Source: Octopus bimaculoides (lineage: Eukaryota). From it: a stretch of 64,000 bases of DNA. The position numbers and the translations under genes are program-made. The notes under the pieces were generated by a model that saw only the letters and a program-made list of their open reading frames with translations, had not been told where the DNA came from and did not search any database. Below are positions 1 through 64,000 of the stretch, one piece after another. The stretch covers positions 122,712,921 to 122,776,920 of the forward strand of contig NC_068984.1 in the NCBI RefSeq assembly GCF_001194135.2, given 5' to 3'. Numbering within the stretch: position 1 is the first letter of the stretch; every line of letters begins with the position of its first letter.

Positions 1-357
1 CAAACAATAGTTTTAATCTTGAAAAGAAACATTATGTATCTAATTGAGTTTATTCCTTTTAAAATAGCCTTCATTAAGTTTCTTGTGGTTTTCAACCTAT
101 AAGTTTTAACTGTAATGAAAATACTTCAGATTTCTTAACTGGCTGAGATGATACTCCTTATATTTTTGTAGTTTTTTTATTATCTATTTCTTTTATATCC
201 TTTTATAGCCATTTTGCTCAAAACAGCTACTTTTTTTTACTATCTTGTAAGTTTTTTCTTAGGCTTAATTGCTTGTAACTTCTTGAAATTTTAATATGAA
301 AAAAGCCACAACAGTACAGCTATGTAGCTTTTAAATCCAAACTTCAACAGGTTAGAC

Positions 358-651
358 CACTGGTTCTCAACCAGAGTTCATATAACCCCTGGGGTGGGAG
401 AGTCCATATAAGATTTTGATGGGGGTCCATGCAAGCAAAATAGTATCCACAGTAGTATGTTAATTTTGCTTTAGATGTATTTATTGCAAGAAACAGCTTG
501 GGTTTCTTTCTCTAATGTTTTATACATAGTTCAACCTATTTTGAAAAGCAAAATATTGGTCAAATTTGTAAGAAATATCTATAAAACTAGTTTTTAAACT
601 GCGAGTGGCAATGGGGGTCTACAGATAAAAAAAAAGTAGTTGAGAAAACTG
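358..651. mobile_element. hAT-like MITE (Charlie-type CAGTGGTTCTCAAC termini)
   Basis: Left end cactggttctcaac, right end gttgagaaaactg, flanked by an imperfect 8-bp duplication ggttagac/ggtttgag. The interior resembles the copies at 1217, 37122 and 51414. Confidence 0.7.
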
Positions 652-954
652 GGTTTGAGTAAACTGATGATTCATTTTGTTCATGTATTTTGTGTGCTTT
701 CCAGATCAGAGATATCCATCAGTGGGGAATAATCATTCCTATTGACTTTGAGAGGTTAAAAATTGCAACATTTCATGTTTTTGGCTCAAGTATGTATGTG
801 ACAGTAGTACAGTCAAGTACTGAACCAACATTGAGACTAACCTTGTACTATACAACAGTAACCACAATATATCGGTCTGGTTGTTTAGCTCTAGGTCAGA
901 CTTTTCAACCACAGCCATCTGCATTTTGTACACTCAGGATTACATTGTTTAGAG

Positions 955-1208
955 CAGTGTTTCTCAACCATTTTTTGTCTGTAGGCCCCTTTGATTCTTA
1001 TTTTACTCAGGTGGACCATCATAGCCATTCAATGTTTTAAAAGATCTTGTAGTTTTATAATGAAGTGTTATTAACAAATGTATGAAAGAAATTGTTAAAA
1101 TATTTTGTGTATTGTTACAAGTATAAGCGATTTATTGTGGATAAATTCTAACTACAAAATTTTATATGGACCCCCAAGGATCATACAAACCCTGGTTGAA
1201 AACCATTG
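955..1208. mobile_element. hAT-like MITE, same family, opposite orientation
   Basis: Termini cagtgtttctcaacc ... ggttgaaaaccattg; 8-bp TSD gtttagag (947-954) / gtctagag (1209-1216). Confidence 0.8.
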
Positions 1209-1216
1209 GTCTAGAG

Positions 1217-1976
1217 CAGTGGTTCTCAACTGGGGTCCATAAAAGATTTTTGCGGGGTCCACGCAACAACTAGGTTTGTTTCTCTAACATTTTAGATATA
1301 CCAGTGCCACCTGACTGGCTCCCATGCCAGTGGCACATAAAAAGCACCATTTGAGCGTGGTTAATGCCAATGCTGTCTGACTGGCTCCCATGACAGTGGC
1401 ACGTAAAAACCACCCACTACACTCTGAGTGGTTGGCATTAGGAAGGGCATCCAGCTGTAGAAACCTTGCCAGATCAGATTAGAGCCTGGTGCAGCCTCCT
1501 GGCTTGCGAGTCCTCAGTCAAATCATCCAACCCATGCCAGCATGGAAAGCAGACATTAAACGATGATGATGATGATGAAGTTAATGTGTGAAAAACTGTT
1601 GTGACAAGAGTCACTGATACCCCTGTGGAATTGGAAGAATGGACTAGCCGGATTCATATAAAAATTAGTGTATTGGCTGAGACAGGGGAAGGTTGTAGGA
1701 GTCATTGAGATTGTTGAGAGCTTGTATTTATTGGAGTATTGTGTTTAGTGGAGTAATTTGAAGTACGTCATGTGAAGATAGTTGTGTCTATCCCCACTTT
1801 GTGAAATCTGTATATCCAACATAAAGAAGAGTATAAAAAAAACAAAATAGGAATTTTGAAAAAATTTCTATAAAACTAGTTATTAAACATTGAATGGCTA
1901 TGGGGTGGGGGGTCCATCAGAATAAAATAGTAATCGAAGGGGTCCACAGTAAAAAAAAAATGGTTGAGAGCCCCTG
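1217..1976. mobile_element. hAT-like MITE carrying a nested SINE and extra sequence
   Basis: Termini cagtggttctcaac ... ggttgagagcccctg; TSD gtctagag (1209-1216) / gtctcgag (1977-1984). Confidence 0.75.
1300..1577 (+). mobile_element. SINE-like retroposon with (GAT)n tail, nested in the MITE
   Basis: Body gagtggttggcattaggaagggcatccagctgtagaaac...gcatggaaagcagacattaaacgatgatgatg. The same body recurs at about 9513-9666, 11049-11290 (-), 13030-13190, 26363-26645, 28715-28885, 35440-35635, 43820-43930 and 63830-64000. Confidence 0.85.
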
Positions 1977-2583
1977 GTCTCGAGTATCTCTTGTCATTTT
2001 ATGTTAACAAGATGTGATTTGGGGCTGATCTGGTTGCTGTTTCTAGCAGATTAAGCAAGCATGTAGATAGATGCGTTTATCTTTAGCTTATAAATCTTGT
2101 TACCAGTAATGTACGAAATTCAATAATGAGTCAATTCAATGGCCTTCTGCCAATGTAAAAAATTTCTTATCTGTTTATCTATTACTTACCACCACTACTA
2201 TTACTGCTACTATCACCTCCACAGCCACTACTACTACAACTACCACCACTTTTACTACTACCACTTCAATTAATATTACCAACACTGCTATTAACTCCAC
2301 CACCACAACAGTGATCTTTGTCTCTCTTTGAACCAATTGACACTATATTTATTCACCTACACTTGTAACCAACACTATGTAACACCGCCCCCCCCCCCGC
2401 CTATCTTTCTTCTGTAATCCCTCCTTCCCTCTCTCTCCTTTCTCCTGTTCTGCTGAACCTAGACTGCATATTGAACGCTGTCCAATCGTTTCTTTACACA
2501 ATACTGAGTACCGCAACCTGCCAAGACAAAACCACTGCCTCTCCCATAATCCCTTAGACATTAATTACTAACCTGCTATGCGA

Positions 2584-3842
2584 ACCATGAGAGTCTGTAT
2601 CTGATCACCCGGCCAGCTAGAAATAGCAGTCAAACTTCCCTCCAATCACAACCTACTGTCTTGAATGGAAAAAGAGAAAGGAAGCGCATTAGACAGGATA
2701 TTCATGGTTGGAATGCCATTGATCGTAAATCTGCGCAGTTAGGGCTGATCTGGAGCTAAAATACTACTACTACTACTACTATTCAAGCTGAATATAAACT
2801 GCATGAATGTCAAGCCAACCTGTTTGTCTAGAAAAGTCAGCAGAGGTTTGTGGGTGTGTCCTTATTCTTGCGACTAACCAAATATAAACACTAAATGACA
2901 CTGGTACCATTGAAAAGATGTCCCTTAACCCCAAGTAGACAAACTTTTGATCAAAGGCATTATCAAAAGCATTCCATGTGTGTGTGTGTGTGTGTGTGGC
3001 AGGGGTGGGGGAAGGGGCATAGTGTACCTCGGACTACATTGTCTAATATATCCTTCTTCTTTGCTTTTTTCTAAGATTATAGGGTTTTATACAAGGGAGA
3101 TATTAAAAGTTAGGATGAAGGTGTGTGTTTACACACACATACATATGTGTGTTTATATTTGTGCTTATCTGAAAATTACTCAGATTAAGGGCAGTAACAT
3201 TACTCACATTCTGTCAATTAGTGTGTCTACTGGCTTTCTGTCTTCAGTTTGTGGAATAAAGTATCCCTTACTTGACAAGCAGGTGAGGGTTAATGACAGG
3301 AAGTGCGTCCGACTGTAAAACAACACCTCAATACTATATTCATCTAATCCATGCTAGCATGAACATAATCAAACAAACGAATATATATTTTACCTGAATT
3401 TCTTAGATGAGGAATTATCATTTTTTTTACATTTAATATTCCAACTCTTTACATTCCGAGTTCAAATTTCAATGTGATCAATTTTGGTTTCATTCTTCCT
3501 GAGCCGATGACATAAAGAACCGGCCAAATATTGGATTCAAATTTTGGCACAAGACCAGCTGTTTTGAGGGAGAGGGTAAGTTGATTTTATCAACACCCCC
3601 AAACCTCTGCTGACTTTTTGTAGACAAACAGGTTGACTTGACATTCATACAGTTAATATTCAGCTTGAATAGAAGTAGTAGTAGTATTTTAGCTCCAGAT
3701 CAGCCCTAACTGCGTAGATCTATGATTAATAGCATTCCAACCATGAATGCACTTCCTTTCTCTTTTTCTATTCAAGACAATAGGTTATGATTGGAGGGAA
3801 GTTTGATTGCTGGTTCAGTAATCAAATATGGACTCTCATGGT
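2584..3842. repeat. Local inverted duplication, arms 2584-2857 and 3593-3842
   Basis: The reverse complement of the right arm aligns to the left arm over a SINE copy with shared private variants. The match continues over ~80 bp of non-repeat flank (attcaagctgaatat..aactg..tgaatgtcaag.caacctgtttgtcta.aaaagtcagcagaggttt). Confidence 0.9.
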
Positions 3843-5476
3843 ACTTATTCTATTGACCTTGAAAGGATAAAAGACAAAGTCAAACCATGGCAGCAGAATT
3901 TGAAATCAGGGTAAAGTGCCACTAAGTATTTTGGCCAGTGTGCTAATGATTCTGCCAGCTTTAATGCCTTGTGACATATGGCAGTTGTTTGACTGACAAC
4001 ATTGTCTGTTGTTTCTGCTTTTAGAAGCTGATATTACTATGCTTGCAGGGCAGTTGTTACTTGAGAAACCTTTATCATCATCATCATCATTTAATGTCTA
4101 TGTATCATACTGGCATGGGTTGAATAGTTTAATGTGTCCAACGACTGCTTTGGCATGGTTTTTACAGTATGAACTGGGTACATTTTTCATGCCACCCTCA
4201 CTATTGAGGTTGCCATGCAGTTCGCAGGATGACAAGAACCCTTTTCATTGGGGTTGTACATAGCTTCCTTGCAGTAACGATGGCAGCGGGTAAAAATCAA
4301 TTAACTTTGAAGAATAAACTAGAAGGAAGTCCTTCATTAATGAAGTGCAATCTAATGGAAGAGGACTTTTCTTAACATCCATTAAACAATCTCAAATTAT
4401 CAAAGCAAACTTGTTTCTTTATTGGCCTAGCACAATTATAACATCTGACATTTTTTTTTTAACAGTACCAGGTGCACTGCTTTTTGTATTTATTCATTTT
4501 CAATCAATGTATTTCATGTTGTGCTTACTTTCATTATTTAAATATTTGTACTATAGTTAACACGACAGAAATTTCCCTCTAAATAGGGTACTGTTGACAG
4601 AGCTTTCAGATTTCTCATGGCTTCAATAGATTATATTTTTTGTCTCTTGCTTGTTTCAGTTATTCGGCTGCAACAGCTATGCTTGGGCACCATTTAAAGG
4701 ATTTAGTTGGACAAATTCCCTAGTACTTATTTTTTTAAAGTCTGGTACTTAATCTATAAGTCTGTTTTGCCAAACCACTAAGTTACAGGGATGTAAACAA
4801 ACCAACACCGATTGTCAAATAGTGGGGTGGCAAACACAGATACACCCATACATAATGGAAGAAATCAACCCTAGTACTTATTCTTCAATTTGTGTCTCTT
4901 TTTCTATAGCTTGAGGCCTTTCCTGTCACCAACCAACACCTGTTTCCAACAAGACATATTTTCATAAAAGACAGGAAATGAATAGCACCACATGTATGAT
5001 GGTGATACTCACTTTCAACCATCAGGTTGCAGTCCACACATGCACACACACATTTCTTTCAGTTTCTACCAAATCTGACAGGAAAGGTACTTGCCTAAAG
5101 TGTCATACAATGAGATTGAACCCAAAACCATATGGTTGAGAAGGAAGAGAGCTACTTAATCACACAGCCAGGGTTAGATATAATAGGTGTTCCTATAATT
5201 TAAGACCGGGAATTATCTAGTGCCCCCAAAGACTGTAATCTTTTTAGTTGTGTGTTTTACGCATCACATGCTATAATTATGTAGAAAAGAAATCTTTTTT
5301 TTTAATGGGTAAAGATTTCTTTGCCAACTTTTCATTTCCATAATTTTTTACTTTCTTTAGAAAATTGTTTCAGAATTATATTCTAAACATCTGAGATTCT
5401 TCACAAGCATGTGTAACTTTTTTAAATCGGAAAACATTTTCAAAAAAAAAAAATAATAATAATAATAATAATAATA

Positions 5477-5863
5477 GGCGTAGGAGTGGCTGTGTGGTAA
5501 GTAGCTTGCTTACGAACCACATGGTTCCGGGTTCAGTCCCACTGTGTGGCACCTTGAGCAAGTGTCTTCTACTATAGCCTCGGGCCGACCAAAACCTTGT
5601 GAGTAGATTTGGTAGACGGAAACTGAAAGAAGCCTGTCGTATGTATATGTTTATATATGTGTTTGTGTGTCTGTGTTTGTCCCCTAAACATCGTTTGACA
5701 ACTGATGCTGGTGTTTACGTCCCCGTAACTTAGCGGTTCGGCAAAAAGAGACCGATAGAATAAGTACTTGGCTTACAAAAGAATAAGTCCTGGGGTCGAT
5801 GTGCTCGACTAAAGGCGGTGCTCCAGCATGGCCGCAGTCAAATGACTGAAACAAGTAAAGAGT
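5477..5863 (+). mobile_element. Full-length tRNA-derived, CORE-like SINE (little decayed)
   Basis: Pol III A box tggctgtgtgg and B box ggttcagtccc, CORE-like ggcaccttgagcaagtgtc, internal (TG)n, and tail ggcggtgctccagcatggccgcagtcaaatgactgaaacaagtaaagag. CpGs are retained. Confidence 0.9.
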
Positions 5864-5929
5864 AATAATAGGGAAATGAGTGCCCCTTCCTCTCTTCAGC
5901 TCACTTTTTATTTATTTATTTATTTTTAT

Positions 5930-6545
5930 TCAGAATCGTAATTTGCTATATTTGAAACATCCACATCCGACGAAACTACGGTATTTTACACACTACATAA
6001 TTCCAAGCCGTGTCCTATAGAAAGGCCGTGTGTGTAAAATAGTTTTTTTTTACTTTTGTGCTATTCTATTTATTTTGTTTTTTCCTTTCCCCCTGTCAAC
6101 AAGGTAAGAAAGGAACAGGGCGCATGATTTTCGCAGACATTCCATGCCTGCTAAAATAATACAGCTGATGTGTCCATGAACTTCTGTAAGTCAGTGATTG
6201 CAATTAAAACGTGGCTGTGGTCGGGAAATCGGTTGTCTCGCATTAATGATGACAGCAGTATCAAAACCACACAACCTGGCACTCGAGGGGCCAGGCGATG
6301 GTGTTAAGCCAGTGAGTGAGGGGCGTGTTTGATCCGCCTTCCCCTTTCTTTACTCAATTGCAGCACGGATGTACAGCACAAAAATGACGTGGTTTCCATA
6401 TGCCGTCAGAGTGACTGTACGTTAAATTGTTAATGCACCTGTAAGAGCCATTATCAACCTCTCGTCACTTTCCGCAATCAAAGTCATTAATATTATTATT
6501 GCATCATACAAGTGCGTGCGTGCACGGGCGTCTTTCACTCTCTCT
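5930..6545 (+). promoter_or_regulatory. CpG-retaining promoter-like region with a splice donor (AAG|GTAAGA, intron starting 6104)
   Basis: CpG density is high relative to the flanks. It contains a GC-box-like ggggcgtgt (~6319), a CRE/UPRE-like TGACGTGG (6385-6392), a donor at 6104 and a second GTAAGT at 6186. Confidence 0.45.
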
Positions 6546-7250
6546 CACTCACTCACTCACTCACTCACACAGACACTCTCTCACTCACTCACACACACAC
6601 ACTATATTCCAAACTTATTCATTCAGTATTTATAGCTAGATTATCTCCCCTAACCTCACCTCGTTTACCTCCCTTGTCACATAACCTTCTTGTATGTTAA
6701 TTAAAAATTAATTAGCAGAGATGCTGTCATACAAAATTCCTTGTACCAAATTACTATTTCGCAAAATATAGAACAGTTTTATTTTTCGGTTAATTTATTT
6801 GAATCCTCTTTAGCTCCTTGAAATACTACGTATTATGTTTTAAAGTTGTTTTTTTTTTCTCCAATTAAAATTCGTTTTTCTTTCTCCTGTATATCTACGT
6901 TTTCACTACAACATGAACATTTAATTCAATTATCGATCAGCTGCTACAATACTCCCGTGTTTTGAAGAGTTGTAAACCACTGGTTCTTCCCATGGTCATG
7001 AATCAAAATTATCACCTAGGTATGATTGTGTGAATAATATACATGATACGTATAGGCAGCAGTTAGATTTAGGGAATTTATGCATACTCATAATTGTGAA
7101 AGCATATATATATAATATATTAATATTTATTGCCAAACTAACGTGGCAGTCTGTAGAAATAGAACGAATACTACTGTTGATTAGCTCCGAGAGGCGATCG
7201 TCTCTAGCTAGCTATATGACGCACGAACTTGCGGAGGTCATCAACATTAT

Positions 7251-7608
7251 TCTTTTACTTGTTTCAGCCATTTGACTGCGGCCATGCCGGAGCACCGCCT
7301 TTGGTCATACAAATCGACCCCAGGACTTGCTCTTTGTAAGCCTGGTACTTATTGCAGCTTTCTATTTTGCCGAACCGCTAAGTTACGGTGGCATAAACAC
7401 ACCAGCATCGGTTGTCAAGCGATGGTGGTGGGACCAACACAGACACATATAACGGGTTTCTTTCAGTTTCCGTCTACCAAATCCACTCACAAGGCTTTGG
7501 TCGGCCCGAGGCTACAGTAGAAGACACTTGCCCAAGGTACCACGCAGTGGGACTGAACACGGAACCATGTGGTTGGGAAGCAAGCTTCTAACCACACAGC
7601 CACGCCTG
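7251..7608 (-). mobile_element. Full-length tRNA-derived, CORE-like SINE, inverted relative to the 5477 copy
   Basis: Reverse complement of the same family. Other copies or fragments lie at about 4630-5170, 8440-8670, 17606-18220, 24870-25075, 35640-35915, 37853-38199, 43531-43700 and 52190-52570. Confidence 0.9.
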
Positions 7609-7641
<33 letters not shown>

Positions 7642-8055
7642 CATCAAAAATTTTCCTCGGTCGGATAATTGTGTAAGTCAATGAATATAAACGTTTCCAT
7701 ATTGGCTGGCACAAAAATGCTACTTAAAATGTGTGTGCGAACGTATATTTATGAAATTGAATAAAGCTTAAAATTTATAGGTTTTAATGGGTATAGTCGA
7801 GTGAATGGGCATAATTTTATTTCTGTTAATTATTGACAACGAAGGAAGGAAACCCAATGTTGTCTCAGGTGGCATCTGAATGCCACGAAATAATGTTATG
7901 TGTCTGAGTTTATCGCCACCTTTTCTACATACCACCGCCTTTGCATTGACAGTAATAATACTTTAATTAGTGATAATCATTTTGATAATTTCCCATTTAG
8001 ACACAAGCCTTCCCATAATACGAGATACTACTACATAAACAATTTTTCTTTTTGT

Positions 8056-8133
<78 letters not shown>

Positions 8134-8150
8134 CATACATACATACACAC
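8056..8150. repeat. Compound microsatellite (TG)n(TA)n(CATA)n
   Basis: Directly visible. It is one of dozens of di- and tri-nucleotide arrays, e.g. 13900-14110, 14790-14910, 18650-18771, 27650-27692, 34447-34492, 47222-47300, 54381-54431. Confidence 0.98.
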
Positions 8151-8955
8151 AGTAGGAATATTACCTGTTTATCACAAGAATATAACACAATGGCTATAGG
8201 AAGGACTTGAAATCAAGACCATGTGTTAAGTAATCTAACATGCAAGCCTCATAACCATTCTCATTTCTTCACTTTCTGAGTTCAGATCTCATGAAAGACA
8301 TGTTATCTGTTCAGATTATCTGTTATCTGTTCAGGTTTTAATAAAATAAGTATCATTCAATTACAGGGACTGATTCTGTGAACTTTACCTTGTACTCTAA
8401 AATTTATGACCAAGTTCTAATGTAAGGAAAAAAACATTAGTGTGTGTTTGTGTTTGTTTCCCTACCACCACCACCAATCTGCCACCATCTCTTGACAACA
8501 CCTGGTATTAGTTTGTTTACATCCCTGTAACTTAGAAGCTCAGTAGAATAAGTACCAAACTTTTAAAAAAATTAGTGGTAGTGTTGATTTGTTCAACTAA
8601 ACCCCTCTAGGTGGTGCCCCACCATGGCTGCTGTCCAGTGATTGAACAAGTAAAAGTTAAAAGAATAATACTTGTGGTGGTGGTGGTGGTGATGGCATGA
8701 TGATTATAACATGATTTCCTTTCTGTTACAAATACCCTCCTTATACAGGTTCACTCTCTCCCAGTAATTTCATATTTCCAAACCCAAAGTTAACCACATT
8801 AATTTTACTTTATATCTAAATTAATATAGCCCATGAAGACTTTAAATGCTTTTACTTCAGACCAACTACTAAAAAGTCTGCTTTGTAGATATGTCCTTTT
8901 ATAGAAATGTGTTCCCTAATTATAAGTAACTGCCATAAATTAAATACATTAAAGT

Positions 8956-9079
8956 CAAGCTAGAAATAGTAACCAAATCTTTTATATCACATCCTGTTCT
9001 TTAACAAAAAGGAATAGTAACCAAGCTAGAAATAGTAACCAAATCTTTTATATCACATCCTGTTCTTTAACAAAAAGGA
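8956..9079. repeat. Exact 58-bp direct tandem duplication (period 66) inside a SINE
   Basis: caagctagaaatagtaaccaaatcttttatatcacatcctgttctttaacaaaaagga occurs at 8956-9013 and 9022-9079. Confidence 0.95.
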
Positions 9080-10611
9080 GTAGACATTCACAACTGAAAT
9101 GCCTTTGATTGTAGGTCTCCTATTCAAATGGGACTGACCTGAAACTAAACAACAACATATATTAAAGTGTATATTTAGCTTCCTTGTATAAGCAAGACTT
9201 CATCTGTAGCCTTATAAACAGTTCAGTTCAAGAGATAAAAGAGTTAAATGTCAAAGCTTTGTTGTTATTATCATTGTAATTTCCCAGTATAGTGGTTTCA
9301 TCTTTAGCATTTATTATCAATATTTACTGCATCTACACTGTGTTTCAGTCAGTCTGATATCTAATCAGTTATTAGATATTGAGCTGATTGAGACATATAA
9401 TAGGTGTAAAGGTTGTAAAGATGCAATCAATATAGTCAGTTAAATAATAATCTTCAAAAAAAAAAAATTAACATTAATTACTTCTTTCAGTTTAGAAATA
9501 ATAGTTTTAAGTCTCTGAGTGGTTGGCGTTAGGAAGGGCATCCAGCTGTAGAAACTCTGCCAAATCGGACTGGAGCCTGGTGTTGCCATCCGGTTTCACC
9601 AGTCCTCAGTCAAATCGTCCAACCCATGCTAGCATGGAAAGCGGACGTTAAACGATGATGATGATGAAGTCACCTTCTAGTTTGGAGCTCCATATATATC
9701 CAGGCACAAGACACCTGATGATTAGAATATGAACAAATTAAAACATAGTGTAGATGTAAATATTGTACATATCTACTCTAATGACCAGAAAATTATAATC
9801 TTAGTAAGACAGTATCTTTTGAGAAGATCTTTGAGATAACAATGTCTATAATGTTAAAATTGTAAAGACAAATTGCTCTGGTAATATTGGATAAAGTGAT
9901 GGTGTGGTGAACATGATAAAGGCACGAATAAAGAATGAGCAGGACTTGCTTTGAGTAAATGGTAAAATGAAAATATTAGTGATAAGCATATTATTATCCA
10001 TAAAACACCCTCAATAAATCATCATTATCAACAACAGCATCAGCAATAAATCAAGTATTATTAGAAGCTCCATGTTCCACGATTCCAAACGTTATCAGGA
10101 AGTGGATGAGTCATGGTGATGTCAGAAATTTGCAAGGCAGATGCCACAGTTCAAATTCTGATATTATGATGTTAGAATACGTAACACATTTATAAATGAT
10201 ATTGGAATTCACGACATATCTATAAACGAAAACATATGAAATAATATAGAAACATCATAGTGTAAATAAACAACACTGCACTACAGACATATGTTCAAGG
10301 TATTGTTACAAAGCAAATATTATAATAAATACGTATAGTTAGTTAATTCCTCTTAATTACATAACCTCAGTAATTGAAATATATGCAAGTAACCAAATTT
10401 GTATAGCAGTTAATAAATTTTAAGATTTCAAAATATTGTCAGTAAAATGGCATTATAGTAATAGGGTATTATATTTCAGTAAGCATTATATAATGAATTT
10501 ATTTTACAGTATATTTTCTGTATACATAATTTATTCCACACCCACTTCAAGCTATTTTTTTTAAATATGTATTGATATGGCAGTTTTTTTTGTTTTTTTT
10601 TTTTATCTTAG

Positions 10612-10926
10612 ATGCATGGCTTAGAGGTTAGGGTATTTGGCTCACAATTGTAAGGTTGTGAGTTCAATTCCCAACAGCATGTTGTGTCCTTGAGCAAGGC
10701 ACTTTATTTCATGTTGCTCCAATCCAATCAGCTGGCAAAAATGAGTAGTACCTGTATTTCAAAGGGCCTGCCTTGTCATATTGTGTGTCACACTGAATCT
10801 CTCTGAGAAGTACATAAGAGTACATGTATCTGTAGAGTGTTCAGCCACTAACACATTAATTTCATGAGAGGATGTTCTATCGATTAGATCAACTGGAACC
10901 CTCATTGTCATAATTGGTGGAGTGCT
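10612..10926 (+). mobile_element. tRNA-derived CORE-like SINE, second family
   Basis: A box tggcttagagg, B box gagttcaattccc and core gtgtccttgagcaaggcactt. The same head and core with different 3' parts occur at about 25120-25440 and 41765-41990. Confidence 0.8.
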
Positions 10927-12081
10927 AGTAAAAATAATTTGACCTTATCCTCTTAGTTTTCCAAACATTCTGATCAACTCAAGCCTTGCTAGTTAACAAA
11001 ACTTAGTTAGATGAATAATTTGGAATGTTGTGGATAGCAAAACAAGCATGCATCATCATCATCATCAGTTCTTAATGTCTGTCTTTCATGCTGGCATGGG
11101 TTGTTACATGGTTTGCCAAGACCTAGTTAGCCCAAGAACTGCATCACACTCCCAGTATCTATTTTGGCATGGCTTCTACATCTGGATGCTCTTCCTAACT
11201 AACACCAACCACTTTACAGAGTGTACTGGGTGCTTTTTTATTTTTTTACATGGCACCAACACTTGTAAGGTCACCATGTAGCTTGCAACACCAAGACCCT
11301 CTTTGACTGAGTTGGTTTAAAGTAGAGAGGGAGGCAATTTCATGATAGTTAATGAGAGATTAAAATATGAAAGAAGGAGCTGGGACAGATTTCTTGCAGC
11401 AGAAGAGCTATATGGCTATTTGTGTAAAATAGCATCATTTTCTTAGAGAGATCCAATGGGCAAATGACTGGTTCTATGTAAATGGCCTTATCATATTTTA
11501 GCTTCATAAAATGTATAGCACATCTTGTTTTAGTGTCCGCTGCCTCTTTGACCTATGTATTAGATCTGACATATATGAAGATGAGCCTATTAGTATAGGC
11601 AGTACTATCTCCAGCATCATATAACTATAGCAGGTTCTGTTAGATTAATCTTCCAGAGTGATTGTTAAAGATATTGATGAGAAATGTTTTCTTTGTAATG
11701 TGCTCTCAGCCTTTAGAGAGTATATTTGAAATATTCTATCTACAATAAGTTTTGGTTGGTTTGTTTGTGGATGTACTTAACCGCTAAATCACCAGTTTAT
11801 GTACAATTATTATTGCAATTTTAGATTTTAATTTACCTTTCAGTAATGGTAGCCATATTGAGCTGATATCAGCTCTAGATATACTGAACTGCTTATTTGA
11901 TTTTTCTAAGTTTCTACTGTCTATTGTCTGTCTACAGAGTTAGATTTGAAGTAATAACTAGTTACATGTAACACTAAAGTTGTGTATATTATCAGTCTTT
12001 CTTCTCCAGTTCGAAAATGTGAAGTGAATATTGTGAAAATGTATTAATATTAACACACATAACACTAGTAATTTCATTTTT

Positions 12082-12175
12082 CTAATGTATTTTCCTTTTT
12101 TCTTTTTCTTACAGGTAAGTCATTTTATTTGCAAAATCTTCTCACTACATAGAATTCTTTTAATGCAAGGTAAGT
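12082..12175 (+). other. Recursive splice site (3'SS fused to 5'SS) with a 55-nt RS-exon candidate at 12115-12169
   Basis: Branch-like ctaat (12082-12086), a ~20-nt pure pyrimidine tract, ACAG|GTAAGT (12111-12120), and a second consensus donor CAAG|GTAAGT with GT at 12170. Confidence 0.65.
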
Positions 12176-14032
12176 TCAGAGTTTGGTAACTTATTGGTGT
12201 GACAGTTTCAGTGTTGCTTTTGAGTAATTTAGCTTCTGACATCCTGATATTTTTGATGGCTAGCATTTCTTGTGTTTGTTTTGCTTCTGATCAAGCAGAC
12301 CTATAATTAAAAACATTCCTACCAGGACCATCCCATGTTATTGCTAGACACAGTGTGCCCAAACCACATTAATCCAATGTATTCTGTTCTAAAATAGCAA
12401 GATATGTTCTGAGGGAGATTTATTGTTTCATACAGGTTAAATTGCTGCATAGAAACTCTGTCACGTGTCTTGTGTTGATTTCTTTATTTCTAATAGTTTC
12501 TTGCTGTAGAATTACCCTGATCTACCTTTTAGTGAAAAGTTAGCATTGTAAATAACATTTGAGTACCTGGCAGTAGGAGTGGTTGGTTGCTTAACAAATG
12601 ATTGGTTCAGCTGAAGACTCTTTGCATGGCTTACAAATCATTAATTTGTCAAGGTAAATCTCTTCAAGTATTTACCTGTTTTCAAACCCTTAACATAATT
12701 ACTGAGGTAGAGTTAGCACAACACAGTGCAACAGGGTTGTCAACCTTTAGAATTACAACTACAATCTACCCAACAAGTTTCCTACCAATTTCATTTCCCC
12801 AATTTCACACACAAAAGGCTGTAGAAAATTGTATTTGCCCACGATAACATGCAGTAAGAATGAACCCAGATCTTGTTGTTGCAAAACAAACATCTAAACT
12901 AGTCATGGACAGCTTGCAATCTGCAGGGTTTTTTGAACAGTATACCTAATGGAAAATTACCTTGAATTTTTTTTTGTAGTGAGCTATGTTTCATAAAGCC
13001 CACTTCTAGAAAAAGGTTCTCCATGTTTTTTCCAAGACATGTAAAAGATGCCCAGTACTCTCTGTAGGGTGGTTGGTATTAGGAAGGGAATCCAGCTGTA
13101 GAAACCAAGCCAAAACAGACTGGAGCTTGGTGCAGCTCTCTAGCTTACCAGCTCCAGTCAAACCATCTAAGCCATACCAGCATGAAAAATGGTGGTTGTG
13201 ATAGTTGTTGTGTGGAATGTCTTTGTGTTGCTGATAGAAGTAGTTGTGTTAATTAATTCCTGGTTAACCTAAATTGAGCAGACCAATGATCAAAGGTAGG
13301 CCAACCATGACTCTCTTGTCTTTTGTGGGATCTCTAGGACTATATTATCTGACATGTTTCTCCTGTTTTTAAAATGGAGAAGGATAACTTGAAAGTGATT
13401 TGGCTGCTATTTTTGGCAGGATGAATAGCTATGTTGGAGCTCCCTTGTTGCATTGCATTGTGTAATGATGTCTTTATGGTGGTGTTGGTGGTTGTTGCAG
13501 TGGACTATGTCTTGGTGATGGTTGTAGAAGCAGCTGCAGTATGCTACGTAGTGGTGGGGTAATAGTGATGGTAGCTGCTGCTGTTGCTTCTTCTTCTTCT
13601 TGTCTTTTTAAAAAGCTTCCTATTTGCCTTCTCAGGAATGTTGGCCTGAGTACCAACCTACCACTGCCACCGGAAGAGCACCCCTTGTTTAACTGGTCTG
13701 AAATAAACCAGAGGCTGACTGTTCAGTGATCCGCCTTCACCTGCTACCCCTCAACCTCAGCTCCCCCAGCATAAAAATGCTTATTATGTGGTGTGGATTT
13801 ATTGGGCCAAAACAGACCCGTGCCAGAAATATATCTGACCTTCTGTCATTAATTCACCTCTACTCTCTCATTAACCTGGCTCTCTTTCCTGTAATTATTT
13901 TCTATTTCTCTCTCTTTCTCTCTCTTTCTCTCTCTTTCTCTCTCTCTCTCCCCTTTATTTCTCTTTCTCATCCTCTTGCTCTCTTTTCATCTATTTCTTT
14001 CCCTTTCTCTCCCCTTATCTTTCTCCCCCTCC

Positions 14033-14092
<60 letters not shown>

Positions 14093-14807
14093 ACACACAC
14101 ACACACACATATCTATTTATTCATACACATAGGTAAATGCTAGTCCCTTAGCTCTATTTAAAGCTCTGCACAATTAGAACTCTGGCAGAGATTAAAAAAA
14201 AAAAAAATGGTAACCTGCCGTAGATTATATACACTAGAATCAGCACTGATGGGACTCATTGTTGTTCAGTAGCCCTCCCCTAGCATCTATACATAAAACA
14301 TACTAAACCACAATTAAGGTTACATCTAAGTTACATACTATTTCAATTATTGTTTAGGGTACAATTATGGTAATTTGGGTGTTGTGTGAGGGTACAGTGT
14401 AGCATTCTGGGTTTGCTGTGTACAGTACTGCGTGATAGCGTGGGGTATTGTGGCCCTTTTTAGAGGAACGTGCCTAAAAGTTTTAGTATTAGTCACAATG
14501 GAGGTGTGTAAGATGGACTTGGTTGGTAAATGGTGACTGCAGTTACTCAAAATCTATTTCAATGGTATTTTGAACTTGTCATAATATATTTGCTAGAGAA
14601 GCTACTATTTTAGTGTTTGTGTGTGTGTGTTGGGAGTTGTGAGATAAAGGATTTATCAAAATGGTATTCCTCTTGTGAATATTATCTAAACATCATAGAT
14701 AGCACTGGTTTATATTATCAACTGCAAACTTTATAATTTGTCTTATCTTTGTACTTATCAGTCACAATGTGCTACTAATACATTCCTACAGTATGTGTGT
14801 TTGTGTC

Positions 14808-14913
<106 letters not shown>

Positions 14914-14932
14914 AAAAAACACGAAAAAAGTA

Positions 14933-15145
14933 CAATGAGCTTGCCATGAGGAGTGGAATATCCAGCATTTCAGATTTAATCCTATGTCAGGGGGTACAGA
15001 AAAAGAGAAGTTGAAGAAGGCCAGTTTTTCAAGCTGAGAGGATGTAAACTCTGTCTTTCTTCAATTTCTCTTTTCCTGTACCCCGTGACTAAAGATTACA
15101 CCCAAAACGTTGGATATTCTACTCCTCATGGCAAGTTCTTCACTG
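14933..15145. mobile_element. Fold-back MITE (Tc1/mariner-type TA-CA[A/G]TGA termini)
   Basis: About 95-bp inverted arms (gagcttgccatgaggagtggaatatccagcattt... vs ...aaacgttggatattctactcctcatggcaagttc) surround a ~25-nt centre, with TA on both sides. Confidence 0.75.
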
Positions 15146-16548
15146 TACCCCTTTCACTTTCTTCTATATCTTTTCAAGTCTTGTTGACACAGAGCCACAC
15201 AAGATGCCTTGTTTGCCTATATATATATCCTTAAGCCCCTAGGACTCATAATGCCAGGTAACTGATTTCCATGGCATTATAGATGATAGATCTCAGCATC
15301 CCTCAGAACAGCTGAACAGGATGATGGCCCATTGCAGGATTCAGGGCCAGCAATTTTTGAAGGATGGTGGACAAATCAATTACATTGATCCCAACACTAG
15401 ACTGATACTTTCTAAGGGATGAAAGATAAAGTTGACTCTGGAATTTGAACACACAACATAAAGAGCCAGAAGAAATGCCATTAAGCATTTTGTTCGACAT
15501 GCTAACAGATCGACACTCTTGCCACTGCTGTATATTTACTAACTACCATTTGAATATATGGCAGTTTATTAACCACCCTGTGTTGTTTTTGTTTAGTTCC
15601 AAAGGAGCCTGCTAGTGCAGACCTATGATTAAAGACATTCCAACCAGGAGCGCCCTGTTTTTTTGCACATGTAGAACTATATTGTCTAGCATATCCTTTA
15701 TCTTTTGTGACTATTTGAGAGAGATTTGGCTGCTATTTCTAGTATATCAAATGACTTAGTAGAGGTTCCCTTGTTGGCAAAAATCCACTGTGCATTTGAT
15801 ATTTTGGTATCCATGGTATACTACTAACATCATAATAATTAATCAATGGTCTGAGTGGAAGCTATAAGCAAACAGTTATTAGTTAATTGAAATTTCTCTC
15901 TTAATTGGAGAGAAAATTTTTTTTTAAATACCAGTAATTGTTAGAGACTCCCAAAGAGAAGGGAAGATAATTTAGGGAAATTAGGAACTAATCTTTCAAT
16001 TAATTTACATGCTTAGGAAATGGAAAAACTGGTCTTTGTTTACAGGCAAATTATAACTATGGACATGTTTCAGTCTTAGACTTCATCAACATAGTACATT
16101 CTAATCAAGTTGAGAAAGATTTTTTTTTTTTCATATAAAACAAAACATTTGCAAATAATTTTTAGACTTTAATCTTAATAGCTTATGGTGAGGGGGTAGA
16201 TTAATGTATCAATTAATGTATGCCATTTTTTTGTTTGTTTAAGTTGCTATGGTGCGAGAGTAAATTGTGTGAGTGACAGAAAATATCATTAATGTACAGG
16301 AATGAAAATATATTTAGCAACAAGTAGAATGTCTGTATGTTCCTATGTAGAATCATTGAAAGATGTTATTTATTTTGTTGGATATCAATATCAGCTCTAG
16401 GAAAAAATACTTCTGTCAAGAATTCTAAATGTCAACGAGGCGATTGGCCATATAGGAACGCACTGGACTATTAAAACAACAACAACCAAACATTTTTATG
16501 TCTATGCAGTTTACCCACTAAAGAGTTGAGATCACCAATCTGTGACTT

Positions 16549-16562
16549 GTTGCCTTAGCAAC
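16549..16562. promoter_or_regulatory. RFX X-box GTTGCCTTAGCAAC with nearby CCAAT boxes
   Basis: Strict match to GTTGCC-N2-RGCAAC. ATTGG (~16444) and CCAAT (~16535) lie nearby in a CpG-retaining patch. Confidence 0.55.
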
Positions 16563-17854
16563 GAACTGCTGAAGTGTAACGAACTGGAAGTAATTGTCTG
16601 CCCTTCAGCTGTTCTGCTGCTGTCATCATCATCATCATCCTCATCACCACCATCATCATTGCCTACCATCAACATCATCATTACCTATTATCATTATCGT
16701 AATTGTCATCAATTAATGTATGCCGGGTTTTTTTTTGTTGTTTTTTTTAAGTAAAACTGATAACAGGTTGAATGGTTCTTGAAATGAGAACATTTCTAAT
16801 GTGTCTTAACTATTTTTCACCATCCCTTCTAAGTATTCCTAATAGCATTCTAAAGACTGGGCCTGTCTCACCCCCTAGGAACTACCCCACAGTCCTCCTT
16901 CTCTGTATGATGTATCATCATGTCACTATTTCATACCCAGAATACATCAGATATCAAGGTTTACAAAACATACTTTGCAACAGAAGATAATTTCATCCCT
17001 CTTTAATACCATATAACAACATATTGTGATTCACTTCCCACTAGGTATTACTCCCATGCAAAAATTAGCTCCTTGTACCTAATCATAAGGAATATGCATA
17101 AGTAGTAGTGGTAGTGGTGGTGTGATGGATGGTAAACCAATAGGGTGCCAGATAAAATACCTTATAGTGTTTCTGAGTTCAAATCCCATAAGGATCAACT
17201 TTGCTTTTCTCCTTCTAGGGTCAATAAAATATACTATCAACCAAGCCATGGGGAAGGGCAAACATCTGGTTCATAGCTTTATGGCTTTGGACAAACTAGA
17301 TTAGACATTAATGTGAGGCCCGGAGATCCCTTCAACCAGTTTGGCAACCTTTTGCATCCTCTTACAAACTCAGCTGTTCTGACTTCATCTTGCCACTGGG
17401 CACATTGTGCAAGAGCAAGAGAGTGTCTGATGAATGCCTAGCTTTTTCACTGTAAAAGACAAAAAAAAGCCCAACAAACCTTGCACTACTCTAGTAGTCA
17501 GTGTCAGATTGATGAACAAACTATCACATTGATTTGGAATATGCAAATCATTAACATGCCTTAGACCCTGTTCACAATTTTCAACATAAAGAGGAATTTC
17601 CTACTTATTTTATCTTGTTTCAATCATTAGACTGTGGCCATGCTGGGGCACCACCTTGAAGACTTTTTAGGTGAATGAATCGACCTCAGTACTTATCAAT
17701 TTTTAAAGCCTGGTACTTATTCTATTTGTCTCTTTTGCCAAACCACTAAATTAGGGGATGTAAACACACCACGCTGTTGTCAAGCAGTGGTGGGACACAC
17801 ACACACACACACACACATACACACACACATATGTGACAGGCTTCTTTCAGTTTC

Positions 17855-18077
17855 TTATTTCTTTATTGCCCACAAGGGGCTAAACATAGAGGGGACAAAC
17901 AAGGAGATTAAGTCAATTACATCAAACCCAGTGCGTAACTGGTACTTAATTTATCGACCCCGAAAGGATGAAAGGCAAAGTTGACCTCAGCGGAATTTGA
18001 ACTCAGAACATAATGGCAGTCGAAGTACCGCTAAGCATTTTGCCCGGCATGCTAACGTTTCTGCCAGCTCGCCGCCA
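17855..18077 (-). mobile_element. tRNA-derived SINE (third family) nested in another SINE, with a 15-bp TSD
   Basis: TSD gcttctttcagtttc at 17840-17854 and 18078-18092. Family relatives occur at about 15370-15520, 41170-41340, 45880-46108, 46140-46350, 52640-52880 and 58390-58495. Confidence 0.85.
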
Positions 18078-18653
18078 GCTTCTTTCAGTTTCTGTCTACC
18101 AAATGCTCTCACAAAGCTTTTGTTGGTTCAAGACTATAGTAGAAGGCATTTGCTCGAGATGCCACACAGTGGAACTGAACCTGGAAAGTAAGCTTCTTAC
18201 CAAACAGCCACGCCTGTGCCTATATTTTTGTATCACAAAATAAACAAGAAAACTATAAAGCTGTCATAAATTGCAATGGTTCATTCATACATATCAAAAT
18301 ACATACTAGCTGGGCGTCAAATAACCTTGAATAATACTTGTTAAATGCTGCAACCAAATTTAAAGTGTTTCTGTTGTCGGCAGTTATTGTGTTTTCAGTG
18401 ATCTCCATTTCATAAGTAAATATAAGATCAGCTGATTTACATCTTTCATTGCTTGAAAATACGAAAATAAGTAAAACAAAAAATTCTTGGTGCAGTTTGT
18501 GAATTTCCAGCTTAAAAATAAATTTTATTATATTAATCTGCTTCATTATATTAAGCTTTATTCTTTTTCTCTATCCATGGATTGTTTACAGAACAGTGTA
18601 GTTTCTTCCTCTCTGTCTATCCATTTATCCATTTATCTAGTTAGCTCTCTCTT

Positions 18654-18695
<42 letters not shown>

Positions 18696-18731
18696 CCTCT
18701 CTCTCTCTCTCTCAAAAAATAAATATATATG

Positions 18732-18771
<40 letters not shown>

Positions 18772-18775
<4 letters not shown>

Positions 18776-19673
18776 GTCACCCCATAAATAATGTGGGTTT
18801 TTTTTATACTTCTTTTATTTTTCAAAATTAAGGTAAAGTCCTTTCTTAATCTAAAATACACTCTCCTTCATTTTCTACAGTGCTCTTTCATCTATCTGGT
18901 AGACTTGCAAAGCACCTCTTCCAAAATTCACTTGTTCATGATGAAAAATTCTCCTCCAGTACTGTTCTGACCTTGTCTACAGAATTCATAACTTTTTCCA
19001 TCCAAATGATTTTGAAGACTGTGGAATAAATGATAATCAGATGGGGCAATGTCCAGCAAATATGGTGGCTGGGACATCGTTTCCATTCAAACTACTCCAG
19101 CCTTTGGAATGTCATCCTCACTGTATGTGGCTGAGCATTATCCTGATGGAAGAGCACCTTTCGTCTTGAAACCAGAGATGGTCATTTTTCTTTTAGCATT
19201 GACTTGAATGACCAAATCCAAGCTTCTCTAGTAGTTCCTCAACAGTACAATGGGATTTTGTTCCACCAGGGTTTACAGGATATCCTTGTTGAGCTCTACA
19301 GATCTAGGACAAGGCTCGTCTTCTAGGCTGTAGTTCCTGGCTCATAATTTCTGGAACCACCGTTGACACTGGTTTACACTTATTGTCGAATCTCCATATA
19401 CTGCATTAATATTCCTCACACTTTACGTTGTGTTGTTGCCTTTATCAAACTCATAAAGCAAAATATGCGGAATATGCTCTTTTGTCACTGCCATTATAGT
19501 TTTGGAAAAATAACTGTTAAAATCGAATTGCACTCTTCAAAACTTGCACTAAGAATAAGGCAAGGTAAAATTACTACCTGCTTTTATAGCAAGTTGATGC
19601 AGGTAGTTTATCCCATCCTCCTCTGACTTTTAGTTCATGCAATTGAAAAAAATACATTATTCATGGGATGACC

Positions 19674-19676
<3 letters not shown>
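18772..19676 (-). mobile_element. Mariner (DD34D) element, internally deleted
   Basis: TIRs ttgggtca[c/t]cccat[a/g]aataatg at both ends, each flanked by (TA)n, with transposase remnants inside. Confidence 0.92.
18846..19494 (-). pseudogene. Degenerate mariner transposase
   Basis: Minus-strand remnants read MAVTKEHIPHILLYEF, YGDSTISVNQCQRWFQK (HTH region), FHQDNAQPHT and PPYLLDIAPSDYHLFHSLQNHL. D2-D3 spacing is 101 nt (34 codons minus a 1-nt frameshift). Stops and frameshifts are present and the central part is missing. Confidence 0.9.
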
Positions 19677-19706
<30 letters not shown>

Positions 19707-21116
19707 TACGGCTGTATGGTTAAAAAGTAAATGCATGGCAACTTAGACAAACATCTTCTGCTGTAAGCCTCAGTTTGATTAATGGCTTGTAAGTTAAATT
19801 TGGTAGATGGTAACTGTTGTACTGAAACCCACACATACACACACACACACATGCACATACACATAAGGTCCTGCATTCTCTCCTGATGATCCCTGAACCT
19901 ACTGGCTTTCTGCTACTAGTATATAGAGTTTTTGATTGACTGCACTTGTACAAGCAAGCTGTTTCCAAGTCTGTATATAAATACATGCATACACATATTT
20001 GCATGTTGTTTGGCTTGGTTCAAATTCAGAATCTATTTTTAATATATAATTTCAACAAATTCATTGGATGTCGAACATAATCATCATCCTCAACGTCATG
20101 TGTGTTTTCTTCATTTCACAAGTCCATACCAAGGTTAGTAGCTACCTCCAGTACAGTATGTGAAATACTGTACTTTGTTGTTATTTAACTCCATTCCTGA
20201 GTGAGCAGTCCTTAATCAGAAATGTTCCAGCTAGGACTACCATGTCTAATTGCCAGGAATTATATACCCAAAACTACATTAGCCACCCCTGTGTCCTAGA
20301 TGTCTCTGTTAAGTTGGCAAGATGTAATTTGTTTGCTATTTCTAGCAGGCTGAGTAACCAGGTCACTGTTCCTCCCTACCCTGTTGGTTAGTGTGAACTG
20401 AAGTACTATGTATGTTGTTAGTATGTGTGGTGTATAATAAACTGCAATACTGTGTGGGTTAGTATGGTGTGTGTGTGTGTGTGGTATGTAATATTTTAGT
20501 GTGTTTGTATGGAGTATGAGCTGTATTACAGTGTTAATTGCTTCCTGTAATCTTCTATGATGTATTAATTAGTATGAGAGTGAGCTAAGAACTTGTGGAT
20601 CTTTCAGCAGGCTAACTGTAATAAAAGTAGGCACAGAAAGCCAACAGGACAGTCTTTTCTAGCCAAACTGACATTAATACCACGACAAAACAGATGTCAA
20701 CAACTTTAATTCTTTACCCTCCTTCATGTTTGTGAGTTTTGCTGACAAAAGCCAAATGTTTCTCCTCCCCAACTTCCTGTGTAACAATACCGTTTTTTAT
20801 TGGTAATATAAAATTTTTTAAAAAATAGGTGACTACTTGTCTAAACTGTAATCCACAATACAACAAACTGAAGCACTAAGATGGAACTGCAAGCGTTCAG
20901 ATGTCTGTGTCAAGAGACAAAAGACTTACTTATAGCCTGTTGCACTTTCTTTTGTCTTTCTTTCCTCTATCCCTTCCTCTCTCTTTTTCTCTCATTCTCC
21001 TTCCCCCTCCTCCTAATTAATCCCATTATTTCTTAATAATCTTCTGTTTGTCGTTGAACATTGTAATTAATTTGCTGTGTTAAGCTGACAACGTTGTTGT
21101 TGGCGCTGTTGATTCG

Positions 21117-21119
21117 ATG
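21117..21119 (+). CDS. Candidate alternative first exon contributing only ATG (ATG|GTGAGG)
   Basis: Strong donor in a CpG-retaining patch (about 21050-21200) with an in-frame stop upstream. The -3 base is T, so the Kozak context is weak. Confidence 0.3.
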
Positions 21120-21683
21120 GTGAGGGCGTTGGGTCATCAGTCGTCGACTGGCTAGCAGTGTAGGTTTGTCGAGTGAAGTGGATGGGTTGGTGGGGTTCAT
21201 GCTTTTGCTCAGCTCCTCCTGCTTAATTAACATTCCCTTTTGGCAACTTTCTTTTCATATCTGAATAACACTAATCAGATAATCTTAATCTACAGAAGAA
21301 GAATTATCCTATCCCAAGCATGTTTATAAAAAATTAAAATTAAAACAAAAACAAAAAAGAAAATCTCACATAAAAATTTTTAAAAACTTTTTGAAACACC
21401 CACTTATCCTGCCTCCTTTACAATTTACATCCCACCTCTTTACTGACAAATTACTATTGTTGTTGTTGATATTATTAGTTGTATTTGTTACTGGATTGGT
21501 TGTGATTGTTAGTGCTGGTAGTGTTCTCTATGGTGGTAATAAATAATCTTGGTAGTGATATTAGCGGAGGTGGTAGTGGGTGTATGTGCAGGCTCTGATC
21601 TGACAGGCAGATGGATAGAAATACCTGGTGGCAATAACTAAGTCTTGACATTCACACTCATGCATGCACTCTCACTCTTTCTA

Positions 21684-21742
<59 letters not shown>

Positions 21743-21975
21743 NNNNNNNNNNNNNNNNNNNNNNNNNNNNNNNNNNNNNNNNNNNNNNNNNNNNNNNNNN
21801 NNNNNNNNNNNNNNNNNNNNNNNNNNNNNNNNNNNNNNNNNNNNNNNNNNNNNNNNNNNNNNNNNNNNNNNNNNNNNNNNNNNNNNNNNNNNNNNNNNNN
21901 NNNNNNNNNNNNNNNNNNNNNNNNNNNNNNNNNNNNNNNNNNNNNNNNNNNNNNNNNNNNNNNNNNNNNNNNNNN
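21743..21975. other. Assembly gap (N run)
   Basis: N characters. Other gaps are at 38777-38978, 39929-39938, 44480-44489 and 56321-56561. Confidence 1.
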
Positions 21976-22021
21976 TACAATAACATTTTAAAATAGTCAC
22001 ACCACTGGCACTTGTGTGTGT

Positions 22022-22029
22022 TGACGTCA
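22022..22029. promoter_or_regulatory. Full palindromic cAMP response element TGACGTCA
   Basis: Exact CRE about 130 bp upstream of the candidate ATG at 22161. Confidence 0.5.
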
Positions 22030-22160
22030 CTGGTCACTACTCAAAGACAGCAAAAGAAAGAAAGCTAGAGAGGGAGAGAGGCAAAGAGAGAGAGGACATT
22101 CTTCTGGTCACTCTCGCCACGTCTCTTCAGACAGCACAGGATTCTAAGTACAGTCAGAGA

Positions 22161-22247
22161 ATGACGGCTATCCTTACTCCAGCATCAGCTCATTACGTTA
22201 TCAAGACTGACCGCCGACTTCATCCACCAGGAAGTCCGAAATTTGAG
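22161..22247 (+). CDS. Candidate first coding exon, 29 codons: MTAILTPASAHYVIKTDRRLHPPGSPKFE
   Basis: gagaATG has A at -3. The 87 nt are open, non-repetitive and CpG-containing, and end in phase 0 at GAG|GTACTG. I do not recognise the product. Confidence 0.45.
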
Positions 22248-22959
22248 GTACTGTAATATCTGTTCTTTGTGGTGCAAGTATGGTGTTGTGCATTGTGGTG
22301 TAAGAAGTGTGAGGGGTGAAGGGGCAGGTGGAGTGATGTTTAGGACAGATGGACAGACCAGTGGAGTGGGGGGGGGCAGACAGACAGATTGACAAGTGGA
22401 CTGGTATTGAGATAGTTAAACAGAGATGGTTGGACACAGAGAGACAGAGAATAGGGAGGAGAAAGAGATGTTATTCTCAATACTCTGTTTCTAAACTCTA
22501 ATAGAAAATGGTCCAGAATAATGTTCCACCTCCTGTTTCTCTACCCCAATCCACTTAATTCTTATGCTTTATTTGTTTGCCTTTCCTGCTATAGGAAAAG
22601 TATTAATGTCACCACTTCCCCTCAGCAGTCCTTCCTTTTGTGACTCCATGATATCAAGAATCTTTGCAATCAGTTGTTCATTTCTAAAACTCTACTGTAC
22701 TTGAAACAAATGGTTGTGGGTTCAGTTCTGTTACTGGTCAAACAAATGAATCATTGTGTCATTGCCCAATCAAAAATGGAACAGTTATATGTGTGTGTGT
22801 GTAGGATGTCTTCATATTGTCTGTGTGAATAGAATGTAGCTAGGATACCTGTGTACACACAAACACACAGGTAAATTAAGGCTATCAACACCTCTGCCTG
22901 GCTATATTGTATTCATATTCTGGCATGAAATGTTTCTATCCTCTGGAGCTAACTACAGT

Positions 22960-22992
<33 letters not shown>

Positions 22993-25435
22993 TTTGTGTG
23001 TGTGTGTGTGTGTGTGTTGGGGTGGGTGGATGATAATCTTCTAGTTAAGATTCCATAAACCAAAGTCTGAAAGTTTTCAAATAAGAGAAGCACCACAAAT
23101 GGAAAATACCAAAAAGTGCTCAAAAGGTAGTTCATAATTGATGTATAGCTGCTACAGACCACACACTTGGGCTGTTGGCTGTTCTGAGTGAATTCACCTG
23201 CTCTAGGTTGTTCTCGCCCAACCACTTAAGTTGGCGCCAGTTTATTTATCAGCAGCCATCATAACAACGCTTTGATATGCGTCTACCACATACCATGTGT
23301 GTTTTAGTGCTGTACCATGTTGAAGTGGATGCAGATATTCCTATGGGTAATAACTATGAAAAGAAAACATCTATGTTTTATCAACATTACCAACAGTAAA
23401 GTTGTTGGAAAAACTCAACTAATGCTAGTGCATGTGTTTATGTATTTTGACTACCAGTTCTGAAAGAAGCCCAGCCGGAACTGAAACAGAAATAACTCTG
23501 TTAACTAGTCACCAAATAAAGAATATATATTTATAAATAGAGAGGCACACATTTGCACATAAACAGTATATATATTTATACACACAAACACACAAAAAAA
23601 TTCATTCGATAATGTTGATTGTTCATTTAGTTTCTCTGAACCATTTTTAAGCTTTGATTTCTTCAGAATTGATGAAGTATTGTTAATAAGTACCAGTCGA
23701 ACACTGGGGTCAATGTAATTGACTAACCCCTCCCCTAAAATTGCTGGCCTTGTGCCAAAATTTGAAGCCATTAATTAATTAATTGGATGATAGAGAGTTG
23801 AGGCTTCCGTTTCAAAGATATACATTCTCCTCTTTCATGAAAGCGGATCTTATGCTTAATTAGTTATGTTAGTATACACATGCTTATACATTTGAGTTTT
23901 TATTTAGGTATGCCTATGAATGTGTGAGTGTGGTTGCTGGTACATGTGTGTTTGTGTGTATATACTTATTCACCTGTTTGTTTCTATATCTATATGGAGC
24001 CCTATTTGTGGTTTTCTGTATGTATATGTGTACCTCCGTGTGTGTGTGTGTGTGTGTTATATGACAAAGTTCTCATGTTAATTGTTCATTTAATTAAATG
24101 CTCCTTCATTTCTAATTTACACCTTTAAATCATTTTATAACATTGTCACTGACATGTGTGTTGTGGCATATGATGTGGGGTAATATACTGTAATGCTGTG
24201 TAACATCGTGTGTAATACATAATCTAGCATGGTCATCTCTTATTTCAAATATCATACTTCATTTAGTATTTATTAGGTTCAACACCCATCTCAGTGTTAC
24301 AGTTACTAGATTGACATCTCCCACATTTATCTTTTCTCTCTCCCTCTCTCTCTCTCAGACAACCAAACATCATCCCCATTAACACCCTTGGTATTATCCC
24401 AAACCCCACCATCCCCACCACTATCATTCTTCTAAATCAGCTCTCCTTTCAAATGTCAACTACCCAGCGTTTACTCACTTCCTGCCCAGAAATCCTCTTT
24501 TGATTATATTAAGGATATCCTTGCAGGAATTCCTCACTTTGATGACACGCTCTCTGGAACACAGCAGATGAATCACGACATCTGTTTTGTGTTTCGGAGC
24601 CACCGGCATCTACTCTGGCAGACTAGTAAGCTATGCCACTGTCACATTACATGTCTGGTGGCTGCCTAGATGTGTGTTCGACTTAGATGATGCCTGTTTG
24701 TATGACTGATATATGACAGTTCAAGTAGAGGACCTGTAGTGAATATTGGAATTGTATGTTATTATTAACAGTAGGTAAATCCTGATCCAGTAAACATTTG
24801 ATTAAAAGCATTCCACCCATCTCCATCATTTGTTTTAGACCAGTGTTTCTCAACCATTTTTTACTATATATGCTTGTGTGTCTGTGTTTGTCTCACTAAC
24901 ATTGCTTGACAACTAATGCTGGTGTGTTTATGTCCCCATCACTTAGCGGTTCAGCAAGACAGACCGATAGAATAAGTATAGGCTTACAAAGAATAAGTCC
25001 TGGGGTCGATTTGCTCGACTAAAGGCAATGCTCCAGGATGGCCGCAGTCAAATGACTGAAACAAATAAAAGAATACACACACACACAAACACATTGTCGC
25101 ATTGTTGCATCGTCACATCGTACAGCATCAGGCTCACAATCATGAGGTTATGAGTTCAATTCCCAGACCAGGTTGTGTGTTGTGTTCTTGAGTAAGACAC
25201 TTTATTTCACGTTGCTCCAGTTCACTCAGCTGTAGAAATGAGTTGCATTGTCACTGGTGCCAAACTGTATCGGCCTTTGCCTTTCCCTTGGATAACATCA
25301 GTGACATGGAGAGTGGGAGGCTGGTATGTATGGACAGCTGCTAGTCTTCCATAAACAACCTTGCCTGGACTTGTTCCTTGGAGGGGAACTTTCTAGGTGC
25401 AATCCCATGGTCATTCATGATTGAATGGGGGTCTT

Positions 25436-25490
<55 letters not shown>

Positions 25491-25492
<2 letters not shown>

Positions 25493-26341
25493 GGGTACAA
25501 TGAAAATAACACTGACATCTCATTTTAACAGCTATATTTACCAAAATTGCATAAAAATATCTTGGAATACTAATGAGTAAATTTATTCAATAAAATCGCC
25601 ATTGGCTTCAACCATGACCTCCAGACGAGTTCGGAATCTCCTGCAACTCTTCTGGATGTTCCCCTTGCTTAAGTTGGTGAATGCTGCCATAATCCTTGCC
25701 TTCAGTTCATCTTTGATGTTACAAGGAGTTTTGTTAGTCTTTCGCTCAACTGCGTCACACACATTATAATCAAGGGGGTTGCAGTCTGGGGAGTTAAGTC
25801 GCCAGATATTAGGAGTGATGTGGTTTCAGAAATAGTCTGGCAGCTATGACTTTCCTGCTTGTGGGGCATGGTGCAGAGTCCTGTTACCGGACATAGGGTC
25901 TTCCAGCAGCCACCCTTTTGACCCAGGGCAACACTACCTCCTCCAGGCACTTGATGTAGTCCTCCATGTTGAGTCTAAAGCCATGTGGAAAGATGAATGG
26001 AGGCATAACATTGCCATCACTAATGACCACTCCAAACACCATGATGTTGACTGGATGTTTGATTTTTATCACCCTTGGTACATGTTTTGGGGACATGGCA
26101 AGCCAACGGTTGTCCTGTGTGTTCACCATCTGTTCATATTGGAGCTTCCAGCATGAATGTTAAGCAGTACAGCATTGTTTCGAAATTTCTGGCAGAGTGA
26201 ATTGCATCATGGTGCTGTTTTTCTCACAGACGGTACCCAACTGACCCTACTATACTGTGTAGTCAACAAACTCAAAAACAAACAATGCACATGCGCAAAA
26301 TTAAGAATATAAAATTGCAACAATTTACCCTTCACACCCTG
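25491..26341 (-). mobile_element. Tc1/mariner-superfamily element (maT/DD37D-like), internally deleted
   Basis: Ends share cacagggt / accctgtg, and transposase remnants lie inside. Confidence 0.85.
25583..26210 (-). pseudogene. Degenerate maT-like transposase
   Basis: Track ORF 25884-26129 reads NRWLA...KHPVNIMVFGVVISDGNVMPPFIFPHG...YIKCLEEVVLPW. It is followed by QDSAP and NSPDCNPLDY...RRFRTRLEVMVEANGDFIE*. D2-D3 spacing is 106 nt with a frameshift. The HTH and first D are missing. Confidence 0.85.
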
Positions 26342-27646
26342 TGAACAAAGCATTTGAGCGAGATCACTGCCAGCGCTGCTGGACTGATTCCTGTTCAGGT
26401 GACACGTGAAAACACCATTTGAGCGTGGCCACTGCCATTACCGCCAGACTGGCCCTCATTCCGGTGGCATGTAAAAGCACCCACTACATTCTCGGAGTGG
26501 TTGGCATTAGAAAGGGCATCCAGCTGTAGAAACTCTGCCAGATCAGATTGGAGCCTGGTGCAGCCATCTGGTTCGCCAGTCCTCAGTAAAATCGTCCAAC
26601 CCATGCTAGCATGAAAAGCAGACGTTAAACGATGATGATGATGATATATATATATGATAGTGAAGGTAAAGGATTTGTAGTAAGTAGGGAGGTGTAAAGT
26701 TGTATGAGAGTGAAAGAAGACCTTGTGACTGGTGGTTTACTGTATTTGTTTAGTACTTCTAATATTTTTTTTCTGTGCTATACATGAATTTGTTGTGGAG
26801 AAGAGCTACAGAGGAAGACTACATAGTGACATTCTTCTTTCCTCTTCCCAAAAACCATTTGTAAAAGTACGAAAAAGGAAAGAAAGAAAAGGAACCCTTT
26901 AATGTGAACTGGAAATATTTGCAATTAGATTAAGGTTACGAAATACTACTTGTTGTTCTTGTGAATCTTGATAGAAATCATTTAGTCTGGATGGTAATAA
27001 CTAATGTTGTAATAGCCGTTGTTGTTGTTGTTTTTGTTTGTGGAGGCGATGGTGCTGTCAATGTTGCTTTTATTGTTGCAGTACTTGTTATTGTAGTTGT
27101 TGTTGTTGTGATGTATTGATTATTTTCAAGTAGCCTGACTAATTATTGATTTATTTCTCATCTATCTATAGCCTTTTGTTCTACATGGAACTGTTGAGTG
27201 TGTGTGTGTGCGTGTGTGTGTGTATAATGGAGTTTGGGAGCTGTTGAATTGGTAGCCTTTCCGGAACCATATATTTACAGTTTATTGCAACCGAATTAAG
27301 GACCATTTAGGTAGATTAGCAAGGTCTAAATTTCAAGTTGAGCTTAGCACCTACTATTGTGTGTGTGCATGCACGTGCACATATTGATTCTATTCATTTC
27401 TGATCATTAAATTCAATATATATATCTAGGAATAAAGAATGTGGGTGTTAAGGAGATGGAAGAGTTATAACGAAAAGTGTGTGATCACCAAACCTATTTC
27501 AAGTAGGGTCTGTTCATCCAGCAATTCCTCTGTTACTTCCTTCTATAGGACATCCTGTATCGTAAATGAGATGATGTTCTTAACATATCATTTATTAATT
27601 CCTAACTTAACAGTTCAGCTATGTATATATGTGCTGTTTGTGTATG

Positions 27647-27695
<49 letters not shown>

Positions 27696-30257
27696 TTCGA
27701 AGCGCCGGAGTTTTAATGGTGGCAGCTGATGAAGGGGATGTTTCTATGTGGCCTGCTTGTTTGTTGCACCTTGTTTACCATTTTGTACTTGTTCTTTTGC
27801 CATGTCATGTACCCAGTTATGTATCTATATGTACATGTAGATGAACGTATATACATACATGTACATATATATGCATATACTCATATATTGTTTATATATA
27901 TATATATATATATATTGATAGATAGATAGGGAGGGAGGAGGGTTATACTACTTGTAACTAGTTACTACTCTGTCTCCCCCTTCCTCTCTCTCATCTGATC
28001 TGGTAAGGAAGATAATAAGATTTGAACTGTTTCTGTCCTCCTTCACAGTCAGCCAGACATTGTAGCAGTGATTCATCATTGTCTTAAGCAACAGGGTATC
28101 TGTAACTATGGTAATGATATATATATATATACATCTGCATACAGCAATATTGCCTTACGTAATGCTCTTTGTTCAGTTATATACGCTCTTTGATTATAGA
28201 TTAATTCAGGAGACTGAGTAGGAGGAGCACCTGTTCAATAATAATTTTTTTTTAATTAGATTCACACAGGTGTTGGCAGGACAGTTTATTGCTGACTAGT
28301 TTATTGGTATTATCTACTGGACAGACTACTATATGGGTGTCTATTGAACAAACAAACCATATATGTGTATGACTATAGGTCAGCTTTTAAAACCATTTTA
28401 GTTTGAGGAAGAAGAGTAATGCCTATAGCTTTCCCATGCTTTCCCATATAAATGAGGTTGATGTTAGCATAAATTTCTAAAGCTTGAATGATGGCTAATG
28501 CAGCATTGATACAGTGTTTATATAGTTTGTATGCAGTTTTACTTGTGTTGACAGCATAATGTCTGCTCTGCAGATTTGAAATTTTTCTAAATATTGCTGT
28601 TACCTAAATTTGGTTTATATTTCACATACTAGAGTCCTATCTAAGACTTTTGTATATAAACTATATATTTCTATTGTGTATGTAATACACAATATATACC
28701 TTGAAGATCACTGATGATGGTGCCACATAAAAAGGATCCGGTACATTTTGTATAGTGGTTGGCATAAGGAAGGGCATCCAGCTGTAGAAACCAAGCCAAA
28801 ACAGACTATGGAACCTAGTGCGACTCTTGACCTTGCCAGCTCCTGTCAGGCCAGCCAATCTATGCGAACATGGAAAGTAGATGTTAAATGATGATGATGA
28901 TACCATACGATATAAAACAATGCTGTTTCATTTACTGTCCTCATCTCTCAGATCTACAACATGGAAAAAAAAAGTAAAACCAAGACTGGTTTGTCAACTT
29001 GGGTGAACATTGCACTTAGCAAGGGGCTTCCTTCCTCTGGGTCTCCCTGAGTTAGAGGAGAGGAAAGACCGGCTAGGATATCTGAAAGAGGCAACCAGGT
29101 ACAAGGGCTGCACTCAAAAACCTTAATAAAACCTTGTAGACAGGTATTACTTTTCATCATAGCACAGAATCTTTGATTGGTGCTGACAGTTTTGTTGCCA
29201 TTGGTAACCAGGTAGCAATGGCTTACATGATTATCAATAGCAGATCATTTGTAGTCTTAACTAACATAATACAGTATATAGTACTAATATATACTTCATA
29301 CACTAAATTCACAACTGAAATTTTTCTATGTAAATTACCAATAGTATTCTTGTGTATAAAATTTACCCTTGTTTCTAAAATACACTGTACAGGGGGTCAA
29401 CATGACTTTGGTTAGCAAAAGGATTAATAATAATTCTTTGCATAAAGACTTTTAACACTTTCAGTTGATGTTCAGTTGAATAGTTTTGTTGTCCTAAGTT
29501 CAAACATGCTAGCAAATACAACTTGATAGAGTATGGAATCTTTGAGATGTCTTGCTCCAAAATGTAGATACTAGATATATGGAGAGCATATGTAGAAATA
29601 TAAAGTAAGAGGCATCAAAAAAGTTTTAGTATTATTTCTGATGTAAGACAATATTATTTTAATCATTTTTGCATGTAGTAGAGATAAACTCCAAGTTTGC
29701 TTCACTCTTATTAGACCTCTTTAGCCAAGCACTGATTTCAACATGCTTGTCAAATTGGTGATTAAAAAAATCACTGAGGTAGTTATTTAAATATGTGATT
29801 CACATGAAAACAGTAAAGTCAGTGTTGGCATATTTAATGTAGTGATTGAAAAAAAAATTACTAATTAGAAATACATATTTAATGAGGAAAAGATATAAGC
29901 TTAATGATAAGCATTATTTTATTTCAGTAAGTATGAGAGATAATTCCAGGTATGTTTTGGTTTTATGAGACCTCCTCAGCTTCACATAGATTTCACTGTC
30001 TTGTTAACAGTCTTATGTTACACCTATCAGATATGTTTACTTGCCTGAAAACACACACACACGTACATACATGAAAGAGTATTTTGTAATGTTTGGAGTG
30101 GAGAGATATTTCTTAAATCTCATAAAACTTAATATGAATTGTCATCATCATTGCCATTGAAGATTCTCTAAACAATTCTGTTATTCCATGCAACTAGTGT
30201 ACAGTGTTATACATTTACTTAGTGATTCTTTCATCGCTATTTTGGTAAAGGAAAGTG

Positions 30258-30315
30258 TATTGACTGAGGAGGCCATAAAAAGACTGAAACAAACCCTGAT
30301 TTGTGTCTCATAATA
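30258..30315 (+). ncRNA. Decayed type I hammerhead-like motif
   Basis: tattga-CTGAGGA-ggcc/gact-GAAA-caaa/tttg-tgtc-tcata: core, stem III and part of stem I are recognisable. Stem II and the cleavage site are damaged. Confidence 0.4.
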
Positions 30316-30577
30316 GATGAAATAATTATATCAATATTATTCATGGATTAATATTGCTTATTGTTTTGCATTTTTTTGTTTCTTTATCAACATGATTATT
30401 TCTAATTTTGATTAATGCTCCATGCATTAAATATGTTCACACTAACTCTTCCATATTTATTTGTTTGAAACATATTCTTGCTGTTGGCTACTTACTCCAC
30501 AGTCTTGGCTAGCAAAATCATGTAGGTATCAGAATGACTGTCATCTTAGCCACCAGTAGGTTCCACTTAACTCTGCC

Positions 30578-30629
<52 letters not shown>

Positions 30630-32805
30630 AGGGCGGAGAGGAGCATACTTATTGCTACAGAGGAAATACTACTTAGTTTAGACACAGCCAAGCTAATTTG
30701 TATACTGATATTAGTTTGTCAACTGTTAAGTATTCTTTTTAGATGAGATTCAACAAGAAAAACTAAAGTGTGGAACATGTGTTTGTTTGTTTTAAACATA
30801 TCAATATACTTCAATATATTGAATATTTTGAGTGTTCATGCTACGCTGGGTGTAAAAGAGAATCATTGTTACAGTGTGGAGACAACAAGATGGTTCTATA
30901 TGTAGGATATTGGATTGCGCTGCTTTTTGGCCATGAGTTCAAATCTGTTGCATGTATTTTGTTGTTTCTAGACATAGCCCTTTATTCTACACTATTTTAA
31001 TTGATTATTTCTCAGTAAGATGATTTAAGTTAACCCATTTTTAGAATGGTGCCATATCTAGGATTGATTTCTGTCTTATACATCAAATAAAGCACTATAT
31101 ACAATGGTATTCATGTATGGTATGTAAATGATAGCAAAACTGTTGTTGTTTAGTCTCAGGTCAGCTCTACTTGCATAGACTTGTGATCATTCCAGACATT
31201 CCAACCATCCGTCTTTTTTTATTCAGCCAAATTTTTTCCTTTTATTATTATTCAGACTTATCATATCTAGAACCACTTTATTTTATATCTTTTTTTAAAC
31301 AGGGTAGGGTACAATTCAAGAGAGATTTGGTCCGTCACTTCATAAAATCCCCCTTTGATATCAAAACAATACTTGAGTATTACTTAGATGTCATCAGTGT
31401 AATGTACACAGCTGATATATATTATATATATTATGTACTAATGTTTTGTGTTGTACTTGGCCCTTAGTTTCTTGAGGCCAGAATGTAGGGATAATTTGGA
31501 TTGAATAAAGTACATGGCTACTACTCATTTTATCATAATCATTGTACACCTTTGTCTCATTAGAAGTAGACCCTTGAGGTTCCATCTACTGATGAAACGA
31601 GAACTAAGCACTAGCAACTAAAAAAAAAGCCCACTGGAGCTAAGCATGTAGACCAATATGTATGTGTGAGATTTCATCGTCATTGTTCATCATTTTGTTA
31701 TAACATCTGCTTTTCTATGCTTGCATGGGTAAGAAGGAGAAACACCCACACACATACACACACAGAGGTTATCTGATACCTATTTCTAACACCTAGACAA
31801 ATTGAAACAATCAGAATACAGGTGTGCTGATTCAAAATGACCACAGTATGTTTGAACCTATAGGTTGGTAATCTAATGCCACACCCACTGGGACCCTACT
31901 ACTGGACACCTGTAAGTTTGTCACCTTTTCTTTATAAATTGTCTTCACACCATATACTTTGTGTGTGTGTGTGTATATGGTGGAGGAGGATGCTACAATG
32001 ACTAATACAGCTCTCTGGAGATGACGATAATGATAATTTACACAAGTTTTTCCATGTTTTCATGTTATAACATGATTTATCTATAATGGCTATATTGATT
32101 GGCTTTCATTGACATCACTCATTGTTTTGGTGAAGACTAGTGACATCACTGGTGGTGGCAGCAGCAGCAGTGGTGTTACTGATGGCTGTGGTGGAGATAG
32201 TTCTGTGGTCATGGAGATATTGTTGGTCATCATGGTAATGACTAACATTGGTGGTGAACATGATGGCAGTCTAGTTGAGAGATGTTGTGTAGTGGCCCAT
32301 TCAAGCACAGAGGACAAATGGCGATTTTTTCTTTCTTTAGTTTACATCCACACAAATGTACTACACCAGTCATTTTCTCACTGGGAAACCTTCTGTACAT
32401 ATTAAATATCTGTTATTTGGTTCAGACAGCTGAAACCTTTTGGTTCTTGTCACTTCATTTTCTAGCAGTGAAATAAAATAAATAAAAATGTTTTTACTCT
32501 ACAAGCTTCATCCAAAATATGGGGAGATTTTGGAAAGAATTTACAGGATTTATTTTCCAGAACATAAGCACACAAGTGAATTCAAAGACACAGTTTTCAG
32601 TAATGCAACTGTGTTTTTCAATGGTAATAATGTCACAAATTTAGGAGCAGGGAAAATTTCATGAAGTTGGTGTTAATTGAATCTTTTAAGGTCAAAGGTA
32701 AAGACATCACAACAGGATTTGAGCTCAGAATGTAAAGGGTTAAAAACAGCTACCATGATGCATTTCAATTGGTACTCTTCTGATCCTGCCATCCAGTAAT
32801 GTTAA

Positions 32806-33025
32806 CCCTTTAGCATTCAAAGTGCTCTGTTATATTTAATGCTTATTGATTTACATTGATTTCAATTAATTGTGTACTATCTTTTAGCTTCGAGATTTTG
32901 ATGAAGTGATTGTTTATTTTTAGAATGACATTGTAGGGTAGGTATGAGAGACCGGATCTGGCCAATTTGAGCAGAAAGCAAGTAAAATGTTTGGGCCTGA
33001 TATGGTCAGTTTAAATGTTAAAGAA
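32806..33025. mobile_element. piggyBac-type MITE (TTAA-CCCTTT...AAAG-TTAA), family 1
   Basis: TTAA flanks at 32802-32805 and 33026-33029. Related copies are at 33493-33685, 34050-34275 and 52927-53146. Confidence 0.75.
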
Positions 33026-33740
33026 TTAAATAGATATCTATTTAAAGTATATGATTTATAGACTCTGCACTCTTCTTACCTCAGAGATGGAAGTCAAAAG
33101 CCAACCCCTAAAAGACTGTAATTCAGAACCTATAAAGACAAAAAATAAAACACTGTAAAATATTTAGTACACTCTGTGTGTGTGTGTGTGTGCAGTGAAG
33201 AAGTTTGTTTCACATTCACATGGGTCTAAGTTTAGTCTCACTACCTGACACCTCAGGCAAATGTCTTCAAAAGCCTTGGATTGACCCAAGCTTGTTACTA
33301 AAATTGGGTAGACAGAAACTGCATGGAAGCCCATCAGATGGACTATATGCATAATTCGAAGAACCAGTCTTGTCTCACATGCACAGTGTCTCATTGGTTC
33401 TGTCAAGGGATTACATAAATAATGCAAGTATCTGTTGAAGACCGAGTACTCTAATACACAAGGTCCACTTGTCCTAGTGATTATTGTGTTAACCTTTTAG
33501 TATTCAGAATATTCTGTCAAATTTAATATTTGTTTATTAATCGTGCATTATCTTGTAGTTTAGAGGTTTCAACGATGTGATTGTTTAGTTTTAGAATGAC
33601 ATTGTAGGGTTGTGATTAGAGGCTGGATCTGGCCAGGTTCAACATAAGACAGATCAAATATTTTGGCCTGATATAGCCAGTTAAGAGTACAAGTTACAGC
33701 TTTATCACAGATTGTCACAGTGATTCTGCCTGAGGATTAA

Positions 33741-33958
33741 CCCTTTTGATACCAACTTGCCTGAGACCACCCCAAGTTCAGTGACATAACCTTACTCTTT
33801 TAAAGTAGTATCAATTATAATCTTCCATCAAAATTTTACACTAAATTGTTCCAGGCCCCAGCTTAATAATTAAAAAGTTATTTTACTAAATTCTTCATTA
33901 TTTTAAAGATTAATTGAAACAAAGGTAGCATATGTTAACAAATATGGTAACAAAGGGG
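33741..33958. mobile_element. piggyBac-type MITE, family 2
   Basis: ttaa|cccttttgatacc ... gtaacaaagggg|ttaa. Related copies are at 36747-36963, 42711-42965 and 60749-60968. Confidence 0.8.
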
Positions 33959-34453
33959 TTAAGGGTACAAGATGTTACACATTGTTAAGGGTACAAGAGG
34001 CAACTTTGCCACAACTGGATCATAGTGATTTTACCTGAGCATTATGTAACCCGTCTAGCATTTAAAATGATCATATTCTGCCTAAATATTTTACCGGCTT
34101 TATGTTCAAACTGACCAGATCTGGTCTCTCACACCTACTCTACAATGCCATTGTAGAAATATACTATCACGTCACATCATAGAAATTTCAAAGCTACAAG
34201 ATAATGCATGATGGCTTCAAAATCATGTGAATAAACAAGAATTCTGTTTGATAGAATAATCTGAATGGCAAAGGGTTAAATGTACTAGAGACAGCCTTGT
34301 TACACACTGTCATCGTGGGTTTTGTGTGAGAACTATGTTAAGAGTACTAATATCAGCGAAGTATTCAGCAACTTAGAATATATGGTTTAGGTAGTTCCAT
34401 TGACTGAACAACTAGACCATTCAGATCAGTGAAACTTGCTGAGGGGAAAATAA

Positions 34454-34494
<41 letters not shown>

Positions 34495-34869
34495 AGTGTG
34501 AATGTATAAAGCCAGGTATCATAACCTGTGCAAACATGCTGTGTACAGCCATACCTGTGTATTAATTAAGGTCAGTGTGTATAGGGAACCATTGTTGTTC
34601 ACCTATCAACCAGGCAGCCAGCTTCCCTCTGCCAATGACTAGAAAGACTAGACATTTCTAAATTTTTAAATACTCTCTCTATACCACTTTCTCTCCCCCA
34701 TCTCACTCCTTGCTACCAAGCCAAAAAAAATTTCCATTGATGATGATGATCATCATCATCATCGTGAAAGCTATGAATATGATAAAGAAGACTGATAAAT
34801 TTAATGATAGTTATAAATGTAATTATGGTAAAGATGAGGATGATGTTGATTATAGTGATAATGGTTTAA

Positions 34870-34902
<33 letters not shown>

Positions 34903-36649
34903 TGATGATAATTATGAAGAAGTACACTAATGAATAAGAAGAGAGATATTGATTAATGAATAAAACTTAACCTAAAAACTCAGCCAGTGGATTAGTTTAG
35001 AGGGAGAGAGCGAGATTAAATGCTTATTGATTAGAAACTTGACTGACTGTGCTTGTACTAACAACTCGAGTTTCTGACTCAAGCTTGCCAGCTTGACTGT
35101 CATCCATATGAAACCACATCACTGCTTCTTCTATTGGACCACCACCATATTGTATAAAAACCTGACTGAACAGTTATGAATTAACTTTGATTTCATATGA
35201 CCTATAACCAGGTGTCGTACACCAAAAATTCAAAGACATGAAGCAAGTAAATAAAGGCTGCATTTTAAAGACTCTGTTTGTGGATTTCATTTGGTGAAAA
35301 TCACTTATATATATTGGACAATGTGTTCTAGATTTTAGAAGGTTAAATGTGATTTAAAGTTCTTTCAGAATAAAACAAAACATCCCTTGAAATCTAATTT
35401 TTTTTTTTTTTTTTTTTACTTGTTTCAAAGTCTTGACATTTGGAAGGGCATCCAGCTGTAGAAAACCTTGCCAAAACTGACCTCGCCTATAAAAAGCACC
35501 CGGTCCACTCTGCTGAATGGTTTGTGTTAGGAAAGGCATCCAGCTGTAAAAACCCTGCCAAAACAGACACAGAAGTCTGGTGCAGGCTCCTGCCTGGCCA
35601 GCATGGAAGGCTGACATTAAATGACGATGATGATGCCTGGTATTTATTCTATCAGTCTCTTTTGCCAAACCGCAAAGTTATGGGGACATGAACGAAACAA
35701 CATTGGTTGTCAAATGGTGAGAGGAGAGACACACATATATATATGTATATAATGTAGGTTTCCACACAGTTTCCATCTACCATATTTACTCAAAAAGTAT
35801 TCATTGTCCTGGTGCTATAGCAGAAGATGCTTGCCCAAGATGCTGTGCAGTGGGACTGAACCCAAAGCCATGTAGTTTTAAAGCAAGCTTCTTAATCACA
35901 ATTATACCTGCACCTGATAAAAAATAATAAATTGTGGTGGGGTGATTTTAAAACTTCTGTATATTTTTTTTTTTAATGCAGGGTACATAAATTGACCATG
36001 AAAATCAACCAAATCAGGATTACTTTCCACAAGGTTTTGGGTTTTTAAAGCAAGTGAAACATAATATTTATTGCATGCTTTGTGCTGCAGACTCTTAAAA
36101 ATATGGATTCCAGCAAAAAAATGTTTACCTGCAAATGTTAAGTCGCTTGAAAAGTGACTTAAAAGTTCAGCTACTTAATATGCTTGAATGAAATGCCTCA
36201 AATTCTATTAGCAGCACATAATCAGACTAATACTGATTATTTGTGCTAAGCAGTTTCTTTTAGAACAACAAGAAGTTTAATTTCTAATTAAATATGTTAA
36301 TTTGCATATTTTGAAATCTCAGATATGCCCATTTGCTAATTATATATTCAAATTTTGAATATGTAAATTAGGCACAATAATTTCTCAATTTTTCAACTGG
36401 GTTACATTCCTCACATTTGAATAGAAGAATATTGTCTGTCAGTAGTAATAATGATCATCATCCTTTTTAACAACCAATTTTCTATAGCTGGATGTCTTTC
36501 CTGTCACCAACCTTTACTCGTTTCCAAGCAAGATATTATTTGTCTGTAGCTGGACATGTTTTCATTGAAGATTGGAAATGAAAGGACACCATTTGTATGA
36601 CAATGACACTCATTTACAGTTATCACATGATGTCAAAACATGAGTACAT

Positions 36650-36690
<41 letters not shown>

Positions 36691-36746
36691 GAGCTTCTCT
36701 CACTTTCTGTCAACCAGATTCATTCACAAGGTTTTGGTTGGCTTAA

Positions 36747-36963
36747 CCCTTTCGTTACTGTATTTTGAGATGCTCTGTGTTTCTTTCAATTACTTTAAAT
36801 ATGACAAAGAATTTAGTAAAATAACTTAGTTATCATTGAACTAGTCTTAGGAACATAAATTGTGACTAAGGTTTGGTGGAAGATTTTAATTCAAAACTTA
36901 TGAAAACAAGATATTTGTACTATAGAACCAGAGCCGTTTTCAGCCGGGTTGGTAATGAAAGGA
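36747..36963. mobile_element. piggyBac-type MITE inserted at TTAA within a SINE
   Basis: TTAA at 36743-36746 and 36964-36967. The SINE sequence (ggttggc...agctatagcagaagacacttg) resumes across the insertion. Confidence 0.85.
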
Positions 36964-37121
36964 TTAAAGCTATAGCAGAAGACACTTGTCACTTCCCTCA
37001 CCATAGCTCTGAACATGAAACCACATGGTTGTGAAGCAAACTTCTTAGTTACAAAGACAAAAAAACCTCTTCCACCACTCTGTTTCCTTTCAGACACCAG
37101 TTTACAGATGACCACCTACAT

Positions 37122-37363
37122 CAGTGGATCTAAACCAGGGTACATATGACCTTTGGGGACCCCATATAAGATTTCGTTAAAATTTGTGCAATAAATTGAT
37201 TATACACAAAATATTTTAACAATTTTTTTTTATACAATTCCTAATGTTTAATTATAAAAAAACTTAATAGGATTTTTTTAAATGTCAAATGATCATGAAG
37301 GACTGCCCAAGTAAAATAGAAATCAAAGGGATCCATAGGTAAGAAAAATGGTCAGAACCACTG
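37122..37363. mobile_element. hAT-like MITE
   Basis: Termini cagtggatctaaacc / ggtcagaaccactg; TSD acctacat / tcctacat. Confidence 0.8.
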
Positions 37364-38200
37364 TCCTACATCATTCACATCAGTCTGAGAGAGCCTGCAA
37401 ATGTCCTGGGCACTGACCTCCACCTGAATATCTTCAAAAATATAAGGGTACAAAGCTGTGCTACACACTGAGGCTATAAATTCATGATCTACCCTTGCAG
37501 TACTTAATATTTTTTATAACATAGCTATACAACAACCTTCTCCCCCCCCCCTCCGCCGGGGAATCACATGAATCTGATAAAACCTCACATTCTTAACACC
37601 ATTGTTTCACTCCTTTTCTCCCCCCTCTTTACACTCTGCTATGTGACACATTGTACAATGTTGTGTGATGGTGGCAGTGAATCAGGAACTGAATGGTGTT
37701 ATTGGTAATGGTTGTTCTTATTGTTTAGCCCAAGGACAGCTCAGTATGAACAAACCTGTATGTTAAGGAGTTTTGACTGTGACCATAGCAGCATTTTGTA
37801 TATTATATCATGCAGTAAATTACCCAATGTGTCCTTTATCTTCTTTTATCCTCTACTTGTTTCAGTCGTTGGACTACAGCCATGCTGAGGTACCACCTTG
37901 AATGGGTTTAGTTCAAGCAAATGAACTCCAGTACTTTTTTTTTTTTCAAGTCTTGTACTTACTCTTTCAATCTCTTTTCCCAAACCACAAAGTTACAGGG
38001 ACATAAACAAACTCACACCAGTTGCCAAGGGTGGGTGGGAGATAAACACAACACAAACAAACACTCATGATAGACTTCTTTTAGTTTCCATTTACCAAAT
38101 CTGCTCACAAGGATTTGGTCGGCCCAGGGCTACAGTAGAAGACACTTGCTGAAGGTACCACATAGTAAACTTCTTAACCACACTGCCATGCTTGTGCCTG

Positions 38201-38244
<44 letters not shown>

Positions 38245-41200
38245 TTTGTTTTAATCTTTAATATCACAGGTACAATTTGAAGGAAATTTGGCTATTATTT
38301 CAAACAAGCCATGTGACTTTAGACCAAGTGTTAATAGTGTTGATTGAATGCTGGTGGTGGTATTGCAAGCCTCTGTGGCTGAGGTTTTGGTGTTGTTCTC
38401 ATCACCTTTGTGATCAGTTGTCATCACCCACCTCAATTTCAGAGCATAACTGCTGGATTTTCTATCTCTTTCTACCCCCTATTTCTCTGCTACTTCTATA
38501 ATCTTCCCAAGGATTGCAAATCTACTGAGGGATTTTATCCATACATCTTTACCTTTTTTTTATGTTGGTATTGTTGCATATATCAGTGGTATGTGTGTGT
38601 GTTTGTGATTGTTTCTTCGTGGTCAGATGACAGAAACTGTTTAAAGTGCCAGGCTAAATGGTGTTGCATGATTGAGCTCCAACTCTTTAGATTCCTGTTT
38701 CAAATCTCATCAATGTCAACATTGTCTTTCATCCCTCTGGGATCAATATAAGTAACAGCCAAATAAAATTACCGGGNNNNNNNNNNNNNNNNNNNNNNNN
38801 NNNNNNNNNNNNNNNNNNNNNNNNNNNNNNNNNNNNNNNNNNNNNNNNNNNNNNNNNNNNNNNNNNNNNNNNNNNNNNNNNNNNNNNNNNNNNNNNNNNN
38901 NNNNNNNNNNNNNNNNNNNNNNNNNNNNNNNNNNNNNNNNNNNNNNNNNNNNNNNNNNNNNNNNNNNNNNNNNNNNNNCCTCCTCCTCCTCCTCCTCCTC
39001 GTCATCATCACTGTTGTTGTATTCTTTTCACCTTGGCTGGCTTCAAGCAAGCATTGACTTTTCTATTATTAATAACAAAGTCACATGATTTTAAGTCTTG
39101 TCTCCCCCTCCACTTCCTTCTTCCTCCTTCTCTCTTTTACTTCGTTTTCTTCTTCCTGTATTTACTGTCTATGACCGTCGCATCTTTGGTATAACATAGA
39201 CTGCAGTTGTGATCGATAATGGACCAGAACGGTTACATGGCACCGTACAGAACTAACACACAACAAAACTCTGGCCACAATGAACCAGTCACTGCAGCTT
39301 TTTTATTTATATATTTATTTCTTTGTTGTTGCTGATTCGATAGTTTTTAGGTTGAATTCATCAGCAGCAACAATTTAGTTTGGCTGGCATTTTGAGAAAG
39401 CAAGAAGTTCCAATCTAGCTAATGGATGAAGAAATACCTCCGGGACAGGTGTATGTTCGCAGAATAAAAAGCAAAACAAGATGGTGGTTGTTTAGCCTTA
39501 TTGAGCAGAAATGGGATTGAAATTCATAGCATTTATTTAGGCATAGTGTATCTAGGACTACATTACCAAATGTGGTCTTCCTTGTTGTTATTGTCTAGTG
39601 CCAGGTAGGTCCTGACCCAGTAATCCAAAATCAAAGACATTCTAGCAAATTACCATTTCATCTTTTAATTAAGCGTGGCATATCTAGGATCACATAGCTC
39701 AGTGTGTCTTTTTTCTCTTTTTTTTTTTTTTTTTTCATTAGATGGTAATGCTATTATGTGAGGGAAATTTGGCTATTATATCTAACAGTGGGTGGCCACA
39801 TTGTCTCAAAGAAATGGCTGAAGAGTGCCCAGTAACTTGATAGTCTTTGTGATTTGTTTTGTCCTGTTGTTCTTTAACTCCAGGTCATCCCTGATTCAGC
39901 AACCCTATGATTAAAGATATTCTAGTTANNNNNNNNNNCGAAGGGCAAGGATTGAGGGAAATTGGGTTGCTACTTACAGCTGGTTGAGCAACAATATAGA
40001 GATTTGTGCTGAAGGTATTTAGTTCTGACAGTGTTATTTTCATCCGTTATCCAGAGGACTTATAATCAAAGACATTCCGTTCATGACCTCTCCATTTAAT
40101 TTTCAGACATAATGTACTTAAAACTACATGTCCTTTTATGTTGATGCTGCTGATACAGGCATAAGATGGAAGCCTATTAGCCATGGTCACTTAATAACTC
40201 ACCTATTCTCCTCTACCCTTTTCTATCACACCCACCCATACATACTGTGCTTGTGTAGATACAGGGTAGAGATCACCAGTCTCTGTAAATATCAATAATC
40301 CTTCTCCTACACTACCCACTTTTCCTTAGACTTCTTTTTTTTGTACATTACTACCTTCCCCCATACTACTACTGATACTGCAGCTGTTATTGCTACCACT
40401 TCTATTGCTCCTACTTTTACCACTGCTACTAATACTACTTACCACTGCTACCACTACTATTAGTTCTACTACTTTTGAAAACTGCAGCTGTCATTGCTGC
40501 TTCTACTACTACTTCTACTTGTTAATGTTATATCAATTACTTATACTCCACTGGTTAGCAAAGCAGTTACAAAGCTCATCTTCAGACTGGGATCACTGCT
40601 TCCTTTCCCCTCGCTAGCACCACCACCTTTTTCCTTTTGAACATGATAAAAGACAGGTAATGATTTACTACTTGCTGGTGTCTAATAAAGAGAGTCGTTG
40701 GTACATAGATGGAGATCAAGCGTTTGCTCAGTCCAAAGCTTTTACTTTCCGGCAAGTAATCACCGACAATCTTTTATTTGGTGACCATCAGGGAGCATAA
40801 CCGACAATTTGTCATCTTGATATACTTGGTTGTTTGGCATTTGGTTATAATTGTTTTCTTTCCCTGGTGACAATAGTGAAGACGATGTTTTTGTTGTTAC
40901 TGTATAACCCCAGGTCAGTGCTGATCAAGCAGACCTATGATCAAAAGCTATTCCAGTCGCAATCATTTGACCACCTCCCATTTCTTTTCTGAGGCAAAGC
41001 ATGTGTACATGTGTGATGACCAGTGTCTATCATACATAAGTTAGTGAGCCCCTCCCCACAAAAAAAACCCTTTTAAATCAACTGTGAAGTTATAGTTATA
41101 TTGATAAGAAAAGTCATTATTAGTGTTACTGCCTATCTGCCACTAAAAATATTGGACATAATGGTACCTTGCAGTATTTCTTCTAGCTCTTTACATTCTG

Positions 41201-43454
41201 AATTCAAATTCCACTGGGGTCAGCTTCACTTTCCAACCCTCTAGGGTCTATAAAGTAAAGTACCAGTCAAGTACTGGAGTCAGTGTTATCAACTAACCTT
41301 CTCTCCTAAATTGCAGCCCTTGTACCTGTTGTAGAAGCCATTACTGGTTAATCTTTAAAAAGGCAAGAAATCTATTCCCGAAATTTCACTCAACCAAAAA
41401 TCAAATGCATGGATGAAGGGAGTGAGTCACTGAAACATGTCCAGAGTCTTTATCATCATTGCTGCCAAAGACCATATTCTCTCTCCCTGAATGTTTGCAT
41501 TTAATTCTTGACTGACTAAAATTTCATTAATTCTCTCCTTTGACCCTTTTGATATTAAGTTTCATTAACCCTAATGACTTCTTGTTACATGTATAATTTC
41601 AGTTGATTAAAAAATTATTTTCAGTTTAGTACATTAAGTATGGTAGCCTGCACTTAACTATATGTTCTTCATTGCAAAAAAAAACGTCTTTGAGAAAATT
41701 TCCAGTGTATTTGAATATATCCCACCCAACCATACATTGTATGGTGTACCCTGGATCTCCCCTGTGAAGGCACATAGCTTAGTGGTTAGAGTGGTAGACT
41801 CTTGATTTTAAGATTGTGGTTTCAGTTCCTGGACCAAGCAACGTGCTTGTTCTTGAGCAAAACACTTTATTTCATTTTACTCCTCTCCATTCAGCTAGTA
41901 AAAGTGAGTAATCTTGCAATGGACCAGTGCTCTGTCTATGTGGGTAATATATACTCCATGGAAACTGGGTCTATATGACTCAGGAAGAATCTGGATCTCC
42001 CCTACAGCAATAAATTTGTTTCTGTTCTTCCCATCATATTTTAATCTCTCAGCTTCTTGTATCTCTCAATGCACCTCCCCATCTATTATTCTCCTCATCA
42101 GGTGAAGGGTGATTTGAGAGAGATTTGCCTACTATATCTAGCAAATTGGACAATCATGTCAGAGCGCCCTTGTTAAGTTCATTGTCTGTTGGTTATTTAG
42201 GTTAATGGCATTAGGGTTACGGTGTGTGTAACTCTTTGTCTAAGATTTCTTTAATCTTGAGCTGCCTTATTAAGTTACTGTCTTGAAATTTTTGTTTCAA
42301 TCTCTGACAAATCCTTTTTTTTTTTAATCTTTTTAACTTTTTCCTTTTCTTGCTTTTTCTTCTTTATAATCCCTTTGCTTCTCTTGAATTAGATTGGATC
42401 ACTTTAGATTGTGGAATGTGAAGTGAACTAGTTGCAGTGGTTGTAAGGGCCATGCTAGTGTTCTGTAAGTTAGAATGTTTCATGATGGTAGTGGTACTAG
42501 TCTTGTCTAGTAGTCATGTTTTATAGGAACGGTGATAGTAGTGACTGTGATTGATGTAGTAGTGCTGCAGTGTCTGTAATTTTTATTGTATACCCCCAGA
42601 TCAACCCTCACTGAACTGACCTATATGTTCAAAGGTAAACCAGACATGACCACCACTTCTTTTTTCCTATGTGCAGCAACATGCCACTCTCTATTTTTTT
42701 TTCTTTTTAACTCTTTTGTTGTTATATTTCTGTTAACATATACTGCCTTTATTTCAATTTTTTTCTGTTAACATATACTGCCTTTATTTCAATTAAGTTT
42801 TAAAATAATGAAGAATTTAGTAAAATAACTTTTTAATTATTAAACTAGGGCCTGGAACAATTTAGCATAAAATTTTGATAGAAGACTATAATTTAGACCA
42901 CTTTAAAAGAGTAAGTTTGTGTCATAGACCCTGGGGCACTCTCAGGCAGGTTGGTATCAAAAGGGTTTAAGAAGACAGGACATGATTTGAAGGTTTGGCT
43001 GCTATTTTTAACTGCTCAAGCAATCAACTAGAAGCTCTTTTGTTAACTCATGATATCTGGTATTGAGTTTTGTTGATAATAGTATCAAAATTGTTGATGA
43101 TAATATGATATTGTAAAGGGATAACAATGGGGAAGTTGTTAATGTTTAATTCCAGGTAAGAACTATGATCAAAAGCTTTCCAGCCATGAACGCTCCATCT
43201 TTTATTTTTCAGGCATTGTGTATTTAATACTATGTTATCCCATGTAGTCTTTGATGTAAGCTTGTTTAGGATGATAGGGTAGAATTCAAAGGAAGTTTGG
43301 CTGCTATTTGTAGCAGGTCAATTGACTATGCTGCCAGTCTCTTGTTGCCTAAGTTGTGAAGTTGGAGCCCATGATGTCATATATGAATGATGGTTTTGTA
43401 ATGATGTTGTTGATGCCGCCATCAATGGTATTGGTATTATTAGTAGTGAAAGCT

Positions 43455-43493
<39 letters not shown>

Positions 43494-45132
43494 ACTATGC
43501 TGTATGGTGGTATGGACCACTAATGTTGCCAGGCATGGCTGTGTGGTAAAAAGTTCACTTCTCAACCACATCATTCTGGGTTCAGCCTCACTGCATGGCA
43601 CTTTGGGCAAGTGTCTTCTACTATAGCCCCAAGCTAACCAAAGCCTTTTGGGTAGATCTGATAGACAGGAACTCAAGAAAGCCTGTCGTATGTGTGTGTT
43701 TGTGATGCTTTGTCCCAACATGGCATAATCGTTGTAACTGATTGTACTGTTATAGAAGCTGTGTCATTTGTTTCCAATATTCTGTGAGAACATGTTTGTC
43801 CATGGTGAAATATTAATCTTGCTTGGAAACAGAAGAGGGTTGGCAACAGGAAGGGCATCCAGCTGTTGAAAATTTGCCTCAGTAAACTTTGTCCAATCCG
43901 ATGCAAGCATGGAAAAGTGGATGTCAAAATAGTGATGCATACAGTGGCATGGACCACTATGTTCCCATACTCACTTAGTAACATGGACTTCGGTATTCCC
44001 ATTCCCATACATCCATAGTGGTATGAACACTACGTCCTTGAATACACACACAGTGGTATAGATGGTATGACCCACTATATCCACTGCGATATAGGTCATT
44101 AGGCCTCATACATACCCACAATGGTTACTACCATTATAACCCCTGTGTACACACACACACACACACACACACTTGCGTACACATAGACCATTCTACTTCC
44201 ATATGGACGACCACTCTACCCACCCCATAACTTTGTGGTATGTCCCACTATGTCCCTCACTTATACAGAGCTATGTGCCACACCCAAACTATTCTGCCAG
44301 TGGCAGCAGCTGTGATGCAGTGAAGCTATATCATTCTACCATTCCATTGACATCTGTTGTTGACTCACAAGCCATAGATTGGCAGCTGCTGCTCCTGCTG
44401 TTGTTGTTGTTGTTTATTTTCTGCTGTTCTTAGTTGTGGTGGTAGTGGTGGTGGTGGTGGTGGTGGTGGTGGTGGTGGTNNNNNNNNNNTTTATTTTCTG
44501 CTGTTCTTAGTTGTGGTGGTAGTGGTGGTGGTGGTGGTGGTGGTGGTGGTGGTGGTGGTGATGGTGGTTCTCACTTGTTCTAGTTGTTGTTGTCGTCGTC
44601 GTTCATGTTCTCTGTTCTGTTTAGTTGCTTATTGCTGTCATTTGTGTTGTTCCTGTTATTGGTGCTGTTGTGTTTATATTCTGCCTCTGTTGTTGCACCT
44701 ATTGTTGCCTCCATTCTCTTTCACCTCCCACCACCTCTCTGTATGCATGCATACATGCATGTATGTGTATTGGGTGATTATTTACTCCTTTTTAGTCTTA
44801 TTTACACATATGCACACACGCATACAAATACACACTTCTTCACACACAACATGAATACATTTCTTCACATATATATACATGCACTCACATGCAGCATGAA
44901 TACACTTCTTCACACACAAATCCATTCAAACATGCACACTTTCACACACACACACATATTTTCTCTGGTATGAGCACTCTCCTAGACAAGCACTCTCACA
45001 TACACACACATGCACAGAAACACACTCCTTCAGATACACATTCTCAGAGACTCGCATACATTTAGACATATATACAGATTAACACACACATTCTCACCAC
45101 CAAGCAGGCACATACACACACACAACACACAC

Positions 45133-45169
<37 letters not shown>

Positions 45170-45840
45170 TCACTCATCTCCACTGATGGATTTAGTGTTA
45201 GGTGGGAGAGGGGTAGCCTTTCTTTCCTTATTAACATTAATTTTATGGTTCCTCCCACATCTAAACCTACTCACCCCTTCTTCAGATTCAATTAAGATTG
45301 GTTCAATCCTATGCTACAGCACAGCACTGATCTGTCAATTTTCTTTTTTTAATACCTAGTAAAGTAAACGTTTCCCCGATATTCTATTATCATTATTGCC
45401 ATCATGTTATCACCATCTTCATTCTTATTTTTTTTACGATTATAATTAAGGTAGTGGGATGGAAGAAACACCCAAATGACATGCAGTGTTTATTTTCGTC
45501 CCTTATAAATAATGAGGGTTCAAACCCAAACAACGTCACTAGAAATCAGTCGTACAACTGTCATACTGGTGTTTTATTCAGTTAACTACTCACTCTACCT
45601 GTTACAAATTGTGCACTCATTTAACTATGTTCATAGAGCATCGGATAACATGGCCCTGTGACATTTGTTTGTAGCGTTTATATTTTGAGTCCAAATCTCA
45701 CCAAAATCAACTCTGCCTTACTGGAGTTGAAAAAAAAGAAAAAAAAATATATCCATCAACTATTGAATTTAAATTACTAATCGCTCCCTTCAGATTTATG
45801 ATCTTGTGCTTATGTTACAAAAAAAAAATTCAAATTCTTA

Positions 45841-45878
<38 letters not shown>

Positions 45879-47559
45879 GAAGGCAGTGAGTTGGCAGAAT
45901 CATTAGCGTGCCTGGCAAAATACTTAGCGCTGTTTTGTTCATTTTTCATTCCAAGTTCAAATTCCACCAAGGTCAGCTTTGCCTTTTGTCCTTTCAGGAT
46001 CAATAAAATAAGTACCAGTTGCACACTGGGGGGTCAATGTAATTGACTACTCCCCCACCCCCGCAAAATTTTAGGCCCATTGTACCTATTAGAAAAGAGG
46101 ATTATTATTTGTGGTGGTGGTGGTGGCAGCGGTGGTGGTATTGAATTGGCAGGGTCATCAGAATGTTGGGGGTAAAAGTGTGTTTATGTTATTTTGTTCT
46201 GGTTCATTATGTTTCGATTTCAAATCTCCCGAGGTCAACTTTGTCTTTCATCCATTTAGGGGTCAATAAAATAAAATGCCAATCAAATACTGGGGTTGAT
46301 GGCATTGCCTAACCTCATTCCTTCAAAACTGCTGACCTTGTGTCAAAATCAAAAACATTATTATTACTACTACTACTACTACTACTACTACTATCATCAT
46401 CATCATTGTCATCATCTTATATTTCATATCATAGAGCAGTTGCTCTTCTTCCCAGTATTTGCTTTGATATCAATGTCATCCATGTCACACAAACTAGCTA
46501 TGACTGCATGTGAGTTGATGATACTATGCCACGACCAGTCATGATAGCATATAAGTCAGTGATATATCATACTACCACCATCAACCATCATAGCATTTTG
46601 AGCCTTCATTACCACACCACCATCACTAGAAGTCACACAGTAATGATACCATCGCACAGGTGTTATTGCACAAAATGAACTCCTATCACTATTTGCTGTA
46701 TTCTACTGACTATTGCCATTTCTCATGTGATGTTGTTTGTTAGCCTCTGGTTAATTCTGATTGTACCGACCTGTGATCAGAGGCATTCCAATCATGGCAT
46801 CTCATCTGTTTTCTTATGTACAAGAAATCATGTCTTTTTTTTTTTTTCGTTTTCTGAGGGGTTTTTTTTAAGATGGAAGAATGTGATTTGAAGAAGGAGA
46901 ATATGGCTGCTGTTTCTGGCAGTTTGAGCAGCTACATGGTGGCTTGGCTCCCTTGTTGGTTTACCTCATGTGATGTAATCTCGTTATGTCACCTGTAGCA
47001 TTCTAGCTAAAACCTTTGCCGTTATCCACCCTATGCTGCTGTTTTGCTGGGCTAGGGTTCAGGTATGTGTGTGTCTCTCTCTCTCTCTCTGTCCCCTATT
47101 AATGACTCAGACAAATATACCAGTAGCCTGCTACTACTACTACTACTACTACTACACTGGCAGTTTTAGTTCGGCAAGGCAGCTCTCACCAGTTATGCCT
47201 TGTTTCATTTATTTCCTTATATGTGTGTGTGCACATGTACACACACACATACACACACACATACACACACGCATACACACACACATACACACACGTGTAT
47301 GAATGTGTGCATGATTATGTATTTATGTATGGGTGTATTTTTGTGGGTGTGTGTGTGTATATATACGTATGTATGTACTTATGTAATATATGTATAGATA
47401 TGATTTTGTGTATGTATGTGTGTGTGTGTGTGTGTGTAAATGAGAAGAGAGAGAGAGAGATAAACTATTTCTTTCTTTCTATTTGGATTTTAATTGGAAT
47501 AAAATATCTCAATGGGGAAGGGAAGGTTTGAACTCCTTTCACTCTTATAATTGTTATTT

Positions 47560-48561
47560 GGGGAGAGGAGGGTTAAATACAACTACTTTCCTTATTTCTC
47601 TCCTCTTCTTTCTTCTTCCCTGCCCGATGTAACACCAAGAGAGAGAGGCTGGTGAGGGGGGTGGGGGTGGAAAGAGAGGGGAATGAGTTACAACCCCACA
47701 TTCTTTCATTGTTAGTTTGCTATTTTAGAAATACTGTTGAACGCTGCCGAAGAAATGATTGTAGAGAAATGGAGAGGAAAAAAAATCAATATCTTACAAT
47801 TTGCGTGTGTCGGTGTATGTGTATGTGTGTCCGTTAGCGTGTTCACCCGCCTTTCTCTTTCTCGCTCCCCATCTCTCCTTGCTCTCCCTCCCTCCCTCAT
47901 TTCTCATGCTGTACAAAGCTGACTGTAGTGCTGTTATGGCAACAACTAGTAGAATATTCAGATGATCACAATTGTGTCCCTATAGAAGCAGCAGCATTTA
48001 TATAATGAGATTGCTGGCATCCATCCTCCTATATAGTTTTCTGCAATAAAACTGGTGTTTGTTCATTGATTATTTATGCAACAAATCTCGTTGCATGTCA
48101 ACTGTCTACATGTAATCAGTTTAAATAGTTTCTCCCTTTCAAAGCTATATAAATATGAATACATTTAAATATATGTATTGTAATATATAACTGGTATTAG
48201 TGGCCACGTCTGTGACAATCCTTGCTCTTTTTTCGGCTCTTTATCACCACCTCTACACTCTTTTAGCCATTCCCATCTGTTGAAGAAAGAATAATAATAA
48301 TAATATTAGCTGTAGTAGTAGCAGCAGCAGCAGCAGCAGAGATTATCAATATCAATGTTATTTTGAGCTGTAACAGCTTCTTGTGGACTTTGAGCAAAGA
48401 ATCAATCAGTTATGCTCTCATCGTGGTCCAATAGAAAGCCAGCTAGCTAGTGACTGCTGACTCCCTTACTTCATCTGCTCTTGGCCAGAATGCCGACATA
48501 ACAACACAAGTTGCAGTGCAGGTCATAAAGCGCTAAAGGCGCGGGAGACAGAATGGTAAGC
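47560..48561 (+). promoter_or_regulatory. Promoter-like region plus a 5' UTR exon ending in ATG|GTAAGC
   Basis: CpG-retaining 47620-47880; X-box-like GCTGTTATGGCAAC at 47930-47943; (AGC)n in the UTR; donor GT at 48556. Confidence 0.5.
48553..48555 (+). CDS. Candidate alternative first exon contributing only ATG (phase 0)
   Basis: cagaATG|GTAAGC has A at -3, an in-frame TAA shortly upstream and a near-consensus donor. Confidence 0.45.
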
Positions 48562-49261
48562 CAGCACTCTATTTCTCCAAATATTTACTTCAAACCTTTC
48601 AATTTTAGTAGGAAATTTACTTTTTATTTTCACCATCATTTTTTAAAAATCTTTTTCTTTACTATTTTATTCATAAATTTATTTTAGCACTGCAAGGAAC
48701 ATGATTGTCTATATGTATATATTATATATAAAAAAAAAGTAACCACTTGTGGTTTAAAATGAAAATTCCTTTAGACTGCTTTCAGTTTCATTTTGAAATA
48801 TAGCATTTCTTTTAATTTTTATTTCACTTCCCTTTGATATTTTCAAAAATTATTTAGAATTTGTTGAAAAACATTATATAAGGAATATTCCACTTGATAA
48901 ATTTCTTCCTTTGGAAATTTTAATTTTGAGCTGTTTTCATATTTTTTCTTCATTTTCACATTTTACAGCTGAAAGAAAAAACAGGTTTTTTATCATTATT
49001 CTTGTTTTAGCTTTTACATCTTGGCATCTCCATTTTGTCTTTCAGTATTTCAGTTGTCAAAGATATCATACATTATCATTATTTTCCCCTTTGTCTTTTA
49101 TATGAGTGTGTGTGTGTGTGTGTGTAGGAAACATGAATGTAATGTATGTAGAGTGTATAATGTATGTATGTGTATATATGTAATACATATATAAATGTAA
49201 TGTATATGCATGTATGTGCGCATATCATATAAATAATGCATATGTAATTCATACATTACAA

Positions 49262-49324
<63 letters not shown>

Positions 49325-49980
49325 CATATTCATATATATAATGAATGAATGTATATGTATGTATATAAATAAGATATGTTTGTAATGTATGAGTGCATGT
49401 ATGTGTGTGTATAGATCATGAATTAATGAATGAATATGTGTGTGTGTGTGTGTGTGTGTATAATTCATATATTACATATATGTACTGTATGAATGTATGT
49501 GTGTGTCTATGAAATATATCTATATGTGTGTGAATTGCATGAATGTGTATCATATCTATGTAATGCATGTATATCTACAAAACAGCACTTCAGTTGTGAA
49601 CCATACACCCCACCTAGCTAATAATATATTTTAGAAGAGAAATTATAATAACACCTGTTCATTTTAGCATCTCTATTAGATGTGTATTCATACGAGTGTG
49701 TGTTGTGTTGTGTAGTATCTAATATTCGAGCTAATGATATTTTACTAGCTTAACCTTGTCCTTGAGATATTACTGTATAGTTCACATTAAGATGTCTATA
49801 TTTTTTCCTATTGAGGTACCTATCTATATAGTTTACAATGAGACATTTATTTTTAATGTTCAGTATTCAGATATACAATGAATATTGATTGTACTCATGG
49901 GTCTTTTTCTTTCTTTTTCTTTTTTTTTAGCATTTAGGCAAATTATGTTCAACACTGTATCTCTCTTGTTTTGTAACAAT

Positions 49981-50047
49981 GAGGTACCCCTTGTACATTT
50001 TCTCTATGTTAATCATGTTAGGTAACTAACTCGTCAGTGGGTACCTC
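49981..50047 (-). ncRNA. Decayed type I hammerhead-like motif
   Basis: Minus strand reads GAGGTACCCA-CTGACGA-GTTAG ttac CTAAC-(14 nt)-GAAA-ATGTACAA-GGGGTACCTC. Stem I has 9 bp and stem II has 5 bp; the cleavage region is non-canonical. Confidence 0.5.
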
Positions 50048-50128
50048 ACGTGATTAAAGATTGAGTCTTTTCATTCGAATTGATAATTTATTACATCCCT
50101 CCCAACTACGTAATGGAGGGTGTATAAT

Positions 50129-50177
<49 letters not shown>

Positions 50178-51413
50178 TGTGATGTTGTAACTACGGCCAT
50201 GTATGAACATGTATATGACTATATACGTATATAAGATGTGGGCTTTAAGATGGGTGTGTGTGCTTGTGTATAAAGAGCAATAAATATGTGTTTGTGCAGT
50301 GTGTAGATATGTGTATATGTGCTCATATTTTTAGATGATGATGCGGAAGAATATGAGTTGTATATGACATACACAAGCATAAATTTGTATCACTAACTCA
50401 TGTGTGTGTAATGCAACAACAGTTGTGTGTGTGTGTGTGTGTGTGATACACTTTATATTAATTCAAGTAGACATAAATCTATCTGTATTATAGCCCCTTG
50501 TGGGCAGTAAAGAAATAATAAATCTATCTATACAGCATAAGATGCTGTGTATATGTTTATGATATACATGTAAATACATCTATAATATAGTATTAAATGT
50601 GACCCTATAATATATATATATAAATGTATACATAACATTAAATGTTGCTGCTATAAAAAAAAAAACATAAGTGTATGCATAATACATTCTGTGCAGCTGT
50701 GTGTATATATTAAACTCTTACATATAGGTATACGCTTAGTACAGCATCACATGCTGCTGTCATCAACTATGTTAGCTGTTCACTAGTAGTAAACCACTAC
50801 TTCATATAGTATCTACCTTACTATGTTGTTCTAACTACCAGCTCCCACTACATTACCATATTTTTTTTTTTTTTTTTAGTATTTGCCTTACTATGGTTAC
50901 TTAAGCTACCACATCTCTCAGTCAATAGTATGCATCTGACTACATTGCTCTAACTATTGCCACCCACTCTGTGATAAGTAAAAACGCTATAGGATACTAA
51001 TGTGCTATGTTGCTCTGTCACCTCCCACTCACTATGTTACTCTAATTTCCATCATATCTATCAAGAGCAAAACAATACATTTTGTCTACCATACTATGTT
51101 CTATTAGCTTTCACTCCCTCATCATCTACTATACTATAATGTTCTTTCATCTCCCAACTCTCAACAGTATATACTATATTGCTCTGACGACCACATCTTA
51201 ATTACTCTGCTGATTGCATCAACCATTCTATGTTCTAACTACCAACCTTTCTCATCAACGCTAACTATATTAGCTGCTGTTTGTATAGCGATTTGTTCTA
51301 GTCGAGTGGCATTGGGGTGTGGTCCATTGTCGGCATAGTGTTAGGGTTGTAGCAATGCAGGTGTGTTTAACTGTTGTAATATTTGGGTGAATGATGCAGT
51401 GTATGGTTTAGAG

Positions 51414-51675
51414 CAGTGGTTTACAACCATTTTTTTGCCTGTGGACCCCTTAGATTCCTGTTTCACTCTACTAGACCTCTCCCCCATAGCTATTTGATGT
51501 TTTAAAAAAGAACCTCGTTACATTTTTATAATTAAATATGATTAGAAACAGTATTTAAAAGAATTGTTAAAATATTTTGTGTATTGTAAATGTATAAATG
51601 TATAACCCATTTATTGGACATAAACTTTAGCAACAAAATCTTATATGGACCTCCAAGGGTCTTGCAGAACTATTG
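51414..51675. mobile_element. hAT-like MITE
   Basis: Termini cagtggtttacaacc / gcagaactattg; TSD gtttagag / atttagag. Confidence 0.75.
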
Positions 51676-52379
51676 ATTTAGAGGGATATTACCTGAACAC
51701 TTAATAAAAATACCTGCCTCTGCTGTAAGCTGTATTTATACCACCACTACTACTACTACTACTACCTGAAAAATAGGTCTTCAGGTTCACACCTGCCACT
51801 TTCCTGGCAATAACATCTGTTAATTCCCCTCCAGGGACTTTCATTAACTGCAGTTAGATCTAATGAGATAAGAACAAGTTTGTTGTTTTGTTATTCCCAA
51901 AGTGAGAGTTGTCAGCCAGCTCAACTAACCAGTTAATACTATATGCTGCTTAATTCTCCCGCTCTAGTGTATTTACCCCTAAGCTATGTTATGTTATCCT
52001 CATTAAGATAGGTCCTAAATATAGCAAACTGTATGTCTTAAAATGTGGTACAGAGAGGTACCATATAGGAGACAAATAAAAACTGTGGTGATAACTGGCA
52101 GCAACATGCTGTGTGGCAGACCTACGCAGCTTGTGTCAGTTTAGAAAAGTGGTCATTGAATCATTGCAGTGGATTGCAAAATTGGTTATTCTTTCTTGTT
52201 TCAGTCATTTGATTGTGGCCATGCTGGAGCACCGCCTTTAGTCAAACAAATCAACCCCAAGACTTATTCTTTGTAAGCCTGGTGCTTATTCTGTCGGTCT
52301 CTTTTGCTGAACTGCTAAGCCATGGGGACGTAAACACATCAACATTGGTTGTCAAGCAATGGTGGGGTACCACACACAA

Positions 52380-52415
<36 letters not shown>

Positions 52416-53479
52416 CAGACTTCTTTTAGTTTCCGTCTACCAAATCCACTCACAAGGCTTTTGTTGGCCCAAGGCTATAGTAGAAGACACTTGCCTGAGG
52501 TGCCACACAGTGGGACTGAACCTAGAACTGTGTGGTTGAGAAGCAAGCTTCTTACCATACAGCCGTGTGCTTTCCAGAATTTATTTATTTACTCAAGTCT
52601 TGCCACAATAAACTTTGTCTCTAATCCTTCTGGGATGGATAAAATAAGTACCTGTTAAGTACTGTTGTCAATCTAATCAACAGTTCTTTACCCCTTCTGG
52701 TAATATTATGACATTCATGGATACTTACTTTCATTCTCAACTTCAGGTTGCAACCGAGATTGACTTTGTCATTTATTCTTCCTGGGTTAATAAAATAAGA
52801 AATAGTGATATACTGAGATTGACTTGATAACATCCCTTTCCCAGTAAATTTTGATGGCCTTGTGGCAAGGTTAGAAATCAGGATTTGATACCACAGAGGT
52901 GAAGGCGGGGCTGGTATCCTTCTTAACCCATTAGCATTTAAACTGGCTATATCCAGCCCATGTATTCTACCTCTTTTTTGTATAAACTGGCTAGATCTAG
53001 CCTCTCACACTTATCTTACAATGTCATTCTAAAAATAAACAATTGCATCATTGAAATCTCAAAGCTACGAGATAATGCATGATCAATTCAAAACAATGTG
53101 AATCTATAAGCATTTCATTCCACAGAATAATCTGGATGCTAAAGGGTGAATGAAAACAAAGCATTGATAGGAGCAAAAATGAATCCAAACAATTTAGCAT
53201 GGTTACATTGCTTGGGGCCTGGTTTAATTTCAGACTTCCTGGTGGGAGTCTCAATGGAAGTATAACGTTATAGCTAGCCTCATGTAGAAATGGGCTGAGA
53301 GGAATCTAACTCCGAAAGGTTGAGCCCAGAAGTGGCAAATGCATGTATTCCTTCTATCATATATTACCACCTGACCATTGTGCCTTGCCTCAATTTTCGT
53401 CTGACTAGATTTTTAACATCAGTCCTTTCGCTTATGAAAGATTTACATTTATGCTGTATGTTCACTATGTTGTGACACA

Positions 53480-54310
53480 GACACGTACTGAAGCTTAGAC
53501 TTATACATACTGACATTGCTGGATAGTGAGCTGATGTGGTTGCTTTTGTGAGGAGTGTTCTACCTCAATCTTCTTGATATGCTGCAGTCCTGTGTCGAAT
53601 GAAGATTGAGATTGCATATTTGACAGGCACTTACAGTCAAGTGAAACACTCCAGGTGTCAGCAGGAATCAACAAGCTGGTCCAATCTGGTGGACTCTCAA
53701 CTTGGGGACTGTTGATTAATTGCTAGTTCATGATAAAACTGCACAGGCATGTAGGAGCCACCAGCTGGGTCCATTCAAGATACGAACAGGGTAACAAAAA
53801 AACTTTTCACAAATTCATTAAGTGTCTGAGCATTAGTGACTTACAGAGTTATTGTCACTTGTCAGACAGTCCTATCTATCAGTCAAGTCAATCGTAGAGA
53901 TCATCTCATCTTTCTTAGAGAAATGCAGGCAATTTTCCTCTGTCTTATGACTATGAGGAAAGTGACTTTGTGGTGGATTCAACTGAAAGCACTGAAGGCA
54001 GGGTTTTTCTCTTTAACTAAATCCTCATCAATTTTCCCAAGTTGCAGTGGAAAGTGAGGTGCTGCTCTCCAGTAATTTTGTTGTAAGGTGAGCATGACCC
54101 TATTGGAAATCCCTGCTCTCAGCTAGAGGAGAGCAATGACCTTCAATAGTCAGAATAATTTTGAAACTAGGGGGTCTTTCTCTCTGGGAACCTCATCACA
54201 CATTCGTTTGTATGCTACATAATTTTATTTCTTTGTAAAACCCAACACTTTGTAACCAGTCTTTTCATGTCCCTTTATTCATCTCTCTTGTGGCAATAAT
54301 AATAAATAAC
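53480..54310 (+). mobile_element. Probable decayed, 5'-truncated LINE 3' end (L1/Tx1-like C-terminus suspected)
   Basis: Microsatellite-free, higher-GC block with broken frames REMQAIFLCL..KVTLWWIQLKALK / LINF..WKVR / VLLSSNFVVR. It ends in cttgtggcaataataataaataa, similar to the tail of the SINE at 17855. Clade assignment is from memory only. Confidence 0.45.
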
Positions 54311-54380
54311 CCTTCATCATTATTATGGTAGTAAACTGACACTGTGGTTAGTGTCAGACAAAATGCATTTCTTCCTGCAC

Positions 54381-54431
<51 letters not shown>

Positions 54432-54629
54432 GTTTATTTATTTAATTATTAAAGTTGTGAATTATTGTTTTCATCATTATGATTATCAAATGTACTTTCA
54501 CTATCAGTTTTGTACGTTTCAGATAATGTTGCTAATACTGTCATTATATTAACACTCATGCATATATTACATATACGTAATAAATACAACATCGTACTTC
54601 ATATACACAAACATTGTTGCATAGATGCG

Positions 54630-54671
<42 letters not shown>

Positions 54672-55679
54672 TGCTAACATGTGTGTGTCACTGTAATTTT
54701 TCTCTTGCCTGCCATTACATACAGCTTCCATTGACACAACAGAGAAATTTCCCTTCATCCCCCTCTCTCTCCCTTTCACTGCCTTTCTCTCTCTCTCTCT
54801 CTCTCTCTCACTCTCTCCCCTCTCTCTGTTACTCTCTGTAGACCTCAGCTTCCAAGTGAGGAAGACAATTGCAGTAGAAAGCTTCTGTCCGTGAACACAT
54901 GACTCATCTGATGTAGTCAATCTATCTATTCATCTATATCTGATGACGCTTAAGAAAAATGTCCTCTCTCTCTCTCTCTCTTTCTTTCTGTCCTTCTTTT
55001 TCTCTTACCATTGATGTGGTGGTAGTGGTTTCTTTTCTTTTTTTATTTTTATTTCAATCATTGTAGTAATGGGGAGAGCAATAAAAAGGGTTGTGGTGGT
55101 TGATGAACAGTGAATGAGTGAGGTAGCTGGCATCTCGGATGGGACATTCTTCTGCATATTTAGCCTTTTGGCTTAGCTACAACATTTGCACCGTCACTGG
55201 CCACCACCACTACTATCAACACCACTACTACTTATACTACTATCGGCAGCATAATAACCACTATGAAAATCAACACTACTATAACCACCGCCACCACCAC
55301 CACCACCACCACCACCACTACTACTACTACTGCTGCTGCCACTCTTAATTCCTATACTGATAGGATTACAACTATTGCTGTTAACATTATTTCAACACTT
55401 ACCATCATAATAATCATCATAAACATCTCCACAATGTCCATCACCACCACCACCCCGATGCTGTAGTAGTTGGCCATTCAAACTAGTTGATTGTAAGGAG
55501 TTATGGAATTGAATTTATGGGGTGAAGAGCTCAGCCGTAGGGATCAGAAAAGGTCACAGATGACAGGGATAGATTGTTTGGGGCCACAAATCTATCCTTG
55601 ATTTGGTTTAGCTTGTATTTGGTATTTAAGCAACATTAATAGCATTAATCAACAACAGTTGCAGCAGTAGAAAGGGACT

Positions 55680-55990
55680 TCTGCATGGTTGCTCGAACCA
55701 CTAAAAACAGCAGCTAGATCTCCTCAAATGACAACTTACTATCTTAACAAGAGAGAGAGAGATGGAGGGGGGTTGGAGGAGAACAAACACATTGGATAAT
55801 GGAGTCTGAAAGACATTGTGTAGAATGCATTTAATCAAAGGCCTGCTCAGTCAGAAGCTGGCCTGGGACCTGTGACTAAACAGCATCAGCAACATTTGCA
55901 ACATAAACAGCCGCAGCTAAAAGACTGGAATGCCTTTGATCATGGGCCTGCTCAATAAGGAATGACCTGGGACAAAACAACAACAACAAA
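55680..55990 (+). mobile_element. Copy of the most abundant SINE-like repeat, with (AAC)n tail
   Basis: gcatggttgctcgaacc...gatctcctcaaat...ggaatgcctttgatcatgggcctgctc...gacctgggacaaaacaacaacaac. Roughly 28 copies or fragments are visible across the window. Confidence 0.8.
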
Positions 55991-56561
55991 TACACCAAAA
56001 TAACAACAACAACAACATCAGCATGTAGTACCCTTATTGATAAGAATAACAAAGTTTCAGTGTATTTTCTTGAGCTACTCACTGCAGCTGTTAAATCTCC
56101 CTAAAAAAAATATAGAAAAATCTATAGAATAATTTCTTTAGAATTCATTCATTCATTTATACGCTGTATGTTGTACTATATAATTATCACCACACACTAA
56201 TTAATTATGTTTTGTCAAGGTGTAACTGCTAAAGTGTCTAACAACAAAACTAATTATATCTATTCTTAAATAAGTAATTAATTCATGTGTATGGTGTATT
56301 ATGTATATGTATCATTGTTCNNNNNNNNNNNNNNNNNNNNNNNNNNNNNNNNNNNNNNNNNNNNNNNNNNNNNNNNNNNNNNNNNNNNNNNNNNNNNNNN
56401 NNNNNNNNNNNNNNNNNNNNNNNNNNNNNNNNNNNNNNNNNNNNNNNNNNNNNNNNNNNNNNNNNNNNNNNNNNNNNNNNNNNNNNNNNNNNNNNNNNNN
56501 NNNNNNNNNNNNNNNNNNNNNNNNNNNNNNNNNNNNNNNNNNNNNNNNNNNNNNNNNNNNN

Positions 56562-56590
<29 letters not shown>

Positions 56591-56593
<3 letters not shown>

Positions 56594-57031
56594 TTCTAAT
56601 ATAGGATAAAATCTTTTCGAAAAGAATATTTCAAGTGGCCAGCATATTAAAATACCTTTTAAGGTGAATATTATAAATAAGAGCAAAAGAAAAAATTTCT
56701 GTGCCAATATTCTGAGAAATAGACTTTAAATAGGCAATCACCACAGACAATATATATCGCTATAAATACACATCGTGCTGAATTGAGGAAAGCAAGCTAA
56801 CGGAATTTTTTAAAAATATGTTATCTCTAAATCGAACGATTTCGGGATTAATCCAACAGATTTTTCCACTCATCAGTAGAGAATACGATAAGAAATAAAA
56901 GAAATACTTACAAGTACCCATGGGAAAAAGCAGAAGCAAAAGTTATGAGTACACCTAAGTACCCCAAATATATCTAAAATATAAATTCCGTAGCAAGCTT
57001 CAACACACATGTAATCAGTTCGGGACCACAA
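56591..57031 (-). mobile_element. Non-coding element carrying a hammerhead motif (Penelope pLTR-like or retrozyme-like)
   Basis: About 440 bp of CpG-retaining sequence between two (TA)n arrays. It contains the ribozyme motif and has no ORF. Confidence 0.55.
56824..56882 (-). ncRNA. Type I hammerhead ribozyme motif
   Basis: Minus strand reads TCTCTA-CTGATGA-G(T)GGAaaAATCTgttGGATTaaTCCC-GAAA-TCGttCGA-T-T-TAGAGA. It has a 6-bp stem I, an intact core, a G-C-closed stem II, a short near-palindromic stem III and an AUU triplet. Confidence 0.75.
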
Positions 57032-57115
57032 TATAATTATATATATATATAAAATTTTCCTTACACACTAATCATATATACTCTACACTACCAGATAAGT
57101 TATTCTGGGCATTGG

Positions 57116-57158
57116 CTGTCATGTAAACATCCTGATAGAGAGGATGTTTATGTGACAG
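57116..57158 (+). other. 18-bp hairpin with a 7-nt loop
   Basis: ctgtcatgtaaacatcct-gatagag-aggatgtttatgtgacag. The only two non-Watson-Crick positions are G-U pairs on +. Confidence 0.8.
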
Positions 57159-58689
57159 TATAGAAGCTGAATCAGGCCCACCTGGGGTTGAACTTTTGAT
57201 TCCTAGGTTGTTTGACCCATGTGTTCTATTTCGATGTCATAACTATAAAATCCTCTTAGTACAAGATCAGAATTTGTATAGTCTTATATAAAATGAACTT
57301 CTTCAGATGCTCTACAATATGTTTGTTACTTTCCTCACAAACTTATTGTCAAATGTATATTGCTGGAGGATTTATTTTCAATATCAATGACAACACATAA
57401 ACAACCTAATTATGTGGTTTTGATGACATTTTAACTGAATTAAGGCCACTGTGGCCAAAATCACAATGCTTTTGTTGTTGGGCTAATCTGTTCTGTCAAG
57501 AAGTTACAGTCCTAAAAAAGGAACCATCTATTCTTATGTACAATAACCTTACTGCAATCTCTTAAAATGTATTGCAGCATAAATCATTGAGAAAGTTTCT
57601 ATATTGTTGCTCAATATGGCATCCAAATCTCTTTCGAGAGTGTACAAAACCAGTGAAGATTTTTTCATAGACTCCCCACTCAATACTTGTTGAATAGCCA
57701 AATAGGTGTCAACAAATGCCCTGCCATATTCAAAATGTGTTCATTGTAAACCAATGACGGAAGCACGTTGTTGCTTGACTTTATGTAGCAGTCAAATTTC
57801 ACTCAATAAACTCTTCTATCTTTAAGTAGGGACCTCAGAAAAACAAATAGTGAAGGGGCTTCTAAATAGATGCTTCCAAATCTCCCTACTCTTTTAAAGT
57901 AGATATCACAAGACCAATAAGGGAGTTTTTTTTTAGAATCCTTCAATATATTCAACAGACATTGGTTGGGGGTGGGTAACAAAAAACTCCCGACTGACTA
58001 AAATGGGATTTTTTGTTGTTGTTGAGAATGAAGTTATGGGGCTGCATATTTCACAATAAAGATGGCAAAAACAATGGCTAATATGACTAACTGCAACCAT
58101 CTTTGGCTGGCCAGCATTGTATTTATGTCTGTAGGCTTGCTCAATTAGATTTAACTTCAACCATCGCAACAACAACTATTGCTAACAGTAACAGCAGCAA
58201 AAATAACTGCAGATATTATTACAGTAGCAGCAATGTCAGCAGCAACAGTGCACCAACAGTGACAAGTAGCAGCAGCAACAATAACAACAACAACAGCAAC
58301 AGCAACTATTTGTCATAAGAATCATTACAATGATAGTAATAACAGCGGCAAGAGTAATCATTACAACAACAATTATTGTTTTTGAATGGTAAAAATTGAC
58401 TTGGCAAGATTTGAACTCAAAATGTCGAGAGCCAGAATAAATACCAAAACACACTTTTTTTTTCCAATGCTCTAATGGGTTCTGCCAGCTTCCACCTTAC
58501 GACATAAGATTTACTGCAGCAATAGCAACAACTGCATCAACAATTGCTAGTTAACGAGAATTACTTGAGTAGTAACAACAATTGTTAATACAACGCAACC
58601 ATCACTTAATCTGCTAAAAATAGCTGACCATTTCCCTCAAATCACATCCCTACAATCTTACAAAATGAAGGATGCATTAGATAATGTAG

Positions 58690-58734
<45 letters not shown>

Positions 58735-60327
58735 TTACTGTCAGGCTGGAGTGTGGCTCTTTGATCATGGGTTTGCTTAATCAGAGCTGTCCTGGGGCTA
58801 AACAGCAGCTCCTGTTAATATGAATTACTACAGCAGTGGAAACAACAAGGATGCTTCTCATGGTCACTTGACTTACATGAAATAGTAGCCAGATCTCCCT
58901 CAATGTGCACCCTACCTTCTTTAAAATAGAAATAACAAATTAGATAAATGCCTTTGAAAATAAGAGGAGATGGTCTTGGTTGGAACACTTTGACCATAAA
59001 TTTAATCAAATGGTTGACCAGAGGCTAAACATCAATTACAGTAGATCCTCCTACAACAACAACAACAGCAGTTAATAATTACTGTAGTAGTATTAATAAC
59101 AACAACAGTAACTGTAGTTCCTGCATCAATACCAAGAACTGCTATTACTACTACTACTACTACAGTCGTCATAGAAAAGCAAGTGAACACATCCAGACAC
59201 ACGCACATACACTTGCATATTTGACTTGACCTTGACCTCTATTACAATTCATTTGCAAATCTCATTGGTCAGACAAGATGGATGACACCTCTCACTTGCA
59301 ATGTCTTTGTATTCATTCTATGAAAAAACATAATATACATATAAATAAAAGCATCTTGCTACAGGGCTCCTCACATCAGTTAAACCTTTAATTAATATTT
59401 CTGTTGAAATACGCTGCCTTTTTTGTTTTGTTTCAATTAATTTTCAGAATATTGAGGAATTGGTGTTTGGAACATAAATTAACATAAAGTGTAAAAGAGA
59501 AAGTTCATATCAGAGAAAAGGAACTGGAAGAGGAATTAACAGCTCTTACTGCTAAGAATATGGCACAAATGAATCCAAAAGCACTGTAAGAGTACAGTGC
59601 TAAAATAATACTGAATTATATGTAGTAATATTGTTTTACCTAACTGTAGTTAAAAGAAGGTCATAGATAGAGGAATAAGAAGTATCATTGCCAGGAATGT
59701 GGTACATGTGAATCCAAAGACCCTCTTTAGTGTCACATAGTCACAAATAATTATATGTCAAGTACTTTTCTCTTGTCCATAAGTATTTCTCTTTCCCTCC
59801 CTCAGCTCCCTCTCCTCTCTAGTTGTAGACCTGTATTTCTAATTCTGTATCCTTATTAATGTGCTCCCCTTTCATCCCTGTTTGTTGTCTTCCTCCCCCT
59901 CTCATCTTTAACTTAGTTCACCTCTCCACCCTTACATGAATATATATATGCAGATGCACACAAATCCAAATACAAATCCATGTGTACACACACACACACA
60001 CACCTATATATATATATATCTGCAAAATGTACACCTGTACATACATACACACACAGTCTCCACCATGTTCTGATATTCTCTTTCTTGAGAAGTGTCCCAT
60101 CTTCATTTTTGTGTGCATCTGCTGCTGGATGTATGTGAATGCACACTTGCATGTGTGGATAGTTAAATGTTTCCCCCATCTCTACGTATGGGTGGCCAGC
60201 AGTTTCACATCTCCATGTGTGGGTGTTTGACAGCAACACCTATATACATGGATGTGCAACTGTTGCATATCTCTACCTTTGAGTCAGATGTGTGCAACAG
60301 TTATACATCTGTGATGGTGCCTGTTGT

Positions 60328-60520
60328 ACACATTACTGCATAGGTAATTGTGCATCTATAGCACATAACTGCAGAAGTCATTGTATATCTAGAGCACATA
60401 GACTGCTACATGAACTGGCTGTTCATGTTTCACATGGACTGCTGCATGACTATGCATCTGTTGCACATGGACTGCCACATGATTGTGTATCATTTGCACA
60501 TTGATTGCTACATGATTGAT
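60328..60520. repeat. Degenerate 33-bp minisatellite
   Basis: Units of 33, 33, 36, 33 and 33 bp plus a partial unit; consensus approximately gcacatggactgctacatgactgtgcatctgtt. Confidence 0.8.
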
Positions 60521-61946
60521 TTTGTATTTATTACATTTTGCGTAGGTGTATATCTCTATAGCTGATACGTCTATCTACTTGGTTTGAGGATGGTTTGACT
60601 GCTTTAAAAAAAAATTTTTTTGAACCAACAATAAGATACATAACTGAATTGAACCCTTTACAGCCTTTCATGTGGCCCTTATTAAGCTGTTGTGCATGTA
60701 CTTGGCAGTAGTATAATTGAAGTTTAAACTAAATCAATCTTAGTTTGACCCTTTTGTTGCCATATTTCTATTGAAGTACATCTTTATTTCTATTGATTCT
60801 GGAAATAATGAAAAATGCAGTAAAATAATTTTGCTGTTATCAAGCCAATGTCTGGAACATAAATTAGCATGAAATTTTAAAGGAAAATTTTATATTCATA
60901 TCACTTTAAAACAGGGAGTTTGTACCATAGAACCAAGGGTGGTTTTAGATGGATTGGTAGTGAAAGGGTTATTATTTCATAGGAAGACTTGAGTCAGGTG
61001 GAGAAGGAAATGTCAGTGGGAGACCAGGGTCAAGAGAGGGAAGACCTGTTACATCTGAAGCCACTGGATTCTGATGCAGGTCTTTGCTCTGCTGAACCTT
61101 GGTATATTCACCATTTCTTACCTTCTATTGCACATCCTTTATCACAAACCCTACTTTTTAGAACAAGAAGTTATATTGATTTTTTTTTTTTTTGCCCCAT
61201 TCTTTTTCATTTCTCTTATTTTTCTTCCTTCATTTGTCTCTATTTTCTAGTTTCAATTTTCTTTGCTTCACACCTTTCCCCTTTCTGTGTTGTACTCCAT
61301 CCTTCTTTTTTTTACTACTTGTTTCTTTTGTTTCTCTCTCTTTAACCACCACCACTACCACCATCACCATCATTACCAGCACCACCACCATCATCATTAT
61401 TACTGATAGTAGTAGTCACAGAAGCAGTAGCTTTAGTAATTAGTTGCTTTGTTCGTTCAATCTCAAGACAATCTTGATTAAACAGACCTCTCATAAAAGG
61501 TTTTCCAGTTGTGACCATCCTGTTTATCTTATGTTTCTTGATATAATGTATCTCAGGCTACATTTGCAAATGTCTCCCTTTTTTGTTAAGGTGGTAGTAT
61601 GTGGTGTAAGGGAGATTTAGCTGACATTTTTAGCAAGTCTAGTAACAACATAGAGACTATCAAATTGTAATTACAGCAGTGGTAGTAGTAGTTGTAGTAG
61701 TTGTTGTTATTGTTGTTACAGCAGAAGCACTACCACCAACAAATATAATGATAAGAGCTATTCTGCTAATTATATAATTTGTAATCTAATATAGAAGAAG
61801 AACTATGGTGTCTAGCAGCCAAGTAGAAACCCTTTAGCTGTTGCCCTTCCAGTTGTCTTATCCAGCCATATTTTTTCATTGAACACACATGTATACACAC
61901 ATTTCTACTGTTGCTTTGGCCGTATATGTGTATAATAAGTGTGTGT

Positions 61947-61959
61947 GTTGTCTAGCAAC
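61947..61959. promoter_or_regulatory. RFX X-box GTTGTCTAGCAAC
   Basis: Match to GTTGYY-N1-RGCAAC, with a Hox/PBX-like TCATAAATCA at 62048-62057. Confidence 0.4.
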
Positions 61960-64000
61960 AACTGCAGTATCACAGTCTTTGTTGAGATGTGATGGAGATG
62001 ATCAGGCAATATTTCCTGTAACAGCAGAAGAGAGATCTTCTCAAATGTCATAAATCAATTAGAACCACCATATTTAAAGTAATGAGCCCAAGGATCTCTC
62101 CTTTCTGTTTCTGAACACTGAAGACATTGTACAATATGCTGCTTGGCCCTTTTATTCTCAATAGTAACAATCTGCAATAATGGCCTATGCAAATTAGATT
62201 TTGAATGATTAATCCCTAATTCTTTGAAATTATCTGCCCCCTCCCCACTTTTTTTTTTTCTGGTGAGGAGTCACTAACAGTTGCTGTTAGGTTTTTGTTT
62301 TCTTCCTCCTGCTAAGAGGTAAATTTCAATTGGGAATGTTTTACATTAAGCACATCATTCCATGACTTACATCAGTATGGGTTTCTGCTGCTATTATATG
62401 TATTGGCAAAGCATGAATGATAGAACATACAGCATTCCTTTCCTAGCTTTAAGTTGATTCTTTATAGAGCTACTATAAAGAATCAACTTAATGGGGGAGC
62501 TTTCCATGCAGTGGCATGCATGGTTTGCTAGAAATAACAGATAAATTTTACTTGTATCACACACCGCCATCTTGGAACATCTGTTGTAGTAATTGTTGTT
62601 TAGTTTCAGGCCAGCCTTGAACCATCAAACCTATGATCAGAAATATTCCAACTGTGACCATCTCGTCTTTTATTCAGTATATCAGAGAGTGCAGTTTTCA
62701 ATGTGTCCTTCCTTTATTATTTTCAAGGGGATAATGAATGATTTCTCTTAGGTCAAGTAAGCACATAGATTGGCTTGTAGGACTGTTGTTGTTGTTGTTA
62801 GTACAGCTATTATTGGATAGGCATATCAGTGAGTCATAATAATGTGGTGAAAGATAATTATTATTGTTGATTGGCATCAGACCAGATGAAAAAAAAGAGA
62901 GAGATTCTGGTGTGAGGACAGAACTTACTAGAAATTGACATGTACTTTGGCTCTTTGCAGCATTGCTATCAAACCATTTGTGATTGGCATCATACCAGAT
63001 TTATAAAAAGAAAAGTGAGAGAGGATTGATCTTATGATGAAAGCAGAACTTATTTTGTTTGGCATTTCCAAACCCATTTTTTTTAATCCTTTAGATAAAT
63101 ATGTAAATGACTAAATTTTGGGGTGCTGAGTAACTGACCTTGTATACCATAATATTACTTGGAATTAATAAAACTAGTAATGGTTGTGATTGTTGTTCAA
63201 ACTCAGATCAAAGGTACTCCAGTTGCGACCATCCCTTTTTGGGTGGGGTGTTATATGCAAACACATTGGATAAAATTATTTTTGATTTTTTTTAAGATGG
63301 CAAGGAGTGAGGTTTTAGCTGCTATTTCTAGCATCTTTTATGACTTTAGATAGGTTCTCTCCTTAAAAGTCATATTGGTTTGTGTTACTGACTTACTCAG
63401 AATTCTAAGCTCATCTTGTTTCATTGACAACCAGAGTGCAATCCTACTTTTGTTGAATGGTTAGTCGGAAGAAGGACATATATACAGTTGTAAAAATAAT
63501 CATTCTAAAAGTGGTGGGGTAGTCTAAATATGTTGTGTCTGGAGAGAGTCATATTGTCTTAAAGCCTTATCTAATACACTCACTGGTTTGATTTCCAATA
63601 ATTCATTATATTTTTTCTTCCAAAATTTTGGACAAGGTTGCAAAAACAAGGAAAATATTGAAAGAAAAAATATGAGTGGAAATCGAACCAGTGAGTGTGT
63701 TAGATAATAAGGCATTAAAACAATTTGACTCTCCCCAGACACAACATAATTTGCTTCAACACACGAATTCACATAAAGAATCTTGCAAACCAGACACAAA
63801 AACAAAGTGGTCTAAATAGTTTCACATAAATGGCACCTGTACTGGGACCATGTAAATAGCACTCTGTAATGTGGTTGGCATAAGGAAGGGCATCCAGCCC
63901 TACAAAACCATGCCAAAGCAGACAAATGGAGTCTGGTGTAGCTCTCCAGCTTGCCAGTTCCTGTTAAATCATTCTACCCATGCCAGCATGGAAAACAGAC

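What the first reader, a model, noticed from the sequence alone, without database searches (positions are those of the whole stretch)
12082..12175. Textbook recursive splice site (ratchet point) with RS-exon in a probable mollusc long intron
A branch-like ctaat, a long pure pyrimidine tract and ACAG are followed immediately by a perfect GTAAGT, and a second perfect donor lies 55 nt later. This is the architecture described for recursive splicing in long Drosophila introns and vertebrate neuronal genes, where a cryptic exon defines the site. It is the only such strong AG|GTAAGT I found in 64 kb. To my knowledge recursive splicing is little characterised in molluscs. A 17-nt microexon (12153-12169, after catag) is an alternative use.
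Basis: partly seen in the sequence, partly recalled or inferred. Interest (0 to 1): 0.75.

Follow-up and report, generated by a model that had tools for sequence, protein, structure and literature searches.

The report
Recursive-splice-like mini-exon in non-coding DNA
A 94-base stretch carries a perfect "acceptor fused to donor" splice signal followed 55 bases later by a second perfect donor, far beyond chance; this is the sequence signature of a recursive splice site, but no RNA, gene or cross-species evidence could be obtained to show that it is used that way.

Summary
TTCTAAT (branch A at 12085), a 21-nt uninterrupted pyrimidine tract (12090-12110) and CAG (12112-12114) run straight into GTAAGT (12115-12120). 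A second AAG|GTAAGT donor starts at 12170, 55 nt later. These are the only two AGGTAAGT on either strand of the 64 kb.

A juxtaposed 3'ss/5'ss score of 25.3 bits (next best 14.4) occurred in 1 of 900 simulated windows. The pair with the second donor never occurred. The segment is unique DNA, not a repeat copy or a tandem duplication.

It is therefore almost certainly a real splice-competent unit whose exon begins with a 5' splice site, i.e. an RS-exon by sequence definition.

Sequence alone cannot say whether it is a silent ratchet point in a long intron or an expressed non-coding or poison exon. The two donors have identical intronic hexamers. No coding exon, host gene, ncRNA or orthologous locus could be found. 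The mollusc assignment could not be checked.

The 55-nt segment is out of frame, has stops in two frames and matches no protein in 5.8 billion.

Verdict: real motif, interpretation plausible but unproven. If true it is a new member of a known kind. Moderate-low interest.

The parts
12080..12086 (+). Branch-point-like heptamer TTCTAAT (YNYTRAY); predicted branch A at 12085, 29 nt upstream of the AG
   Evidence: no AG dinucleotide between it and 12113
12090..12110 (+). 21-nt uninterrupted polypyrimidine tract (not a microsatellite by TRF)
12112..12114 (+). CAG 3' splice site; acceptor PWM 16.5 bits, above the 99.9th percentile (14.6) of all AG sites on the + strand
12115..12120 (+). GTAAGT immediately after the AG: the 5' splice site that would be regenerated once an upstream exon is joined here (ratchet point)
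12115..12169 (+). 55-nt candidate RS-exon. Length 3n+1. Frame 0 is open (VSHFICKIFSLHRILLMQ); frames 1 and 2 have stops. No protein match
12167..12175 (+). AAG|GTAAGT downstream donor (11.9 bits) that would define the 55-nt exon
11990..12009 (+). Second, weaker acceptor (tatcagtctttcttctccag|, 11.2 bits). It would give alternative non-coding exons 12010-12114 or 12010-12169. About 10% chance expectation, so optional

Best explanation
The element is a genuine, selected splice unit on the + strand: a 55-nt exon-like segment whose first six bases are themselves a consensus 5' splice site. It most likely acts as a recursive splice site (ratchet point with a cryptic RS-exon) inside a long intron.

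Inferred mechanism:

1. U2AF/U2 recognise the TTCTAAT branch site, the 21-nt pyrimidine tract and CAG at 12114.
2. U1 on AAG|GTAAGT at 12170 provides exon definition across 55 nt.
3. The upstream exon is ligated to 12115, which recreates exon-end|GTAAGT.
4. That regenerated donor is then paired with the distant real 3' splice site. The 55 nt and the remaining >=52 kb of intron are removed, leaving no trace in mRNA.
5. If the 12170 donor wins instead, a 55-nt out-of-frame (poison or UTR) exon is included.

Shown: the presence, exact geometry, uniqueness and non-randomness of the signals. Inferred: transcription of the + strand, intronic location, and every RNA-level step.
For: - Exact motif at the stated coordinates.
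- Only two AGGTAAGT in 128 kb of both strands, 55 nt apart.
- Juxtaposed-site score of 25.3 bits against 14.4 for the next best. That score or higher arose in 1 of 900 simulated windows and never together with the second donor.
- Exact-pattern matches of 1 against 0.00 expected.
- It is the strongest acceptor+donor pair in the window, 28.4 bits, expected 0.02 per window.
- Branch motif at -29 with an AG-free zone.
- Unique DNA, not an interspersed repeat and not a 55-nt duplication.
- The 55 nt is 3n+1 with stops in two frames, and no protein contains it. Cryptic RS-exons are described as short, poorly coding and out of frame (PMC8605326).
- No coding exon was detectable in the 12 kb upstream or the 52 kb downstream.
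- A T>A skew on the + strand persists after repeat masking, as is known for sense strands of introns (my own knowledge).
Against: - There is no RNA evidence of any kind.
- Host gene, strand of transcription and intron status are unverified.
- Conservation could not be tested.
- The downstream donor (AAG|GTAAGT) is as strong as the regenerated one can possibly be. Published work finds that cryptic RS-exons are skipped when the RS-5'ss outcompetes the downstream 5'ss (PMC6224609, PMC8605326). Balanced competition, and therefore inclusion, is just as plausible here.
- Roughly 3% of annotated human exon junctions regenerate a 5'ss (4,631 of about 135,000 junctions evaluated, PMC6224609). An ordinary expressed exon that begins with GT is therefore not rare.
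- The PWMs are generic, written from general knowledge, and not trained on this organism.
Confidence: 0.42

Rival explanations
1. An ordinary expressed exon (5'UTR, lncRNA, or alternative/poison cassette exon) at 12115-12169 that happens to begin with GTAAGT. It is spliced in normally through the 12170 donor. Recursive removal is absent or minor, as for 'annotated RS-exons'.
For: - Strong acceptor and strong donor 55 nt apart make the best exon-like pair in the window.
- The downstream donor is not weaker than the regenerated one. Under donor competition and EJC repression this favours inclusion (PMC6224609, PMC8605326).
- A CpG-rich island-like region with an exon-like pair at 5900-6103 lies 6 kb upstream and could supply a first exon.
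Against: - No protein in 5.8 billion clusters, nor among 1.84 billion representatives, contains its translation.
- Its length is 3n+1, with stops in two frames. It can therefore only be non-coding or a poison exon.
- A start with the full GTAAGT consensus is expected for only about 3e-4 of exons by composition (inference from base frequencies).
Confidence: 0.35
2. The end of a longer non-coding exon (12010-12114) with two tandem alternative 5' splice sites at 12115 and 12170. On this reading the pyrimidine tract plus AG lying inside that exon is coincidental.
For: There is an acceptor at 12009|12010 of 11.2 bits, above the 99th percentile. The pairs 12010-12114 (24.0 bits) and 12010-12169 (23.0 bits) rank 3rd and 4th in the window.
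Against: - An acceptor this good within 250 nt is expected about 10% of the time (inference percentiles).
- Pairs of 24 bits or more are expected 0.8 times per window.
- This reading leaves the 16.5-bit acceptor, which abuts the donor exactly, unexplained. Such an acceptor has a probability of about 3e-7 per nt under i.i.d. composition.
Confidence: 0.08
3. A non-functional coincidence, or a relic. Examples are a fragment of a duplicated gene or a decayed element in intergenic or antisense DNA that is never spliced.
For: No gene, exon, ncRNA or homologue could be linked to the window. Low-complexity T/C-rich DNA is abundant here and inflates acceptor-like scores: TRF masks about 10% of the window, and the other top acceptors are TC microsatellites.
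Against: - The composite is expected less than once even in a 3-Gb genome. The juxtaposed site alone is expected at about 1 to about 50 per genome (my extrapolation from 1 in 900 windows). A second donor within 25-120 nt multiplies that by about 2e-3.
- The tract is not a microsatellite.
- The + strand shows a transcription-like T>A skew.
Confidence: 0.1

Closest known systems
Drosophila intronic ratchet points with cryptic RS-exons (Ubx, kuz, Bx, chinmo; Duff 2015, Joseph 2018/2021, Pai 2018)
   Same: - (Y)n-CAG|GTAAGT juxtaposed motif.
- Short exon-like segment of about 50 nt closed by a second 5'ss less than 100 nt downstream.
- Segment out of frame and non-coding.
- Surrounded by tens of kb with no exon.
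   Different: In flies the ratchet-point donor is usually stronger than the RS-exon donor; here the two are identical hexamers. Fly sites are defined by saw-tooth coverage, intermediate junctions and deep conservation, none of which is available here. The organism is unknown and certainly not a fly.
Vertebrate RS-exons (cryptic in long neuronal genes such as CADM2; Sibley 2015) and annotated RS-exons repressed by the EJC (Blazquez 2018, PMC6224609)
   Same: [quoted passage not shown] The outcome is decided by competition with the exon's own 5'ss. Inclusion would introduce a frameshift or stop.
   Different: Vertebrate cryptic RS sites lie in very long first introns of known genes. Annotated RS-exons are present in mRNA and usually coding. 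Here neither the gene nor inclusion is known, and no protein contains the segment.
Poison (NMD-inducing) cassette exons
   Same: Short, 3n+1, stop codons in two frames, strong splice sites in otherwise non-coding intron.
   Different: Poison exons need not start with a 5'ss consensus and are typically highly conserved. Conservation could not be tested here.

Membership tests
Recursive splice site / ratchet point with cryptic RS-exon | [quoted passage not shown] | tested here: met
   TTTCTTTTTCTTACAG|GTAAGT, 25.3 bits, the only exact pattern match (0.00 expected)
Recursive splice site / ratchet point with cryptic RS-exon | A further 5' splice site less than 100 nt downstream that defines a short RS-exon | tested here: met
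   AAG|GTAAGT at +55 nt, 11.9 bits
Recursive splice site / ratchet point with cryptic RS-exon | RS-exon content non-coding or out of frame | tested here: met
   55 nt = 3n+1, stops in 2 frames; no protein match
Recursive splice site / ratchet point with cryptic RS-exon | Lies in the sense orientation within a long intron of a transcribed gene | tested here: inconclusive
   No coding exon was detectable in 64 kb, and there is a T>A skew on +. But no gene or annotation could be retrieved.
Recursive splice site / ratchet point with cryptic RS-exon | Regenerated RS-5'ss outcompetes the RS-exon's own 5'ss | tested here: inconclusive
   The intronic hexamers are identical and positions +7/+8 are mismatched to U1 in both. 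The exonic -3..-1 of the regenerated site depend on an unknown upstream exon.
Recursive splice site / ratchet point with cryptic RS-exon | Splicing intermediates: upstream-exon|GTAAGT junction reads, saw-tooth intron coverage, segment lariats | not testable with these tools
   No RNA-seq or read data are accessible
Recursive splice site / ratchet point with cryptic RS-exon | Evolutionary conservation of the SA|SD motif above flanking intron | not testable with these tools
   There is no eukaryotic DNA collection. A 24-mer scan of metagenome contigs gave 0. Exact and homologous ORF look-ups were empty.
Expressed (annotated) RS-exon | [quoted passage not shown] | tested here: met
   It begins with GTAAGT. 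This is a sequence-level criterion only.
Expressed (annotated) RS-exon | Present in mature transcripts or annotated gene models | tested here: inconclusive
   It is not part of any predicted protein. Non-coding inclusion cannot be examined.

The most novel reading that the evidence does not exclude
The site is a working zero-nucleotide recursive splice site, defined through a cryptic 55-nt RS-exon, in a very long intron of a non-model animal. No paper in the library searched here pairs 'recursive splicing' with mollusc, and the one cephalopod hit holds each term only once. It would show that the exon-definition route to recursive splicing extends to a third major bilaterian branch, and it would give a sequence rule for finding more such sites in giant-intron genomes.
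Probability: 0.35. Interest if true: 0.5.

Novelty: new member of a known kind. Interest (0 to 1): 0.35.

Why it matters
Recursive splicing has been characterised in flies and vertebrates. If it operates here, the same acceptor|donor plus downstream-donor rule would apply in another lineage with very long introns, and this motif could seed a genome-wide search. A single predicted site without RNA support does not change understanding on its own. It is a well-founded candidate, not a discovery.

Tried and rejected
**Repeat or duplication origin**
- Interspersed-repeat origin: self-BLAST of 11501-12800 finds nothing but itself. The flanking SINE-like copies stop at 11.24 kb and 13.04 kb. Rejected.
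- 55-nt tandem duplication creating the two donors: offset-55 identity is 23/62, p=0.08, and only a 21-nt T-rich local match exists. TRF finds nothing. Rejected.

**Search for a host gene or coding exon**
- Pfam on 331 stop-free ORFs of 48 aa or more gave only chance-level hits.
- Splice-pair scans and amino-acid-composition scoring returned only microsatellite translations.

**Is the 55 nt a known coding exon?**
- The ORF through the site was searched against 5.8 billion proteins at E<=10 with no hit.
- The same ORF against 1.84 billion representatives gave 0 hits.

**Orthologous or identical DNA**
- Exact look-ups of 12 window ORFs were not on record.
- A 24-mer across the site gave 0 in metagenome contigs.

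**Taxon**
- A SINE-like ORF had no protein hit.
- The mariner remnant hits only unrelated eukaryotic contigs in metagenomes, at 82% nt identity over the element only. The first of the two fetched contigs read has CpG o/e 1.59 against 0.24 here. This is uninformative.
- Two papers checked for octopus CpG depletion gave nothing usable.

**Other**
- Rfam and tRNA scans for an intronic ncRNA that would fix the strand found none.
- The 17-nt microexon reading was rejected as secondary, because its acceptor scores below 3 bits.

Full report
**What is there**

On the + strand the sequence reads ...tttTTCTAATgta-TTTTCCTTTTTTCTTTTTCTT-ACAG|GTAAGTcattttatttgcaaaatcttctcactacatagaattcttttaatgcAAG|GTAAGTtcag.
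- ctaat is at 12082-86, inside TTCTAAT, which fits the YNYTRAY branch consensus. Its branch A at 12085 lies 29 nt from the AG, and no AG intervenes.
- 12090-12110 is 21 consecutive pyrimidines and is not called a tandem repeat.
- CAG ends at 12114. GTAAGT occupies 12115-20. A second AAG|GTAAGT donor begins at 12170, 55 nt after the first.

**Is it more than chance?**

AGGTAAGT occurs twice in the 128 kb of both strands, and both copies are here.
- The exact pattern Y12-N-YAG|GTRAGT has one match against 0.00 expected in 100 dinucleotide-preserving shuffles.
- AGGTAAGT-N20-50-AGGTAAGT likewise has one match against 0.00 expected.
- I wrote generic metazoan splice-site PWMs from general knowledge; they are not trained on this organism. 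With them the juxtaposed acceptor+donor score is 25.3 bits, against 14.4 for the runner-up on either strand.
- The acceptor (16.5 bits) is above the 99.9th percentile of AG sites, and both donors are above the 99.9th percentile of GT sites.
- In 900 windows simulated with Markov orders 1, 3 and 5, a juxtaposed score of 25.3 or more arose once. It never arose together with a strong donor 25-120 nt downstream.
- Under i.i.d. composition the probability is about 3e-10 per nt.
- An acceptor+donor pair totalling 28.4 bits or more is expected 0.02 times per window. The requirement that the exon start with GTAAGT is an independent factor of order 1e-4.
- Extrapolated, the full composite is expected less than once in a 3-Gb genome. 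This is my inference.

It is not a repeat copy. The 1.3 kb around it is unique in the window and lies between two old SINE-like copies at 11.08-11.23 and 13.05-13.19 kb. It is also not the product of a 55-nt duplication.

I conclude that the signals are real and most probably maintained by selection for splicing.

**What surrounds it**

The window is 36% G+C, with N gaps. About 10% of it is masked as tandem repeats. It carries many copies of two SINE-like families and an internally deleted mariner remnant.

I found no protein-coding exon.
- 331 stop-free ORFs of 48 aa or more gave only chance-level Pfam hits.
- Splice-pair scans and amino-acid-composition scoring returned only microsatellite translations and junk.
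- Rfam and tRNA scans were empty.

So at least 12 kb upstream and 52 kb downstream of the site are non-coding. That is compatible with a very long intron and equally with intergenic DNA.

Two indirect hints favour transcription of the + strand.
- A T>A skew of +0.05 persists after repeat masking in 14 of 16 4-kb bins. From my own knowledge, this is the direction seen on the sense strand of animal introns.
- Ten of the eleven best exon-like pairs lie on +, though this partly reflects the same pyrimidine bias.

A 2.5-kb CpG-rich patch lies at 5.2-8.0 kb, with o/e 0.8-0.93 against 0.24 overall. It contains the second-best exon-like pair, 5900-6103 ending AAG|GTAAGA. It might be a promoter with a first exon 6 kb upstream. 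This is a lead only.

**What the 55 nt could encode**

Frame 0 is open (VSHFICKIFSLHRILLMQ), but the length is 3n+1 and the other frames have stops. The ORF through the site found nothing at E<=10 among 5.8 billion proteins, and nothing among 1.84 billion representatives read in full by HMMER. A non-coding or poison exon remains possible.

**Mechanism**

The geometry is the published one.
- A ratchet point is a tandem acceptor|donor with a short (~50 nt), poorly conserved, generally out-of-frame cryptic RS-exon closed by a downstream donor. The exon is recognised first. Then either the ratchet-point donor or the RS-exon donor is used (PMC8605326).
- Most Drosophila RS sites have an additional 5'ss less than 100 nt downstream. 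Efficient recursion of cryptic RS-exons needs an RS-5'ss that outcompetes it (PMC6224609).
- Recursive sites are juxtaposed 3'/5' motifs around AG/GT in very long fly introns and are about twice as conserved as control AGGT (PMC6110457).

Here the two donors share the same GTAAGT, and neither pairs with U1 at +7/+8. The downstream one has AAG in the exon, and the regenerated one would take its -3..-1 from an unknown upstream exon. Competition is thus predicted to be balanced. This is the main reason I cannot prefer silent recursion strongly over an expressed or alternative RS-exon.

A weaker acceptor at 12009|12010 (11.2 bits) allows a third reading: a non-coding exon 12010-12114 with tandem donors. 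It is not statistically compelling.

**What could not be done**

No RNA data are available, and no eukaryotic genome collection is on hand.
- Exact look-ups of 12 window ORFs were not on record.
- A 24-mer across the site is absent from metagenome contigs.
- The taxon could not be established. A SINE-like ORF has no protein relatives. The mariner remnant matches only unrelated eukaryotic contigs in metagenomes; the one I read has a quite different CpG content.
- The held literature has no paper combining recursive splicing with mollusc, and one incidental paper for cephalopod.

**Verdict**

- It is a splice-competent RS-exon unit by sequence definition (about 0.85 that it is a real splice element).
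- I put a silent recursive site at 0.42, an expressed non-coding or poison exon at 0.35, an exon with tandem donors at 0.08, and a non-functional relic or coincidence at 0.10.
- If true, it is a new member of a known kind.
- Interest is moderate-low, because it is a single motif-based candidate with no expression, gene or conservation evidence.

Noticed in passing
window 5200-8000: CpG-rich, island-like patch (24-35 CpG per kb, o/e 0.8-0.93) in a window whose overall CpG o/e is 0.24. It holds the window's second-best exon-like pair on the + strand, 5900-6103 (acceptor 13.8 bits, donor AAG|GTAAGA 10.3 bits), 6 kb upstream of the site. It could be a promoter with a first exon, or a younger insertion.
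   Followed up: partly
window 5449-5866 and 7246-7639: Two copies of a SINE-like family in inverted orientation (82% identity over about 420 nt) bracket the CpG-rich core. At least 10 further, more diverged copies lie elsewhere, for example at 52186-52564, 24860-25069, 37851-38166 and 17609-17854.
   Followed up: partly
window 11084-11230 (-) and 13051-13187 (+): The splice element sits in about 1.8 kb of unique DNA between two old (75% identity) inverted copies of another SINE-like family; its ORF translations carry motifs such as FYSWMPFL (1364-1513, 9443-9595). Other copies are at 1400-1548, 9519-9640, 26468-26617, 28725-28876, 35438-35585 and 63860-64000. Inverted repeats flanking an exon are the arrangement known to favour back-splicing. 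This was not examined.
   Followed up: no
window 18880-19500 (-): Internally deleted, stop-ridden mariner/Mos1-type transposase remnant (HTH_48 and Transposase_1 relatives). The nearest DNA match is 82% identical in eukaryotic contigs from JGI metagenomes 3300002931 and 3300002938; the contig I read has a quite different CpG content. This suggests a horizontally spread element.
   Followed up: partly
window 1-64000: Strong global CpG depletion (o/e 0.24) and a consistent T>A skew on the + strand (+0.05 after masking, 14 of 16 bins). Both are compatible with a germline-methylated region transcribed on the + strand. Neither was calibrated for this unknown organism.
   Followed up: partly
window 12009|12010: A second good acceptor (tatcagtctttcttctccag|, 11.2 bits) lies 105 nt upstream of the first GTAAGT, so two acceptors and two donors fall within 165 nt. 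All three frames of 12010-12114 are closed.
   Followed up: yes
window 6104 and 42102 (+): These are the next-best juxtaposed acceptor|donor sites (14.2 and 14.4 bits). They are within the range of simulated maxima (mean 15-17) and therefore not significant.
   Followed up: yes
window 21743-21975, 38777-38978, 39929-39938, 44480-44489, 56321-56561: Assembly gaps (runs of N), mostly next to dinucleotide microsatellites. About 10% of the window is tandem repeat by TRF.
   Followed up: no
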